Made by a program: the position numbers and the translations under genes. A model generated the notes under the pieces. It was not told the origin of the DNA, ran no database searches, and worked only from the letters and a program-made list of their open reading frames with translations. From an uncultured Desulfobacteraceae bacterium (GTDB lineage: Bacteria > Desulfobacterota > Desulfobacteria > Desulfobacterales > UBA2156), in NCBI GenBank assembly GCA_964596535.1, contig CAZQUR010000001.1, forward strand, positions 26,574 to 90,573: a DNA stretch of 64,000 nucleotides. The letters run 5' to 3'. Below, piece by piece: positions 1 through 64,000 of the stretch (its first letter is position 1; each line of letters opens with the position of its first letter).

Positions 1-433
1 GGATCGCTTTTTCCAGGGATCCCGCGTTGATGCCGATGCGGATGGGGATTCCCCGCTCCCGGGCGCAATCCACCACCGTCTTGACCCTTTTTTTGCCCCC
101 GATATTCCCCGGATTGATCCGCAGCCCGTCGGCCCCGGCTTCGGCGGCCGCCAGGGCCAGCCGGAAATCGAAATGGATGTCCGCAATCAAGGGGATGGTG
201 GTTTTTTTTTTGATGATGCGAAGGGCGGTGGCCGCCGCCATGTCGGGGACAGCGAGGCGGACGATTTCGCATCCCGCCTTTTCGAGGCGTCGGATCTGGG
301 ATACCGTGGCACGGATGTCATGGGTGGGGGTGTTGGTCATGGATTGCACCGAAATCGGTGCATCTCCCCCGATTTTGACATTCCCCACCGTGATCTGTCG
401 AGTCGGTTTCCGGGAAGCTTGAAAGGCTTTCAA
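1..433 (-). CDS. ispG: 4-hydroxy-3-methylbut-2-enyl diphosphate synthase (IspG/GcpE), N-terminal part; gene runs off the window edge
   Basis: Minus-strand translation reads (M)[120 protein letters not shown], typical of the IspG N-terminus. The TTG start at 433 is preceded by an in-frame TAA. It is absent from the ORF track because no stop lies in the window. Confidence 0.9.
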
Positions 434-683
434 TCTGGCTTACGCTTTCTCTTCAACGTCGGCGCTGAGGCCGAAAGGATCCGTTTCTTTTAATTTATAA
501 TGGAATTCAGTCTGAAATACAACCAATTCCTCCAAAGGGTTTCGATTTCATCACGCATGATAAACCCATAAAAAATCTGTTGCGCGTTCAACATCCTTGA
601 AGCCGAAGCACAATTCTGATAAAGCCCGAACAGGTGGGCCTCTTGCCCCACACGCGCATAACAGCCTGAAACAGGAGGAGAAT

Positions 684-1121
684 ATGGCCACGCAAGAAAA
701 AAAGGGTTTTGCCGCCAAGCACCCTGAAAACACGATGCCGGACGCATCCATCAAAGCCGGGATCGAAAAACGACTCAAGGGAAAAGATCAACTCCCGTGT
801 GCCGTGGCCTTTGCCGTGGCAAAGGAGACGGCGCAAACCCCCAAAGAAGTGGGACAAACGGCGGATCTCATGGGAATCCGATTGTCGAAATGCCAGCTGG
901 GGCTGTTCGGGTATTCACCCGAAAAGAAAATTGTTCAACCGGCGGAAAGCATCGAACCTTCCCTGAACGAGGCGATTACCCGGGCGCTGACCAAGGGGAG
1001 ACTTTCCTGTGAATCGGCCTGGCGGATCGCCGATGCCCTCGAGGTTTCGAAAATGGCGGTCAGCGCCGCCTGCGAAGCCATGAACATCAAGATCACCGCA
1101 TGCCAACTTGGGGCGTTTTAA
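684..1121 (+). CDS. hypothetical 145-aa protein built from two tandem ~42-aa repeats, each with C...CQLG[LA]F
   Basis: ATG at 684 follows AGGAGG (672-679); ORF-track start 597 is probably an extension. Repeat 1 is LPCAVAFAVAKETAQTPKEVGQTADLMGIRLSKCQLGLF. Repeat 2 is LSCESAWRIADALEVSKMAVSAACEAMNIKITACQLGAF. I do not recognise a family. Confidence 0.6.
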   Translation: MATQEKKGFAAKHPENTMPDASIKAGIEKRLKGKDQLPCAVAFAVAKETAQTPKEVGQTADLMGIRLSKCQLGLFGYSPEKKIVQPAESIEPSLNEAITRALTKGRLSCESAWRIADALEVSKMAVSAACEAMNIKITACQLGAF

Positions 1122-1159
1122 AGTCCCGGCAAAACAACCGCTCCCCGGGCGTCTCCGGG

Positions 1160-2545
1160 ATGCGGAAAAGCCGGACGGAAAAGGGGTTCCCCTTTCTTTT
1201 GGGGCTGCTTTTTTTTCTTTTTTCGTGCACCCCCCAGAGTCCCGGCACCGACTTGCAGCGGATTCTTCAAAAGGGCGAAATTAGGGTGATCACCCGGAAC
1301 AACGCCCACTGTTATTATTTTTACCGGGACCAACCCATGGGTTTCGAATACGAACTGTCCCGGGCCTTTGCCGATTTTTTAGGTGTGAAATTGAAGGTGG
1401 AAGTGGCCCATCGGTGGGAACAGATGATCCCGGACCTTTTAAAAGGCCGGGGAGATCTCATTGCGGCTAGTCTGACCGTTACGCCCTCCCGGAAACGCAA
1501 GGTGGCCTTTTCCGAACCCTATATGGAAATCCGCCAGCGCCTCATTGTCCATCACACCAATCGATCGATTCAACTGGAATACGACCTTTCGGGGCAAACG
1601 GTGGTTGTCCGGAAAGGGACTTCCTACCAGGAACGGCTGGAAGCCCTTCGCGCAAAGGGAATCAACGTGGATATTCGTCTTATCGAAGATATTCCCACCG
1701 AAGAATTGATCCGCCGGGTGGCGGAAGGCGCCATTCCGGTCACCATCGCGGACAGCCACATCGCCAAGTTGAACCGGCGGTATTATCCGAAGGCCGTTAT
1801 TTCCGGACCCATCAGCCACAAAGAATATCTGGGCTGGGCGGTCCATCCGGATGCCCATGACCTGCTGGAACGGATCAACGCTTTTTTCGCCGTCGTTTTC
1901 AAAAACGGACGCTTTGAACAAATTTACAATCGATATTATGCGGACGTGGATGCCTTCGATTACATGGATCTGAAAGATTTCCATCGCCGCATGAAAACCC
2001 ATCTCCCGCAGTATCAGGAAACCATTGAAGCGGCGGCACAAACGCATGGGTTGGATTGGCGGTTGATCGCTGCCCAGGTGTACCAGGAGTCGCGCTTTGA
2101 GCCGGAAGCCCGCAGCCCCCAGGATGCCCATGGACTGATGCAGCTGATTCCGGCGTCCGCAAAGCGTTACGGGGTCGAGAACCTCTTGAATCCCGAAGAG
2201 AATATCCGTGCCGGAGTGAAGCTGTTAAAGGATCTTTATCAACGATACCCGGATGCGGATGCTCCGGACCGGATTCGAATGGCCCTTGCGGCCTACAACG
2301 CCGGCGCCGGGCACATCCAAGACGGCAGATATCTGGCCAAGCGGATGGGCCTCAACCCCGACCGCTGGAGCGCATTGGTGCGGACACTCCCCCTGTTGAG
2401 CTACCAGAAATACTACCGGGATGCCCGTTACGGCTACTGCCGTGGCAGTGAAACCGTTCAGTACGTGCAGCGGGTCATGATTTATTATGACATTTTAAAA
2501 CGCACCGCCCTGGAATATGAAGTGGCGCCATCCACCGGCCTTTGA
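1160..2545 (+). CDS. mltF: membrane-bound lytic murein transglycosylase F-like lipoprotein (PBP3 solute-binding domain + SLT domain)
   Basis: MRKSRTEKGFPFLLGLLFFLFSC is a lipoprotein-like signal. The N-terminal half resembles a periplasmic amino-acid-binding fold. The C-terminal half carries the SLT catalytic motif AQVYQESRFEPEARSPQDAHGLMQLIP..AYNAG. The start was moved from 1100 to the ATG at 1160. Confidence 0.8.
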   Translation: MRKSRTEKGFPFLLGLLFFLFSCTPQSPGTDLQRILQKGEIRVITRNNAHCYYFYRDQPMGFEYELSRAFADFLGVKLKVEVAHRWEQMIPDLLKGRGDLIAASLTVTPSRKRKVAFSEPYMEIRQRLIVHHTNRSIQLEYDLSGQTVVVRKGTSYQERLEALRAKGINVDIRLIEDIPTEELIRRVAEGAIPVTIADSHIAKLNRRYYPKAVISGPISHKEYLGWAVHPDAHDLLERINAFFAVVFKNGRFEQIYNRYYADVDAFDYMDLKDFHRRMKTHLPQYQETIEAAAQTHGLDWRLIAAQVYQESRFEPEARSPQDAHGLMQLIPASAKRYGVENLLNPEENIRAGVKLLKDLYQRYPDADAPDRIRMALAAYNAGAGHIQDGRYLAKRMGLNPDRWSALVRTLPLLSYQKYYRDARYGYCRGSETVQYVQRVMIYYDILKRTALEYEVAPSTGL

Positions 2546-2562
2546 CCGGAACGCTTCCCGCA

Positions 2563-2587
2563 AGCCCCGCTTTTTAAGGCGGGGGCT
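2563..2587. terminator. GC-rich hairpin between convergent mltF and MBL hydrolase genes
   Basis: AGCCCCGC (2563-2570) pairs with GCGGGGGCT (2579-2587) with one bulged G; the loop is TTTTTAAG. There is no clean U-tail on either strand, so the terminator role is tentative. Confidence 0.35.
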
Positions 2588-2631
2588 CCACAGAGACTGC
2601 GGGCAAAAAGGTGTTTACCGCTACGAGAAGA

Positions 2632-3279
2632 CTATCGGAGAGCGGCGAAGGGATTCGTTCGCTTTTCGACACCGATGGTGGTTTCCGGTCCGTGCCCGCA
2701 CATGACCCGGACGGAATCCGGGAGTTGAAACAGCTTGGTTTGAATGGCGGAGATGAGGGTGCCGTAATCCCCCCCGGGAAAGTCGGTACGGCCGATGGAC
2801 CCGGCAAAGAGGGTGTCGCCCACGAAAACCACGCCGTCGGTGTAAAGGGAAATTCCGCCCGGGGTGTGGCCGGGGGTATGGAGGACCTTGAGGTTTACCT
2901 CTCCGAAGGTGATGATATCTCCTTCATTAAGGGTCCGATCCGGGGCCGGGGAATCATCGGCGGAAAGGCCCCAGCGGGATGCGCTGGCGGCGAGTTGCCC
3001 CAGCATCGGGACATCCAGGGGATGGATCAGGATTTCGGCGCCGGTGGCGCCTTTGAGCCTTTTATTGCCCCCCACGTGATCGAAATGACCGTGGGTATTG
3101 ATGATGTACTTCAATGTCAGGCTGGATCGGGCCAAGGCGAGCAATATTTTATCGGTTTCGTCCCCCGGATCGATGACCGACGCCTCCTTGGTCTCTTGGC
3201 ACCCCACGATGAAACAATTGGCCATGATGGGGCCCACAGTCAGCTTGTTTAGGATCAGAGAATCTTGTCTATGCTTCAT
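2632..3279 (-). CDS. MBL-fold metallo-hydrolase (glyoxalase II-like)
   Basis: 215 aa with the HTHGHFDHVGG metal-binding motif, and later HTPGHTPG and a C-terminal GH. Confidence 0.85.
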   Translation of the reverse strand: MKHRQDSLILNKLTVGPIMANCFIVGCQETKEASVIDPGDETDKILLALARSSLTLKYIINTHGHFDHVGGNKRLKGATGAEILIHPLDVPMLGQLAASASRWGLSADDSPAPDRTLNEGDIITFGEVNLKVLHTPGHTPGGISLYTDGVVFVGDTLFAGSIGRTDFPGGDYGTLISAIQTKLFQLPDSVRVMCGHGPETTIGVEKRTNPFAALR

Positions 3280-3694
3280 ATGCCTCCTCTTTTTCCAGTT
3301 TTAAGTGGATGGAGTCCAGAATCCCGTTGATGAACGCACCGGATTCTTGATTCCCGTATTTCTTCCCCACGTCGATGGCTTCATTGATGGCCACCTTCGG
3401 CGGGATATCTCCCCGGTATAACAGTTCATAGACCGCGACCCGCATGGCGTTGCGGTCCACGCCGGACATACGGCTGAGTTTCCAGTGGTCCGAGGCGTTT
3501 TTGATCAATGCATCGATTTCCGGCAAGGCCCTCATGACGCCGTGAACCAGATCCTGAAAAAAGGCGCATGCATGTTCCGGCGGCGGGAAATGCTTCAGGT
3601 ACAGTTTCAAGGCGTCTTCGTTCACGCATTGGGCCAGATCCATGAAAAACAGGGCCTGCATGGCGAGTTCCCTGGATCGGCGGCGGCTCCCCAT
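3269..3694 (-). CDS. nusB: transcription antitermination factor NusB
   Basis: 141 aa with RRRSRELAMQALFFMD at the N-terminus and AINEAIDVGKKYG. It sits directly downstream of ribH, as in many bacteria. Confidence 0.9.
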   Translation of the reverse strand: MGSRRRSRELAMQALFFMDLAQCVNEDALKLYLKHFPPPEHACAFFQDLVHGVMRALPEIDALIKNASDHWKLSRMSGVDRNAMRVAVYELLYRGDIPPKVAINEAIDVGKKYGNQESGAFINGILDSIHLKLEKEEAYEA

Positions 3695-3697
3695 GAA

Positions 3698-4171
3698 TTA
3701 TTTCCGGTCCAGGGCCTCCATCAGGTCGGCCATTTCCACGGCGGTGACGGCGGCATGCCATCCCTTGTTCCCCGCCTTGGTCCCGGCCCGTTCGATGGCC
3801 TGTTCGAGTGTGTCCGTGGTGACGACGCCGAAGATGACCGGCACCCGGGACTCCAGGCCCACCTGGGCGATCCCTTTCGAAACTTCGGCGCTGACGTAAT
3901 CGAAGTGCGGCGTGGCCCCGCGAATGACTGCTCCCAGACAGACGACCGCATGGTGTTTTTGGCTTTCGGCCAATGTTTTTGCCGCCAGCGGAATTTCAAA
4001 GGATCCGGGTACTTTGACGATTTCAAGATCCTCTTCGCGGGCGCCGCAGCGAAGCAGGGCGTCGAGGGCTCCGGACAACAGCTTCTCCGTGATGAAGTCG
4101 TTGAATCGGCTCACCACCAGGGCGAAGCGTTTTCCCTTTGCGTTCAGTTTCCCTTCTAGAATTTTCGGCAT
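3698..4171 (-). CDS. ribH: 6,7-dimethyl-8-ribityllumazine synthase
   Basis: [63 protein letters not shown]. The start was set to the third in-frame ATG (4171), matching the family N-terminus. Confidence 0.9.
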
Positions 4172-4232
4172 GTGCGATCCCTTCATTTGGCGTTTTTCGT
4201 CCAAACGGATTCCCCTTGACGCCGGTTTTGAT

Positions 4233-5447
4233 TCATGGGTTGGCGTCGATATTGAGCAGGTGCCCCATTTTAAGCTCTTTGCACTTCAGATAGCACCGAT
4301 TGTATTCATTGGGCTCCACTGCGATGGGGACCTGTTCCACGATGCTCAGGCCGTACCCTTCCAGCCCCACGATCTTCTTGGGATTGTTGGTCATGATCCG
4401 CATCTTCCGGACCCCGAGATTGGCCAGGATCTGGGCGCCGATTCCGTAGTTCCTCAGGTCCGGTTTGAACCCCAGGGCCTGATTGGCCTCCACCGTATCC
4501 ATCCCCTGGTCCTGGAGGGCGTAGGCTTTCAGCTTGTTGACCAGTCCGATGCCGCGGCCTTCCTGACGGATGTATAACAAAACACCCTTTCCTTCCTGTT
4601 CCATCATCCGCATGGCCTGCCGGAGCTGTTCGCCGCAGTCACAACGCAGGGATCCGAAGATATCTCCGGTGAGGCATTCGGAATGGACCCGGACCAGGGT
4701 GGGCTCCGCCGGATCAATCTCTCCTTTGATCATGGCGATGTGTAACAGATCGTCGATACGGTTTTCAAAGACGACGGCCTTGAAGGTACCGGCGAAGGCC
4801 GTGGGGATGACGGTTTCCGTGGCCCGGGAGACAAAGGATTCGGTCCGCATCCGGTACTCGATGAGGTCGGCGATGGTGCAGACCCCGATGCCGTGGCGCT
4901 CGCTGAATTCCTGGAGGGCCGGCATCCGGGCCATGGTGCCGTCTTCATCCATGATTTCGCAGATCACGCCGGCGGGTTTGAGTCCGGCCAGCCGGGCGAG
5001 ATCCACGGAGCCTTCCGTCTGTCCTGCCCGGACCATGACCCCGCCGTTTCTTGCCCGTAACGGAAAGATATGTCCCGGCCGGACCAGGTCCCGGGGCTTG
5101 GCCTCATCGGCGATGGCCGTGAGGATGGTGGTGGCGCGGTCAAAGGCGGAGATGCCCGTGGTCACCCCGCATCGGGCTTCGATGGAAACCGTGAATCCGG
5201 TCTGGAACCGCGAGGTGTTGTTGTTGACCATGGGGGGCAGATCCAGGGTGTCGATTTTTTCCGCCGTCATGGAAAGACAAATCAGACCCCGGGCGTATTT
5301 GGCCATGAAATTGATGGCCTCCGGCGTCACCTTTTCGGCGGCCATGGTGAGATCCCCTTCGTTCTCCCGGTCTTCGTCGTCCACCAGGATCACCATCTTC
5401 CCTTGTCGAATCTCTTCGATGGCCTTTTCAATGGAAATTTTGGGCAT
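4233..5447 (-). CDS. ribBA: bifunctional 3,4-dihydroxy-2-butanone-4-phosphate synthase / GTP cyclohydrolase II
   Basis: 404 aa. The N-terminal half has [11 protein letters not shown] (DHBP synthase). The C-terminal half has [21 protein letters not shown] and [11 protein letters not shown] (GCH II). Confidence 0.92.
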
Positions 5448-5542
5448 TGGATCCTTTTGCTCCTTGTTTTTTGATTTCTCAGGATGCCATTGTTGTTGTC
5501 CACGTGTGATGCGGACAAAACAATCTTTTTTACGGTTTCAAA

Positions 5543-6208
5543 CTATAAAAAGCCGGTTTTTTCCAAAAACGCCGGGCCCAAAGACCCTCCTTTGGGCGGG
5601 GTTTCTTCCGGGATCCGTTTCCGCCGGGCCAGGAAATGGGCCACATATTTTCCGATCATATCCGCTTCCAGGTTGACCGGATCGTTGGTTTTTTTGACGC
5701 CCACGGTGGTAACGGCCGCCGTATGGGGGATGATGCTGACTTCAAATGCGTCCCCTTGACATTCGTTGACCGTAAGGCTCACCCCGTCCACCGCCACCGA
5801 ACCTTTCGGTATCATGTATTCCATGACGGGCTCCGGGGCCTGAATCACCACCCGAAACGCGTTTCCCGCTAATGTTTTTTCCCGGATCCGCCCGATCCCG
5901 TCGATGTGGCCGGAGACCAGGTGCCCGCCGATCCGGTCGGAAAACCGCATGGCCCGCTCCATATTGACCCGATCTCCGATGCGGGCGTTTCCGAGAGTCG
6001 TTTTATGGAGGGTTTCCGGCGACACATCCGCGGAGAACCGGCTTCCGGAAAGCATCACCGCCGTGAGGCAGACCCCGTTGACGGCGATGCTGTCCCCGAT
6101 CCGGGTGTCCGCCAGGGGAAATTCCGCGGCAAAGGTAAACCGGCGCCCCTGTTGGGCGGCCGAAATCGCCGCGATGGTTCCCCGGCCCTCAATGATTCCC
6201 GTAAACAT
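5543..6208 (-). CDS. ribE: riboflavin synthase alpha chain
   Basis: [36 protein letters not shown] shows the duplicated lumazine-binding repeats. Confidence 0.9.
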
Positions 6209-6214
6209 GCCTCT

Positions 6215-7357
6215 TCATCTGTCTTGACGCCGTGCCGCCCGTGATTCGGGCTTGAGATACCCTTCGATCATCACATCGTCTCCGAATCGTCGATATCGGA
6301 TTCGATACACCCGGAGGCTTTCTTCCATCCGATCCGGTCCGCTTCCCCGGCAAACCGGGTATCCGTCGTCTCCGGCCAGGATTTTGGGCGCGAAAAAGAA
6401 GGCGATTTTGTCCACGATGCCGGAGGAAAAGGCGGTCCCCAGTGTGCGGCTCCCGCCTTCGATGAGCAGGTGAGTGATATCCAGCGCGCCCAGGCGATCC
6501 ATGAGCCGATACAAATCGATCCGGCCGTCTTTAAGGGGCGCCGTGATGATCTTGACCCCCGGCTTTTCGATCCGGCGCTTTTTGGCCATCACCTCGGGGG
6601 CGTTTTCGTACCCTTCACCGATCACAAGGAGTGTATCAGAGTCGGTGTCGTGCCGCAACACCTTTGCCTGTTCCGGGATTGAAAGCCGGGTGTCCAGGAT
6701 CACCCGGATGGGATGACAGCCCTTCTTTCGGGGAATCCGGGTGGTCAACCGGGGATCATCCCGTTTAATGGTGCCCACACCCACCATGATGGCGTCCGCG
6801 GCATGCCGCATCCGGTGGACATGCCGCCTGGAGGACGCTCCGGTAACCCACCGGGCATCCCCGGTGCGGGTGGCGATCCGGCCGTCCAGGGTGGCGGCGC
6901 ATTTGGCAATGACAAAGGGCCGGCGGGTGGACACGAACGTGATATAGGCTTCGTTCAGGATCCCGGCCTCGTCTTCCAAAAGGCCCAGAGCGGTTTCCAC
7001 ACCCTTTTTCTTGAGAAAGTCCATCCCCCCGCCGGTGACGTCCGGGTTGGGGTCCGCCATGGCCGCCAGCACGCGCCGGATTCCGGCATCGAGAATGGCC
7101 CGGGTACACGGGGGGGTCCGGCCGAAATGGTTGCACGGTTCCAGGGTGACAAAGAGGGTTGCCCCGCGGGCGCGGGGACCCGCATCCCGGAGGGCCTCCA
7201 TCTCTGCATGGGGGGCGCCCGCCTCCCGGTGAAACCCTTTTCCTTCTATTTTTCCGTTTTTCACAACGACGGCGCCCACCATGGGATTGGGGGAGGTCGC
7301 TCCTGTGCCCTTCCGGGCCAGGGCAAGCGCCATTTTCATGAAACGTCGATCATCCAT
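6215..7357 (-). CDS. ribD: bifunctional diaminohydroxyphosphoribosylaminopyrimidine deaminase / 5-amino-6-(5-phosphoribosylamino)uracil reductase
   Basis: 380 aa with the deaminase zinc motif HAEMEAL..LEPCNHFGRTPPC and a C-terminal reductase domain. Confidence 0.9.
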   Translation of the reverse strand: MDDRRFMKMALALARKGTGATSPNPMVGAVVVKNGKIEGKGFHREAGAPHAEMEALRDAGPRARGATLFVTLEPCNHFGRTPPCTRAILDAGIRRVLAAMADPNPDVTGGGMDFLKKKGVETALGLLEDEAGILNEAYITFVSTRRPFVIAKCAATLDGRIATRTGDARWVTGASSRRHVHRMRHAADAIMVGVGTIKRDDPRLTTRIPRKKGCHPIRVILDTRLSIPEQAKVLRHDTDSDTLLVIGEGYENAPEVMAKKRRIEKPGVKIITAPLKDGRIDLYRLMDRLGALDITHLLIEGGSRTLGTAFSSGIVDKIAFFFAPKILAGDDGYPVCRGSGPDRMEESLRVYRIRYRRFGDDVMIEGYLKPESRAARRQDR

Positions 7358-7382
7358 GGCGGTTGTAACGATTGCAGCGCGG

Positions 7383-7838
7383 CTATTGTTTGTTCAAGAG
7401 AATTTTGAGCTCATCGAAGAAGTCGTTGACATCTTTGAATTCCCGGTACACGGAGGCGAACCGGACATAGGCCACGTCGTCGAGATCATGGAGCTTGGCC
7501 ATCACCTTTTCACCGACGATATGGGACGGGATTTCCTTTTCTCCGATTTCCCGCAGGTCCCGTTCCAGATCGTCCGCAAAGGATTCGATGACGTGCACGC
7601 TGATGTTGCGCTTCTCGCAGGCCCGCTTCATCCCTGCCAGGACTTTTTCCCGGGAAAAGACCTCCCGCCGCCCGTCTTTCTTGATAATGGTCAGCGGGAT
7701 TTCCTCCACGTGTTCGTAAGTGGTGAACCGCCTGCCGCATCCCGTGCATTCCCGCCGCCGCCGGATCACTTCCCCGTCCTTGCCGAGCCTGGAATCGATG
7801 ACCTTGTTGTCGAGTTCCGAGCAGAATGGACACTTCAT
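7383..7838 (-). CDS. nrdR: transcriptional repressor NrdR
   Basis: [33 protein letters not shown] is the zinc ribbon, followed by an ATP-cone. Confidence 0.92.
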
Positions 7839-8314
7839 ATCGGATTTCCCTGTTTAAGGTTTTCCAAGTGAACCACGACAATCCCCGCCTCCTCGAACAT
7901 CTGTGTGGACATATGGTCCGCATAACCGGATCGGTAGTATATTTTCCGGATACCGGCGTTGATGAGCATCTTGGTGCAGATGGCACAGGGCAGATTCGTG
8001 CAATACAGGTCCGCATCTTTGATGGAGACTCCGTGAAGGGCGGCCTGGATGATGGCGTTTTGCTCCGCGTGAATCCCCCGGCACAGTTCATGCCGCTCTC
8101 CCGAAGCCAACCCCATCTGTTCCCGGAGGCAGCCCGTCTCCCGGCAGTGTCGGATCCCCGACGGCGCACCGTTATAGCCGGTGCTCAAAATGCGTTTGTC
8201 TTTGACGATGACAGCCCCCACGGATCGCCTCAGACACGTGGAGCGCCTCGCCACCAGGGAGGCGATATCCATGAAATAGATTTCCCAGGGAGGTCGATCG
8301 TCCACGGCGTTCAT
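7835..8314 (-). CDS. deoxycytidylate (dCMP) deaminase, ComEB-type
   Basis: 159 aa with HAEQNAI and [13 protein letters not shown], the CMP/dCMP deaminase zinc motifs. Confidence 0.85.
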
Positions 8315-9574
8315 TCAATTCGGCGCTTCAGGGTATAAATCCGGATACAAGGGAAATGCCCGGCAAAGATCCAGGGCTGCCTTTCGCACGTCTTTCAGGG
8401 TGTTTTCGCTTGAGGGATCTTTCAGGGCCCGGACCATGAGACGCGCGATGCAGGTCATTTCGGAAAGCCCCATCCCCCGGGAGGTGAGCGCCGGCGTGCC
8501 GATGCGGAGCCCGCTGGTGACCGCCGGACCCAAGGGATCAAAGGGGACGGCGTTTTTATTGGTGGTGATCCCCGCCCGCTCCAGGGTTTCCTGGGCGGTT
8601 TTTCCGGTGATGTTCAGATTTCTCAGGTCAAGCAGGAGCATGTGGTTGTCCGTCCCTCCGGAGACCAAACCCACCCCTTCCCCCATCAGGCCTGCCGCCA
8701 GAGCCTTGGCGTTGTCGACGACCTGTTTCTGGTAAGTGTTGAATCCGGTTTCCATGGCCTCCTTGAACGCCACCGCCTTGGCGGCGATGACGTGCATGAG
8801 GGGTCCGCCCTGGATTCCGGGGAAAATCTCCTTGTCGAGTTTTTTTTGATACTCCGGCCGGGCGAGAATCAACCCCCCTCTGGGTCCCCGGAGGGTCTTG
8901 TGGGTGGTGGAGGTGACGGCGTCGGCAACGGGGACGGGGGAGGGGTGTATCCCGGCGGCCACCAGCCCTGCAATGTGTGCCATGTCCACCATCAACAGGG
9001 CGTCCACCGATCGGGCGATGGTGGAAAAGGCGTCAAAGTCGATGATGCGGGGGTAGGCACTGGCGCCGGCGACGATCATTTTCGGCCGCACGCGCCGGGC
9101 GATTTTTTCCACGTCGTCGTAATCGATTCGGCCCGTGGAGGGATCCACGCCGTAGTGGGAAAACCGGAAGAGACGGCCGGAAAAACTGGCCGGGCTCCCA
9201 TGCGTCAGGTGTCCCCCGTGGGCCAGGCGCATACCTAAAACGGCATCCCCGGGTTGAAGGAGCCCGAAATAGACGGCCATGTTGGCCTGGGAACCCGAAT
9301 GGGGCTGCACGTTGGCATACTCCGCGTGAAACAGGGCTTTTGCGCGGTCGATGGCCAGGCGTTCGACCACATCCATGTGCATACATCCGCCGTAATAGCG
9401 TCTTTCAGGGTACCCTTCGGCGTATTTGTTCGTCAGACAGCTCCCTTGCGTTTCCATGACCGCCCGACTCGCGATGTTTTCGGATGCAATGAGTTCAAGG
9501 GTATTCTGCTGGCGGGCCTGCTCGGCCCGTACGGCCGATGCGATTTCGAAATCAATTTGTTGGATCCAGTCCAC
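8315..9574 (-). CDS. glyA: serine hydroxymethyltransferase
   Basis: 419 aa with [28 protein letters not shown] and [14 protein letters not shown] (PLP lysine). Confidence 0.95.
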
Positions 9575-9628
9575 TGTCGGTCTTTACTCCTTACCGATCT
9601 TCTTGGGGCGATGGGCCGGCTGTCGGAG

Positions 9629-10111
9629 TCAACAGGACGCCTCCGGCGTTTCGGGTTCAATGGATCCGGCGGCTTCGATTTTCTGTACCCGGGTTTCGTG
9701 CCGACCCCCTTCAAAGGGGGTGTCGAGCCATACCCGGACGATTTCCATGGCCAGCCCTTCTCCGATCACCCGGGCACCCAGGGCCAGAATATTGGCGTTG
9801 TTATGCCGCCGGCTCATGGCCGCGGAATAGGTTTCCGAACACAGGGCCGCCCGGACACCGGGGAACCGGTTGGCTACCATGGACATGCCGATGCCGGTGC
9901 CGCAAATGAGGATGCCCCGGGCCACTTTTCCCGAAGCCACCATTTTCGCGACTCTGGTGCCGAAATCGGGATAATCCACGGAAGCCGTCCCGCCGGTCCC
10001 CACATCCACCACGTCGAGCCCCGTTTGTCGCAAAAACTTTTTAATGGTTTCTTTGAGCCCAAAGGCGGCGTGGTCGCAGCCGATGGCGATCGAACCGGTC
10101 GCATTGTTCAT
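9629..10111 (-). CDS. rpiB: ribose-5-phosphate isomerase B
   Basis: 160 aa with IAIGCDHAAFGLKE..ILICGTGIGMSMVANR..NNANILALGARV. Confidence 0.9.
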   Translation of the reverse strand: MNNATGSIAIGCDHAAFGLKETIKKFLRQTGLDVVDVGTGGTASVDYPDFGTRVAKMVASGKVARGILICGTGIGMSMVANRFPGVRAALCSETYSAAMSRRHNNANILALGARVIGEGLAMEIVRVWLDTPFEGGRHETRVQKIEAAGSIEPETPEASC

Positions 10112-10211
10112 ATCCAGATCCTTTCTACTGATCCTACGGGAAAACCCGGAATTTCCTTTATATCCCGCCCCTTGAGTCGGGGCAAGGAAAAAAGGGGGAC
10201 CCCCTAATGCC

Positions 10212-11456
10212 CTATGGACGGAATTTTTTGAGAACCAGGCAGGCGTTGGTCCCGCCGAAGCCGAAGGAGTTGGTCATGGCGTACTCGACGGCTTTTTTAC
10301 GGGCCGTGTTGGGGACGTAGTCGAGGTCGCATTCCTCTCCGGGGTTTTCAAAGTTGATGGTGGGGGGAAGGATGTCCTGGTGCAGGGTCAGGGCCGTAAA
10401 GACGGTTTCGACACCCCCTGCGCCGCCCAAAAGGTGCCCGGTCATGGATTTGGTGGAGCTCACGGCAAGGGTTCGGACATGATCCTTGAATACGGTCTTG
10501 ATGGCCCGGGTTTCGTACAAGTCGTTGAGGGGTGTGGAGGTCCCGTGGGCATTGATATATTCCACCGCTCCGGGAGCGATACCGGCATCTTCAATGGCGG
10601 CGGCCATGCAGCGGGCCATCCCTTCCCCGTCCGGGGAAGGCGCACTGATGTGAAAGGCGTCCCCGCTCATTCCGTATCCCACCACTTCGGCGTAGATGTG
10701 CGCCCCGCGCTTTTGCGCGCTTTCCAGGCTTTCGAAGATCAAAATGCCGGCACCTTCTCCGATGACGAATCCATCCCGGTCCCTGTCAAAGGGCCTGGAG
10801 GCTTTTTCGGGCGCGTCGTTCCGGGTGGAAAGGGCTTTCATGGCGTTGAAACCGGCCACGGAGGTGGGGGTGACGACCGACTCCACGCCCCCGGTGATCA
10901 TGGCCTCGGCCCTCCCGCTTTGAATGATCTTGAAGGCCTCTCCGGCGGCGTGGGTCCCGGCGGCGCAGGCGGTGGCCATGGAGGCATTGGGTCCTTTGGC
11001 CCCGAACAGGATGGAAATCATGCCGGCGGCCATGTTCCCGATCATCATGGGAATGAAAAAGGGGCTCACCCGTTTCGGGCCTTTGTGCTCGATGGTGCGG
11101 GTCGTTTCTTCCAGAAACGAAAGTCCTCCCAGGCCGCAACCCGTGAACACCCCGATCCGGAGGGCGTTTTCGCCGTTGACGGTTAAGCCCGAATCTTCCA
11201 TGGCCATCCGGCTGGCGGCCACGGCATAGGCGATGAAAGGGGTGGCTCGGTTGGCGTCCTTTGCAGGCATGAAATCGGCGGGGTTGAAATCTTTGACTTC
11301 CCCTGCGATCTTTGTGGCATAAGAGGCGGCGTCGAACCGTGTGATGGGCCCGATACCGGACTTTCCGGCACAAAGTGTGTTCCAACTCTCCGACACCCCC
11401 ACACCCAGGGGCGTCACCAGCCCCATGCCGGTGATCACGACCCGTTTTATGCTCAA
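10212..11456 (-). CDS. fabF: beta-ketoacyl-ACP synthase II
   Basis: The TTG at 11456 follows AAGGAGG by 5 nt and gives (M)SIKRVVITGMGLVTPLG. The ORF-track start at 11537 would abut the acpP stop. The active-site region ATACAAGTHA and the C-terminal SFGFGGTNA are present. Confidence 0.93.
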   Translation of the reverse strand: MSIKRVVITGMGLVTPLGVGVSESWNTLCAGKSGIGPITRFDAASYATKIAGEVKDFNPADFMPAKDANRATPFIAYAVAASRMAMEDSGLTVNGENALRIGVFTGCGLGGLSFLEETTRTIEHKGPKRVSPFFIPMMIGNMAAGMISILFGAKGPNASMATACAAGTHAAGEAFKIIQSGRAEAMITGGVESVVTPTSVAGFNAMKALSTRNDAPEKASRPFDRDRDGFVIGEGAGILIFESLESAQKRGAHIYAEVVGYGMSGDAFHISAPSPDGEGMARCMAAAIEDAGIAPGAVEYINAHGTSTPLNDLYETRAIKTVFKDHVRTLAVSSTKSMTGHLLGGAGGVETVFTALTLHQDILPPTINFENPGEECDLDYVPNTARKKAVEYAMTNSFGFGGTNACLVLKKFRP

Positions 11457-11536
11457 GATTTCCTCCTTTTGACAGTTATGATCGGGCATGCACGCCCGGC
11501 AAAAAAATTCGCGGCATTCCGATGGATGCCGGTGCA

Positions 11537-11767
11537 TCAGGAATGCTTGGCGATATACTCCAGGACGTCTTTTACGGTGACGAGCTTTTCCGCTTCTTCG
11601 TCAGAAATTTCGATGTCGAATTCTTCTTCCATGGACATGATGAGTTCCACCAGATCCAGGGAATCGGCGCCCAGATCATCCACGAAGGACGCCTCCGGCA
11701 CGATGTCGTTGATATCCACGCTCAGTTTTTCCGCAATGATCTTCTTGACTTTGTCCTCAAGTGACAT
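11537..11767 (-). CDS. acpP: acyl carrier protein
   Basis: 76 aa with the [20 protein letters not shown] phosphopantetheine attachment motif. Confidence 0.95.
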
Positions 11768-11820
11768 GGTCGCTTCCTCCTTGATGGCCGTAAAGAAAAA
11801 AATAATGATTTTTTATGCGC

Positions 11821-12585
11821 TTACATATACATGCCGCCGCTGACATGGATGACCTGGCCGGTGATATAGGTCGCCTGTTCGGATGCCAGAAACGCCACGA
11901 CGTGCGCCACGTCTTCCGGTTGCCCGGCACGACCCAGGGGAATTTGGGCCATCATCTCCGTTCTCACTTTTTCGGAAAGCACGGCGGTCATGTCCGTCTC
12001 GATGAATCCCGGGGCCACCGCGTTTACGGTGACACCCCGCTGGGCGAACTCTCGGGCCGCGGTCTTGGTCAGCCCGATGATCCCGGCCTTGGAAGCCACA
12101 TAATTGGCCTGGCCCGGGTTCCCGATGACCCCAACGATGGAAGCGATGTTGATGATGCGCCCGGATCGTTGGTTTACCATGGCGCGGCCCCCAAACCGGG
12201 TGCAGTGAAACGCTCCCTTCAAATTGACGTTCATCACGGCGTCCCAGTCCGTTTCGGTCATCCGCATGAGCAGTTTGTCCCGGGTGATCCCGGCGTTGTT
12301 GACAAGAACGTCGATGCGGCCGGCCTCCTGTATGACCGTGTCAAAGAACGCCTTTACCGAGTCCTCCGACGCCACATTGACGCTTTGGCTTTTCGCCCAT
12401 CCGCCGGCCCCGTTGACGAGGGTTTCGGTTTTTTCCGCATGGGCCTGTTCTCCCTGCGGATCGCCGGGGTTGAAGTAATTAAAATAGATTCGGGTGTCCG
12501 GAGCGGCAAATTCAAGACAGATGGCCCGGCCGATGCCCCGGGATCCGCCGGTAACCACTACCACGCGCGTTTCATCCGCTTTCAT
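11821..12585 (-). CDS. fabG: 3-oxoacyl-ACP reductase
   Basis: 254 aa SDR with VVTGGSRGIGRAI, NNAGI and YVASKAG. Its ATG overlaps the stop of the upstream acyl-CoA dehydrogenase gene (ATGA at 12582-12585). Confidence 0.9.
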   Translation of the reverse strand: MKADETRVVVVTGGSRGIGRAICLEFAAPDTRIYFNYFNPGDPQGEQAHAEKTETLVNGAGGWAKSQSVNVASEDSVKAFFDTVIQEAGRIDVLVNNAGITRDKLLMRMTETDWDAVMNVNLKGAFHCTRFGGRAMVNQRSGRIINIASIVGVIGNPGQANYVASKAGIIGLTKTAAREFAQRGVTVNAVAPGFIETDMTAVLSEKVRTEMMAQIPLGRAGQPEDVAHVVAFLASEQATYITGQVIHVSGGMYM

Positions 12586-14258
12586 GATCCCCTCTCGAAG
12601 ATAAAATTCGCCGCCCGATCCATGTCGGCCAGGAGCTGTTCATAGCCGGCTTTAAGGGAGGCAAAGGCGATGCGTTCCAGGAAGGAAAAAGCGTCTTTCG
12701 ATTCGAAAAGACCGCACCCCATCACGATCTTCGCGGCGTTTTCCGCTACGGTCTGTGCCGTTTCCCGGGCGAAGATCCGGCAAAAAACATTGATTTTTTC
12801 GGATTCAGGGAGGCGGTTTTCCGTCAGGCGCCGGGCCTTTTTCACGAAACCGGCCGCGATTTCCACCGCCGTCATCATGTCGGCAAGGGCGAACATGACG
12901 AACTGCTGCCGTGTCAGCTTGTGGTCGTGGGCCAGGGTGAGGGTCTCATTGAGCGCCCGGACGGCCGTCCCCACCAGGCTTGCCCCCAAATCCGCAAAGT
13001 GTGTTTCGATTTTATCCATCTGGGCGGCCGTATCCGCGTAAAAGGCACCTTTGGTTTTTCGGGACTTTTTCCATCGAAAGGTGCTGATGATGTTTTGCTG
13101 GATCTCGCTGGTGCCTTCATAAATGCAGGTGATTTTCACGTCCCGTTTGATCTTTTCCACCATGAATTCCCGGATATATCCGTATCCTCCCAGGGCCTGC
13201 ATGGCGTCGTCGGCGGCCCTGTTGGCGGCTTCGGTGGCGAAATATTTGGCGATGGCGCCTTCCACTTGAAGGTCTTCCCCGGTTTCATCGAGCCGTTTGG
13301 CCGTTTCCTCGAGATAGGCGGCCGCGGCTTCCATGTGCACGGCATGGGGGACGACGAGCTTGTGGGTATACCCCTGCTTTTCGGAAAGGGGAGACCCGAA
13401 CTGGACCCGCTCCTTGGCATAAGGGATAACGAAGTCGAGGGCGGCTTCTCCGGCGCCCAGGGCCATGGCCGCCACCATCAGGCGTGTGTATCCGAAGACC
13501 GCATTGGCTTGCTTGAGGCCGACCCCCGGAATATCGCCGATGAGGTTTTCCGCCGGAACAAAGACATCGGTGAAGGTCAACGGCGAGGTGTTGGAGGCGC
13601 GGATGCCGTGTTTTTCTTCCCCTTTTCCCTGTATAAAACCTTGGGTCCCTTTTTCCACGATGAAAAAGGAGGGACCTTCCGGCGCCCGGGCCAGGACCGT
13701 GATGAAATCGGCATACCCGCCGGTGGAGATAAACTGCTTGTTCCCATTGATACGGTAACCGATGATTTTCCCGGATGGGTCCGCCACCGGATCGGCCTTG
13801 GTTTTCAGCGCGGCCAGGTTGCTTCCGGCCTCCGGTTCCGTGACGGCATAGGCGACCAGGGCGTTTCCCTCCGCGATGGCGCCCAGCCATTTCTTCTTTT
13901 GGGCCTCGGTGCCGCCGACTCTTAACGGGTCCGAGCCCAGTTGAATGGCAAAAAAGGCCGTGGCCACCCCGAGACAGATCTTGGCCATTTCCCGGGTGAT
14001 CTCGCAGCAGTCCATGGCGCCGCCCCCCATGCCGCCGTAAGCTTCCGGAAGGAACAACAGCTGTAAGCCGATTTCGGGGCCCAGCATTTGACGGATGATC
14101 CCTTCCGGAAAGGACTCGTTTTTATCCAGTTCGAGGATCGTTTCCGGGGTCAAAAGCCGGGTTTTCAGCTGTCGCACCGTCTCGACGACCATCTGCCGGG
14201 TTTCCGGATCCAGACCCTCGGGGGCGGCTTTTTGGGGGGCGGAAGATAACGTTTCCAT
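12582..14258 (-). CDS. acyl-CoA dehydrogenase family protein with ~150-aa C-terminal extension (VLCAD-like architecture)
   Basis: 558 aa with AYAVTEPEAGSNLAALKT, GNKQFISTGG and the catalytic-base region CIYEGTSEIQQNII, followed by an extra helical C-terminal region. It starts 22 nt after the rpmF stop. Confidence 0.85.
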   Translation of the reverse strand: METLSSAPQKAAPEGLDPETRQMVVETVRQLKTRLLTPETILELDKNESFPEGIIRQMLGPEIGLQLLFLPEAYGGMGGGAMDCCEITREMAKICLGVATAFFAIQLGSDPLRVGGTEAQKKKWLGAIAEGNALVAYAVTEPEAGSNLAALKTKADPVADPSGKIIGYRINGNKQFISTGGYADFITVLARAPEGPSFFIVEKGTQGFIQGKGEEKHGIRASNTSPLTFTDVFVPAENLIGDIPGVGLKQANAVFGYTRLMVAAMALGAGEAALDFVIPYAKERVQFGSPLSEKQGYTHKLVVPHAVHMEAAAAYLEETAKRLDETGEDLQVEGAIAKYFATEAANRAADDAMQALGGYGYIREFMVEKIKRDVKITCIYEGTSEIQQNIISTFRWKKSRKTKGAFYADTAAQMDKIETHFADLGASLVGTAVRALNETLTLAHDHKLTRQQFVMFALADMMTAVEIAAGFVKKARRLTENRLPESEKINVFCRIFARETAQTVAENAAKIVMGCGLFESKDAFSFLERIAFASLKAGYEQLLADMDRAANFIFERGS

Positions 14259-14280
14259 CGTTTAAAAATTTTCCTTGGGG

Positions 14281-14460
14281 TTATTCTTCGGTTTTGACCA
14301 CTGTGCGGCCTTTATACGCGCCGCAGTGGGGACACGCCCGGTGCGGCGGCCTGGCCTCCCCGCATTGGGGGCATGGTGAAAGGTTGGGAAGGGGGGTCTT
14401 GTAGTGCGCCCGCCGCATGTCACGTTTCGATTTGGATTTCTTGCGTTTTGGAAGTGGCAT
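14281..14460 (-). CDS. rpmF: 50S ribosomal protein L32
   Basis: Not in the ORF track (59 aa). Translation is MPLPKRKKSKSKRDMRRAHYKTPLPNLSPCPQCGEARPPHRACPHCGAYKGRTVVKTEE, with GGAG 8 nt upstream of the ATG. Confidence 0.93.
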   Translation of the reverse strand: MPLPKRKKSKSKRDMRRAHYKTPLPNLSPCPQCGEARPPHRACPHCGAYKGRTVVKTEE

Positions 14461-14530
14461 AAGTAATCTCCTAACTTTTTAATATTATTAAATTAATTAA
14501 TATATAAGCGACTATTAAAAGGTTTGGACT

Positions 14531-14559
14531 CTAGTAATTGAAAAGCGAACCGTTGTCAA
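14531..14559 (-). promoter_or_regulatory. candidate sigma70-type promoter for the rpmF operon
   Basis: The minus strand reads TTGACA (14559-14554), a 17-nt spacer, then TACTAG (14536-14531). The -10 is weak, so this is tentative. Confidence 0.25.
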
Positions 14560-14925
14560 GGACTTTTCCGCCGGTTTTTTAAAATGATTTCCTTGTACCC
14601 TGTGGCCGCATGTGATAAGAAGCAGGCCGCCGGCGGAAATAAACCGCAATTTAATTTAACATATTGATAAAATTGAATATACGATCACATCGAATGTAAG
14701 GCGGATTCACGTGTCGGTAACTTTTTTAAATCATGGGATTCCCGGTTTCGGAAACGAGCGCCGCTGCGGCAGGGAAAAGTCCGTGGAATCCGCTTTATGA
14801 CTAGTTTTCTTTAAAATGCGGCCGGAAGCGCATCCCGGGGATGGAGCTATAATAATATTTTTAAATATCAAAATGTTGCAAAGGCCATGAATCGTTCGAA
14901 TGTATTTCATAGGAAATTATAAGCA

Positions 14926-16350
14926 ATGATTATCACGCGATTTCCACCCAGTCCCACCGGTCACCTCCACATGGGGGGCGCCCGCACGGCCCTGTTCAAC
15001 TGGTTGTATGCCCGGCATATGAACGGAAAATTCATTTTACGGATCGAAGATACGGATACGGCGCGGTCCACCCCGGAATTTGTGGAATCCATCCTGGAGT
15101 CCCTCCGGTGGCTGGGCATTGACTGGGACGAGGGGCCTTATTTTCAGTCCCGGCGGTTTTCCATCTACCGGGAATACATACAAAAGCTCCTGGATTCCGG
15201 TCAGGCCTATTATTGTGATTGTCGGCCCGAGCGGCTCGAAGCGATCCGAAAAAGCGCCATGGCGTCCGGTGGAAAGCCCAAATATGACGGAAAATGCCGT
15301 GACCGGGGGCTGAAGGCGTCCCAAGATACCGTGGTCCGATTCAAGACGCCCCTCGTCGGTGCCACGGTTTTAAACGATGCCGTCAAAGGCAGCATCGTCT
15401 TTGACAACACCGAGTTGGATGATTTTATCATCGTCCGGAAAGACGAAACCCCCACCTATAATTTCGTGGTGGTGGTGGACGACGTCACCATGGGGATCAA
15501 CGTGATCCTCCGGGGGGACGATCATGTCATGAACACCCCCAAACAGATCCTGATCTACAAGGCCCTGGGTGCAAAACTCCCCGTATTCGCCCACGTGCCC
15601 ATGGTGCTGGGTCATGATCGTTCCCGGCTGAGCAAGCGGCACGGTGCCCTGTCGGTTTCGGCTTACCGGGACATGGGCTACCTTCCCGACGCCCTCATCA
15701 ATTACCTGGTCCGCCTGGGGTGGTCCTACGGGGATCAGGAAATCTTCACCCGGGAGGAACTCATCGAAAAGTTCTCCATCGACAGTCTCGGGAAGTCCCC
15801 GGGCGTTTTTAACCCGGAAAAGCTCTTGGCGGTCAATGCGGAGCACATCAAGCGCACCCCTGACCGGGCTCTCGCCAGAGCGCTCCGGCCGTTTTTTGAA
15901 CAACAAGGCCTTTCGGTGAATGACGGCCCGAACCTTGAAGCCGTCGTTTCCACCCTGAAGGAACGGAGCAAGACACTGATGGAGATGGCCGACAACGGGC
16001 GGTTTTATTTTACGGAAACCGTGGATTACGAAGAAGCGGCAGCAGAAAAATTTCTCACCGCCGAATCGGCGCCGGTCCTCCGCCGGGTGGAACAGCAACT
16101 TGAGGCGTCGCGGGATTTCGGGGAAAAGACGCTGGAAGAGGCTTTCCGCGCCGTCATGGAAGAAACCGGGCGGAAACTAGGAAAGATCGCCCAACCCGTC
16201 CGGGTGGCCCTCACGGGAAAGACGGCGAGTCCCGGCATTTTCGAAATCCTGCATGTGCTGGGCAAGGCCCGCGCCGTCGATCGATTGAAACGTGCCGTTG
16301 CATTCATCGAAGAGCGATCCTCCGGATTTGCCGAGACAGAATCGACTTGA
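14926..16350 (+). CDS. gltX: glutamate--tRNA ligase
   Basis: 474 aa with RFPPSPTGHLHMGGARTALFNWLYAR (HIGH region) and LSKRHG (KMSKS-like). Confidence 0.95.
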   Translation: MIITRFPPSPTGHLHMGGARTALFNWLYARHMNGKFILRIEDTDTARSTPEFVESILESLRWLGIDWDEGPYFQSRRFSIYREYIQKLLDSGQAYYCDCRPERLEAIRKSAMASGGKPKYDGKCRDRGLKASQDTVVRFKTPLVGATVLNDAVKGSIVFDNTELDDFIIVRKDETPTYNFVVVVDDVTMGINVILRGDDHVMNTPKQILIYKALGAKLPVFAHVPMVLGHDRSRLSKRHGALSVSAYRDMGYLPDALINYLVRLGWSYGDQEIFTREELIEKFSIDSLGKSPGVFNPEKLLAVNAEHIKRTPDRALARALRPFFEQQGLSVNDGPNLEAVVSTLKERSKTLMEMADNGRFYFTETVDYEEAAAEKFLTAESAPVLRRVEQQLEASRDFGEKTLEEAFRAVMEETGRKLGKIAQPVRVALTGKTASPGIFEILHVLGKARAVDRLKRAVAFIEERSSGFAETEST

Positions 16351-16390
16351 CGGCTGCCGGCAAGGTGTATTAAAATAAACACATACGTAC

Positions 16391-16464
16391 TGGGGGATCG
16401 TCTAACGGCAGGACGACGGGTTCTGGCCCCGTTAATCCAGGTTCGAATCCTGGTCCCTCAGCCA
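16391..16464 (+). tRNA. tRNA-Gln (anticodon CUG), CCA encoded
   Basis: A 74-nt cloverleaf folded by hand. The acceptor is UGGGGGA/UCCCUCA, the D stem GUCU/GGAC, the anticodon stem ACGGG/CCCGU with loop UUCUGGC, and the T arm CCAGG-UUCGAAU-CCUGG. The discriminator is G followed by CCA. Confidence 0.9.
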
Positions 16465-16596
16465 ATTTTTCCTGCCGGATTGTTTCCGCTTTTTTTGTTG
16501 CGATTGACTTCCCTCCCGTTTTCCCATAGAGATGGCCCATGATTTTGTTCGGCACAAACTCCTACGGAAAGTGAATTCAAGGAGGGAGGAACCGGC

Positions 16597-18297
16597 ATGG
16601 CGTCGGTTGAATTGAAGCCCGCATCGAATTTCATTCGAAACATCATTGCGCAAGACCAAGAAACCGGAAAATGGGACAGCCGCGTGCAGACCCGTTTTCC
16701 GCCCGAACCCAACGGGTATCTCCATATCGGGCACGCCAAGTCCATCTGTATCAACTTCGGCCTGGCCGCCGAGTTCAAAGGAAGCTGCAATCTCCGGTTC
16801 GATGATACGAATCCCACCAAGGAAGAGCATGAGTACGTGGAGGCCATCAAGGCCGACGTGCGGTGGCTCGGCTTTGACTGGGAGGAGCGGGAGTTTTATG
16901 CCTCGGATTACTTCGACACCCTGTATAAATATGCCGTGGATCTCATCGAAAAAGGCAAGGCCTATGTGGACAGCTTGAGCGCCGAGGAAATCCGGGCGCA
17001 TCGGGGGACCCTCACGGAGCCCGGCAGGGAAAGCCCCTACCGGAACCGGACCGTGGCCGAAAACCGCGATTTGTTTGAACGCATGCACAACGGTGATTTC
17101 CCGGCGGGGGCCCACGTGCTCCGGGCCAAAATCGACATGGGGTCTCCCAATTTGAATATGCGGGATCCGGTCATGTACCGGATCCTTTTCGCTTCACACC
17201 ACCGCACCGGAGACAAATGGTGCATTTATCCCACCTACGATTTCGCCCACGGCCAGTGTGATTCCATCGAAGGGGTCACCCATTCCATCTGCACCCTGGA
17301 ATTCGAAGATCACCGGCCCCTGTACGACTGGTTTCTCGACGTCCTGGAGATCCATCATCCCCGGCAGATCGAATTCGCCCGGCTCAACCTCACCCGGACC
17401 GTGTTGAGCAAGCGGAAGCTCGTCCGCCTGGTGGAGGAAGGGTATGTGACGGGATGGGACGATCCCCGCATGCCCACCCTCTCGGGGCTCCGGCGCCGGG
17501 GATACACCCCGCGGGCCATCCGCAACTTCTGTGAGCGGATCGGTGTGGCCCGCCGCGACAGCACCGTGGACATGGCCCTTTTGGAATACTGCCTTCGAGA
17601 GGATCTAAACCGCACGGCGCCGCGTGTCATGGCGGTATTGCGGCCCTTGAAAGTGGTCATCGAAAATTATCCGGAAAACCGCACGGAAATGCTTGAGGCC
17701 GTCAACAACCCCGAAGACCCCGGCATGGGGACCCGACAGGTTCCCTTTTCCCGGGAGATCTACATCGAACGAGACGATTTCATGGAAGATCCGCCCAAGA
17801 AATTTTTCCGGCTTTCCCCGGGCCGGGAAGTGAGGCTCCGGTATGCCTATTTCATCACCTGCGTGGGCGTGGTCAAGGATGAAAAAACGGGAGAAGTGCG
17901 GGAAGTCCGGTGCACCTACGATCCGGCCACCCGGGGCGGGGATGCACCCGACGGCCGCAAGGTCAAGGCCACCCTCCATTGGGTGAGCGCCCCCCACGCC
18001 TTCGCGGGCGACGTGCGTCTTTACGGTGATCTTCTAAAGGATCTGCCGGAAACGGAAGAAGAAAAGGATCCGCTGGATTTCAAGGACCGGATCAATCCGG
18101 ATTCTCTGTCGGTTCTTTCCGACTGCAAGCTGGAACCGGGTCTTGCCGACGCCTTGCCGGAAAACCGGTATCAGTTCGAACGACTGGGGTATTTTTTCGT
18201 GGATCCCGTCGATTCCGCACCGAAAGCCCCCGTTTTCAACCGTACCGTCACCCTCCGGGACACCTGGGCCAAGATCCGGAAACAATCCCGGGGATAA
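16597..18297 (+). CDS. glnS: glutamine--tRNA ligase
   Basis: 566 aa with [23 protein letters not shown] and VLSKRKL. GGAGGGAGG lies upstream of the ATG. Confidence 0.95.
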
Positions 18298-18342
18298 GCC
18301 CATCGCCTCCATAAAGGGACGACTTTCCTTCCGATGTTCCCC

Positions 18343-18990
18343 CTATTTTTTTTTGAAAACGAGTCTTCCCCCGTAATACCCCGCCGTGGTGGCCGCCGCC
18401 AGCATCACCAGGTGGATGAAGAGGAAGAGCCATCGACCGGGGGAGGCGTGGGTCAGGATTGCAGGATCGGCGTGTCGCCATAAAACCAGGGTCAACGCCG
18501 TGAGGGTGACGATGGCCCCGCAGGCCATCTTGATCTTGAACACCCGGGTCAAGGCCCCCTTGAAACGGTTTTTCCAGTCCGAATACCCCGAATACAATAC
18601 CACGGGCATGACGCACGTCACGAAGATCATGTTGAAATATGACGCCGATGCCAGGGGCGGGAAGGCAAAAAGAACCGAGACAAAAGCAAAAAAGACCGAA
18701 ACGGGCAACAGGCCGTTGGGTACGTGTACCGAGATGGGATGGATATGGAGATCATAGATGATCCGCGGAAGCCGATCGACGGATTTGGGGGCGCCCCTGG
18801 TTGCGGCGGGGGGCACCCGGGAGATGGGTTTTGCCGGCGTTTCTGTCACGGGCCGGGGTTGCGCCCCTGCCGGCACTTCCGGCGTGACCTCCACGAACTT
18901 GCTCCGGTCCGCCCCGCAGACCGGGCACTTTTCCGAGGGTTCTTCGCCGGTATGCACATCGCCGCAAACCGTGCATTTCCATTTCCGCAT
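18343..18990 (-). CDS. rubredoxin-type zinc-ribbon + DUF2231-like membrane protein
   Basis: From ATG 18990 the protein reads [26 protein letters not shown] (CxxC..CxxC). A Pro-rich linker follows, then about 4 TM segments beginning [15 protein letters not shown] and ending GYYGGRLVF, which is DUF2231-like. The ORF-track start at 19092 would overlap the upstream gene. Confidence 0.6.
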
Positions 18991-19030
18991 CAGATCCCGC
19001 CCCGTCCAAGAGGAGGCGCCTTTAAAGGCA

Positions 19031-20155
19031 TCACAACAAAAAGCTCCAGAGGATGCCGGCGCACATGGCGGATCCGATGACGCCGGAGGCATTGCAGGCC
19101 ATGCCGTGCATGAGCAGATAATTGGTGGGGTCCGATTTCAGGCCCGTCAAGTGAACTTCCCGGGCGGATCCGGGGACGGCCGAAACGCCTGCGGCGCCCA
19201 ACAGGGGATTGATCTTTTGTTTCAAGAAAAGATTCATGATCTTGGCGAAAAGGACCCCCGACGCTGTAGCGATGCTGAAGGCAACGGCACCCAGAAAGAA
19301 GATGCCCACGGATTTAGGGGTCAAGAAGACGTCGGCCTGGGTGCTGGCGCCGACGGTGAATCCCAGGAAAATGGTGGCCGTGTCGATGATGGCCGAGCGG
19401 GCGGTCTGGGCCAGGCGGTCCACCACGCCGCTGACCTTCATGAGGTTCCCGAAGAAGAAGGGCCCTAGAAGCGGGATGGAGGCGGGTGCCAGGAAACAGC
19501 ACAGGATGACCCCCACCACGGGAAAAATCAACTGTTCTTTCCGGGAGACCTCCCGGGTTTCGGGCATGTGGATGCGCCGCTCTTCTTTGGTGGTCAAAAG
19601 GCGCATGATGGGGGGCTGGATGATGGGGATCAACGCCATGTAGGAATAGGCCGCGATGGCGACCGGACCGATGAGATGCGGGGCGAGCTTGGCCGTTAAA
19701 AAGATGGAGGTGGGTCCGTCGGCCCCCCCGATAATGGCGATGGCACCGGCTTCCTGGGGCAGGAATCCCAGGGCCAGGGCCGAAAGGAGCGTGAAATAAA
19801 TCCCCATCTGGGCTGCGGCGCCCAGGAGCATGAGTTTGGGGGATGCCAGCAGGGAGGAAAAATCCGTCATGGCACCGAGCCCCAAAAAGACGATGGACGG
19901 ATAAAGTCCCGAGGTGACGCCGAAATAGAGATAGTGGAGCACGCTGTTGGGTTCATAGATGCCCAAGCCGAACCCTTTGAAAAACGGGATGTTTCCCACG
20001 ATGATGCCGAAGCCGATGGGGAGCAGCAGGAGCGGTTCATATTTCTTGGCGATGGAAAGGAAAATAAAGGTGCACCCCACCAGGATCATGACGATGTGGC
20101 GGTAATCGGCCAAAAAGTAGCCGGTGTTGGATAAAAACTGAAGTAAAAGCGTCAT
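19031..20155 (-). CDS. Na+-translocating decarboxylase beta subunit family (OadB/GcdB/MmdB-like)
   Basis: 374-aa polytopic membrane protein. [40 protein letters not shown] and [10 protein letters not shown] match the family as I know it. Confidence 0.85.
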
Positions 20156-20274
20156 AATGGTTTCTTCCTAAATGTTCTTTCGTCTTTTTGACGTGCCGTT
20201 TCGATGTGTGGGAGGCAGGTTATCCGGACGGGACGAGTCCAATGACGCGTGGCGGAACAAGGCGAGATTCCATG

Positions 20275-20688
20275 CTATTTCTTCCATGAAAAAAGGCCGT
20301 CTCCGGCCGGTACAAGGATCTCTCGTTCCCTGAAGGTGCGGATCATCAGGTGGGGTGCGGGCCATCCCCTGTCCTTCAACACGTTGAAAAGGGCCTTGAT
20401 CTCAAAGGATTCCCCCAAAGACGCCGCTTCCAGGCTGCATCGGGACGCGGCTTCTTGAAGGTCGTCCAGGGGAAAATCGAAGGGCTTGAAAGGTTTTGCG
20501 GGCACGTCTCCCGGCGGGGGTTCCACGATCGGGGGTTCTTCCGGCCGCTTTTCAAATAATCCGGCCACCCGATGCAATTGAGAGATGACCAAAGACAAGA
20601 TCGTCAGTCCCGAAACGACGATGAGGGCGCCGGCAAGGGCCATGGCCCATCCATTGTAATGGGATATTGCTTCGAAACCGTACACCAC
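20275..20688 (-). CDS. OadG-like small membrane subunit with Pro-rich linker and unknown ~70-aa C-terminal domain
   Basis: 137 aa with a single N-terminal TM (WAMALAGALIVVSGLTILSLVI), followed by EEPPIVEPPPGDVPAKPFKP as in the gamma subunits of Na+-decarboxylases. The C-terminal domain is unrecognised. Confidence 0.45.
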   Translation of the reverse strand: MVYGFEAISHYNGWAMALAGALIVVSGLTILSLVISQLHRVAGLFEKRPEEPPIVEPPPGDVPAKPFKPFDFPLDDLQEAASRCSLEAASLGESFEIKALFNVLKDRGWPAPHLMIRTFREREILVPAGDGLFSWKK

Positions 20689-20710
20689 TTGCTCCCTAAA
20701 ATTGTTTTAC

Positions 20711-20998
20711 CTACTTCGGGACATAAATCTCATAAAGCGTTTCTTTGCCGATTAATGTATCGATTTTACTTTGAATATCGATGCGTTCACGGCTTGCGAA
20801 CCAGTTTTTCCAATCTTCCATGGACCGCCAGGTACTAATTACCATGGTCTCCGCCGGCCCGTCAACACGTTTGAAGGTCTCGCCGGAAATGTATCCTTCC
20901 TGTTGCATGGCCTTTTTCCGGAGCTCTTCCAGTAACGGTGCCAGGAAGGGATCCGTCTCTTCCGAGAAGTGCCTTTTGATGATCACTTTTACGGGCAT
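20711..20998 (-). CDS. antibiotic-biosynthesis-monooxygenase (ABM) domain protein
   Basis: 95 aa with a ferredoxin-like ABM pattern (..GYISGETF...ISTWRSMEDWKNWFASRER..). Confidence 0.6.
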   Translation of the reverse strand: MPVKVIIKRHFSEETDPFLAPLLEELRKKAMQQEGYISGETFKRVDGPAETMVISTWRSMEDWKNWFASRERIDIQSKIDTLIGKETLYEIYVPK

Positions 20999-21063
20999 GA
21001 ATCATTCCTTTCGCCAATGTTCAGATACGCCTTCGCATAGTCACAATGGCAAATAGAGTCAAG

Positions 21064-21087
21064 CCCTTTTTGTGAAAGAAAAAAGGG
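21064..21087 (-). terminator. hairpin downstream of the DUF2249 gene
   Basis: CCCTTTTT (21064-21071) pairs with AAAAAGGG (21080-21087) around an 8-nt loop. It lies between the DUF2249 stop (21136) and the ABM gene start (20998). Confidence 0.35.
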
Positions 21088-21135
21088 TGTTCAGGGGGCT
21101 ACCGAAGCTTGGGGGCGGGGTGTTTTTCGATTCGA

Positions 21136-21376
21136 TCACAATCGATGGATTCGAACCTTCCAGTCCACGGGGCCTTCTTCCTCGTATTCCCATCGGACCG
21201 TTTCAGTATATTCAGCTTGAAACTGATAATAAAGCGGTTTCGGATCATGATCGTTGGTGATGCAAAGGGTATCACCGGTGATCCCCTTTTTTGAGATTTT
21301 CAAGGGCGGGAAAGATCCTCGAGTGTTTTTCTTCGTGAGAAAGTCCCCGCAAATCGAGTTGTTGTCCGTTTTCCAT
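21136..21376 (-). pseudogene. DUF2249-family gene interrupted by a 1-nt frameshift in an A6G4 run
   Basis: The ATG at 21376 (AAAGGGGA upstream) gives MENGQQLDLRGLSHEEKHSRIFPALENLKKGDHR then a stop at 21272. The +1 frame continues KKGITGDTLCITNDHDPKPLYYQFQAEYTETVRWEYEEEGPVDWKVRIHRL to the stop at 21136. Joined, they make a canonical DUF2249 of about 79 aa. The shift lies in the plus-strand C4T6 run at 21283-21292. Confidence 0.75.
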
Positions 21377-21466
21377 GGTGATTCCCCTTTATGATGGAGC
21401 ACCGCCTCCCGCCGCTCGAAACAACGTGTCTCAAGGCCGTGCTGCAGGAAGTGCTCCGGTAAACGT

Positions 21467-21916
21467 TTAACGCCCCCGAATCGTTTGCGCCCATTCCAGC
21501 AGGGGCACCCCTGCGTTTCTGGCCGCCATGAAGGCATCGGAAAGCGCGTCGATTTGTTTTTGGTCGAACCGTTCCGACAGAATCGCCAATGCGTCGCAAT
21601 TGGAGACGTGCACCAGCAACTGCCGGGCGGCAAGCGCCGCGTCTTTGGACTCCTGATCCGTCAAGGCCTCTTTTTTCAGGAGTTCCGCGCAGGCTCGGGC
21701 CGTGGCGATGACGCCGTCATGTTCTTTGAGCAGTTCATCCACGTACTCGCCGAGAAAAACCTTCAACGCGGGATAAAGGTGTTCTTCTTCATACCGGAAA
21801 TGCGACCCCACGAGCGTGTTGATTTTCCCCAGGACTTCGCGCGCCCGGGTGACGTCTTTCTTTTCCAGGGCATCTGCGTGGCGTCGGTATGAAACAACAC
21901 GCCGTTTTCCTGGCAA
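21467..21916 (-). CDS. hemerythrin-like (HHE cation-binding) domain protein
   Basis: 149 aa with SHFRYEEEHLYPAL and LLKEHDGV, matching hemerythrin-domain His/Glu motifs. The only upstream start is TTG 21916 with no clear SD. The first ~14 codons overlap the desulfurase remnant in another frame. Confidence 0.6.
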   Translation of the reverse strand: MPGKRRVVSYRRHADALEKKDVTRAREVLGKINTLVGSHFRYEEEHLYPALKVFLGEYVDELLKEHDGVIATARACAELLKKEALTDQESKDAALAARQLLVHVSNCDALAILSERFDQKQIDALSDAFMAARNAGVPLLEWAQTIRGR

Positions 21917-22459
21917 ATTCTGGAAAGCATATCAATGTCCTAAAGAGTGCCGATTTCCGGATTGGCATGTTGAATGGAGACCAGGATCGTCTCGGAAGAG
22001 ACGGCTTTTTGCAGATCCTCCGGATCCACGAACCCCTCCGGATCCACGCGAAGCATTGTTACGCGGAATCCGTTCTTTTCGAGCGCCCGGGCGCTGGCAA
22101 GGACCGGAAAATCCTCGACGGCCGACACGATGATATGGTTTCCCTTTTTCCCCAAGGCAGCGGTGACGCTTTTTAAAGCAAGGTTGCTCGATTCCGTCGC
22201 TCCGGAAGTGAAGATCAATTTTTCCCCGGAGGTCCCCCAGATGTGCAGCGATGCGGTTCCGCGCCGTTTCGAGGGCCTCCTTGGCTTCGATTCTCATGGA
22301 ATCGGCCGCCATGGGAACTTCCTCACGGGAAGAAGGATGGGTTCCGCGGATCCGGATAACGTCGCCGGAGACCGCCTTCCGAATCGCCTTCCGTGTCTCC
22401 ACCAGGGGAACCGGGCATGTTTGACCCCTTACATCAACGAAGAACTCAGCCATGTGCAT
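21874..22459 (-). pseudogene. chimeric remnant: TusA/SirA-like N-terminus joined to a frameshifted, nonsense-containing, truncated cysteine desulfurase (NifS/IscS-like)
   Basis: The start is ATG 22459/22453 after GGGAGG.
- Residues ~9-58 align ungapped with TusA (VDVRGQTCPVPLVETRKAIRK..G..IRI..T.P....EVP).
- From ~22288 the same frame reads EAKEALETARNRIAAHLG, which is desulfurase-like.
- A frame change at G4A5 (22219-22227) is needed to continue LIFTSGATESSNLALK..HIIVSAVEDFPVL..GFRVTMLRVDPEGFVDPEDLQKAV..TILVSIQHANPEIGTL.
- An in-frame TAG (21940-21942) sits where IscS has Gln.
- Homology continues DIDMLSRICQENGVLFHTDATQ and then ends, with no PLP-lysine region. Confidence 0.7.
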
Positions 22460-22613
22460 AGAACCTCCCGGAACGCATTAAATGTAGAGCAAAGGAAGCG
22501 CCCAGTAGGTGAACAATATTCTCGCCTCGCCCCCGAGAGAAAGGACGCTCAGGGCGATGGACAATCCGTGATGGACCCGATCGTAAGCACCGCTGTGCAG
22601 AATGAGTGAAAGT

Positions 22614-23090
22614 TTAAGCGGGTTTTCCACAGACACATTCCCTTTGTCTGGAAAGATCCACGTCGGGAAAATGGTTCATGAGTTTGCGTCCCAGATCGAG
22701 GATACGGGTGTGTTTCATCAGTTTTTCGATTTTCCGGTTCTGTTCCATGAAGACCCGGCCGATGATGCACCGGTCGTCTTGACAGGCCGGTATGGCCAAA
22801 GGGCACGTTTCTTTGTTGTCGGACGGGCCTTCAATGACTTGCCACAAGTCCATGAGGGACATCTCTTTCGCGGATTCGCTCAACTCGAATCCGCCGGAAG
22901 GTCCCCGAACACTTTTGACGAAACCGCTGCGGACGAGTTTTTGCATCACCTTTGCCAAATGCGCCTCGGATACCTCGCAAATACGCGCGATCTCCCGGGT
23001 CTGAAGAAGCGCCTTGCCGGAACGGGCCAAAAGGGCGGCGGCATGAACGCCGATGGTAAAGGCGCTGGTTGTTTTGAAAATGCAGGCCAT
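22614..23090 (-). CDS. Rrf2-family transcriptional regulator (IscR/NsrR-like, three-Cys cluster)
   Basis: 158 aa. The N-terminal wHTH reads LLQTREIARICEVSEAHLAKVMQKLVRSGFVKSVRGPSGGFEL. The putative Fe-S ligand motif is CPLAIPACQDDRC. Confidence 0.85.
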   Translation of the reverse strand: MACIFKTTSAFTIGVHAAALLARSGKALLQTREIARICEVSEAHLAKVMQKLVRSGFVKSVRGPSGGFELSESAKEMSLMDLWQVIEGPSDNKETCPLAIPACQDDRCIIGRVFMEQNRKIEKLMKHTRILDLGRKLMNHFPDVDLSRQRECVCGKPA

Positions 23091-23113
23091 GAAACCTCCT
23101 TTAAGGTATTCTG

Positions 23114-23125
23114 GTACTTAAATAC
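23114..23125. promoter_or_regulatory. imperfect AT-rich palindrome, candidate Rrf2 operator
   Basis: GTACTTAAATAC matches 10 of 12 positions (5 of 6 base pairs) of a perfect palindrome centred on TTAA. It lies 24 nt upstream of the Rrf2 start, in the Rrf2/narG divergent region. Confidence 0.25.
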
Positions 23126-23211
23126 TACTTTAATTGTAAAAGTCAAGAAATTTTTTTATTGTTTTCAAAAAGGCGCTTTTTCCAAACCGCCGTCGGGTTA
23201 TAGGTGAGCCA

Positions 23212-23221
23212 GGGGGGGGGG
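23212..23221. repeat. homopolymeric G10 tract
   Basis: Ten consecutive G residues, ending 11 nt upstream of the candidate narG -35 element. Confidence 0.9.
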
Positions 23222-23232
23222 AGAAATTGTTC

Positions 23233-23261
23233 TTGAAATTCCTACAGCAACCCTATATAAA
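23233..23261 (+). promoter_or_regulatory. candidate sigma70-type promoter for narGHJI
   Basis: TTGAAA (23233-23238), a 17-nt spacer, then TATAAA (23256-23261). It lies about 120 nt upstream of the narG ATG. Confidence 0.4.
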
Positions 23262-23382
23262 AACCCAATCCATCCGGTAACCCGGAGTGGATTCAACCGC
23301 TTTTCCGGATCCATGGCACCGCAGGGGGCCGCCTTCAACAGGTCAGATCGATCCTGTAACGCGTCGCGATTGGAGATCTGTC

Positions 23383-26300
23383 ATGCCCGGCAAGAACCCG
23401 CTTCATTCATTGCGATTTTTCAGGCCCCGGGGGAAAAAATTCGGCTGCAGGGAAGACAATGGCGCCGACGCCTGGACGGAAACACGCTGCGGCCAACGGG
23501 AATGGGAACAACTTTATCGACGCCGCTGGCAGTACGATAAGAAGGTCCGTTCCACCCACGGGGTCAACTGCACCGGATCCTGTTCCTGGGATGTCCATGT
23601 CAAAGACGGCATCCTCGTATGGGAAACCCAGGCCACGGATTACCCGGGATGCGGGCCGGATTCCCCTCACCACGAGCCCCGGGGGTGCCCCCGGGGCGCC
23701 ACCTATTCGTGGTACACCTACAGCCCGGTGCGTCTCAAATATCCGCTGATCCGATCCAGCCTGATGGAAATGTGGCAGGAAGCTCTGGACAAAGAGGGCG
23801 ATCCGGTGGCGGCCTGGAAGACCATCGTCGAGGATAACGGCAAGCGCCGCCGCTTTCACCAAGAGCGCGGCAAAGGCGGCTTCGTCCGGGCGACCTGGGA
23901 GCAGGCGGCCGTCATGATCGCCGCAGCCTTGATCCACACCATCAAAACCCATGGCCCGGACCGCATCTTCGGCTTTACCCCCATTCCGGCCATGTCCATG
24001 GTGTGCTATGCATCGGGTGCCCGTTTCCTGTCGCTCATCGGCGGCACCATGCTCAGTTTTTATGACTGGTATTGCGATTTGCCGCCGGCCTCTCCGCAGA
24101 TCTGGGGGGAACAGACCGATGTCCCGGAAAGCGCCGACTGGTATGAAGCCACCTACTTCATCGTCTGGGGGACCAATCTTCCCATGACCCGCACACCCGA
24201 TGCCCATTTTTACACGGAAGCCCGCTACCGGGGGGCAAGGGTAACCGCGGTGGCTCCCGATTATGCCGAGTACGTCAAGTTCGCGGACACCTGGCTCCCG
24301 GCCCGGGCGGGGACGGATGCGGCCCTGGCCATGTCCATGACCCATGTCGTTTTCAAGGAGTTTTACATCCATCGGCCGGTGCCTTATTTTATGGAATACG
24401 CCAAGGCGTTCACGGATCTGCCCTTTGTCGTGCTTCTCGATCCCATTGAAAAAAGCTGTTTGCCCGGCCGGTTCCTGCGCGCTTCGGACCTGGGTCTGGA
24501 GGTCGATCACGCCGAGTGGAAGACGGTGATCTATGACGCATCGACGCGCGGTTTTCAGGTGCCCAACGGGAGCATCGGGTTCCGGTGGAGCGAAGAAGGG
24601 CGGTGGAACCTGAAATTGGAAGAGAACGGGCATCGTATCGATCCGATGCTCGGTTTTGCATCCGAACCGGACGGTTGGGAGACAGTGGCATTCCCGGTTT
24701 TCGAATCCGGCGGTGCTGCGTCAAAGACCGGGATCGTCCCGGTGAAAACCCTTCAAACACCCTCGGGTGCCCGAAAGGTGACCACTGTTTTTGATCTCAT
24801 GGCGGCCCAACTGGGGGTTTTGCCGAAGAACGCACCGTTTGTCCCCCCCGATTATCCGAAAGATTACAGCGATCCCAAGCCCTATACGCCCGCATGGCAG
24901 GCGTCCGTCACCGGGGTCCCGGCCGAGGCGGCGATACGCGTGGCGCGTGAATTTGCCGAAAACGCGGAAAAGACCCGGGGGAAGTCCATGATCTTTCTCG
25001 GGGCCGGTACCAACCACTGGTACCACAGCGACATGATTTATCGCAGCATCATCAATCTGACGACGTTGTGCGGATGCCAGGGGGTCAACGGCGGCGGATG
25101 GGCCCATTACGTGGGACAGGAAAAGGTTCGACCCCAGGCGGCCTGGTCCCAGGTGGCCTTCGGCCTGGATTGGCGGCGTCCCCCCCGCCAGCAAAACGGC
25201 ACCTCCTTTTATTACTTTGCCAGCGACCAGTGGCGTTACGACGGCCTTCGCCCGGCCGACATCCTCTCGCCGCTATCCAACACGGCGCCGGCGGCGCACA
25301 TGGCCGACTACAACGCCGTCGCCGCGCGCCTGGGGTGGCTTCCGTCGTATCCCCAGTTCAACCAAAATCCAATGGAATTGATCCAGGAAGCCGTTTCCAA
25401 CGGAGCATCGTCGGATGAAGAGATCATTGCATACGTGGTGGAAAAGCTCAAAAAAGGGGACTTGCATTTCGCCGTTGAAGATCCCGACAACCCTGTCAAT
25501 TTCCCCCGGGTGCTTTTCTTATGGCGGGCCAATCTCCTGGGCGCCAGTTCCAAAGGGCACGAATACTTCCTCAAGCACCTCCTCGGTACAGACAATGCGG
25601 TCCTGAACACGGACAATCCCCTGCGCCCCCGGGAGATTCGATGGCGCGACCCGGCCCCGGAAGGGAAGCTGGATCTGTTGGTGACCCTGGAACTGCGCAT
25701 GTCCACCAGCGCCATGTACGCCGATATCGCCCTCCCCGCCGCCGGTTGGTATGAAATGCACGACCTGAACACCACCGATATGCATCCCTTTATTCACCCG
25801 TTCAATCCGGCCATCGATCCGCCCTGGGAAACCCGGACCAACTGGGAGCAGTTTAAAGCCATCGCGAAAAAATTTTCCGAGTTGGCGGCAACACACCTGG
25901 GAGAAATGCCGGATCTGGTCGCCACGCCTTTGATGCACGACACCCCGGGCGAAATCGCCCAGCCCCAGGTTAAGGACTGGCGCAAAGGGGAATGCGACCC
26001 CGTACCCGGAAAAACACTCCCCCATCTGACCGTGGTGAAGCGGGATTATCCCAATACCTATAAGATGATGACGGCAGTGGGGCCCTTGGCCGCCTCCACG
26101 GGGATCGGCTCCAAAGGGATTTCATGGAAAGCCCCGGAAGAATACGAGGCCTTGAAGGCGATTCTGGGAACCGTTTCGGAACCCGGCGTCACCCAGGGAA
26201 TGCCGGTCATGGAAACCGCCAAGCAGGCGGCGGAAACCATCCTGATGCTGGCCCCGGAAACCAACGGCGGGACCGCGGTCAAGGCCTGGACAGGGCTTGA

Positions 26301-27081
26301 AGAAAAGACCGGTCTATCCCTTCGACACTTGAGCCTCCCCCGGCAGGGGGAGCGCTTTCGCTTTGACGACCTGACGGCCCAGCCCCGAAAAATCATCACT
26401 TCCCCGATCTGGAGCGGCATTGAATCCGACCGGCGGCGCTATTCCCCCTTTGTCATCAACATCGAAGAGAAAGTCCCTTTCCGCACCTTGACCGGAAGGA
26501 CCCAGTTCTATCAGGATCACCCCTGGATGCGGGATTTCGGAGAGCATCTCCCCTTGTACCGGCCGCCCCTGGACATGATCCCCCTGGAGCCGCCCCGCGG
26601 GAAACGGGAACCCGGAAAGGAGATTATCCTCAACTATCTGACACCCCATTCCAAGTGGTCCATTCACAGCACCTATTCGGATGTGCTGACCATGCTGACA
26701 CTTTTTCGCGGCGGGGAGGCCATCTGGATCAATGACGAGGATGCGGAAAAGATCGACGTCAAAGACAACGATTGGCTGGAGTGCTTCAACGCCAACGGCG
26801 TGGTGATGGCCAAAGCCGTGGTAAGTCCGCGCATACCCACCGGAAAGGCGTTCATGTACCATGCCCAGGAGCGGTTGATCCACACCCCAGGGTCGAAGCT
26901 TTCCGGCCAGCGGGGCGGCACCCACAACAGTGTCACCCGGATCACGGTCAAGCCCACCCACATGATCGGCGGGTACGCCCAGCTCAGCTACGGGTTCAAT
27001 TATTACGGGCCCATCGGCGCCCAGCGGGACGAAATGATCATAGTGCGCAAGGCCGGAGAGGTGGACTGGTATGAAGATTAA
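23383..27081 (+). CDS. narG: respiratory nitrate reductase alpha subunit (cytoplasm-facing NarG type)
   Basis: 1232 aa from ATG 23383 (GGAG 8 nt upstream). It is colinear with E. coli NarG as I recall it:
- LRFFRPRGKKF (vestigial twin-Arg)
- WQYDKKVRSTHGVNCTGSCSWDVHVKDGILVWETQATDYP (His/Cys3 FS0)
- HEPRGCPRGATYSWY
- YDWYCDLPPASPQIWGEQTDVPESADWY
- GGWAHYVGQEK
- HNSVTRITVKPTHMIGGYAQLSYGFNYYGP. Confidence 0.95.
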   Translation: MPGKNPLHSLRFFRPRGKKFGCREDNGADAWTETRCGQREWEQLYRRRWQYDKKVRSTHGVNCTGSCSWDVHVKDGILVWETQATDYPGCGPDSPHHEPRGCPRGATYSWYTYSPVRLKYPLIRSSLMEMWQEALDKEGDPVAAWKTIVEDNGKRRRFHQERGKGGFVRATWEQAAVMIAAALIHTIKTHGPDRIFGFTPIPAMSMVCYASGARFLSLIGGTMLSFYDWYCDLPPASPQIWGEQTDVPESADWYEATYFIVWGTNLPMTRTPDAHFYTEARYRGARVTAVAPDYAEYVKFADTWLPARAGTDAALAMSMTHVVFKEFYIHRPVPYFMEYAKAFTDLPFVVLLDPIEKSCLPGRFLRASDLGLEVDHAEWKTVIYDASTRGFQVPNGSIGFRWSEEGRWNLKLEENGHRIDPMLGFASEPDGWETVAFPVFESGGAASKTGIVPVKTLQTPSGARKVTTVFDLMAAQLGVLPKNAPFVPPDYPKDYSDPKPYTPAWQASVTGVPAEAAIRVAREFAENAEKTRGKSMIFLGAGTNHWYHSDMIYRSIINLTTLCGCQGVNGGGWAHYVGQEKVRPQAAWSQVAFGLDWRRPPRQQNGTSFYYFASDQWRYDGLRPADILSPLSNTAPAAHMADYNAVAARLGWLPSYPQFNQNPMELIQEAVSNGASSDEEIIAYVVEKLKKGDLHFAVEDPDNPVNFPRVLFLWRANLLGASSKGHEYFLKHLLGTDNAVLNTDNPLRPREIRWRDPAPEGKLDLLVTLELRMSTSAMYADIALPAAGWYEMHDLNTTDMHPFIHPFNPAIDPPWETRTNWEQFKAIAKKFSELAATHLGEMPDLVATPLMHDTPGEIAQPQVKDWRKGECDPVPGKTLPHLTVVKRDYPNTYKMMTAVGPLAASTGIGSKGISWKAPEEYEALKAILGTVSEPGVTQGMPVMETAKQAAETILMLAPETNGGTAVKAWTGLEEKTGLSLRHLSLPRQGERFRFDDLTAQPRKIITSPIWSGIESDRRRYSPFVINIEEKVPFRTLTGRTQFYQDHPWMRDFGEHLPLYRPPLDMIPLEPPRGKREPGKEIILNYLTPHSKWSIHSTYSDVLTMLTLFRGGEAIWINDEDAEKIDVKDNDWLECFNANGVVMAKAVVSPRIPTGKAFMYHAQERLIHTPGSKLSGQRGGTHNSVTRITVKPTHMIGGYAQLSYGFNYYGPIGAQRDEMIIVRKAGEVDWYED

Positions 27082-28492
27082 AATCCAAACCGCCATGGTC
27101 TTGAATCTCGACAAGTGCATCGGCTGCCATACCTGCAGCATCCCTTGCAAGAATGTATGGACCAACCGCCGGGGCGCCGAATACATGTGGTTCAACAACG
27201 TGGAGTGCAAACCGGGAATCGGGTATCCCAAGAAATGGGAGAACCAAAAGATTCACCGGGGAGGATGGCGGCGCAAGGGGGACCGCCTTCAACTTGCGGC
27301 CGGAGGGCGACTCCACAAAGGGATCAACATCTTCCACAATCCGGATCTTCCGACCCTCGACGACTATTACGAGCCGTGGCATTACGATTATGAAAGGCTG
27401 ATCAAGAGCCCGAAGCGCCGCCATCAGCCGTCCATCCGGCCACTGTCCGATTTGACGGGCCGGCCCATGGACCTGGAATGGGGACCCAACTGGGAGGACG
27501 ACCTGGCAGGCCTGAAGACAACGGGTGCCGGGGATGTCAATTTCAAAGGCCTGGAGATGAAAATCTATCTGCACTTCCGCCGTGTTTTCATGTTCTGGCT
27601 GCCACGGCTGTGCGAACACTGCCTCAACCCGGCCTGTGTGGCCTCGTGCCCGTCCGGCGCCTTGTATAAGCGACACGAAGACGGCATCGTCTTGGTGGAC
27701 CAGGAGCGCTGCCGGGGATGGCGGTACTGCGTCTCCGGCTGCCCGTACAAAAAGGTCTATTTCAACTGGAATACGGGCCGGGCCGAAAAATGTCTCTTTT
27801 GTTACCCGCGCGTGGAGGCCGGATTGACTCCACTCTGCGCCCATAGTTGCGTCGGCCGCATCCGATACGTGGGGATCCTTTTTTACGATGCCGATCGAAT
27901 TCTGGAGGCGGCATCGGCCTCCTCGGACAGGGCAGTTTATCCAGCCCATCTGGAGATTCTGCTCGACCCCCGCGATGCGACGGTCCAAAGCGCCGCCGAA
28001 TCCCAGGGGATCCCCGGCTCTGTCATGGCGGCGGCCGTGCGGTCACCGGTCTACCGGTTGATTAAAGCGTGGCGGTTGGCCCTTCCGCTGCACCCGGAAT
28101 TCCGGACGCTTCCCATGGTGTGGTACATTCCGCCCCTGAGTCCCATGAGCGATGCGACGGCCGCGTTCCACGAACCGGATTTGATCGGCCGCCTCCGCAT
28201 TCCCGTCGTCTATCTGGCGAATCTCCTCACGGCCGGAGACGAGCAACCGATCCGAAACGCCCTGAACCGGCTGTTGGCCCTCCGGGAATATATGCGGGCC
28301 AAACGGGTTGAAGACCGCATCGATCAACAGGCCCTTGACCGGGGCGGCATTTCCGAAGAAACCGCCGAACAGATGCTCCGCCTTCTGGCCTTGGCCCGCC
28401 TGGAGGAACGCTTTGTCCTGCCGGCCGGGCCGCCCGTAGACACCGATGTCGCGACCCAACAGGGTGTTTGCGGCTTCGGCGAGGCCGGGTGA
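27071..28492 (+). CDS. narH: respiratory nitrate reductase beta subunit
   Basis: MKIKIQTAMVLNLDKCIGCHTCSIPCKNVWTNRRGAEYMWFNNVECKPG, plus further Cys clusters (CEHCLNPACVASCPSGA, CRGWRYCVSGCPYKK, CYPRVE). It overlaps the narG end by 11 nt. Confidence 0.95.
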   Translation: MKIKIQTAMVLNLDKCIGCHTCSIPCKNVWTNRRGAEYMWFNNVECKPGIGYPKKWENQKIHRGGWRRKGDRLQLAAGGRLHKGINIFHNPDLPTLDDYYEPWHYDYERLIKSPKRRHQPSIRPLSDLTGRPMDLEWGPNWEDDLAGLKTTGAGDVNFKGLEMKIYLHFRRVFMFWLPRLCEHCLNPACVASCPSGALYKRHEDGIVLVDQERCRGWRYCVSGCPYKKVYFNWNTGRAEKCLFCYPRVEAGLTPLCAHSCVGRIRYVGILFYDADRILEAASASSDRAVYPAHLEILLDPRDATVQSAAESQGIPGSVMAAAVRSPVYRLIKAWRLALPLHPEFRTLPMVWYIPPLSPMSDATAAFHEPDLIGRLRIPVVYLANLLTAGDEQPIRNALNRLLALREYMRAKRVEDRIDQQALDRGGISEETAEQMLRLLALARLEERFVLPAGPPVDTDVATQQGVCGFGEAG

Positions 28493-28514
28493 TCGAATCC
28501 ACCGGGATGCATTC

Positions 28515-29096
28515 ATGGAAACCGGAAACCGTAACGTTTGGTTTCGACTCCTGTCGGCATTGCTGCAATATCCCGATGATGCACTTCTAGGCCGCCTTGC
28601 CGACATGGAAGCGGACGCGGAAACGCTATCCTCGACCGAGTCCAGAGCCGCCGTTGAAACCTTTTTGTCGTATCTGAAAAAGACACCCCCCACCCGGCTC
28701 CGGGAAAATTATACGGCGATATTCGACATGAACCCCGCCACGACCTTGAACCTGACATGGCATGTGTATGGCGACAATGAAAAACGGGCCGATGCATTGG
28801 CGGGGCTGCAGCAGGTTTACGATGGGGCGGGATGGGAACGGATCACGGGGGAACTCCCGGATTATCTTCCCTTGATACTGGAGTTTCTTTCCATCTGTCC
28901 GGAACCCAAAGATACCGGGCGGATCCGGGAGGCCCTGAACGGCATCCATCCATTGATCAAAGGGCTGGAATCGACCGCGCCGGCCTATGCCGCTTTAATC
29001 AGGTCCGTTGCCGGTATGGCGAAGAAACACAGCGGGCAGGAAGAAACCTCGGGCTCCAGTCCGGTTGGAGAAGGGGTGCGGGGGCGCCAAGCATAA
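28515..29096 (+). CDS. narJ: nitrate reductase molybdenum cofactor assembly chaperone
   Basis: 193 aa from ATG 28515. Its position between narH and narI and the NarJ-like LLQYPDD...YTAIFD...LPDYLPLILEFLS support the call. Confidence 0.85.
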   Translation: METGNRNVWFRLLSALLQYPDDALLGRLADMEADAETLSSTESRAAVETFLSYLKKTPPTRLRENYTAIFDMNPATTLNLTWHVYGDNEKRADALAGLQQVYDGAGWERITGELPDYLPLILEFLSICPEPKDTGRIREALNGIHPLIKGLESTAPAYAALIRSVAGMAKKHSGQEETSGSSPVGEGVRGRQA

Positions 29097-29106
29097 GGAG
29101 ACCGCC

Positions 29107-29796
29107 ATGGACCTTTCTTATACCCTGATTTTTACCGTCTTTCCGTATTCGTGTTTCGCCACCTTTGTTGTGGGCCATGCCTATCGTTATGTCACGGACC
29201 GGTACGGGTGGAATGCCCGTTCCAGTGAGTTCCTGGAAAAAAAAGCGCTCTTTCTCGGATCCACCCTCTTTCATTGGGGGATCGTACTCACCTTCATGGG
29301 GCATTTCGGCGGGCTGTTGATTCCCCAATCCGTCTATGACCGATTCGGTTTCGACAGCCGGGCGCATCTGGCCGTTGCCCACTGGAGCGGCATGATGGTG
29401 GGCGTGGCGGCCCTTGCAGGGATTGTCCTCCTCTTGTGGCGGCGCCTCACCCACCCCCGGGTGCGGGCGGTGGGGACGCTCAATGATACAATAACGGTGG
29501 CGGCACTGATGTTCGTGATCGGTGCCGGCCTTTTCAATGTCCTTTTCGGGCATCACAATGTCCTTTACACCGTCGCTCCCTGGATCCGGGGAATCGTCAC
29601 TTTCACCCCCGACGCGGCGCTGATGCGGGAGGTCCCGCTCAGTTACAAGATTCACGTCACTGCGGCATGGGGGCTCCTCGGTTTTTCGCCCTTCAGCCGC
29701 CTGGTGCACATCTGGAGTATTCCGGCCTTTTATTTTTTCCGGAGACACATCGTCTTCCGCCGCCGCCCCGGACATGCCCGAGGCACGTTTGTTTGA
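29107..29796 (+). CDS. narI: respiratory nitrate reductase gamma subunit (di-heme b)
   Basis: 229 aa from ATG 29107 (AAGGAG upstream), about 5 TM. The heme-ligand His pairs lie in FHWGIVLTFMGHFGG and KIHVTAAWGLLGFSPFSRLVHIWS. Confidence 0.9.
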   Translation: MDLSYTLIFTVFPYSCFATFVVGHAYRYVTDRYGWNARSSEFLEKKALFLGSTLFHWGIVLTFMGHFGGLLIPQSVYDRFGFDSRAHLAVAHWSGMMVGVAALAGIVLLLWRRLTHPRVRAVGTLNDTITVAALMFVIGAGLFNVLFGHHNVLYTVAPWIRGIVTFTPDAALMREVPLSYKIHVTAAWGLLGFSPFSRLVHIWSIPAFYFFRRHIVFRRRPGHARGTFV

Positions 29797-29853
29797 AAGG
29801 AAACGCCGCGTGCCGCCGGAAACGTATCCGGAGATTTCAAAAAGGAGATGCCG

Positions 29854-30945
29854 ATGACACCCACCCCGGGGATTCCGGAACCCGGCGACAAAGCGAATCA
29901 AGCCGGTTTTTTCAAAGAGCGTCTTGAATCACTCCACCCCGCCTATTTCGCCTTGGTCATGTCCACAGGAATCGTCTCCATTGCCGCCCATTACCAGGGT
30001 TTCGGGCTCATCGCCGGGGGGCTCTTCGGTCTGAATATCGGCGCTTACGGTATCCTTTGGGTCCTTTACATTGTCCGGATGATCCGGTTTGCAGACCGCT
30101 TCAAGGCGGATTTTCGTGATCATACCCTGGGCTTTGGGTTTTTCACCGTGGTGGCCGCATCCGGTGTGCTTGGAAGCCAAGTCCTCTTGCTTACGGGGAG
30201 CTTCATCGTGGCATCCGCCCTGTGGTATCTCACCATCGTCTTGTGGATCGGCCTGATATACGGCATTTTTACCGGCCTCATCACCAAAGAAAACAAGCCC
30301 ACCATCGCCGAAGGGATCAACGGTGGATGGCTGTTGGCCATCGTGGCCACCCAGGCCGTGACGGTGTTGAGTACGTCCGTTGCACCGTTTTTTCAATCAT
30401 GGCGGGAGCCCGTGCTGTTTCTGGCGTTTATCACCTGGCTCTTTGGGGGGATGCTCTACATCTGGGTCATCTCCCTGATTTTTTATCGATACATGTTCTT
30501 TCACTTCTCCCCCCGGGACCTGACCCCGCCCTACTGGATCAACATGGGGGCCGTGGCCATCTCCACCCTCGGCGGTACCGGACTCATTGCCAATGCCCGG
30601 GTCCCGTCCTTTCTCCATGAACTCCTGCCCTTTTTAAAGGGTTTCACCTTCTTCTTCTGGGCCACGGCCACCTGGTGGATTCCGATGCTGGTGATTCTCG
30701 GCGTGTGGCGGCACATCTATCGTCGATTCCCTTTGCGGTACGACCCTTTGTTCTGGGGTGCGGTCTTTCCCCTGGGTATGTATACCGCCTGCACGCACCG
30801 CCTGGCCGAGGTGACCGGAATCCCTTTTATTGCGGACATTCCCAAAGGCTTTGTATACGTCGCTTTGGGGGCATGGTTGCTGACGTTCGCCGGCATGGTG
30901 CATGGACTCTTTGCGGGCATCCGGTCGGGCCGGTCTTCGCCGTGA
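29854..30945 (+). CDS. TDT/SLAC1-family (TehA/Mae1-like) anion transporter
   Basis: 363 aa from the second ATG (29854, 6 nt after AAGGAG). It is a ~10-TM hydrophobic protein, and the [19 protein letters not shown] start is typical of PF03595-type proteins. It lies 58 nt downstream of narI on the same strand. Confidence 0.75.
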
Positions 30946-31062
30946 GGGAGGTAGAGGTATTGGAACCGGCACCCGGTGATGCGCCGAAGGGGAGGGATGC
31001 GGAAAAAAACGAAGGCGGGAAAAAAGGGAATGCTTCTGTGCAAAAGACCCCTGGAGGAATGT

Positions 31063-31353
31063 ATGAACGCCATCGAGGCGTTTCACGGATGGAACGCTCC
31101 GGGGATGGTTCTGGGCGTGTTCATGACCGATTTGTACCAGCGGCACAAAAAATCAGGGATCCGTGTCTGCCCGGAATGCGGCGAAGCCTATGCCGCCGCC
31201 CAGGGAAAAATCTGTCGATCCTGCAGTGGAAAAGGATATTATCGGCTTGAAAGCCACCGGGATGACGCGTCATCCTCCCTTGTGGATCCCCCTAAGGGGG
31301 ATGCTGGTCCGGGCCCTATGGATAAACCGGTGCTTGAGCCGCATTTCAGATGA
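31063..31353 (+). CDS. FmdE-like mini-protein (N-terminal FHG motif + zinc ribbon; central domain missing)
   Basis: 96 aa from ATG 31063 (GGAGG 5 nt upstream). MNAIEAFHGWNAPGMVLGVFM resembles the FHGHxCPGxxxGxRM motif of FmdE/FwdE-family proteins. It is followed directly by CPECGE..x12..CRSC, and the usual ~90-aa core between them is absent. Confidence 0.4.
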   Translation: MNAIEAFHGWNAPGMVLGVFMTDLYQRHKKSGIRVCPECGEAYAAAQGKICRSCSGKGYYRLESHRDDASSSLVDPPKGDAGPGPMDKPVLEPHFR

Positions 31354-31469
31354 TGCTATGGAGGGCGGACGGTTGTCGATTCTCCCGGGATCGTACCACA
31401 AACCGGCGATGGCATTGGTTTCCGGGATGCAGGGATGGGTCCGAGGCGCGGGACAGGATTCCTGTGTGA

Positions 31470-32105
31470 TTTCGATGGTTCCAAGTCGTCCTTTCGGCCG
31501 TTTACGATTCCAAAACGGTTATCTTTGTCTTGTTTCATAACAACTGGATGGTGTATGCCGGTTTGGGGATGATCGTGCTCTGTTGGGCGTACATCTATCG
31601 GACCCCCATGGGCCTCCGGTTGCGGGCCGTGGGGGAGGATCCCCGGGCCGCCTTTGCCCGGGGCGAAAACCCGGTGCGGCTGCAATGGATCTACATCCTG
31701 TGCGGCGGCTTCCTGGTGGGGGCCGCAGGTGCGGCCTTTTCCCTTTTCGTCAAGCCGGGATGGGGCCGTCCCCAAGGTGCGGAAGGGACCGCATGGATCG
31801 CCCTGGCCCTGGTCATTTTCGGGGGGTGGCATCCCATACGCGCCGCCGCCGGGGCGTATCTCTTTTCCTTTTTACAGGTGCTGGGCATCTATTTTCAAGG
31901 ATGGATCCCCACGGTTCCGGCTCAGGTTTTCCAGGTGGCGCCTTTTCCCCTCATGATATTCACGCTTTTGATCATCGCCTATGCCCATCGGACCGCCGAC
32001 CCTGGGGAAGACCGGCGCCGTTCCCGGCTCAAAGCGCTGTTGGAGCTTTTCTCCGGCGCCGCGCCGTCGGCCCTGGGAAAACCCCTTCGCCCGGGGTCCT
32101 TATAA
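31470..32105 (+). pseudogene. C-terminal remnant of a BMP/ribose-type ABC transporter permease
   Basis: The frame is open from 31470. LFHNNWMVYAGLGMIVLCWAYIYRTPMGLRLRAVGEDPRAAFARGENPVRLQWIYILCGGFLVGAAGAAFSL..VAPFPLMIFTLLII matches only the last ~45% of such permeases. Upstream, weak permease-like fragments (FRPFTIPK) lie in another frame. There is no start, no RBS and no partner ABC genes. Confidence 0.6.
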
Positions 32106-32317
32106 CGGGGACGCCGCTCGGAGACCGCCAGATATGTTTTACTTTAAGCGCCACTTGAACCGCAACAACGGGCCCGTCTCCTGCCGCGTTGACCGGAGAG
32201 CGTTAATTTCACCTGAACGACGGGAAAAAAGATATGATGCGTGCCCACTGGTTCCAGCATGTTCCTTTGAAGGATTGGGAAGTATCGCGCCGTGGCGTCC
32301 GGAAAAAAAATACCGCA

Positions 32318-32794
32318 TTATCCACTACCCGACGGCCAAGCCCCTGTCGTTTCTGACCGGTGCCGGCGGATGACAAACCACCGGGCGAACCAATACGCGG
32401 CAACAGCCGGCAGAATGCCCAAAATCATTCCCGCCGAGACCATGGCAACCGTTAAATCCGTTCCCATTTTCATCAACTCCAACACCGTGCGCGGGCGCGC
32501 ATCAAAAGGCGTCAGGTTGAAAAAAAAGGTGCCCACGCGGTAACTTAGAAAATAAAAAAGGGGAATGGTGGCGGGGTTGGCGAACCAGACACCGATGACC
32601 GCCGCTGCTTTGCTCCCTTTGAAAAGAAACGCCAGCGCCACCGCCAAAACGGTGTGAAACGGGATGGTGGGGGTAATTCCCACAAAAACACCGATGGCAA
32701 ACCCCAGCGCAATGAAGTGGGGATCCCCTTCCAGCCGTTTGACCTTTTGGTATAAAACCCTGAGCCGGTCTTTGATGTTTTGAGATATATTCAT
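32318..32794 (-). CDS. DUF2062-family membrane protein
   Basis: 158 aa. GDPHFIALGFAIGVFVGITPTIPFHTVLAVALAFLF..NPATIPLFYFLSY is the DUF2062 pattern. Confidence 0.6.
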   Translation of the reverse strand: MNISQNIKDRLRVLYQKVKRLEGDPHFIALGFAIGVFVGITPTIPFHTVLAVALAFLFKGSKAAAVIGVWFANPATIPLFYFLSYRVGTFFFNLTPFDARPRTVLELMKMGTDLTVAMVSAGMILGILPAVAAYWFARWFVIRRHRSETTGAWPSGSG

Positions 32795-33002
32795 TAACGG
32801 CTATTGTTCTTTCGGAGGACGCCATTCAGGAGTCGGTCGCCACAGGAGATCATTAGATACCACTACGATTTTCTAGTTTCAATTCTTTTCGACGCCTTCT
32901 TTTGGAAGAAAAAAGGCCATGAACTTGACTTTTTCTTGAATAACGAGTAATTTCTATAAAATGATTCGTATTGCGGCAAATCCGGCAAAAAAGGAGGAAC
33001 GC

Positions 33003-33377
33003 ATGGTTAAGAAAAGAGGAAAACCGGTGAGTTTCGACGCCATGGTGAAATTTTTCATGCAGGCCTATCAAATTCCCACCAAACGCGATGTCGATAAAAT
33101 CCTGAAAAGCATGGAGCGGATTGAGGGACAACTCAAGACACTGATGAGTCAAACGCCTTCTGCTTCCCGGAAAAAGAGAACCCCGCGCGAAAAATCAGAA
33201 GGGAATGCCACGAGCCGTGTCCTGGAAGTCATCCGGAAACACAAAGACGGGATCGACGTTCCGGGTATCCGTACCGAAACCGGATTTGAAGATAAAAAGC
33301 TGCGCAATATCATCTTCCGGCTGCACAATCTCGAAAAAATAAAGCGAAAGGGCCGGGGCGTTTACGTCGCTGCCTGA
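33003..33377 (+). CDS. hypothetical protein (coiled-coil N-terminus, winged-helix-like C-terminus)
   Basis: 124 aa from ATG 33003 (AAGGAGG 6 nt upstream). There are no family motifs I can name with confidence; the PTKRDVDKILKSMERIEGQL segment is reminiscent of phasin/PhaF-type helices. Confidence 0.5.
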   Translation: MVKKRGKPVSFDAMVKFFMQAYQIPTKRDVDKILKSMERIEGQLKTLMSQTPSASRKKRTPREKSEGNATSRVLEVIRKHKDGIDVPGIRTETGFEDKKLRNIIFRLHNLEKIKRKGRGVYVAA

Positions 33378-33385
33378 CCGGAATC

Positions 33386-33425
33386 CTTCCCGCACGCCCG
33401 CCTTTTAAGGCGGGGTTAAGGGAAG
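33386..33425 (+). terminator. extended GC-rich hairpin immediately after the 33003-33377 gene
   Basis: CTTCCC-gcacg-CCCGCC-ttttaa-GGCGGG-gttaa-GGGAAG, starting 9 nt after the stop. There is no U-tail. Confidence 0.35.
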
Positions 33426-33455
33426 CGATCTTAAAACGGGCATTTTCCTTACCGG

Positions 33456-33485
33456 GGAGCCCCGCCCTTCAGGGCGGGAGGCTCC
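33456..33485. repeat. second GC-rich hairpin, related in sequence to those at 33397-33414 and 2563-2587
   Basis: GGAGCCCCGCCC-ttca-GGGCGG(ga)GGCTCC forms a 12-bp stem with a 2-nt bulge. Confidence 0.5.
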
Positions 33486-33636
33486 ATTCCACCGATAATC
33501 CATATTTTCAGGCGATGTTAAATGCCGGGTGTGTTTCGGCAGGACCATAAGGACGCGGTTTTTTCTTTGTTCGGCCTGAAAAAAAGATCTGAAACCCTGC
33601 CCAGCGGTTCTCGGACGACGGGGGCCCGGGTGTCCA

Positions 33637-36600
33637 ATGGGATCGGAAGATAAAAAGGAGAAGCGTGTGACGCAATCGGCTTTGCCCGAAGAGATGTTTG
33701 CACAAGGACAGCGCGTATCGGGGTATACAGTGACACGATGCGCCGCATTGGATCGGATCGAGGCGCAGGTGGTGGAACTGCGGCATGATGCCACCGGCGC
33801 CCGGCACCTGCATATTGCCAGAGCCGACAGGGAAAACACCTTCGGCGTCACCCTCAAAACGGTTCCCCGGGATTCCACCGGCGTGGCCCATATCCTGGAG
33901 CACACGGTTTTGTGCGGATCGAAACGGTTTCCGGTGAAAGACCCCTTTTTCTCCATGCTGAAAAGGAGTTTGAGCACCTTCATGAACGCTTTTACGGCAC
34001 CGGATGCCACCCTCTATCCCTTTTCCACCCAGAACCGCAAGGATTACTACAACCTCATGGATGTCTACCTGGACGCCGTCTTTCATCCGAGATTGGATCC
34101 CTTGAGCTTCAAGCAGGAGGGACACCGGCTCGCGGTCGAAGAAAATCCGGAAAATCCCGAAGCGGTCTCCCTGGCCTTTAAAGGGGTGGTTTATAGTGAG
34201 ATGAAAGGCGCCATGTCCTCCCCCGACCAGGTGATGGTGCGCTCCATTCTCAACGCCCTCTACCCCTCCACCACCTACCGCCACAATTCCGGGGGGGAGC
34301 CGCTGGAAATTTTGGATCTCACCTACGACCAATTGAAGCGGTTCCATGATGTACACTATCATCCCAGCAACGCCTACTTTTATACGTACGGGAACCTTCC
34401 GTTGGAAGATCACCTGGTTTTCATCGCTGAAAGGGTCCTGGATCAATTCGGCCGCATCGACCCGGCCACCGATGTTTCGCCGCAACCCCGCTGGGAACAA
34501 CCCGAGTCGGCGCAGTATTTCTATCCATTCGGACCGGATGAAGCCGGCGCCAGGAAATCCCAGGCATGCGTGGCCTGGTTGACGGCGGACGTGAGAAACG
34601 CCTTCGATGTCCTGACGCTGACCCTTTTAACCGAGATCCTTTTGGGGAACGCCGCATCGCCCTTGAGAAAGGCCCTCATGGATTCCCGGTTGGGAAGCGC
34701 CCTTTCCGACGGCACCGGCTATGAACCCGATTACCGGGACACCCTGTTCGCCTGCGGCCTGAAAGATATCGACGCCGCCCGGGCCCACGACGTGGAAGAA
34801 ATTGTCCTGGAAACGCTGGCGGGTCTGGCCCATAAAGGGATCGACAAGGACCTGGTGGCATCGGCCATCCACCAACTGGAATTTCACCGGAAGGAGGTGA
34901 CCCATCATCCCTATCCTTACGGCATCAAGCTGCTCATGGCCTCCTTCGGGCCCTGGCTGCATGACGGAGATCCCTCTGCGCGGCTCATGTTCGAAAACGA
35001 CCTGGAAAAAATCCGCGCCGCCCTGAAGCAGGGTCCTTTTTTCGAAGAGGCGATCCGGCGATTCTTCCTTGATAACCCGCACCGGGTCCTTTTGACCCTT
35101 TCCCCGGATCCGGAAATGGAAGAAAAGATCGAAGGACAGACGCAAAAAAAGCTCAACGCGATCAAAGAAAGACTGACCCCGAAAGACATTGAAAAAATCC
35201 GCGCCGACGACCGTGCGCTCCAGGCCCTGCAGGAATCCGAAGAGCCGGTGGATCTGCTTCCCACCTTGAAGATCGAGGACATCCCTCCCCTTGTGGTTCG
35301 GGTAACACCTTCCGAATTTGAAAACGCCCCGGCGGTTTGTTACGATCAACCCACCGCCGGCATCTTTTACTTTACGGCGGCGGCCCGGATCGCGGGCCTC
35401 GATGACGCCGACTTGTCTCTGGTGCCCTTTTTCTGTTATGCTTTGTCGAGAATCGGCACGAAAACGAAGGATTATGTCGAGTTGGCAAAAAAGATCAGCC
35501 GGTTCGCCGGAGGCATCGGTTTTGCCGCCAACGCCCGCACCCGCTGCGACACCGCCGGTGAAAGCGCGCCGTTTCTGGCATTGGGCGCCAAATGCCTCAA
35601 CCGGAATCGGGTGCATGTCTTTGACATCCTCGACGAGATCCTGTCGGCCTTCGACACCACGGATCTATCCCGCATCGCCGCGCTTCTCGATGAATATCGG
35701 GCGGGCCTGGAAGCCGGCGTGGTTCATAACGGGCATCGGCTCGCCATGTCCCTGGCCTCCCGGAATTTTGTCCCCGCCGCCGCCTTGGACGAGATCTGGC
35801 ACGGCGTGACCCACCTCAAGGCCGTAAAAGCGATAACGGCACACCCGAAAGACGATTTTCCGGCGGCGTTCGCAAAACGGTTGGAGACCATCGGAAAGAC
35901 CGTGTTTCAACCCGAAAATGTGCAAATGGCCTTCATCGGGGATGCAAAAACTCTGAAACAGGCGGCCCGGGACGTTCGCGGCAGCGCATTTTTATCGCGC
36001 GTTCCCGAACCCGCGGCTTCGGCGGCGCCCTTTGACTCCCCTCCTGTGGAGATCGGAGCGGAGCGCGTCCGGGAGGGATGGAGCACGGCTTCGGCGGTCT
36101 CTTTCGTGGCCAAAGCGTTTAAAGTGGTTCGGATGGTTCACGAGGATGCGCCGGCCCTGTCCGTCATCGCCAAGCTGTTGCGGTCATTGATTTTACACCG
36201 GGAAATCCGGGAAAAGGGCGGGGCCTACGGCGCGTTCGCCGTCTACAATCCGGAAGCGGGTGTCTTCAGCCTGTGCTCCTACCGGGACCCCCATATCGTG
36301 GAGACACTGAACGTGTATGACAAGGCCGCGGCGTTCATCCGCTCCGGCGATTACACGGAAACGGACGTGGCGGAAGCCATCTTACAGGTTTGTTCCGAAA
36401 TCGATCGGCCGGATCCCCCCGGACCCGCCGCCAAGAAGGCCTTTGTCCGGAGCCTGATCCGCCTTTCCGATGATGACCGGCAACGCTTCAAAGAAACCCT
36501 GTTATCCATCACCCGGGACCGTGTGGTGGATACGGCCCGAAAGTACTTCGCCCTTGAAAGCACGGATTGTGCCGTGGCGGTCATATCGGGGGACCCGCTC

Positions 36601-36654
36601 CTCAAGGCGGCCAATGCGCGGCTGGATCCCCCCCTGACGCTGAAAAGGATTTAA
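33637..36654 (+). CDS. M16C insulinase-family metallopeptidase (PreP/presequence-protease-like)
   Basis: About 1000 aa, with the inverted zinc motif HILEHTVLCGS and FMNAFTAPDATLYPFST. A better start may be the in-frame GTG at 33667 (AAGGAG 6 nt upstream). Confidence 0.85.
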   Translation: MGSEDKKEKRVTQSALPEEMFAQGQRVSGYTVTRCAALDRIEAQVVELRHDATGARHLHIARADRENTFGVTLKTVPRDSTGVAHILEHTVLCGSKRFPVKDPFFSMLKRSLSTFMNAFTAPDATLYPFSTQNRKDYYNLMDVYLDAVFHPRLDPLSFKQEGHRLAVEENPENPEAVSLAFKGVVYSEMKGAMSSPDQVMVRSILNALYPSTTYRHNSGGEPLEILDLTYDQLKRFHDVHYHPSNAYFYTYGNLPLEDHLVFIAERVLDQFGRIDPATDVSPQPRWEQPESAQYFYPFGPDEAGARKSQACVAWLTADVRNAFDVLTLTLLTEILLGNAASPLRKALMDSRLGSALSDGTGYEPDYRDTLFACGLKDIDAARAHDVEEIVLETLAGLAHKGIDKDLVASAIHQLEFHRKEVTHHPYPYGIKLLMASFGPWLHDGDPSARLMFENDLEKIRAALKQGPFFEEAIRRFFLDNPHRVLLTLSPDPEMEEKIEGQTQKKLNAIKERLTPKDIEKIRADDRALQALQESEEPVDLLPTLKIEDIPPLVVRVTPSEFENAPAVCYDQPTAGIFYFTAAARIAGLDDADLSLVPFFCYALSRIGTKTKDYVELAKKISRFAGGIGFAANARTRCDTAGESAPFLALGAKCLNRNRVHVFDILDEILSAFDTTDLSRIAALLDEYRAGLEAGVVHNGHRLAMSLASRNFVPAAALDEIWHGVTHLKAVKAITAHPKDDFPAAFAKRLETIGKTVFQPENVQMAFIGDAKTLKQAARDVRGSAFLSRVPEPAASAAPFDSPPVEIGAERVREGWSTASAVSFVAKAFKVVRMVHEDAPALSVIAKLLRSLILHREIREKGGAYGAFAVYNPEAGVFSLCSYRDPHIVETLNVYDKAAAFIRSGDYTETDVAEAILQVCSEIDRPDPPGPAAKKAFVRSLIRLSDDDRQRFKETLLSITRDRVVDTARKYFALESTDCAVAVISGDPLLKAANARLDPPLTLKRI

Positions 36655-36657
36655 TCC

Positions 36658-37647
36658 ATGAAATCGGTCTGTATTGTGGGAACCGGGTCCCATCTCCCTC
36701 CGAAGGTATTGAGCAACAAGGACCTGGAACAAATGGGCCTGGATACGGACGATGAATGGATCGTGCAGCGCACCGGCATCCGGGAGCGACGGGTCGCCGC
36801 CCCGGAGGTGTGCACCTCCGACTTGGCGCTGGAGGCCTCCAGGAAGGCGTTTGAGATGGCGGGGATCACCGCCAGGGACGTGGGCCTCATCATCGTGGCC
36901 ACCATCACCCCGGACACCTGTTGCCCGGCCGCCGCCAACTGGCTTCAGGCCAAGCTCGACGCGCCCCAGGCCGTTACCTTCGATATCACGGCGGCCTGCT
37001 CGGGATTCATCTTCGGCCTGAACGCCGCCGAACAGTATCTGAAGACCGGCGCCAGCCGCACCGTTCTCGTGGCGGCCTCCGAAGTTATGAGCCGCACCGT
37101 GAACTGGAGGGACCGTTCTTCCTGCATCCTGTGGGGGGACGGCGCCGGTGCCGCAGTCCTCACCCTTGGCGAAGCGGGGCATCGCTTGTATTCTACGCAC
37201 ATCCACACGGACGGCGCCAATGGACAAGACCTGCTGCTTCCCGGAGGCGGTTCCCGGACCACCCCCATTTCCCACGAGAGCGTGGACAAGGGCCTGCACT
37301 ACCTGACCATGATCGAGGCCAACTTGAGTTTCCGGGTGGCGGTGCGGCATTTCATCGGCGCCATTCAGGAGGCGGCCGCGCATAACGATATTCCGGTCTC
37401 GGCCATCGACTGGTTCATTCCCCACCAGGCGAACCTGCGCATGTTCCAGGCCGTGGCCAAGAGCCTGAATATCCCCATGGAGCGCTTCTATCTCACCCTG
37501 GAAAAATACGGAAACATTTCCTCGGCGTCGTGTGCCATCGCCCTGGACGAGGCGGTGCGTGACGGCAGCATCCGCCCGGGGGATTGGGTGTGTCTCCCGG
37601 TTTTCGGGGGCGGCCTGACCTGGGGTTCCGCCCTTATCCGCTGGTAA
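36658..37647 (+). CDS. fabH: beta-ketoacyl-ACP synthase III
   Basis: 329 aa with DEWIVQRTGIRERR, ACSGFIFGL (active-site Cys), HQANLRM and GNISSAS. It starts 4 nt after the peptidase stop. Confidence 0.9.
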   Translation: MKSVCIVGTGSHLPPKVLSNKDLEQMGLDTDDEWIVQRTGIRERRVAAPEVCTSDLALEASRKAFEMAGITARDVGLIIVATITPDTCCPAAANWLQAKLDAPQAVTFDITAACSGFIFGLNAAEQYLKTGASRTVLVAASEVMSRTVNWRDRSSCILWGDGAGAAVLTLGEAGHRLYSTHIHTDGANGQDLLLPGGGSRTTPISHESVDKGLHYLTMIEANLSFRVAVRHFIGAIQEAAAHNDIPVSAIDWFIPHQANLRMFQAVAKSLNIPMERFYLTLEKYGNISSASCAIALDEAVRDGSIRPGDWVCLPVFGGGLTWGSALIRW

Positions 37648-37688
37648 GCAAGCCCTGCGTCCTTTCTCTTTTATCCCTGACGTCGTCG

Positions 37689-40112
37689 CTACATCAGAAT
37701 CTTTTGCCGCTGCGGATCATAGAGGGCGCGATTCATTTCCCGCTTTGCGGGATACACTTCCTGGTAGGATTCGATTGAAAACCCTTCGACGACGTCGGCC
37801 ATATCCGCCGGAAGGTATCCGTAGCAGATATTTTTTCCGATGGTGTGCCCGTATCCCGCGCTGGTGGTCACACTCACCACGCGGCCGTTGTGAAGGATGG
37901 GCGCGCTCCCCTGGAGCATGAGCGGCGTCCCGGCGTCGATGGTGAAGGTGCACAGTGTCCACTGGGGGCCTTGTGCCTTGATTCGGGCCAGCGCCGCCTT
38001 GCCGATGAAGTCGTCTTTTTCCAGGGCCACACAAAAGCCCAAACCGGCGTCGTAGGGGGTGTATTCCGGCGTCAGTTCCGAACCCCAGTCGGCATACCCT
38101 TTTTCCAGGTGCAAAGAGGCGATGGCACGGTAACCGGCGTTGGCGATGCCGAGTTCCCGGCCGTTCTCCCAAAGGGTTTCATACACATGGCAGGCGAACT
38201 CCACAGGGATGTATAACTCGTAGCCCAATTCCCCCACATAGGTCACCCGGAAGGCCATAGCCGGCGCAAATCCCACCGTGATCGGTTTGAGGGTGCCGAA
38301 AGGAAATGCGGCATTGCCGATATCTTCCGAAACCAAACGCTGCAGAAGCGACCGGGATTTGGGGCCGATGACGTTGAGGACCGCATCGCAGGCGGTGACA
38401 TCCCGGAAGGTCACCGATCCGTCTTTGGGCATATGGTTATGGATCCACCAGGCGGCCCGCCGCCCGAAAGCGGTTCCCACCACCAGATAAAACGCGTCCT
38501 GGGCGACCCGGCCCACGGTCAGGTCGCATTCGATGGTCCCCCGCTCGTTGCACATCTGGGTATAAATCACTTTCCCGACGGGTTTATTGATCTGGTGGGT
38601 GCAGAGCCGGTTTAATAAGGCAAGGGCGCCGGGGCCGGCGATTTCGAGTTTGCAAAAGGAGGATTGATCGATAAGGACGCCATTTTCCCGGGCGTTTCGA
38701 TGTTCGGCCTCCACGTGGGTAAACCAGTTGGGTGTTTCGAAGGTGTGCGCATCTTCGGGTGCAACGCCTTCAGGGGCAAACCAGTTGGGCCGTTCCCACC
38801 CGTACTTGGCGCCGTACACGGCGCCCTGTTCCTTGAGCAAAAAGTAGAGCGGGCTCCGCCGGACACCCCGTGCCGAGGTGTGCTCTTCGTGTGGCCAGTG
38901 GACGGTGTAGTGCTTGCCGTAAAGTTCCCTCGTGCGTGCAACATTGTAGGCGCGGCTGTGGTGGTGGGGGCCGAAACGCCGGACATCCAGGGGCCAGATA
39001 TCGAAACTGGGTTCACCTTCCACGATCCATTCCGCCATCATGCGGCCGGCACCCCCGCCGGCGGCGATGCCGAAGGCGTTGAATCCCACGGCCACGAAGA
39101 CGTTTTCCAATTCCGGCGCGGGCCCCATGATGGCGTCGCCGTCCGGCGTGAATGCTTCGGGACCGTTGACCAGTTTGCGAATCCCGGCGGTTTCAAGGCA
39201 CGGCGTCCGCTGGGTGGCCGGTTCGGCCAGCTGCAGAAAATGGTCGAAATCGGAGTTGAGGAGATTGGCGGAAAAATCGTTGGGAACCCCGTCCACCGCC
39301 CAGGGGATGCCGTTGCGTTCATATCCTCCCATGACGAGTCCGCCCACCTCTTCCTTGTAGTAGATCAGGTTGTCCTTGTCCCGGATGGTGGGCAGACTCG
39401 GCGGCAGGCCCTCGATGGGGTTGGTGACGGCGAACTGATGCTGAAAGGGGACCACCGGCGTGTTGACCCCCAAAAGCTTCCCAACCTGGTATCCCCACAT
39501 GCCGGTGCAGTTGACCGCGATCTCGCAGGCAATGTCGCCTTTATCGGTTTTCACCGCCGTCACCCGGTTTTTTTTAAATTCAAATCCGGTCACCCGCGTG
39601 TTGCGGTAAATCACGGCTCCCCGGTGACGCGCGCCGGTTGCCAGGGCATAGGTGATTCCGGAGGGATCGGCCTGTCCGTCGGTGGGCATGAAGGCGGCCC
39701 CGATGATGCCGTCCAGGGAAAGGATCGGGCAAAGGCCGTTTGCTTCCTTCGGCGTGATCATGTGCATATCCAGACCGAAGCTTTTGGCCGTGGTGGCGCC
39801 TTTTTTCAACTCGTACAGGCGTGCTTTGGTGCTCGCCAGATGCAGGCAGCCCGTTTTTTTCCATCCGGTGGCCTGACCGGTTTCTTTTTCAAGGTTTTCG
39901 TAGAGGCTTACGCTGTACTGCAGCATGCGGGTGATATTGCGCTCCGAGCGGAGTTGGCCCACAAGGCCCGCGGCATGCCATGTGGAACCGGAGGTCAGTT
40001 CCCCCTTTTCCACCAAAACCACATCGGTCAGCCCCATTTTCGTCAAATGGTAGGCCGTGCTGCATCCCACGATTCCTCCGCCGATAATGACCACTTGTGC
40101 CCGATCTTTCAT
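37689..40112 (-). CDS. dimethylglycine/sarcosine dehydrogenase-family protein (FAD oxidoreductase fused to GcvT-type folate-binding aminomethyltransferase domain)
   Basis: 807 aa with VVIIGGGIVGCSTAYHL (the dinucleotide fold) and GSTWHAAGLV (the covalent-FAD His context). The C-terminal ~400 aa have a GcvT-like pattern (RENGVLIDQSSFCKLEIAGPGA..YVGELGYELY). Confidence 0.85.
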   Translation of the reverse strand: MKDRAQVVIIGGGIVGCSTAYHLTKMGLTDVVLVEKGELTSGSTWHAAGLVGQLRSERNITRMLQYSVSLYENLEKETGQATGWKKTGCLHLASTKARLYELKKGATTAKSFGLDMHMITPKEANGLCPILSLDGIIGAAFMPTDGQADPSGITYALATGARHRGAVIYRNTRVTGFEFKKNRVTAVKTDKGDIACEIAVNCTGMWGYQVGKLLGVNTPVVPFQHQFAVTNPIEGLPPSLPTIRDKDNLIYYKEEVGGLVMGGYERNGIPWAVDGVPNDFSANLLNSDFDHFLQLAEPATQRTPCLETAGIRKLVNGPEAFTPDGDAIMGPAPELENVFVAVGFNAFGIAAGGGAGRMMAEWIVEGEPSFDIWPLDVRRFGPHHHSRAYNVARTRELYGKHYTVHWPHEEHTSARGVRRSPLYFLLKEQGAVYGAKYGWERPNWFAPEGVAPEDAHTFETPNWFTHVEAEHRNARENGVLIDQSSFCKLEIAGPGALALLNRLCTHQINKPVGKVIYTQMCNERGTIECDLTVGRVAQDAFYLVVGTAFGRRAAWWIHNHMPKDGSVTFRDVTACDAVLNVIGPKSRSLLQRLVSEDIGNAAFPFGTLKPITVGFAPAMAFRVTYVGELGYELYIPVEFACHVYETLWENGRELGIANAGYRAIASLHLEKGYADWGSELTPEYTPYDAGLGFCVALEKDDFIGKAALARIKAQGPQWTLCTFTIDAGTPLMLQGSAPILHNGRVVSVTTSAGYGHTIGKNICYGYLPADMADVVEGFSIESYQEVYPAKREMNRALYDPQRQKILM

Positions 40113-40211
40113 GTTCGTCTCCTGAGTCGTTATTTACTGGATTCGGCATCGCGCCGGTGCAGTGATTTTAAAAAGCTGTTTCCCTGTTTGATCAACTTTT
40201 TCTAAGCGCTT

Positions 40212-40997
40212 TCAGGCGATGACCACTTCAACGCCCAGCAGATCGAGTTCCCTCTGAAAATCTTCGGGTATGCTTCGATTGGTGACCAATACATCGATCT
40301 GCTTGAGCGGGACGATGGACATCTGGGCCACCAGGCCGAATTTGGTGTGGTTGGCCATGATGATGACCTGCCCGCGGGTGTATTTGATCATGGTGCGCTC
40401 GATCACGGCGATCTCAAAATTGGGGGTGGTCATGCCGGAGCTGAGGCTGAGGGCGTCGGCGCCCAAAAATACTTTTGTGGCATTGACCTGGCGGATCATC
40501 TCCATGGTGAGAAGACCCGAAAGGGATTTGGTTTGCGGGTTATACATTCCCCCTAAAAAGATAATTTCGGCAGTGGTGCCGTCGGCCTCGCTGGTAATGC
40601 CGAGATTATTGGTAAAGACGGTGCACGGCAGGCCGGGTTCCAGATACCGGATAATCAAGGCCGCCGTGGTGCCTGTTCCCAGAAAAACCACCTCGTTGGG
40701 CTCGATCAAGGCGGCGGCCCTCCGGGCGATTTGCTGTTTTTCTTTTAAGTTTTCCTTGATGCTGCTGTTGTAATGGAATTTTCCCGCCACCCGCTCCTGC
40801 CGGAAGACCGCCCCCCCGTGGGTGCGCTCCACCAAGCCCCGGCGCTCCAGGGCATCGAGATCCCGCCGGATCGTCATCTCCGATACGTTCAGCAATTCGC
40901 TGAGACGGGTGCTCCGGACGGTGAATTCGTTTCGTAAAATATCGATGATGCGTTGCTGTCGTTCCGCCGGCATCAGGGAACTCGTTGTTTTGCTCAT
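40212..40997 (-). CDS. DeoR/GlpR-family transcriptional regulator
   Basis: 261 aa with the N-terminal HTH LSELLNVSEMTIRRDLDALE and a C-terminal sugar-phosphate-isomerase-like sensor domain. Confidence 0.85.
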   Translation of the reverse strand: MSKTTSSLMPAERQQRIIDILRNEFTVRSTRLSELLNVSEMTIRRDLDALERRGLVERTHGGAVFRQERVAGKFHYNSSIKENLKEKQQIARRAAALIEPNEVVFLGTGTTAALIIRYLEPGLPCTVFTNNLGITSEADGTTAEIIFLGGMYNPQTKSLSGLLTMEMIRQVNATKVFLGADALSLSSGMTTPNFEIAVIERTMIKYTRGQVIIMANHTKFGLVAQMSIVPLKQIDVLVTNRSIPEDFQRELDLLGVEVVIA

Positions 40998-41054
40998 CGG
41001 CCCTCTTCCTTGAGGTCCCCCGGTTCCGGCGGCAGGGGAAATGAAAACCGGTCG

Positions 41055-41936
41055 TCAATCCATCTGTTGAAGTGCATCATAGGCCTTTTCCAAACGGGAA
41101 AGGTTTTTCCCGGTGTAATGGACATAGTCGAAGTCCAGTGTCGAATACAGTTCCGAGACAATGCTCCAAAGTGTCTCCCGCAGCAAGGAGACACACTTCA
41201 TTACCGCGAAACGGCGGCGCAGTGTATCCGTAACGTGACGCTGGTAGTAGGTCTCCAGGAGATCCTCTTCCTGTTCCAAAGACAGTGCGTTGTTGGAAGA
41301 TAGGTTGGCTAGATCGAAAAGCGCGGTATTATAGCCTGCGTAGTCCCAGTCGAGCAGCCACAGGCGGCTGTTGTCGTGGATGAAATTGGCGGCCAAAAGA
41401 TCATTGTGCCCGAATACCAGGTGGATTTCCCCGATCCGTTTTTCCAGGGTTTCATTCATTTCAAGAAAACGGGGGAGATGCGGCATCATGCGGCTCTTGC
41501 CTTCTTGGGCCGTGTGAATGTAGTTCCGGCACACGTGAAACGGCCAGAAAACCAGCGCCGGTCCTTTGAAATGCTTCGGGATTTGGGTATGGCAGGCCCG
41601 CAGAAGGGAGACGATGGGCGCCAGGTTCTCCTTTTTTTGCACGTCTTCTTCCGAAAAGGGGGTACCGTCGATGTATCGCATGATGAAAAGGCCGTCTTCA
41701 CTGTAGACGATTTCGGGCGAAATGCCGGCGGCATGGGCGGCCCGTGCGGCCGCAATTTCGTTGAACCGCATGACACCGTGGACCGGAATGTCTTTTCCGA
41801 CGCGGACAACAAAGCGTTCCCCCCGGTGATCCACGATAAAATTCGTATTGGTGATCCCGCCGGCCAGGGGCCGGGGATCCACCGGTGCGGACCAAAAATC
41901 CAACCGGGAGATCCTGTCTTTAAAATCCGTGTTCAT
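41055..41936 (-). CDS. choline/ethanolamine-kinase-like phosphotransferase (APH fold)
   Basis: 293 aa with the Brenner/APH motifs VFGHNDLLAANFI and WLLDWDYAGYN. Confidence 0.75.
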   Translation of the reverse strand: MNTDFKDRISRLDFWSAPVDPRPLAGGITNTNFIVDHRGERFVVRVGKDIPVHGVMRFNEIAAARAAHAAGISPEIVYSEDGLFIMRYIDGTPFSEEDVQKKENLAPIVSLLRACHTQIPKHFKGPALVFWPFHVCRNYIHTAQEGKSRMMPHLPRFLEMNETLEKRIGEIHLVFGHNDLLAANFIHDNSRLWLLDWDYAGYNTALFDLANLSSNNALSLEQEEDLLETYYQRHVTDTLRRRFAVMKCVSLLRETLWSIVSELYSTLDFDYVHYTGKNLSRLEKAYDALQQMD

Positions 41937-41948
41937 GGGCTCTCCTTT

Positions 41949-42668
41949 TCACCCGCCCAAATAGGCCCTTTTCACCTCTTCGTTTTCCCGGAGTTGGCCG
42001 GCCGGACCGGAAAGCACGATCCGGCCGGTCTCAATGACGTGCGCCTGTTGGGCCAGGACCAGCGCCAGCCGGGCGTTTTGTTCCACGAGGATGACGGTCC
42101 GACCCTCGACATGAATATCCCGGATGATTTTGGCGATCTGCCCGCACATTATGGGAGACAGCCCCAGGGAAGGCTCATCCAGAAGAAGAAGTTTCGGTGC
42201 GGACATGAGGGCCCGGCCCATGGCCAGCATCTGCTGTTCTCCCCCGCTCAAGGTGCCCGCGGCCTGCTTTGTTCTCTCCTTGAGGCGCGGGAAATGCCTG
42301 AAAACCGTCTCCTCGAGGTCTTTTTGAATCGCGTTTTTGTCCTTGCGCAGAAAGGCGCCCATGAAGAGATTCTCCAGCACCGTCATTTGAGGAAAGACCC
42401 GCCGGCCTTCCGGGACCATGGCAATCCCCAACGCGTTGATCTTGTGTGGAGGGAGCGTATCGATTCTTTGTCCGTTGAAACGGATTTCTCCCGAGGAAGG
42501 GTGTTTCAGCCCGCTGATCGCGCGCAGCGTCGTCGTTTTTCCCGCCCCGTTCGACCCGATCAGCGTAACGATTTCCCCGTCGTTTACACCGATGGAGATA
42601 TTTCTGACCGCGGCGACTTTAAAGTAGTGGACCGTGATGTCTTTGACCTCGAGCAGCAACGTTTTCAC
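41949..42668 (-). CDS. ABC transporter ATP-binding protein (LivF-like)
   Basis: Walker A GSNGAGKTT, signature LSGGEQQML and Walker B LLLLDEP. Confidence 0.9.
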   Translation of the reverse strand: MKTLLLEVKDITVHYFKVAAVRNISIGVNDGEIVTLIGSNGAGKTTTLRAISGLKHPSSGEIRFNGQRIDTLPPHKINALGIAMVPEGRRVFPQMTVLENLFMGAFLRKDKNAIQKDLEETVFRHFPRLKERTKQAAGTLSGGEQQMLAMGRALMSAPKLLLLDEPSLGLSPIMCGQIAKIIRDIHVEGRTVILVEQNARLALVLAQQAHVIETGRIVLSGPAGQLRENEEVKRAYLGG

Positions 42669-42669
42669 C

Positions 42670-43452
42670 TCATGCAGATGTGGATGCCGACAGGATGTCT
42701 TCCGTACCCAGATAGGCGGTGATGACCATTTCGTTGTTCTGGATTTCGGCAGGAGGGCCTTCTACCAGAAGCGTTCCAAAGTCAAGGACGCTGATATAGC
42801 CGCACAGCTCCATTACGGAGTGCATATCGTGTTCCACCATCAGGATGGTGATTCCCTGCCGGTGCACTTTACGAATGAGATCGATCATGCGGTCTTTCTC
42901 GGTGGGGGTCATCCCAGTCAGGGGTTCGTCCAAAAGGAGCACCTTGGGTTCACAGGCGAGGGCGATGGCGACGCCCAAGGCCCTCTGGTGCCCGTGGGGC
43001 AGGTTTGCGGCGAGCTCGTCTTTCAGGTGTTCCAGCCCCATGAATTTCACAAGTTCCATGGCCTTTTCCGCGTTTTTTTCTTCCGTTTTTTTGGACAGAC
43101 CGAAAAGTACGCTAAAGATGTTTTCTCTGGCATGAAGATGGCGCGCCACGGCGACGTTTTTCCAGACGGAAAAATGATGGTACAGCGCCGTGCGCTGAAA
43201 TGTCCGGACCACACCCATGCCGGCGATCCTGCTGGAAGAAAAGCCGTCGATGCGCGTCTTGCCTTGATAGCGGATTTGCCCCGATGAAGGCCGGTAGACG
43301 CCGCTGATCACATTGAACAGGGTGGTTTTCCCGGCCCCGTTCGGGCCGATGATGCCCCTGATTTCTCCTTCCTCGATGGAAAGATTCACGTCATTCAGGG
43401 CAGCGAGCCCGCCGAAGTATTTGCTCAAGCCTTCCACTTCAAGTATCGGCAC
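42670..43452 (-). CDS. ABC transporter ATP-binding protein (LivG-like)
   Basis: Walker A GPNGAGKTT, Walker B LLLDEP, and a C-terminal LivG-type extension. Confidence 0.9.
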   Translation of the reverse strand: MPILEVEGLSKYFGGLAALNDVNLSIEEGEIRGIIGPNGAGKTTLFNVISGVYRPSSGQIRYQGKTRIDGFSSSRIAGMGVVRTFQRTALYHHFSVWKNVAVARHLHARENIFSVLFGLSKKTEEKNAEKAMELVKFMGLEHLKDELAANLPHGHQRALGVAIALACEPKVLLLDEPLTGMTPTEKDRMIDLIRKVHRQGITILMVEHDMHSVMELCGYISVLDFGTLLVEGPPAEIQNNEMVITAYLGTEDILSASTSA

Positions 43453-43492
43453 GATTTTCTTCCTTCATTCCTTTCGCATCCGGAAAAACGCG

Positions 43493-44479
43493 TCATGTTT
43501 CCGCCGGCGCGACACGGTTTCGTTTTTTCAGTCGCGAGACGGCTTTTGAAATCAATCCCTCGAGGCCCCCCGGCAGAAAGATCAGCACCAGAACCATTGA
43601 AAGGCCGAAGAACATGGGGCGGATCTCGATGAGCGGGCGGGAGAGCTCGAAAAGGGTATGCATCACCGAGACCCCGATGATGGGTCCCCAAAACGTATGG
43701 GTTCCCCCGACCACCACCCAGATGAGAAGATACAGGGTGGTCGTAATGTTGAACAGTTTCGGGTCCACCGCGCCCAGCCGGTGCACCAGAAGCCCCCCGG
43801 CGACGCCGGCAAAAAAGCCGCCGATGGCACAGGCCATCAACCTGTGGCGGGGAATGTTGATTCCGGTGGATGCGGCCAATTCCGGATCCATTGAAATGGC
43901 CTTGAAGGAATCCCCGATTCTTGATTTTTCAATGCGGTACAGCATCAGCATGACCAGGAGCATGACGCCCAGGCTGAAAAAGTAGTAGGGGATTCGGTCG
44001 CTGAAATCGATTCCCGCAATCACCGGGGGCCAGGGGATGTCGATGATCCCGGTGGACCCTCCGAAAGGGTTGCGGAATTTCAGCCAGGTCAACCGGATCA
44101 GTTCCGCCAGACCATAGGTGGCGATGTAAAAACCCCACCCTTTGGTTTTGAGGAGCGGCAGGGTGATGGCCATCCCCACCAGGCCCGCCATCGCCCCTCC
44201 CAAAGGGATGGCCGCGAAAACAGGGACGCCGAGATTCTTGGCCAGCATGCCGCTGGTGTACGCCCCCACACCGTACAACACGATATGGTAAAGCTGCCAG
44301 TCGTGCACCGTGACGATCAAACGGTAGCTCTGGGCCAGGATGATGTAGATGAAATACATCATGGCCACTTCGACCAGGTACGCCCGGAGGAAAAAGGGCA
44401 CAAGACACAACCCCGCCAGGGCAAGGATCAGAGGAGCCAGGTCCCCGATCTTGATTTTTTTTATACTATGCGATGACAC
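43493..44479 (-). CDS. branched-chain-type ABC transporter permease (LivM-like)
   Basis: 328-aa polytopic membrane protein with a LivM-like pattern. It overlaps the upstream permease gene by 14 nt. Confidence 0.85.
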   Translation of the reverse strand: MSSHSIKKIKIGDLAPLILALAGLCLVPFFLRAYLVEVAMMYFIYIILAQSYRLIVTVHDWQLYHIVLYGVGAYTSGMLAKNLGVPVFAAIPLGGAMAGLVGMAITLPLLKTKGWGFYIATYGLAELIRLTWLKFRNPFGGSTGIIDIPWPPVIAGIDFSDRIPYYFFSLGVMLLVMLMLYRIEKSRIGDSFKAISMDPELAASTGINIPRHRLMACAIGGFFAGVAGGLLVHRLGAVDPKLFNITTTLYLLIWVVVGGTHTFWGPIIGVSVMHTLFELSRPLIEIRPMFFGLSMVLVLIFLPGGLEGLISKAVSRLKKRNRVAPAET

Positions 44480-45335
44480 GGCCCATTAATCCTTGTGGTC
44501 TGATTGCCAATACCACGGCCATCACGGTGACGGAAACCATCACGGCGGTGACGCCGTCGACGAGTGTGGTGACAAAGGTCGTTACAAAACCGAAGATGAC
44601 GGCGGCGAGAGTGGCACCGCCGATGGAACCCATCCCCCCAACGACCACCACGATGAGGGCGGGCAGGATGATATGCCCTCCGAGGGAAGGGGTAATCGCA
44701 TAAATGGTGGACATCAACCCCCCGGCCAGGCCGGCGTAGGCGCCGGCGATGGCCATTGCCAGCGCCGTCATCCGATTGATATTGATTCCCTGCAAGGCGG
44801 CGGCTTCGGGATCCTGGGCGACGGCCCGCAGGGCCCGGCCAAGCCGGAAGCGCCGCATAAAAAACATGAGGCCGCCGATGGAAACAATGGCAAAGGGGAT
44901 GACCAAGACGCGCTGGAAAGCCACCGCCACGCCCATGAACCGAAAGGCACGCATATAGGGACTGGGGATGGGTCTCGACAATCCCCATCCCCATATCTCT
45001 CCCGCCAGCACCTCGAAGACGAACATCAAACCGGCGGTGGCAATGAAACCGGAAACGACATCCCCCTGGAGGGGACGGAAAACACCGCGCTCCACAATGA
45101 GGCCGATGACGGCCCCCACCGCCACTGCGGCGGCCACGGCCCACCAGAAGGGCCAGCCCCCCAGCGCATAGAGAGCATACACGGTATAGGCCCCCATCAT
45201 GAAGAAATGACCGTGGGCCAGATTCGCCATCTGCATCACACCGAAGGCCAGGGTCAATCCCACGGCGATCAGGGCCAGCATGCCGCTGGCGGCGACGGCA
45301 TTGGCGATGGTTTGGAGTAACAGTTGGCTGCTCAT
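44466..45335 (-). CDS. branched-chain-type ABC transporter permease (LivH-like)
   Basis: 289 aa with the MSSQLLLQTIANAVAASGMLALIAVGLTLAFGVMQMANLAHG LivH-type N-terminus. Confidence 0.88.
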   Translation of the reverse strand: MSSQLLLQTIANAVAASGMLALIAVGLTLAFGVMQMANLAHGHFFMMGAYTVYALYALGGWPFWWAVAAAVAVGAVIGLIVERGVFRPLQGDVVSGFIATAGLMFVFEVLAGEIWGWGLSRPIPSPYMRAFRFMGVAVAFQRVLVIPFAIVSIGGLMFFMRRFRLGRALRAVAQDPEAAALQGININRMTALAMAIAGAYAGLAGGLMSTIYAITPSLGGHIILPALIVVVVGGMGSIGGATLAAVIFGFVTTFVTTLVDGVTAVMVSVTVMAVVLAIRPQGLMGRVIA

Positions 45336-45438
45336 GCGTTACCTCGATTTCGGTTGGCGCCGGTGTATGGAAATCTCGGTTTCCGATTGAGAATGAAAAG
45401 GGGGCGGCGGACAAGCCTTCCGCCCCCCGGGATACGAT

Positions 45439-46851
45439 TTATTTGCGTTGGGTCCAGTGCTGCCCGCGATCCTTTACGGCCTTCATGACGATGGGTTTGA
45501 TGGCGGCAAACCAGGGTTCGAAATTCAAATGGGCGATGATGCGTTTATCATTGGCATTGAGATCGAACATGTTCATGGGCACGGGTTGTTCGATCATGTT
45601 TTGAATGCCGAACATTTCCTGGCCGCTCATGTGTCCCGGCCCCAGGATGGTGGGAAAGGAGGGGAGTTTTCTCAGGGCTTCCAAAATGGCGTCATTGGAG
45701 GGCCACTGACCGGGGGTTTCCTGCCCGGCGATCTGGGCCCCGATGCACCACGGAATCAACCACACCACATGATCCCAGTCGATGCCGGTCATGCGGCGCT
45801 TGACGTCTTTGGGGGCGCCCGGTCCGTACCGGGCGTTCCACAGGCGGGTGAAAGAGGCCTGCCAGGAGTATGCGCCCCACCACGGATCATCCATCAAGGG
45901 AAAACTGTCGATGGCATGCCGCGCCGCGGGATATTCCGGAGGAATCTTGGTGAGATTGGTTTCCCAGTCGGCGTAGTTTTGGGCCACCACGCCTTTGAAT
46001 CCCTGCAGATAGAGTTGTTCCCACAGGAGGGTTTGGTATTCGGGCCAGGCTTCGCAGAGGCTGATGACATCGGGTTCGGTGGCCATTATGGCGGTGACGA
46101 TGGGGGCGAAGTCGGTGGTATCCACGGAGAAGAATTTCTCGTAAACGATTTCGAATCCCATGGCCTGGGCGGCGCCGATTTCCCATGCTCCCACCTGGCG
46201 GGACATGATGTCATCCTGGGTCGTCAGCGCGTATCGCAAGGGCCTCCCCAGCTCTTTTTCACTGGGCAGGACCATCTTGGCGATGAGGGCGTTGAACATG
46301 TTGCACTGGGGCGTGACATCCCCCCCCGCCACCACGTACGGCCGGTCCGGATGCATATCCGTGGGGACCAGGGAAGCATAAATGACTTTGTTTTTGGTGA
46401 GAAAAGGCGCCGTGGCGTTGGCCGGATCCCCGCCGATGGCGTTGATGAATCTGACGTCGTGTTCCAGGACCAGTTGCCGGGCCCCCTGGAGGGCTTTGGA
46501 TGCGTTGGCTTCGTCATCGAATGCGTGCATCTTCAGCGGGTAGCGTTTTCCTCCCACAAGAAGGCCCCCCGTCTTGTTGACCGTATCGATCCAGATGTTG
46601 TTTCCGGTTAAACCGGGTAAGCCCCAGCCGGCATCCGGCCCCGAGAGCGCGGCGAGGAAACCGACATTGATGGTTTCCCCTTGGGGATATTTTTCCCCAA
46701 TCTGCTGATCCGGCAGATGGCTCAACAGCACCAACTCATCTTCGGTCAGTCCGGCCGATGTGTCGGAGAGCGCCGCCGGCGGTAATGTGAAAAGCAACGT
46801 CCCGACCAGCAGCATCGGAACCATCCATCGTCGCAATCTTGCCTTTTCCAT
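45439..46851 (-). CDS. ABC transporter periplasmic substrate-binding protein (Leu/Ile/Val-binding type I fold, unusually long)
   Basis: 470 aa from ATG 46851 (AAAGGGGG upstream), with signal peptide MEKARLRRWMVPMLLVGTLLFTLPPAALS and the core INVGFLAALSGPDAGWG. Confidence 0.8.
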   Translation of the reverse strand: MEKARLRRWMVPMLLVGTLLFTLPPAALSDTSAGLTEDELVLLSHLPDQQIGEKYPQGETINVGFLAALSGPDAGWGLPGLTGNNIWIDTVNKTGGLLVGGKRYPLKMHAFDDEANASKALQGARQLVLEHDVRFINAIGGDPANATAPFLTKNKVIYASLVPTDMHPDRPYVVAGGDVTPQCNMFNALIAKMVLPSEKELGRPLRYALTTQDDIMSRQVGAWEIGAAQAMGFEIVYEKFFSVDTTDFAPIVTAIMATEPDVISLCEAWPEYQTLLWEQLYLQGFKGVVAQNYADWETNLTKIPPEYPAARHAIDSFPLMDDPWWGAYSWQASFTRLWNARYGPGAPKDVKRRMTGIDWDHVVWLIPWCIGAQIAGQETPGQWPSNDAILEALRKLPSFPTILGPGHMSGQEMFGIQNMIEQPVPMNMFDLNANDKRIIAHLNFEPWFAAIKPIVMKAVKDRGQHWTQRK

Positions 46852-47166
46852 CTGTTCCCCCTTTTTTTGGTGTTTCGAACGATTGGGTCCAGTCCCGCCG
46901 TTCATGCATAAAGCCAGAGTGCTTTCATGAAAAGCGGTCCATAAATCACTCGGTTTGCGATCAGACATGCACTCCCATCGGCCGCTTGGAATGGAGGTTT
47001 GAAGACGTTTGGTTTTGTTTATTCTAACTCATATTATGATGTCAAGTGTTAATTTTAAATATTAAAACAATCATTAAAAGAAAACAATCCGGGCCGGAGA
47101 CAAAGGCCTGAGATGCGAAAATAAGCCGCTTGAATCCAAAAACCCTTGTTGTTTGGCAACGCGCGG

Positions 47167-47202
47167 CGGGATCCTAAAACATCCCGGATCTTTTCGCTTT
47201 TT
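47167..47202 (+). terminator. terminator-like hairpin + T-rich tail in ORF-free region
   Basis: CGGGAT (47167-47172) pairs with ATCCCG (47181-47186) around an 8-nt loop, followed by GATCTTTTCGCTTTTT. There is no plus-strand CDS upstream. Confidence 0.3.
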
Positions 47203-47634
47203 CTCCATTAAATTTAATTTACTATTATTTCAATTAGTTATGTTATAAGTGAAACAGATGAAGCCTGCGCTTTGTTTTTCGAACGCTTTAGAATCGGAAA
47301 GGGGTGAACAATATGGGGTGTGCCGATTACTGCTAAACGAATTTCATATATTGACTAAACCAAATTTATTATCAAACATAAACGATCATGGTGGTTGCGC
47401 GTCATGGGACACGCATGCTCCCAGGGAAGTCTTTTGGAAACGCCCGGGCACCCCGGATATCCATCGAGGGGTCCATTCGGTGAAGCACGGCGACGGTCTT
47501 CCCGCACGGCTGTATAAAAGGGATTGACAGCGCCGGTGGTTCCGGCTTTTATATAATTTCAGTCATGAATCCGGCGGATGCGGTGTTCCGTCCGGGTATT
47601 TTACGGGGGACTTTTCATCATAAGGAGGTGCTCG

Positions 47635-48612
47635 ATGAAAAAGATTGCAGTGGTCTTTGCCCTGGTGCCGGCGATGCTGTGGAGTACCGCCGCCTCGGCG
47701 GCACTCAAGATCAACCTGGGTGTTGTCACCAAACCCGGTTCCGCCCAAAACATCGCCGCGGAAAAGTTCAAGGAACTCCTCGAGCAGCGCTCGGGAAACG
47801 CGGTGACGGTGAAGATTCACCATTCGGCCTCTTTGGGAAACGAAACCGAGATTCTCCAGCAGATCCAGATGAACCAGGTGCAAATGGGGATTATCACGGT
47901 GGGCCCCTTCGACACCTTCGATCCCATCGTGAGAGTCATCAACTATCCCTTTATTTTTAAAGACAACGCCCAGGCGGATCAGATCCTGGATGGACCGTTG
48001 GGGAAGGAAATCTTAAAAAGCCTGGAGAACGTGGGCTTCAAGGGGCTGGCCTTTTCGGAAAACGGGTTCCGGAACCTGACCAACAGCAAACGGCCGGTCA
48101 AAAAGGCCGATGATGTGCAAGGACTTAAGATCCGGGTGATGCAGTCCGCACTCCATAAATCCATCTGGCAGTCCCTGGGCGCCAACCCGACCCCCATGCC
48201 CTGGCCCATCTACACCGAACTGGAACAGGGGGTCATCGACGGCCAGGAAAACCCCATTTGGGTCATCGACGTCTACAAGTTTTACGAAATCCAGAAATAC
48301 ATGACCATGACCCGCCATGTCTATTCCGGTCATATCGATGTGGCTTCCCTCAAATGGTGGAACACCCTCCAGCCGGAGCAGCAGAAACTCATCCAGGAGG
48401 CCATGTATGACGCCGCCGTGTATCAACGGAAGGATAATCGGGACCGGAACGCGGAGCGCCTGGCCATGCTGAAAGAAAAGGGAATGGACATCGAGATGCA
48501 CCCGGATGTGGCCAGTTTCCGGGCCAAAGTGGAAAGGCTCAAAGACATGGATCTGTTTCAGGATCCCCGGGTCAAGGCCTTCCTGTTAAAAGTCATGGAG
48601 GCCACAAGATAA
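47635..48612 (+). CDS. dctP: TRAP transporter substrate-binding protein (DctP family)
   Basis: The ATG at 47635 follows AAGGAGG. The signal peptide is MKKIAVVFALVPAMLWSTAASA, with DctP-family sequence throughout. Confidence 0.88.
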   Translation: MKKIAVVFALVPAMLWSTAASAALKINLGVVTKPGSAQNIAAEKFKELLEQRSGNAVTVKIHHSASLGNETEILQQIQMNQVQMGIITVGPFDTFDPIVRVINYPFIFKDNAQADQILDGPLGKEILKSLENVGFKGLAFSENGFRNLTNSKRPVKKADDVQGLKIRVMQSALHKSIWQSLGANPTPMPWPIYTELEQGVIDGQENPIWVIDVYKFYEIQKYMTMTRHVYSGHIDVASLKWWNTLQPEQQKLIQEAMYDAAVYQRKDNRDRNAERLAMLKEKGMDIEMHPDVASFRAKVERLKDMDLFQDPRVKAFLLKVMEATR

Positions 48613-48756
48613 AAGATTCCGACCGTGCCCGAAGACGGCCGGGACCGTTTTTTGGCCGAAAAAAGGGGTACCAATGGTCGAAAACCGCGGGCTGCCGGGA
48701 AGGATTTCGGCGGCCTGACAAAGTTTAATCATCAGAAGAAATGGCCCGTGTGGGGG

Positions 48757-49230
48757 ATGGAACGAATCAGCCAGGCCGTTAACCAGGCCGTGGAATATCT
48801 CCTCTTTTTCCTGGGCTTTTCCATGGCGATGATCGTGGCGGCCCAGGTTTTCGCCCGCTACGTGTTAAACCATTCCATTTTCTGGTCCGAGGAACTGGCC
48901 CGGTTTCTTCTCGTCTGGTTGACATTCCTCGGATCCTCCGTGGCCTATCGCAGACAGGCCCACGCCAGCATCGACGTGGTCTTCCGACGGCTCCCTCCGG
49001 CGGGTCGCCGCGCCGCCGTACTGGCGGTTCACCTGGTCACATTGGTGTTTGCCGTCATTATGGTCTATTTCGGCGCCCAGTTCGCGTATTTCGTGCGTCT
49101 TCAGATTTCTCCGGCCCTCTATCTTCCAAAATGGATCCCCCACAGCATCATCGCCGTATCCGGAATGGTATGGGCCCTGCATGCCGCAGCCTTTTTGATA
49201 CGGGATTATAAAAAGGAAGGGCGCCGGTGA
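48757..49230 (+). CDS. dctQ: TRAP transporter small permease (DctQ family)
   Basis: 157 aa from ATG 48757 with 4 TM segments and FWSEELARFLLVWLTFLGSSVAYR, typical of DctQ. Confidence 0.85.
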   Translation: MERISQAVNQAVEYLLFFLGFSMAMIVAAQVFARYVLNHSIFWSEELARFLLVWLTFLGSSVAYRRQAHASIDVVFRRLPPAGRRAAVLAVHLVTLVFAVIMVYFGAQFAYFVRLQISPALYLPKWIPHSIIAVSGMVWALHAAAFLIRDYKKEGRR

Positions 49231-50507
49231 CCGCTGAAATCCTCCTGTTGGCCCTGTTGGTCCTTTTCGCCCTCAATGCCCCCATCGCCATCGCCATTGG
49301 GATGGCCGCCGCAGGGGCCATCGTGATGCAGGGAGACTTTTCCCTGATGATGGTGGTCCAGCGGATGTACGCGGGGTGCGATTCCTTTCATCTTTTGGCG
49401 GTGCCGCTCTTCATGTTTACGGGGGTGATCATGGAGGCGGGGGGCATCAGCCGGCGCATCATCGATTTGGCCAATGCCCTGGTGGGATGGCTTCCCGGCG
49501 GCCTGGCCGCGGTGACGGTGGTCTCCGCCATGTTCTTCGCCGGTATTTCCGGGTCGGCCGCGGCGGACGCCGCCGCCGTGGGATCCATCCTCATCCCGGC
49601 CATGAAGCGGTCGGGTTATGATTCGGATTTCGCCGCGGCGGTCCAGGCCTCGGGGGGGTCCATCGGCGTCGTCATCCCGCCCTCCATCCCCATGATCATC
49701 TTCGGATTTTTGACGGGGGCGTCCATCGGACAGCTTTTTGCCGCCGGAATCCTTCCCGGTATCCTGATGGGGATCAGTCTCATCATGGTATCCACTTTCA
49801 TTTCCAGGCGACATGGATATGCCGCCACCGCCGTATTTTCCCTGGAACACGCATGGAAGGCCTTTCGGCGCGCCTTTTTGGCCCTGGGGGCCCCGTTGAT
49901 CATTTTGGGCGGCATTCTTTTCGGCGTTTTCACCGCCACCGAATCCGCCGCCGTCGCAGTGATTTATGCCTTGATCGTGGGGATGTTCATTTACCGCCAG
50001 ATCCGCGTCAGCGATTTGTTCCGCCTGTTCAGAGACGGCGCGGTCACCTCGGCCATTGTCATGTTCATCATCGCCACGGCATCGGTCTTCAGCTGGATCG
50101 CCGCCATCGAAGACCTCCCCGCCCGCCTGGCCGGAGCTCTGCTGGGTCTAACCCAAAACCGGATCGCCCTTTTGCTGTTAATCAACGGGATCCTATTGAT
50201 CGCCGGCACCTTCGTGGAGACCACCGCGGCGCTGATCCTCTTCGTTCCCATGATCACCGGCCTTTTGCCTCACCTGGGCATTGATTTGATCCAGTTGGGG
50301 GCCATCGTGGTGGTGAACCTGGCCATCGGGATGCTCACCCCGCCCATGGGCATCTGCCTCATCGTCTCGGGTTCCATCTCCCGGGATTCCCTGGGCGCCG
50401 TTTCCATGCGGGTCCTGCCCTTTTTGGTGGTGCTGATCATCGATTTGTTGCTCATCACCTTTTTTTCTCCCCTGACTCTCTGGCTCGCCCGCCTGGTGGC
50501 CCGGTAA
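49227..50507 (+). CDS. dctM: TRAP transporter large permease (DctM family)
   Basis: 426-aa polytopic protein with a 4-nt overlap with dctQ and DctM-type sequence (FFAGISGSAAADAAAVGSILIPAM). Confidence 0.9.
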   Translation: MTAEILLLALLVLFALNAPIAIAIGMAAAGAIVMQGDFSLMMVVQRMYAGCDSFHLLAVPLFMFTGVIMEAGGISRRIIDLANALVGWLPGGLAAVTVVSAMFFAGISGSAAADAAAVGSILIPAMKRSGYDSDFAAAVQASGGSIGVVIPPSIPMIIFGFLTGASIGQLFAAGILPGILMGISLIMVSTFISRRHGYAATAVFSLEHAWKAFRRAFLALGAPLIILGGILFGVFTATESAAVAVIYALIVGMFIYRQIRVSDLFRLFRDGAVTSAIVMFIIATASVFSWIAAIEDLPARLAGALLGLTQNRIALLLLINGILLIAGTFVETTAALILFVPMITGLLPHLGIDLIQLGAIVVVNLAIGMLTPPMGICLIVSGSISRDSLGAVSMRVLPFLVVLIIDLLLITFFSPLTLWLARLVAR

Positions 50508-50555
50508 ACCGGGGTGTTACGGAACGATGTGTTCTTAGGGATCCGGAACTTCGTA

Positions 50556-50585
50556 TTGACTTTCCGCCGGATTGCAGGATAAAAT
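50556..50585 (+). promoter_or_regulatory. candidate sigma70-type promoter for hisS-aspS
   Basis: TTGACT (50556-50561), an 18-nt spacer, then TAAAAT (50580-50585). Confidence 0.35.
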
Positions 50586-50711
50586 CTAAAGTTTATACGA
50601 TGGATCCGGGAGGAACGCGTCCCGATTGAAGCGGTCCGGGATCGCGTTTTCCGCCCGTCACCTGAAAACCGGGTAACTTCTGCCCATAACCTTTTATAGA
50701 CCTTTTTGAAA

Positions 50712-51974
50712 ATGATGCAATTGATTCGGGGATTCCGGGACATTCTCCCCGGAGAATCGGCCCATTGGCAGGCCATCGAAGAAGCCGCCAGACGCCTTTT
50801 TGCGGATTTCGGATTTCAGGAAATCCGCATCCCGCTCCTTGAAAAGACCGCCCTTTTTGCCCGGAGCATCGGCGAAGACACCGACATCGTCGAAAAGGAG
50901 ATGTACACCTTCGAAGACCGGAAAGGGGAGCTGATCACCCTCCGGCCCGAGGCCACGGCTTCCGTCGTTCGCGCCTATATTCAACACAAGCTTTACGCCG
51001 GAGATCCCTTCCACAAGCTTTTCACTATCGGTCCCATGTTCCGGAGGGAACGCCCCCAGAAGGGCCGATACCGGCAGTTTTACCAGATCAACGCCGAGGT
51101 GTTCGGAACCGGCTCCCCGTTGATCGACGCCCAGCTCGTCTACATCCTCACGACGCTTTTTTCCCGGCTCGGTGTGTCGGACCTGCAGGCCCATGTCAAC
51201 TCCCTCGGGTGCCCGGTCTGCCGTCCGGACTTCAAGGCGGCGCTGATGGCATACGCTTCTGAGAGAAACGACGCCCTGTGCGCCGACTGCCTACGCCGAA
51301 AAGAAAAGAATCCCTTACGGCTTCTCGATTGCAAGGTCCCGTCCTGCCGTGAGGCCATGGCCCGGGCCCCCGAGATGCGAACATACCTGTGCCCTGATTG
51401 CCGGGACCACTTCCAACGGTTCCTTTCCGCCTTGTCCCGCTTGGATGTTCCCCATGTTCCGGATCCCCGGCTGGTACGGGGACTCGACTATTACACCCGG
51501 AGCACCTTTGAGATTCAAACCCGTGTTCTGGGGGCCCAAAACGCCATCGCCGGGGGAGGCCGGTACGACGGCCTCGTGAAAGCCCTCGGTGGCCCCGATA
51601 TCCCCGCCACCGGGTTTGCCATCGGTTTGGACCGCCTGGCGGAAACCGTGAAAAAAGATTCTCAAGCGGCCCCCGGCCGGCCCGACGTTTTCATCGCGGC
51701 ACTGGGGGGCAAAAGCCGGGAAAAAGCCTTTGAATGGGCGTGCCGGCTGGGTGAAAAAGGGATCTTTGCCGAAATGGACTTCGGGGATCGGGGTCTGAAG
51801 GCCCAGATGAAACGCGCCGGGAAGCTCGATGCCCGGTACGTCATTATCGTCGGGGAAGCGGAACTCTCCACTGAAACCGCGTTGTTGCGGGATATGGCCG
51901 CGGCCCGACAGGAGGACGTTCCCTTTTCACTGCTCCTTGAAACGGTTATCGAGCGGATCGGAACCACCCATTGA
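50712..51974 (+). CDS. hisS: histidine--tRNA ligase
   Basis: MMQLIRGFRDILPGE, FRRERPQKGRYRQFYQ (motif 2) and GGGRYDGL (motif 3). The start was set to the first ATG after the ORF-track TTG. Confidence 0.93.
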   Translation: MMQLIRGFRDILPGESAHWQAIEEAARRLFADFGFQEIRIPLLEKTALFARSIGEDTDIVEKEMYTFEDRKGELITLRPEATASVVRAYIQHKLYAGDPFHKLFTIGPMFRRERPQKGRYRQFYQINAEVFGTGSPLIDAQLVYILTTLFSRLGVSDLQAHVNSLGCPVCRPDFKAALMAYASERNDALCADCLRRKEKNPLRLLDCKVPSCREAMARAPEMRTYLCPDCRDHFQRFLSALSRLDVPHVPDPRLVRGLDYYTRSTFEIQTRVLGAQNAIAGGGRYDGLVKALGGPDIPATGFAIGLDRLAETVKKDSQAAPGRPDVFIAALGGKSREKAFEWACRLGEKGIFAEMDFGDRGLKAQMKRAGKLDARYVIIVGEAELSTETALLRDMAAARQEDVPFSLLLETVIERIGTTH

Positions 51975-51980
51975 ATTGAA

Positions 51981-53834
51981 ATGGATGAACTCATGAAACT
52001 TGAACGGCTTGAAAAAGCGAACACCCAAGACAGACCAGTTCCGGAGGCATTGACCACCGATGCCCTGGGCGATTGGCGTCGAACCCATCACTTAAATGCC
52101 CTGCGGGCCGGTGACTCGGGAAAGGAAGTGGTCCTCATGGGCTGGGTCCAGCGCCGGCGGGATCACGGGGGGGTCATCTTTGTGGACTTAAGGGACCGGG
52201 AAGGGATCACCCAGGTGGTTTTCAACCCCGATGTGGATGCCGCCGTCCATGAAAAGGCCCATGCGCTGCGCAGCGAGTACGTCATTGCGGTCCGGGGACG
52301 CGTGGACCGGCGCCCCGACGGCATGACCAACCCGGCCCTGGAAACCGGGAAGATCGAAGTCCTTGTCTTTGAACTGCGCATTTTGAGCCGCGCGTCAGCG
52401 CCGCCCTTTCTCATCGAAGACGATCTGGATGTTTCGGAGATGATCCGTTTGAAACACCGGCATATTGATCTTCGGCGGCCGCGGCTGCAAAGAAACCTGT
52501 TGTCGCGGCATCGGGCCGCCGCCGCCGTCCGCAGCTTCTTGAACCAAAACGGGTTTTTAGACATCGAGACCCCTTTTTTAACCCGTTCCACGCCGGAAGG
52601 GGCCCGGGATTATATCGTCCCCAGCCGGGTGAACCCCGGGCAGTTCTATGCGCTTCCCCAATCCCCCCAACTTTTCAAGCAGCTTTTGATGATCTCGGGG
52701 TTCGACCGATATTACCAGATCGTGCGGTGCTTCCGGGACGAAGATCTCCGGGCGGATCGACAGCCGGAGTTCACCCAGATCGACATGGAGATGTCCTTTG
52801 TGGGGGAAGAAGAGGTCATGGACGTTTCGGAGCGGATGCTCTCCGAGATGTTTCGAGCACTCCTGGGAGTACCCCTTTCTTTGCCGTTGCCGAAAATCTC
52901 TTACGCGGAAGCCATCGACCGCTTCGGCTTGGACCGCCCCGACACCCGCTTCGGCCTGGAACTCAAAGAGGTGACGGATCTGTTATTGGATTCCGATTTC
53001 AAGACCTTTTCCAGCGTCGCCCGGGGGGGAGGGATCGTCAAGGCCCTCAACGCAAAGGGTTGCGGCGGTTTTTCCCGAAAAGACATCGATGACCTCGCCG
53101 AGTTCGTGAAGATATACAAGGCCAAGGGGCTGGCCTGGGTCAAGGTCAAGGAAACGGAATGGCAGTCCCCCATTGCCAAGTACTTCTCTGAAGCGGAAAA
53201 GGACCGGTTGGCCCGGCGGCTGGACATGGCACCGGGGGATCTCGTTTTTTTCATGGCCGATGGTCCCGTCATCGTCAATGAATCCCTGGGGAATCTCAGA
53301 AACCTCCTGGGAAAAAAACTGAAACTCATTGATGACACCCGGTTTGAATTCGTATGGATCACCCATTTTCCGCTTCTGGAGTACGATGACGCGGAAAAAC
53401 GGTTCAAGGCCCTGCACCATCCGTTCACGGCGCCCCTGGAAACGGATATCCCGCTTCTCGAAACCGATCCGGTTCGGGTCCGGTCCCGGGCCTACGACCT
53501 GGTGCTGAACGGTTACGAAATCGGCGGCGGGAGCATCCGGAACCATCAAAGACCGCTCCAGGAGAAAATTTTCCAGGTGCTGGGCCTTTCACCCGACGCC
53601 CGGGAAGAAAAATTCGGCTTCTTGCTTTCGGCCCTCGATGCCGGAGCCCCGCCCCACGGCGGGATCGCCTTCGGACTCGACCGGCTGGTCATGCTCCTTT
53701 GCCGGGAGGCGTCCATACGGGACGTTATCGCGTTTCCTAAAACCCAGAAGGCCGCCTGTCTGATGACAAACGCCCCTTCGGAAGCCGGAAAAGAACAACT
53801 GGATGAACTCCATCTGAAAACCAGAAAAACGTAA
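51981..53834 (+). CDS. aspS: aspartate--tRNA ligase
   Basis: 617 aa with [22 protein letters not shown] (OB fold), [18 protein letters not shown] (motif 2) and [13 protein letters not shown] (motif 3). Confidence 0.95.
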
Positions 53835-53844
53835 AGGAGCTTCC

Positions 53845-55413
53845 GTGCACATCACATTTTACGGCGCCTCCAGGGAAGTCACCGGTTCCTTTCATGTATT
53901 GACCACGGAAAAGGATCGCATCGCCTTTGACTGTGGGTTGTTCCAGGGACGGCGAAAAGAAAGCCAGGAAAAAAACCGGATCCTTCCCTTCGATCCCCGG
54001 ATGCTGACCACCCTCCTGCTTTCCCATGCCCACATCGACCATTCCGGCCGCATTCCCCTGGTGATGAAAAACGGATTCAACGGCCGCATTGTATGCACCC
54101 GGGCCACGGCGGATGCCGCCGGTTACCTTCTTTTGGATTCGGCCCAGATCCAGCAGTCCGACGCCGAATACTTCAATTACAAGACCGTACGGTCGTTTTT
54201 GACCGAGATGAAAAATCAGCAGAAAGAAAAGCAGGACCGGCGGATTAAAAGGCTCTTGAAAAAAAGCCGGGCCCAGCTCAACCTGGAAGTTATCCAGGAC
54301 ACCATCCGCCATTATCACCTGGAGCACGTGGAGCCGTTGTATACCGTGGAGGATGCCCGGCAGGCCCTCCCCCATTTCGAGGGGTATCCATACCGGCACG
54401 AGATCCCGGTGGCCGAAGACGCCGTATGCACCCTTTATGATGCCGGCCATATTTTGGGGTCCGCCTTCTGTATCCTCAGGATCCGGGAAAACGGCCGCCT
54501 CCGAACGGTCGGGTATACGGGCGACATCGGGCGCTTCGGAAAGCCCATCTTAAAGAATCCCACCCTCGAATTCGCCGAAGCGGACCGGGACCTGGACTGG
54601 CTGATCATGGAGAGCACCTACGGGGACCGGGAACACAATCCCGTGGCGGATTTGAAGCCGGACCTGGGAAAGATCATCGCGGAAACCGTGCGCCGCGGCG
54701 GGGTGCTCCTGATTCCTTCCTTTGCCTTCGGCCGCACCCAGGAATTGCTCTACGTGATTCACGATCTCTTCGATGCAAAAGAGGCGCCGCGGATTCCGGT
54801 ATACCTGGACAGCCCCCTTGCCGTAGAGCTGACCCGTGTCTACGGGGAACACCCGGAAGTCTATGACCGGCAATCCCACGAAGACTTTCTCGCCCAGGGG
54901 AAGAATCCGTTTTCCTTTTCATCCCTTGAATTCGTGGTGGCGGTGGAAGATTCCATGAAGCTGATGCGGAAAAAAGGGCCCCACATCGTCATCGCCGGGT
55001 CCGGAATGTGCGAAGGCGGGCGCATCCTGCACCATTTGCGGCACAAGATCCAAAACCCGAAAAATACCATCCTCATCGTCGGATTCATGGCCGCCAATAC
55101 CCTGGGTCGGCGCATCCTGGAACTGGGGGAAGACTACGCTCAAAGAGGAAGAAAGGGCGAGGTCCCCCAGGTGAAGTTCTACAACAACACCTTTGACCTG
55201 AAAGCCCGGGTAATCTCCCTGGGCGGATTTTCCGCGCATGCGGACAAAAACGAGATGCTCCGGTTTTTAAAAAATACCAACCTGCGGATCCAACGCATTG
55301 CCGTGGTCCACGGAGAAGAAGAACAGGCCCTGGCCTTCGCCGGCACACTGAAAGCGGAAGGGTACACGGTACGCGTACCGCGCATGGGGGAAACGATTTT
55401 TTTTGCATCTTGA
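53845..55413 (+). CDS. beta-CASP family MBL-fold ribonuclease-like hydrolase
   Basis: 522 aa with LLSHAHIDHSGRIP (HxHxDH), a beta-CASP region and the GFSAHAD motif C. Confidence 0.8.
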   Translation: MHITFYGASREVTGSFHVLTTEKDRIAFDCGLFQGRRKESQEKNRILPFDPRMLTTLLLSHAHIDHSGRIPLVMKNGFNGRIVCTRATADAAGYLLLDSAQIQQSDAEYFNYKTVRSFLTEMKNQQKEKQDRRIKRLLKKSRAQLNLEVIQDTIRHYHLEHVEPLYTVEDARQALPHFEGYPYRHEIPVAEDAVCTLYDAGHILGSAFCILRIRENGRLRTVGYTGDIGRFGKPILKNPTLEFAEADRDLDWLIMESTYGDREHNPVADLKPDLGKIIAETVRRGGVLLIPSFAFGRTQELLYVIHDLFDAKEAPRIPVYLDSPLAVELTRVYGEHPEVYDRQSHEDFLAQGKNPFSFSSLEFVVAVEDSMKLMRKKGPHIVIAGSGMCEGGRILHHLRHKIQNPKNTILIVGFMAANTLGRRILELGEDYAQRGRKGEVPQVKFYNNTFDLKARVISLGGFSAHADKNEMLRFLKNTNLRIQRIAVVHGEEEQALAFAGTLKAEGYTVRVPRMGETIFFAS

Positions 55414-55456
55414 GGCCCGATCCCGATCCTCGATGGAATCGGCGCGGATTCTGAAA

Positions 55457-56692
55457 ATGATGAAAAAGGCAACGGCCGAAACGGTCCTCGTGGTGGACGA
55501 CAATCCCGTCAACCGCACCCTTCTGAAAAAGATCCTGGAAAAGGAAGGGTATCGGGTGGCCGAAGCCGAAGACGGTAAAGCCGCCATGGAAGCCGTCTTT
55601 CGAGAGTCTCCGGATCTGGTTCTGCTGGACATCATGATGCCCAGAATGGACGGTTATGCGGTGTGTGCGGCGCTGGTCCAAGACGCCCGGACGGTCCGCA
55701 TCCCGATCATTTTCCTGTCCGCCAAGACGCGGCCCGAGGACAAAATCAAGGGGTTGAACCTGGGCGGTGCCGATTACGTGACCAAGCCCTTCGACAAGGG
55801 CGAGATCCTGGCCCGGGTTCGGGTGCACCTCAAAATCCGCAGGCTGACCCTTGATTTGATGGAAGCCAACCGGGAATTACGGGAAAAGCAGGCCCGCCTG
55901 GACGGCGATTTACGGGCGGCGGCCGAGATTCAAAAAAGCCTGTTGCCGCCGGCTTTCGTCCAGGTGCCGGGCATGCAGACGGCATGGCGGTTTATTCCCT
56001 CCCGACGGATCGGGGGAGACCTTTTCAATCTTTTTTCCCTCGACGAAACCCACTGGGGAATCTACATGCTTGATATCAGCGGGCACGGGGTTCCGGCCGC
56101 CATGGTCGCCGTTTCCGCATACCAGATGCTGAATTCCCGGCCGGGGTACCTATTAAAAAAAGCGATCCAGCCGCCTCCGTTTTATGAGATCGTTTCGCCG
56201 TCGGAGGTGCTCGCCGCCGTAAACCGGGAATTTCCCATGGAGCGCTTTGATAAATTTTTCACCTTGAGTTATTTGATCGTCAATATTAAAGACGGTCGCA
56301 TCCGTTACAGCAATGCAGCCCATCCCCCGCCCGTGCTTTTACGAAAAGACGGCACCATGGCGCTTCTGAAGGAAGGGGGGACCGTCATCGGTCTGGGGGA
56401 GGGGGTTTTGTTTGAAGAAGGAGAAGCCCGGCTCTTTCCGGGGGACCGCCTCTTTGTGTATACGGACGGGATCACCGAATACCGCACAGGGGACGAACGG
56501 TTTTTCGGTGAGGCGCGCTTTTACGAATGTCTTCAATCGACGATGCACAAAACCCTAAAAGACCAGGTGGACGGCGTCATTGACACCATGATGGCATTCG
56601 GCGGCCATGCACCTCCGCCGGATGATGTGAGCCTCCTGGGCGTGGCCTTTGGAGGACAAGGACGAAACCCGGCTCCCGGCGCCATGAAATGA
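55457..56692 (+). CDS. response-regulator receiver + PP2C/SpoIIE phosphatase (RsbU-like)
   Basis: The receiver reads VLVVDDNPVNR..DLVLLDIMMPRMDG..LSAK. A coiled coil follows, then a SpoIIE-type PP2C domain (GGDLFN..DISGHGVPAA..YTDGITE). Confidence 0.85.
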   Translation: MMKKATAETVLVVDDNPVNRTLLKKILEKEGYRVAEAEDGKAAMEAVFRESPDLVLLDIMMPRMDGYAVCAALVQDARTVRIPIIFLSAKTRPEDKIKGLNLGGADYVTKPFDKGEILARVRVHLKIRRLTLDLMEANRELREKQARLDGDLRAAAEIQKSLLPPAFVQVPGMQTAWRFIPSRRIGGDLFNLFSLDETHWGIYMLDISGHGVPAAMVAVSAYQMLNSRPGYLLKKAIQPPPFYEIVSPSEVLAAVNREFPMERFDKFFTLSYLIVNIKDGRIRYSNAAHPPPVLLRKDGTMALLKEGGTVIGLGEGVLFEEGEARLFPGDRLFVYTDGITEYRTGDERFFGEARFYECLQSTMHKTLKDQVDGVIDTMMAFGGHAPPPDDVSLLGVAFGGQGRNPAPGAMK

Positions 56693-56705
56693 ACAGGAGA
56701 AGCGC

Positions 56706-57047
56706 ATGGAAGTTTTCCACCGGCGACAAAACGGGGTGACGGTGGTCGCCCTCAAGGGGATGCTCGATGCATCGACGGCCCCGATCTTTAAGAAGGAGAT
56801 GGCGGCGTTAATCCGGGACAGGACCTTCAACCTTGTGGTGGATCTGGAGGATGTGGGGTTCATCGACAGTACCGGGTTGGGGGCCTTGATCTCCGTTTTA
56901 CGGCAGGTGCACACGGAAGGCGGGGATGTCAAGCTGGCGTGTCTTCAGGAGCGGATCCGGGGCGTGTTCGAGCTGACCCGGCTGGATAAGGTCTTCGATA
57001 TCTGTGCCGATCTGGAAGCGGCCATGCGTCGATTCGGGTCGAAATAA
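56706..57047 (+). CDS. STAS-domain anti-sigma-factor antagonist (RsbV/SpoIIAA-like)
   Basis: 113 aa. [13 protein letters not shown] contains the conserved phosphorylatable Ser/Thr context. Confidence 0.85.
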
Positions 57048-57084
57048 TCCCCGCCGGGACGGAATCATAGAGAAAGGACGGTTC

Positions 57085-57963
57085 ATGAAAGGCATCATCC
57101 TTGCGGGCGGATCCGGCACACGGATGTATCCCATCACCCGGGTGGTTTCCAAACAGCTCCTCCCGGTGTACGACAAACCCATGATTTATTATCCGTTGTC
57201 CGTTCTCATGCTGGCCGAAATCCGGGAGATTCTCCTCATTTCGACCCCCCAGGATCTCCCCATCTTTGAAAGGCTTTTGGGGGACGGCTCCCAGATCGGG
57301 CTTTCCCTTTCCTATGCACAGCAGCCCCGCCCGGAGGGACTGGCCCAGGCCTTCATCATCGGAAGAGACTTCATCGGCGGGGATTCTGTCTGCCTGATCC
57401 TGGGAGACAATATTTTTTACGGCCACGATCTGTCCGAGACACTGCAACACGCGGTTCAGGTTCATGAAGGCGGGCTCATCTTCGGTTACCCCGTGAAGGA
57501 TCCGGAACGCTACGGGGTGGTGGAGTTCGACTCTGCCGGGAACGTCATCGGCATCGAAGAAAAACCCGAGCATCCCAAGTCCCACTACGCCGTGGTGGGT
57601 CTGTATCTGTATGACAACGACGTCATCGACATCGCCGCCTCTCTGAAGCCGTCGGCCCGGGGGGAATTGGAGATCACCGATGTGAACCGGGTGTATCTGG
57701 AGAAGGGGCGGTTGCGGGTGAAGCTGCTGGGCCGGGGGATGGCCTGGCTCGATACCGGAACCCACGATTCCATGCACCAGGCCGCCAATTTCGTTCAGGT
57801 CATCCAGGCGCGGCAGGGGCTCAAGATCGCCTGCATCGAGGAAATCGCTTATCGGCTCGGATATATCCGTGCCGGGGCCCTCGAGGAATTGGCCTCGGAC
57901 ATGACCAAAAACGACTACGGAAAATACTTGATGGCCATCCTCCGGGAAGGCCGGGTCGAATAG
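57085..57963 (+). CDS. rfbA: glucose-1-phosphate thymidylyltransferase
   Basis: [39 protein letters not shown], a canonical RmlA N-terminus. The start was moved to ATG 57085. Confidence 0.93.
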
Positions 57964-57976
57964 CGGCCGGCATTTC

Positions 57977-60376
57977 TTACATATCGGATTTGAAGAATTC
58001 TTCCGGCTCGGCGATGGTGCCGGGCCGGGGGGAGTATTCGGTAGGGGCCGTCCCCTCCTTGAAGCACTCGAAGATGACCTTTTCGGATTCGGGTACGGGA
58101 AGGAGACCGGTCTTTGCATCGATCTTGATGAACACCACGCCGTCGGGCACCTGAAAGACCCGGACGGGCTTGTCGGCGAGGACCTGCTTCATGAATGCCA
58201 GCCAGATGGGGCTGGCGGCCCGGGATCCGGTTTCCCCTTTCCCCAGGGATTTCTCTTCGTCGAATCCCACCCATACGCCGGTGATATATCGGGGGGTATA
58301 CCCCATGAACCAGGCATCAAAAAGATTGTTCGTGGTCCCGGTCTTCCCGGCCACCGGCCGGTTGAGGGCCCGGACCCGCCACCCGGTCCCGTCCTTGACC
58401 ACCCTTTCCAGGAGATGAGTCATGAGGTACGCCGTGTTTTTTTCGATCACTTTTTGGATTTTAGGCTCCGTTTCTTCCAGCACATTCCCGGCCCGGTCCA
58501 GGATCCGCGTGATGAATACGGGCTCCACAAGATAGCCGGCATTGGCAAAGACCGAGTAGGCCCGGGACAGTTCCAGCAGCGATACCCCCGAGGCTCCCAG
58601 AGCCAGCGCCAGGTTTCGATCCAGATGGGAAGTGATTCCGAGTTTCCGGGCGTATTCGATGGCGTAGTCGATCCCGATGTCCTGGAGGATCTTGATGGTG
58701 ACGACGTTCCGCGAATGGATCAGGGCCTCCCGGAAAAGAGTGGGGCCGAAGAATTTTTCTTTGTAGTTTTTGGGTTTCCAGGTGAAATCCCGTTCCGCAT
58801 CGCTGTAAACGATGGGCGAATCGATAATCACCGTGGCGGGTGTATATCCTTTGTCCAGGGCCGCCGCGTAAATGACGGGTTTAAAGGCCGAACCGGGTTG
58901 CCGGCGGGACTGGACGGCCCGGTTGAACTGGCTGATCCGGAAATCCCGCCCCCCCAGCATGGCTTTGATATGCCCGGTTTCACTTTCAATGCACAACAGC
59001 GCGGCCTGGGCAAGGGGTTCCTGCTCGAGCGCCAGATGGAGGGCATCGGCCTTTTCGGGCGTTTCTTTGACCTTGACCCAGATCACGTCCCCCACCGCCA
59101 GGGCATCCGACGGGCGCCTCAACCGGGCTTCATAGTAGGCCACGTCCGGGTCGGGTTTCCGCGCCCATTTCATGTCTTCCAAAAGAATTGTTCCCCGGTG
59201 GCGTGCCATTCGCACCGTCACCTTTGAGGCGGCGTCTTCCACGTCCACCACCACGCCTTTGAGAATTTGTCCCGCAGCAGGGGAAGCGGCGCCCATTTCT
59301 TCTTCGAGGGTTTTTGAAAAGCCTTCAATCTCTTCCTTGGCCAGGCGGGTGATGGGTCCCCGATACCCCTGGCGTTTATCCAGGTCGCGCAGGCCGGCTT
59401 CGATCTCCAGGCGTCCGATGTTCTGCATTTCGATATTCACGGCCGTATACACCTGGAGCCCGTCGGTATAAAGCGCATCCGTGCCAAACCGGTTTTCGAT
59501 GTATTGACGGATGTACTCGGTGTAGTAGGGGACTTCTTCGATGAACCAGTTTTTACGCGGCTGGATGTCCAGTTGGACATTGATGGCCTCGGTGGCTTCC
59601 AGGTTGGTGATGAAGCCTTCGGCCACCATCCGGTTGATCACGTAGATTTGGCGCTCCTTGGCCTTTTCCGGATGGCGGAACGGAGAATAGGCGCTGGGGG
59701 CCTGGGGAAGGCCGGCGAGCATGGCGCATTCGGCGAGATTGAGGTCTTTGGCGGACTTGCCGAAGTAATTTTCCGCCGCCGCCTGAATGCCGTAGGCGCC
59801 GTGGCCCAGGTAAATCTGGTTTAAATAAAGGTAGAGGATTTCATCTTTGGAAAGCGCCTTTTCGATGCGGTAGGCCAAGATGGCTTCCTTGATCTTTCGG
59901 CGATAGCTTCTTTCCGGCGTCAAGAAGAAGGACTTGGCCACCTGCTGGGTGATGGTGCTCCCTCCCTGGACAATGGCGCCGGCCTCGATGTTTTTGAAAA
60001 AGGCCCGGAGGATGCTGACGAAGTCGATGCCTTCGTGCTGGTAGAAGCGGGCGTCTTCCGCGGCGATGAACGCGGCTTTGAGCATGGGGGAGATGTCGGA
60101 CAGCGGCACCACGATCCGCCGTTCCTTGTAAAATTCACCGATTTTCCGGTTGTCGTCCGAATATATGGTGGTGATGACGGGAGGGCGATAATCCTTCAAG
60201 GATCCGATCTGGGGAAGACCTTCGGCGATGTAAAAGTAAAGGCCCGCCAGGGCGGCGGCTCCGGCGACCACGCACAAAAGGAGTATAAAGAAAATCCACC
60301 GGAAAACTGCTCTTATTTTCCCCGTATTCGTTTTTTTGGCGCGTCTTTTGAGTATCTGTGATGTTTTTTTGGTCAT
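57977..60376 (-). CDS. mrcA: penicillin-binding protein 1A (bifunctional transglycosylase/transpeptidase)
   Basis: 799 aa from ATG 60376. It has an N-terminal TM, the GT51 motifs EDARFYQHEGID and GGSTITQQ, and the transpeptidase motifs SAFKP, SRN and KTGTT. Confidence 0.92.
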   Translation of the reverse strand: MTKKTSQILKRRAKKTNTGKIRAVFRWIFFILLLCVVAGAAALAGLYFYIAEGLPQIGSLKDYRPPVITTIYSDDNRKIGEFYKERRIVVPLSDISPMLKAAFIAAEDARFYQHEGIDFVSILRAFFKNIEAGAIVQGGSTITQQVAKSFFLTPERSYRRKIKEAILAYRIEKALSKDEILYLYLNQIYLGHGAYGIQAAAENYFGKSAKDLNLAECAMLAGLPQAPSAYSPFRHPEKAKERQIYVINRMVAEGFITNLEATEAINVQLDIQPRKNWFIEEVPYYTEYIRQYIENRFGTDALYTDGLQVYTAVNIEMQNIGRLEIEAGLRDLDKRQGYRGPITRLAKEEIEGFSKTLEEEMGAASPAAGQILKGVVVDVEDAASKVTVRMARHRGTILLEDMKWARKPDPDVAYYEARLRRPSDALAVGDVIWVKVKETPEKADALHLALEQEPLAQAALLCIESETGHIKAMLGGRDFRISQFNRAVQSRRQPGSAFKPVIYAAALDKGYTPATVIIDSPIVYSDAERDFTWKPKNYKEKFFGPTLFREALIHSRNVVTIKILQDIGIDYAIEYARKLGITSHLDRNLALALGASGVSLLELSRAYSVFANAGYLVEPVFITRILDRAGNVLEETEPKIQKVIEKNTAYLMTHLLERVVKDGTGWRVRALNRPVAGKTGTTNNLFDAWFMGYTPRYITGVWVGFDEEKSLGKGETGSRAASPIWLAFMKQVLADKPVRVFQVPDGVVFIKIDAKTGLLPVPESEKVIFECFKEGTAPTEYSPRPGTIAEPEEFFKSDM

Positions 60377-60510
60377 GAGGGGTTCATACCGGCCGCTTTG
60401 GAAACAGCTCTTTTTGTCGACTTGAAATCGCTCCCGTTCAATCGCTATCAAATAGCAGACTCCGCCCTTCAACACAAGCACCGGCTGCATCCGTTTTGCG
60501 GAAAAAGCAA

Positions 60511-60539
60511 TTGACAATTTAACCGCATGATTTTATTTA
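60511..60539 (+). promoter_or_regulatory. candidate sigma70-type promoter for hisI-hisG
   Basis: TTGACA (60511-60516), a 17-nt spacer, then TATTTA (60534-60539). Confidence 0.4.
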
Positions 60540-60683
60540 TTTCAGTTTCGATTCTCGTTTCCGTGCACATCATTTTTAAGGAAATCGTAAAAACCCGCAT
60601 TTCCCCCCTTGGCAGGGAGAGGATTTACCACACCATTGCCCTCCCCTGATGGGAGGGGAACAAGGGGAGGGGGATACAACTTC

Positions 60684-61061
60684 ATGATAACCCTGGATTT
60701 TGACAAAATGGGAGGGCTTGTCCCGGCGGTGGTGCAGGATTACGAAACCCGCGAGGTCCTCATGTTGGGATTCATGAACGAAGCGGCATGGCACAGCACC
60801 CTGGAAACAGGAACGGCCACCTTTTTCAGCCGCAGCCGAAAGGCGCTCTGGATCAAAGGGAAGACATCCGGACACCACCAGATCGTCAAAGAGGTCCGGA
60901 TCGACTGCGACGATGACGCCGTCCTTTTGCTGGTGGAGCAGGTGGGCGGTGCGGCGTGTCATACGGGGCATCGCAGCTGTTTTCACAAAAAAGTGCGGGG
61001 CGACACCGTGCGAGTGACGGATTCGCCGGTGTTCGATCCGCGAAAGGTTTACGGAAAATGA
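60684..61061 (+). CDS. hisI: phosphoribosyl-AMP cyclohydrolase (monofunctional HisI)
   Basis: 125 aa from ATG 60684 with [62 protein letters not shown]. Confidence 0.92.
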
Positions 61062-61930
61062 CGAAACTCAAGCTGGGTATCCCCAAGGGAAGCCTTCAGA
61101 ACGCCACCATCTCCCTGTTCCAGCGGTCCGGATGGACCATCGACGTGAACGGGCGCAGCTATTTCCCGGAGATCAACGATCCCTTGATCGAATGCGCCAT
61201 CTGCCGCGCCCAGGAGATGTCCCGGTACGTGGAAGGCGGCACACTGGATGCCGGCTTGACCGGAAAAGACTGGATCGCCGAAAACGCCTCCGATGTCCAC
61301 GTGGCGGCCGATCTCATTTATTCCAAGGTCAGCTCCCGGCCCGCCCGATGGATTTTGGCGGTCCCCTACGATTCCCCCATCCGTACCCTGGAGGATTTGA
61401 AAGAAAAGAAGATCGCCACGGAGCTGGTGCATTTTACGAAGCGGTTTTTCGAAGAACGCCGCATCAACGTGAAAGTGGAATTTTCCTGGGGCGCCACCGA
61501 GGCCAAGGTGGTCTCCGGACTCGCCGACGCGGTGGTGGAGGTAACGGAAACCGAAAGCACACTCAGGGCCCACGGGCTTCGGATCATCTTCGAGCTGATG
61601 CAGACCAACACTCAGCTCATCGCCAACCATGAGGCGTTCAGGGTGCCTGAAAAGCGGGAAAAGATCGAACAGATCGCCCTGCTGCTCAAAGGTGCCCTGT
61701 TGGGCGAAAAACTGGTCGGGTTGAAAATGAACGTTCCCGGGCAACACCTTGAAAACATCGTGTCGCTGCTTCCCAGCCTGAACGCCCCTACCGTGGCGCC
61801 CTTGTACCAGAGCCGGTGGTTTTCCGTGGAGACCGTGGTGGATCGCCAGATCGTCCGGGACCTGATTCCCAAGCTTTTAAAACAAGGCGCCGAAGGGATT
61901 ATCGAGTATCCCTTGAACAAAGTCGTGTGA
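61058..61930 (+). CDS. hisG: ATP phosphoribosyltransferase (long form)
   Basis: 290 aa. Its ATG overlaps the hisI stop (ATGA). The N-terminus is [26 protein letters not shown]. Confidence 0.9.
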
Positions 61931-61995
61931 CGCGCCCGAAAACCAAGACGGCCGTTTTTTTCAAGGAAACCCATTGCCCCAGGAGCCTCGAACCC

Positions 61996-62574
61996 ATGAA
62001 GATCCGGTCGGCGGAATTTATCAAAAGCGCCGTCGAACCCAAAGGGTATCCGGCGGGCCGGTTCCCGGAAGTCGCCTTCCTGGGGCGTTCCAATGCGGGG
62101 AAATCTTCTCTCATCAACACCCTCGTGAATCGGAAACGTCTCGTGAAAACCAGCAGCACCCCGGGAAAGACCCGGCACTTGAATTTTTTTCTCATCAACG
62201 AAAAGTGGATGTTCGTGGACCTGCCGGGCTATGGATACGCCAAAGTACCCATTACCTTGAGGAAAAACTGGAAACAATGGATCGAGACGTACCTTCGGAA
62301 AAGAGAGAACCTCAAAGGCGTGGTGCTGGTGATGGATATCCGGCGGACCCTCCGCCAGGAGGAGTTGGGTCTGGTGGAATGGTTGGCCGACCGGAAACGA
62401 CGCTGCATCCTGGTCATGACCAAGGCGGACAAGCTTTCCAAGGCCCGGCAGTTGCAACAAGGCGCCGCCGCTTTGGAGGCGTTTTCAAAAGGACCGGATG
62501 TCCTGGTCCTTTTTTCCGCCAAGACCGGCCAGGGAAAAGATACATTGTGGGAAGCCATCGAGGCGTGCCGGTGA
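61996..62574 (+). CDS. engB: ribosome-biogenesis GTPase EngB/YsxC
   Basis: 192 aa from ATG 61996 with G1 GRSNAGKSSLIN, DLPGYG and TKADK. Confidence 0.9.
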   Translation: MKIRSAEFIKSAVEPKGYPAGRFPEVAFLGRSNAGKSSLINTLVNRKRLVKTSSTPGKTRHLNFFLINEKWMFVDLPGYGYAKVPITLRKNWKQWIETYLRKRENLKGVVLVMDIRRTLRQEELGLVEWLADRKRRCILVMTKADKLSKARQLQQGAAALEAFSKGPDVLVLFSAKTGQGKDTLWEAIEACR

Positions 62575-62613
62575 GTACGAATCCCGGAGGCCCGAAACAG
62601 TGAAATATATCCA

Positions 62614-63534
62614 ATGACGGAACAACAGGGGAAAGACCTGTCCGGCGTTTCCTTTCGATCCGGATTCGTGGCCCTCGTGGGCCCGCCCAACGCCGGAAAA
62701 TCGACCTTTTTGAACCGGGTCCTGAAGGAAAAGGTCTCCATTGTCTCCAAAAAACCCCAGACCACCCGGAACCGGATCTTGGGGATCGTGCACCGCTTCG
62801 GGGCCCAGGTCCTGTTTTTGGACACGCCCGGGGTCTTTTCGGGAGCCGCCGATTTCAATGCCCGGCTCGTCAAAAAGGCGTTGGCCGCCCTTTCCGAAGC
62901 CGACGTGGTTCTCCTGTTGCTGGATGCCGCCGCACCGGATCCGGAGGCCGAAGCCCTTTTGCTCAAGGCCCTGCGGTCGAATCGATCCGGGGTGGTTTTG
63001 GCCCTCAACAAAATCGATCTGATGGACAAAAAGCGCTTGTTGCCCCTGATGGAAGCATGGATCAGTAAATATCCCTTTGAGGCGGTTTTTCCCGTCAGCG
63101 CCAAAACCGGGAACGGCATCGAGGCCCTGATGGAGGCCATTGAAGGGTTGTTGCCCGAAGGGCCGCCTTATTTCGACCCGGACGCGGTCACGGACGTCTC
63201 CACACGTTTCCTGGTGGCCGAACGGATCCGGGAAAAGGTCATCCGCTTCACCGGCCAAGAGATTCCGTACGCCGTCGCCGTCACCGTGGACGCCTTTTCT
63301 CACAATGCGGACCGATCCCTGATCCGGATCCGGGCCACCATCCACGTGGAGCGCGACTCCCAGAAAGGGATCCTCATCGGGGCCGCCGGGCAAAAGCTCA
63401 AACAGATCGGAATGCACGCCCGACAGGAGGTCGAAGCCTTTTTGGGGTGCAAGGTCTTTCTGGAGCTTTTTGTGCGGGTCCAGAAAAAATGGCGGAAGGA
63501 TCCCAAGGCGCTGAAAAGGTTCGGGTACGAATGA
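62614..63534 (+). CDS. era: GTPase Era
   Basis: 306 aa with GPPNAGKSTFLN, DTPG, NKID and a C-terminal KH domain. Confidence 0.93.
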   Translation: MTEQQGKDLSGVSFRSGFVALVGPPNAGKSTFLNRVLKEKVSIVSKKPQTTRNRILGIVHRFGAQVLFLDTPGVFSGAADFNARLVKKALAALSEADVVLLLLDAAAPDPEAEALLLKALRSNRSGVVLALNKIDLMDKKRLLPLMEAWISKYPFEAVFPVSAKTGNGIEALMEAIEGLLPEGPPYFDPDAVTDVSTRFLVAERIREKVIRFTGQEIPYAVAVTVDAFSHNADRSLIRIRATIHVERDSQKGILIGAAGQKLKQIGMHARQEVEAFLGCKVFLELFVRVQKKWRKDPKALKRFGYE

Positions 63535-64000
63535 TCCTGTCCTTTCACCCCTGCTACGAAGGCGACGTCAACCGCCTGTGTGCGGGACGTGATCCGGGGC
63601 CGGAGGAATTGGCCTCCATTCAAAGGGCTTCCGCCGTGATCCTTCCCCAGGGATGCCGGGAGTCCCTTTACCGCATGGCGACGGCCCATTGTCCCAATGT
63701 TTTCCCCAACTACGAGGTGCGCTTTGCCTTCCCGGGGAAAACGGATCAGATACGGCTGTTCCGGCGCATGGGGGTTTGCCATCCCCGGAGTGAAATTTTT
63801 TCGTCCGTGGCGGACTTTTTTTCACGATACGGCGACGACGGAAAAGGGTTGCCCTTTTCCTTTCCCATGGTTTTCAAGTGGAACTGGGGCGGCGAGGGGG
63901 CAGGCGTCTTCCGGGTGGATTCCCCGGACGTCTTGAAAGATATGCTGTTATGGGAAAAAGGAAGCGGAAGCGATGCGCTGCCCTTTTTAATCCAGGAATT
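63531..64000 (+). CDS. ATP-grasp-like protein, N-terminal part; runs off the window edge
   Basis: Its ATG overlaps the era stop (ATGA). FPMVFKWNWGGEGAGVFRV resembles the ATP-grasp (RimK-like) phosphate-binding strand. The assignment is weak. Confidence 0.35.
   Translation, partial: MILSFHPCYEGDVNRLCAGRDPGPEELASIQRASAVILPQGCRESLYRMATAHCPNVFPNYEVRFAFPGKTDQIRLFRRMGVCHPRSEIFSSVADFFSRYGDDGKGLPFSFPMVFKWNWGGEGAGVFRVDSPDVLKDMLLWEKGSGSDALPFLIQE

Follow-up and report, generated by a model that had tools for sequence, protein, structure and literature searches.

An acyl-CoA dehydrogenase-family protein in the core fab operon of Desulfobacterales as a candidate ETF-dependent enoyl-ACP reductase

In bacterial fatty-acid synthesis, the reduction of enoyl-ACP serves as the pull step, and it is among the major targets of antibiotics. 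To our knowledge, the known enoyl-ACP reductase (ENR) families number only a handful and all use NAD(P)H. FabI and FabL (SDR), FabK (NMO/FMN) and FabV convert trans-2-enoyl-ACP to acyl-ACP in type II fatty-acid synthesis (FAS II), taking electrons from NAD(P)H directly. ETF-dependent reduction of enoyl-CoA is established in anaerobes for Bcd, AcrC, CarC and CaiA, acyl-CoA dehydrogenase (ACAD) superfamily members of ~380 aa that are tetrameric and CoA specific and whose genes share operons of fermentation or respiration with etf. Long ACADs with an extra C-terminal helical domain, comprising VLCAD, ACAD9, B. anthracis 3OWA, T. thermophilus 2Z1Q and Bacillus FadE/YusJ, are beta-oxidation or complex-I-assembly proteins. 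Carrier-protein-bound substrates are used by MbtN, FkbI, TcsD, RedW/PigA and AnaB, ~380-aa enzymes of oxidative secondary-metabolism tailoring whose genes lie near carrier-protein genes. Redox ‘backtracking’ also exists in FAS II, as exemplified by H. pylori FabX, an O2-dependent enzyme with an NMO fold, FMN and a [4Fe-4S] cluster (PMC8626469). Neither FabX nor any of these tailoring enzymes is encoded within a core rpmF-fab operon. Here, we describe an ACAD-family flavoenzyme that may act as an ENR and whose gene forms part of the core fab operon across an order of sulfate reducers.

An ACAD gene between rpmF and fabG

We analyzed a 64,000-nt stretch (the window) of contig CAZQUR010000001.1 from an uncultured Desulfobacteraceae bacterium (GCA_964596535.1). 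On its minus strand, rpmF is followed by a 22-nt spacer, a gene for a 558-aa ACAD, fabG, acpP, fabF and a terminator-like hairpin (Table 1). The hairpin, a consensus match only, is the probable operon end, and no terminator-like site was found in the spacer between rpmF and the ACAD gene. At the fabF position, a 414-aa gene is called in public contigs. The gene order, 22-nt gap, ATGA overlap and coordinates given in a preliminary description of this DNA were all confirmed. Pfam scans likewise bore out its statement that fabH lies 22 kb off and that plsX, fabD and FabI/K/L/V-type genes are absent from the window; among essentially all open reading frames (ORFs) of at least 100 aa, no PlsX, FabD, FabZ/A, NMO/FabK or FabV was detected, and FabG was the sole SDR protein, with no FabI/FabL-type member.

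Table 1 Coordinates of the operon and of features within the ACAD gene
Feature	Position	Strand	Basis
rpmF, ribosomal protein L32, first operon gene	14281..14460	-	Pfam PF01783 L32p (9e-24), TIGR01031
rpmF-ACAD spacer, 22 nt, with AAGGA Shine-Dalgarno-like motif	14259..14280	-	sequence read directly
ACAD gene, 558 aa, VLCAD-architecture flavoprotein, candidate ETF-dependent enoyl-ACP reductase	12582..14258	-	Pfam ACAD N, M, C
Codon of Glu381, catalytic base, YEGTSE motif	13116..13118	-	aligns to MCAD Glu376 (phmmer alignments)
C-terminal extension, residues 393-558, all-helical fifth domain	12585..13082	-	AF2 model, Foldseek superposition
ATGA overlap of ACAD TGA stop and fabG ATG, translational coupling	12582..12585	-	sequence read directly
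fabG, 3-oxoacyl-ACP reductase	11821..12585	-	TIGR01830, 331 bits versus cut-off 297.75
acpP, acyl carrier protein	11537..11767	-	NF002148 and TIGR00517, both above cut-off
fabF, KAS II, last operon gene	10212..11456	-	TIGR03150, 640 bits
GC-rich hairpin and T-run, AGGGGGTCCCCCT TTTTT, directly 3' of fabF stop	10193..10205	-	consensus match only
fabH, KAS III, unlinked, 22 kb from operon	36658..37647	+	Pfam ACP_syn_III, ACP_syn_III_C

The slot between rpmF and fabG-acpP-fabF held the ACAD gene in all 80 Desulfobacterales loci compared (the best 80 of 365 species matches), with ACAD identities of 65-94%. The arrangement also occurred in 8/8 further metagenome loci of the same ACAD clade and recurred in exact-match Logan contigs; it is far beyond chance. 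In 69 of the 80 related loci, the ACAD stop and the fabG start were between -14 and +4 nt apart. Upstream of the ACAD gene lay rpmF in 72 related loci (median gap 24 nt), and in all loci acpP was the second gene after the ACAD gene, within the same operon. An orphan sister ACAD, 46% identical, occupies the same operon with a FabF only 59% identical to that of the window. The preliminary description had proposed asking whether orthologs are fab linked; they are, throughout these 80 loci, mostly at coupling distances, and in the 46% sister as well. We count the fixed, tightly coupled slot and its recurrence in this sister in favor of an enoyl-ACP reductase.

A recent horizontal transfer of the ACAD gene was rejected, since its GC and GC3 match those of neighboring genes and its median divergence is like that of housekeeping genes (median identity 67.4% for the ACAD, 67.0% for GlyA, 68.6% for FabG and 72.4% for FabF). 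Locus by locus, the correlation of ACAD identity with FabF/FabG identity was not significant. Housekeeping-level conservation and native composition also count toward the reductase reading.

The operon context bears as well on a simpler explanation, namely an ordinary ACAD of beta-oxidation or lipid turnover whose gene was fixed at this place for regulatory reasons in the ancestor of Desulfobacterales, possibly to balance synthesis and degradation in fatty-acid-oxidizing sulfate reducers. We consider this unlikely. Desulfobacterales are typically fatty-acid degraders, which favors such an enzyme, and in a clade at 50-59% identity (L112) the ACAD gene lies outside the operon while the canonical rpmF-plsX operon is kept, which counts against a reductase. 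However, no other beta-oxidation gene lay beside the ACAD gene in any of ~170 loci, and conservation at housekeeping level extends across the order, including a metagenome-assembled genome labeled Desulfobacter (L038). Furthermore, translation of the ACAD gene together with fabG and a ribosomal protein gene implies growth-coupled rather than substrate-induced expression.

Family, fold and active site of the encoded protein

The protein matched PF02771 (1e-19), PF02770 (3e-20) and PF00441 (4e-46), all above gathering scores, and carries ~165 further residues beyond these N, M and C domains. Pfam detected no domains other than these, and in particular no SDR, NMO or FabV domain. An AF2 model from an alignment of 76 sequences reached a pLDDT of 94.9, superseding an earlier model from 18 sequences (pLDDT 68). 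Foldseek aligned it to many ACAD structures with TM scores of at least 0.9 (target normalized), while the full-length matches, with TM scores of 0.77-0.83, were VLCAD, ACAD9, 3OWA and 2Z1Q; 7S7G, 2UXW, 8PHE, 3OWA and 2Z1Q were the structures aligned over the full length. The catalytic base Glu381 is at least 90% conserved over 76 homologs. From this homology, the enzyme presumably binds FAD and acts on acyl thioesters.

The designation ‘VLCAD-like’ in the preliminary description held for architecture but not for sequence. A helical domain of the VLCAD/ACAD9 type (~160-180 aa) is present at residues 393-558, whereas full-length identity to VLCAD, ACAD9 and bacterial long ACADs was 24-27% and the core resembles MCAD/SCAD/Bcd-type enzymes more closely (36-39% versus 25-26% for VLCAD). 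The pocket-base positions Q95/E99 of MCAD correspond to Ala98/Phe102, not to Gly/Gly, the residues that we take to deepen the acyl pocket of VLCAD; with these glycines absent and VLCAD identity at 25-26%, the protein is not a VLCAD ortholog. It also remained below every equivalog cut-off, among them those of FadE-type NF058590 (223 bits versus 600), AcrC NF042972 (296 versus 640), MbtN (43.5 versus 700), RedW (165 versus 650) and PigA (155 versus 500). Reductive ACADs, represented by AcrC (296 bits), 5OL2, 6FAH and 4L1F, are nevertheless among its best family and PDB matches; 5OL2 is Bcd-Etf and 6FAH is CarC. The superfamily and catalytic Glu are shared with Bcd-EtfAB, AcrC, CarC and CaiA/FixABCX, and the kept Glu381 together with matches to reductive ACADs (AcrC, 5OL2, 6FAH, CaiA-type) counts for a reductase. 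Unlike Bcd and AcrC, the protein has the extra VLCAD-type domain and is encoded in a FAS II operon near acpP with no adjacent etf. On the side of an ordinary ACAD, every sequence and fold match is an acyl-CoA dehydrogenase, and the architecture is also seen in beta-oxidation enzymes of the Bacillus FadE type (3OWA; residues 12-513 aligned with NF058590).

The C-terminal extension, which opens with the basic stretch FRWKKSRKTKG and whose helices 384-553 were modeled at a pLDDT of >90, had been proposed as a docking site for ACP or a partner. This reading, including a role for the basic junction RWKKSRKTKG, was rejected because the extension superposes on the same-end domain of VLCAD, ACAD9, 3OWA and 2Z1Q, and the junction motif RW..K/R..G is common to all long ACADs, including those lacking an ACP link. 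The domain is, thus, a generic VLCAD-type helical domain that also occurs in an outer clade of long ACADs, ETF linked and without ACP context. No sequence feature separating ACP from CoA binding was found, and a comparison of pI and charge across clades gave no signal. The ETF linkage of this outer clade also favors an ordinary ACAD.

Relatives beside ACP-dependent synthases

A sister clade at ~50% identity, with Acidobacteriota names (Holophagales/Thermoanaerobaculia), provides context of a different kind. In 46 of 48 testable loci, its ACAD gene immediately precedes one for a KS-MAT-CLF-ACPn-KR-DH megasynthase. In the one complete example scanned with Pfam, of 2,946 aa, no ER domain was detected. 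As the megasynthase supplies KS, AT, ACP, KR and DH, ER is the sole elongation-cycle activity missing locally, and ER-less synthases beside ACAD relatives point to an undescribed type of enoyl reductase. EtfB-EtfA genes lie directly upstream of the ACAD gene in 25 loci, 13 of which also carry a CCG plus 4Fe-4S oxidoreductase, and these neighbors count for ETF dependence. No other beta-oxidation genes were among the conserved neighbors of this clade. Acetyl-CoA carboxylase genes are also associated with the megasynthase-linked ACADs. This independent and equally tight link to ER-less ACP megasynthases and acetyl-CoA carboxylase further opposes an ordinary degradative role.

More distantly, relative P0124 adjoins a pair of AMP-ligase (acyl-AMP ligase) and ACP genes, as MbtN does, and a PPTase gene neighbors another relative (L175). 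The presence of distant relatives near ACP-dependent synthases, a ligase and ACP or a PPTase fits an ACP-bound substrate. The window ACAD shares the clustering with a carrier-protein gene, here acpP, with MbtN, RedW and PigA; their models and PDB 4IRN were among its weak matches. Separately, a 966-aa homolog (P0279) considered as a Rosetta-stone fusion was rejected as an over-extended N-terminal ORF call.

The same neighborhoods could speak for an ACP-linked tailoring enzyme of a specialized lipid, such as ether-lipid, branched-chain or wax-ester precursors, instead of bulk synthesis. AdhE-like and WS/DGAT genes occur in five sister-clade loci, the PPTase neighbor at L175 is in keeping with such a role and the sister-clade megasynthase corresponds to the ‘Type R secondary lipid synthase’ described by Shulse & Allen. 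For the Desulfobacterales enzyme, we nonetheless regard tailoring as very improbable. Its gene follows rpmF at the canonical FAS II position, together with apparently housekeeping acpP, fabG and fabF, and no specialized-lipid genes lie near the Desulfobacterales operon.

ETF-dependent enoyl-ACP reduction and its alternatives

Among the three functions raised in the preliminary description, enoyl reduction fits best, given the ER-less megasynthase of the sister clade and its often adjacent ETF genes; fab linkage and enoyl reduction, thus, survive from that interpretation without the C-terminal ACP dock. Read from gene context, the window ACAD is tentatively proposed as an ETF-dependent, ACAD-type enoyl-ACP reductase, at a little under an even chance. 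A broader proposal, that it is the sole housekeeping ENR of Desulfobacterales and that the sister clade acts as the trans-acting ER of the ER-less type-I-like synthases in Acidobacteriota, seems to us somewhat unlikely.

In the proposed mechanism, the ACAD would act on ACP-bound, not CoA-bound, thioesters in the reductive direction, as the ENR, or one of several, of Desulfobacterales FAS II. A dehydratase of the pathway would yield trans-2-enoyl-ACP, which would bind in the ACAD active site. Reduced FAD would then donate a hydride to C3 and Glu381 would protonate C2, so that the usual ACAD reaction runs backward. EtfAB encoded elsewhere in the genome could re-reduce the flavin, itself receiving electrons either from NADH or, by way of a CCG/FeS oxidoreductase, from the menaquinol pool. 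We infer the ACP carrier, the reductive direction and the ETF donor of the Desulfobacterales enzyme from these contexts. Against ETF dependence counts that etf genes, present beside the sister-clade ACAD as in Bcd/AcrC-type operons, were found neither in the window nor adjoining the operon in the 80 related loci. A chain of ACAD, ETF and FeS oxidoreductase is, moreover, also exactly the oxidative chain of anaerobic beta-oxidation, so the direction is read from context only.

The oxidative direction underlies a further alternative, an acyl-ACP dehydrogenase resembling FabX, perhaps also an isomerase, for anaerobic synthesis of unsaturated fatty acids. Medium-chain acyl-ACP would be oxidized to trans-2-enoyl-ACP, Glu381 would shift the double bond to cis-3, and ETF and menaquinone, not O2, would accept the electrons. 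The linkage to ACP and FAS fits this alternative as well as it fits a reductase, oxidation is the usual direction for ACADs and FabX is a precedent for acyl-ACP dehydrogenation in FAS II (PMC8626469). ACAD-family dehydrogenases of carrier-protein substrates exist, the MbtN, RedW and PigA models gave weak matches, P0124 has an MbtN-like neighborhood, and Desulfobacterium autotrophicum was reported without fabA and fabZ (PMC3098273). We judge a FabX-like role to be quite unlikely, however. A 2-enoyl-forming dehydrogenase would probably be redundant beside a DH domain or FabZ that already makes the 2-enoyl intermediate; next to a DH-bearing, ER-less synthase, it is the reductase that is missing. 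No isomerase-specific features were identified in the ACAD, which has an ACAD fold and shows neither the NMO domain nor the Cys-cluster motif of FabX. In addition, unlike FabX-type enzymes, which are rare accessories, this ACAD is universal in its clade and resides in a core operon.

If the enzyme is an ETF-dependent reductase, it would reduce enoyl-ACP by a different mechanism from that of FabI, FabL, FabK and FabV. It has no sequence or fold kinship with these families, although FabK is also a flavoprotein, and would be their functional analog and not a member. Lacking a nicotinamide site, it would depend on ETF or some other one-electron carrier. Energy costing of lipid synthesis in energy-limited anaerobes would change, since electrons at the menaquinol/ETF level instead of NAD(P)H would be spent, and hydrogen-isotope signatures in sulfate-reducer lipids would be interpreted differently. 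Thousands of ‘acyl-CoA dehydrogenase family’ annotations would be corrected, and it would become clear how the widespread family of ER-less KS-MAT-CLF-ACP-KR-DH (‘Type R’) synthases could produce reduced chains. Should the broader proposal hold, the protein and its sister clade would together found a new ENR class beside FabI, FabL, FabK and FabV that draws ETF/menaquinol electrons and not NAD(P)H. The synthesis of membrane lipids would in that case be coupled to the quinone/ETF pool, and inhibitors directed at FabI would not affect the enzyme. Even as a dehydrogenase, an ACAD hard-wired into an order-wide core fab operon would be an unrecognized FAS II component.

Across 80 genome and 80 metagenome loci, tblastn returned no match to FabI, FabK/PfaD or FabV and none to PlsX or FabD, only FabG cross-hits; these searches covered the loci only, and their queries were the E. 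coli proteins for FabI, PlsX and FabD together with FabK and FabV sequences. For Desulfobacterium autotrophicum, only fabA/fabZ were flagged as missing (Shulse & Allen 2011, PMC3098273), which weakly suggests that some ENR homolog was found there. Our literature search found no prior description of either an ACAD-type ENR or an ACAD encoded within a fab operon. The only leads were the study of Shulse & Allen 2011 (PMC3098273) and the Desulfovibrio ENR DVU2064.

Organization and conservation of the fab-linked gene

Re-reading of the sequence reproduced exactly the gene order, coordinates, spacer and ATGA overlap of the preliminary description, which had placed an acyl-CoA dehydrogenase (ACAD) gene within the rpmF–fab operon. 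Its report that the window lacks plsX, fabD and FabI/K/L/V-type genes, with fabH separate, was likewise borne out. In Pfam scans covering essentially all window ORFs, PlsX, FabD, FabZ/A, NMO/FabK and FabV were absent and FabG was the only SDR, and a terminator scan found no terminator-like site between rpmF and fabG. The operon is followed by rpiB, glyA and rib genes and preceded by divergent gltX, which forms a row with a tRNA gene and glnS. A second hairpin, located in the acpP–fabF intergenic region, may be an attenuator raising acpP expression above that of fabF.

Coordinates of the operon and other features in the window
Feature	Position	Strand	Remark
GC hairpin and T-run	10193-10205		3' of fabF
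fabF	10212-11456	-	
Hairpin and T-run	11512-11531		between acpP and fabF
acpP	11537-11767	-	
fabG	11821-12585	-	ATG overlaps upstream TGA (ATGA)
ACAD ORF, 558 aa	12582-14258	-	
rpmF–ACAD spacer, 22 nt, AAGGA motif	14259-14280	-	read from sequence
rpmF	14281-14460	-	upstream of ACAD
gltX, tRNA-Gln(CTG), glnS	14926-18297		divergent from rpmF–fab operon
tRNA-Gln(CTG)	16391-16464		
Decarboxylase beta and gamma subunits	19031-20688		
Nar-type oxidoreductase	23287-28492		
fabH	36658-37647	+	opposite strand to, and separate from, fab operon
FAD/GCV_T fusion region	37689-46968		

With each species represented by a single genome, a scan identified 365 species with a relative, and gene context was analyzed for the best 80 of these. 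All 80 assemblies belong to Desulfobacterales or Thermodesulfobacteriota and almost every one is a MAG; their ACADs are 65–94% identical to the window protein. Orthologues proved consistently fab-linked: as far as contigs extend, all 80 loci share the order rpmF-ACAD-fabG-acpP-fabF(-rpiB-glyA) with gltX divergent, a position kept in most related loci, and none carries plsX, fabD or an enoyl-ACP reductase gene within 10 kb. The distance from ACAD stop to fabG start was −14 to +4 nt in 69 of the 80, and the rpmF-to-ACAD gap in related loci had a median of 24 nt. Median identity to the window protein was 67.4% for the ACAD, compared to 67.0% for GlyA, 68.6% for FabG, 72.4% for FabF and 64.9% for GltX, and its GC3 resembles that of neighboring genes. 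All this marks the gene as native and ancient, with constraint at the level of housekeeping genes.

Protein features and wider family

Three ACAD domains span residues 19–392 (Pfam), with ~165 residues beyond. No NCBIfam equivalog cutoff was reached; the best matches were acryloyl-CoA reductase AcrC (296 versus a cutoff of 640), cyclohexane-carbonyl-CoA dehydrogenase and Bacillus FadE (223 versus a cutoff of 600, over residues 12–513). Glu381 (in YEGTSE), aligned with the catalytic Glu376 of MCAD, is conserved across 76 homologues. An AlphaFold model from 76 sequences was confident (pLDDT 94.9), and its best full-length Foldseek matches were human and mouse VLCAD, ACAD9, Bacillus anthracis 3OWA and Thermus thermophilus 2Z1Q (TM ~0.8, 24–27% identity). 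By sequence, the nearest solved structures are ordinary MCAD/SCAD/Bcd-type enzymes, so the label ‘VLCAD-like’ describes the architecture correctly but does not imply orthology. The extra C-terminal domain, earlier suggested to dock ACP, corresponds to the fifth domain that long ACADs have in general. ACAD comparisons revealed no sequence signature telling ACP from CoA use.

A neighbor-joining tree of the core region placed long ACADs apart from ~380-aa ACADs. Going outward from the window protein, the first branch is an orphan sister protein, P0127 (46% identity), which has Desulfobacterales proteins as nearest relatives; its rpmF-ACAD-fabG-acpP-fabF arrangement recurs on four contigs, with a FabF only 59% identical to that of the window. 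Other relatives adjoin an AMP-ligase and ACP pair or a PPTase. In a clade at 50–59% identity, the ACAD lies outside the fab operon. One such locus (L112:1558-16350; 55% identity) reads mlaE/F/C/A-ACAD-helicase-gltX ... rpmF-plsX-...-fabG, keeping the canonical operon 6.5 kb from the ACAD, a layout that may represent an intermediate state preceding ACAD entry into the operon. This ACAD is directly 3' of the mlaE/F/C/A phospholipid-transport operon. In an outer Elusimicrobiales clade (34% identity), the gene for a 616-aa long ACAD overlaps a 405-aa ETF-alpha-domain gene by 4 nt within a histidine-utilization-like cluster containing FTCD, histidine ammonia-lyase and urocanase (L094:7001-10065), with no ACP link found in the ACAD context.

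Megasynthase clusters and candidate function

Members of the next clade outward from P0127, ~50% identical to the window protein and named Holophagales/Thermoanaerobaculia by NCBI, neighbor megasynthases. On a 2.3-Mb contig, 17 nt separate the ACAD from a downstream gene for a 2946-aa protein, in which KS, MAT, a second KS/CLF, four ACPs, KR and DH were identified; a single-chain acetyl-CoA carboxylase comes next. No enoyl reductase (ER) domain was found in this megasynthase (L093), the only complete one domain-scanned. In metagenomes, a megasynthase of this kind is 3' of the ACAD in 46 of 48 loci with enough downstream DNA, and one has acetyl-CoA carboxylase instead. ORF clustering and Pfam analysis of upstream neighbors identified EtfB-EtfA immediately before the ACAD in 25 loci, 13 of them with an additional ~700–750-aa protein carrying CCG and 4Fe-4S domains; five loci also contain AdhE-like and WS/DGAT genes. 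The full cluster, (AdhE-like, WS/DGAT,) CCG/4Fe-4S oxidoreductase, EtfB, EtfA, long ACAD, KS-MAT-CLF-ACPn-KR-DH megasynthase and acetyl-CoA carboxylase (L093:10001-21680; L106, L130, L134, L135, L149 and others), comes from Acidobacteriota-like genomes and peat and soil metagenomes and has the appearance of an autonomous, ETF-fed synthase of fatty acids or wax esters. Its megasynthase corresponds to the ‘Type R’ secondary-lipid synthase, described as KS-MAT-CLF-ACP-KR without ER and with the ACAD unmentioned (Shulse & Allen 2011, PMC3098273). That the ACAD tailors a specialized lipid seems very improbable.

The ACAD clade that includes the window protein is tightly and independently tied to ACP-dependent elongation twice, once through the core operon of FAS II and once through the type-I-like synthase. 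Judged from the one domain-scanned complete megasynthase, enoyl reduction is the sole elongation-cycle activity not encoded locally in the synthase clusters; a 2-enoyl-producing enzyme would duplicate the DH domain or FabZ, while a 2-enoyl-consuming one is what is missing. In anaerobes, ACADs run reductively when ETF-fed (Bcd-Etf, AcrC, CarC, CaiA/Fix), and such enzymes are among the best matches of the window ACAD. Given the missing ER, the redundancy of a dehydrogenase and this precedent, gene context, conservation and fold tentatively favor, over the other functions considered, that of an ETF-dependent, ACAD-type enoyl-ACP reductase. The preliminary interpretation is supported in part: its FAS/ACP link and reductase option stand, its C-terminal dock does not. 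Electrons would pass from menaquinol through ETF to the enoyl thioester, downhill by textbook potentials (~−74 to ~−10 mV). No etf genes were found adjacent to the Desulfobacterales operon, and the donor ETF would, therefore, be encoded elsewhere in the genome.

Conserved partners in the synthase clusters are ETF and the CCG/FeS oxidoreductase, and no hydratase, hydroxyacyl-CoA dehydrogenase or thiolase genes were found among conserved neighbors; a beta-oxidation role, thus, fails to explain the synthase cluster. An ordinary acyl-CoA dehydrogenase, kept in the operon for regulatory reasons, is an unlikely reading. Slightly less probable still is an acyl-ACP dehydrogenase/isomerase that resembles FabX and serves the anaerobic synthesis of unsaturated fatty acids, a reading which has a FAS II precedent in FabX (PMC8626469) and agrees with the ‘incomplete FAS II’ of Desulfobacterium autotrophicum HRM2, reported to lack fabA and fabZ homologues (PMC3098273). 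If that absence is general in Desulfobacterales, their FAS II is non-canonical at more than one step. For the favored enoyl-ACP reductase, the literature searched yielded no prior description of an ACAD in a fab operon or of an ACAD-type enoyl-ACP reductase; the proposed function is plausible and potentially important.

Other genes in the window

The Nar-type molybdopterin oxidoreductase (1264-aa alpha subunit with Nitr_red_alph_N, beta subunit with Nitr_red_bet_C) is unexpected for a Desulfobacterales-type genome; it may reduce nitrate or, alternatively, resemble anaerobic hydrocarbon/ethylbenzene dehydrogenases. An 807-aa fusion of FAD oxidoreductase and GCV_T domains, beside a DeoR regulator and a branched-chain-type ABC transporter, resembles dimethylglycine/sarcosine dehydrogenases, an ETF-dependent class. 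The decarboxylase subunits are of the Na+-translocating oxaloacetate/methylmalonyl-CoA type.
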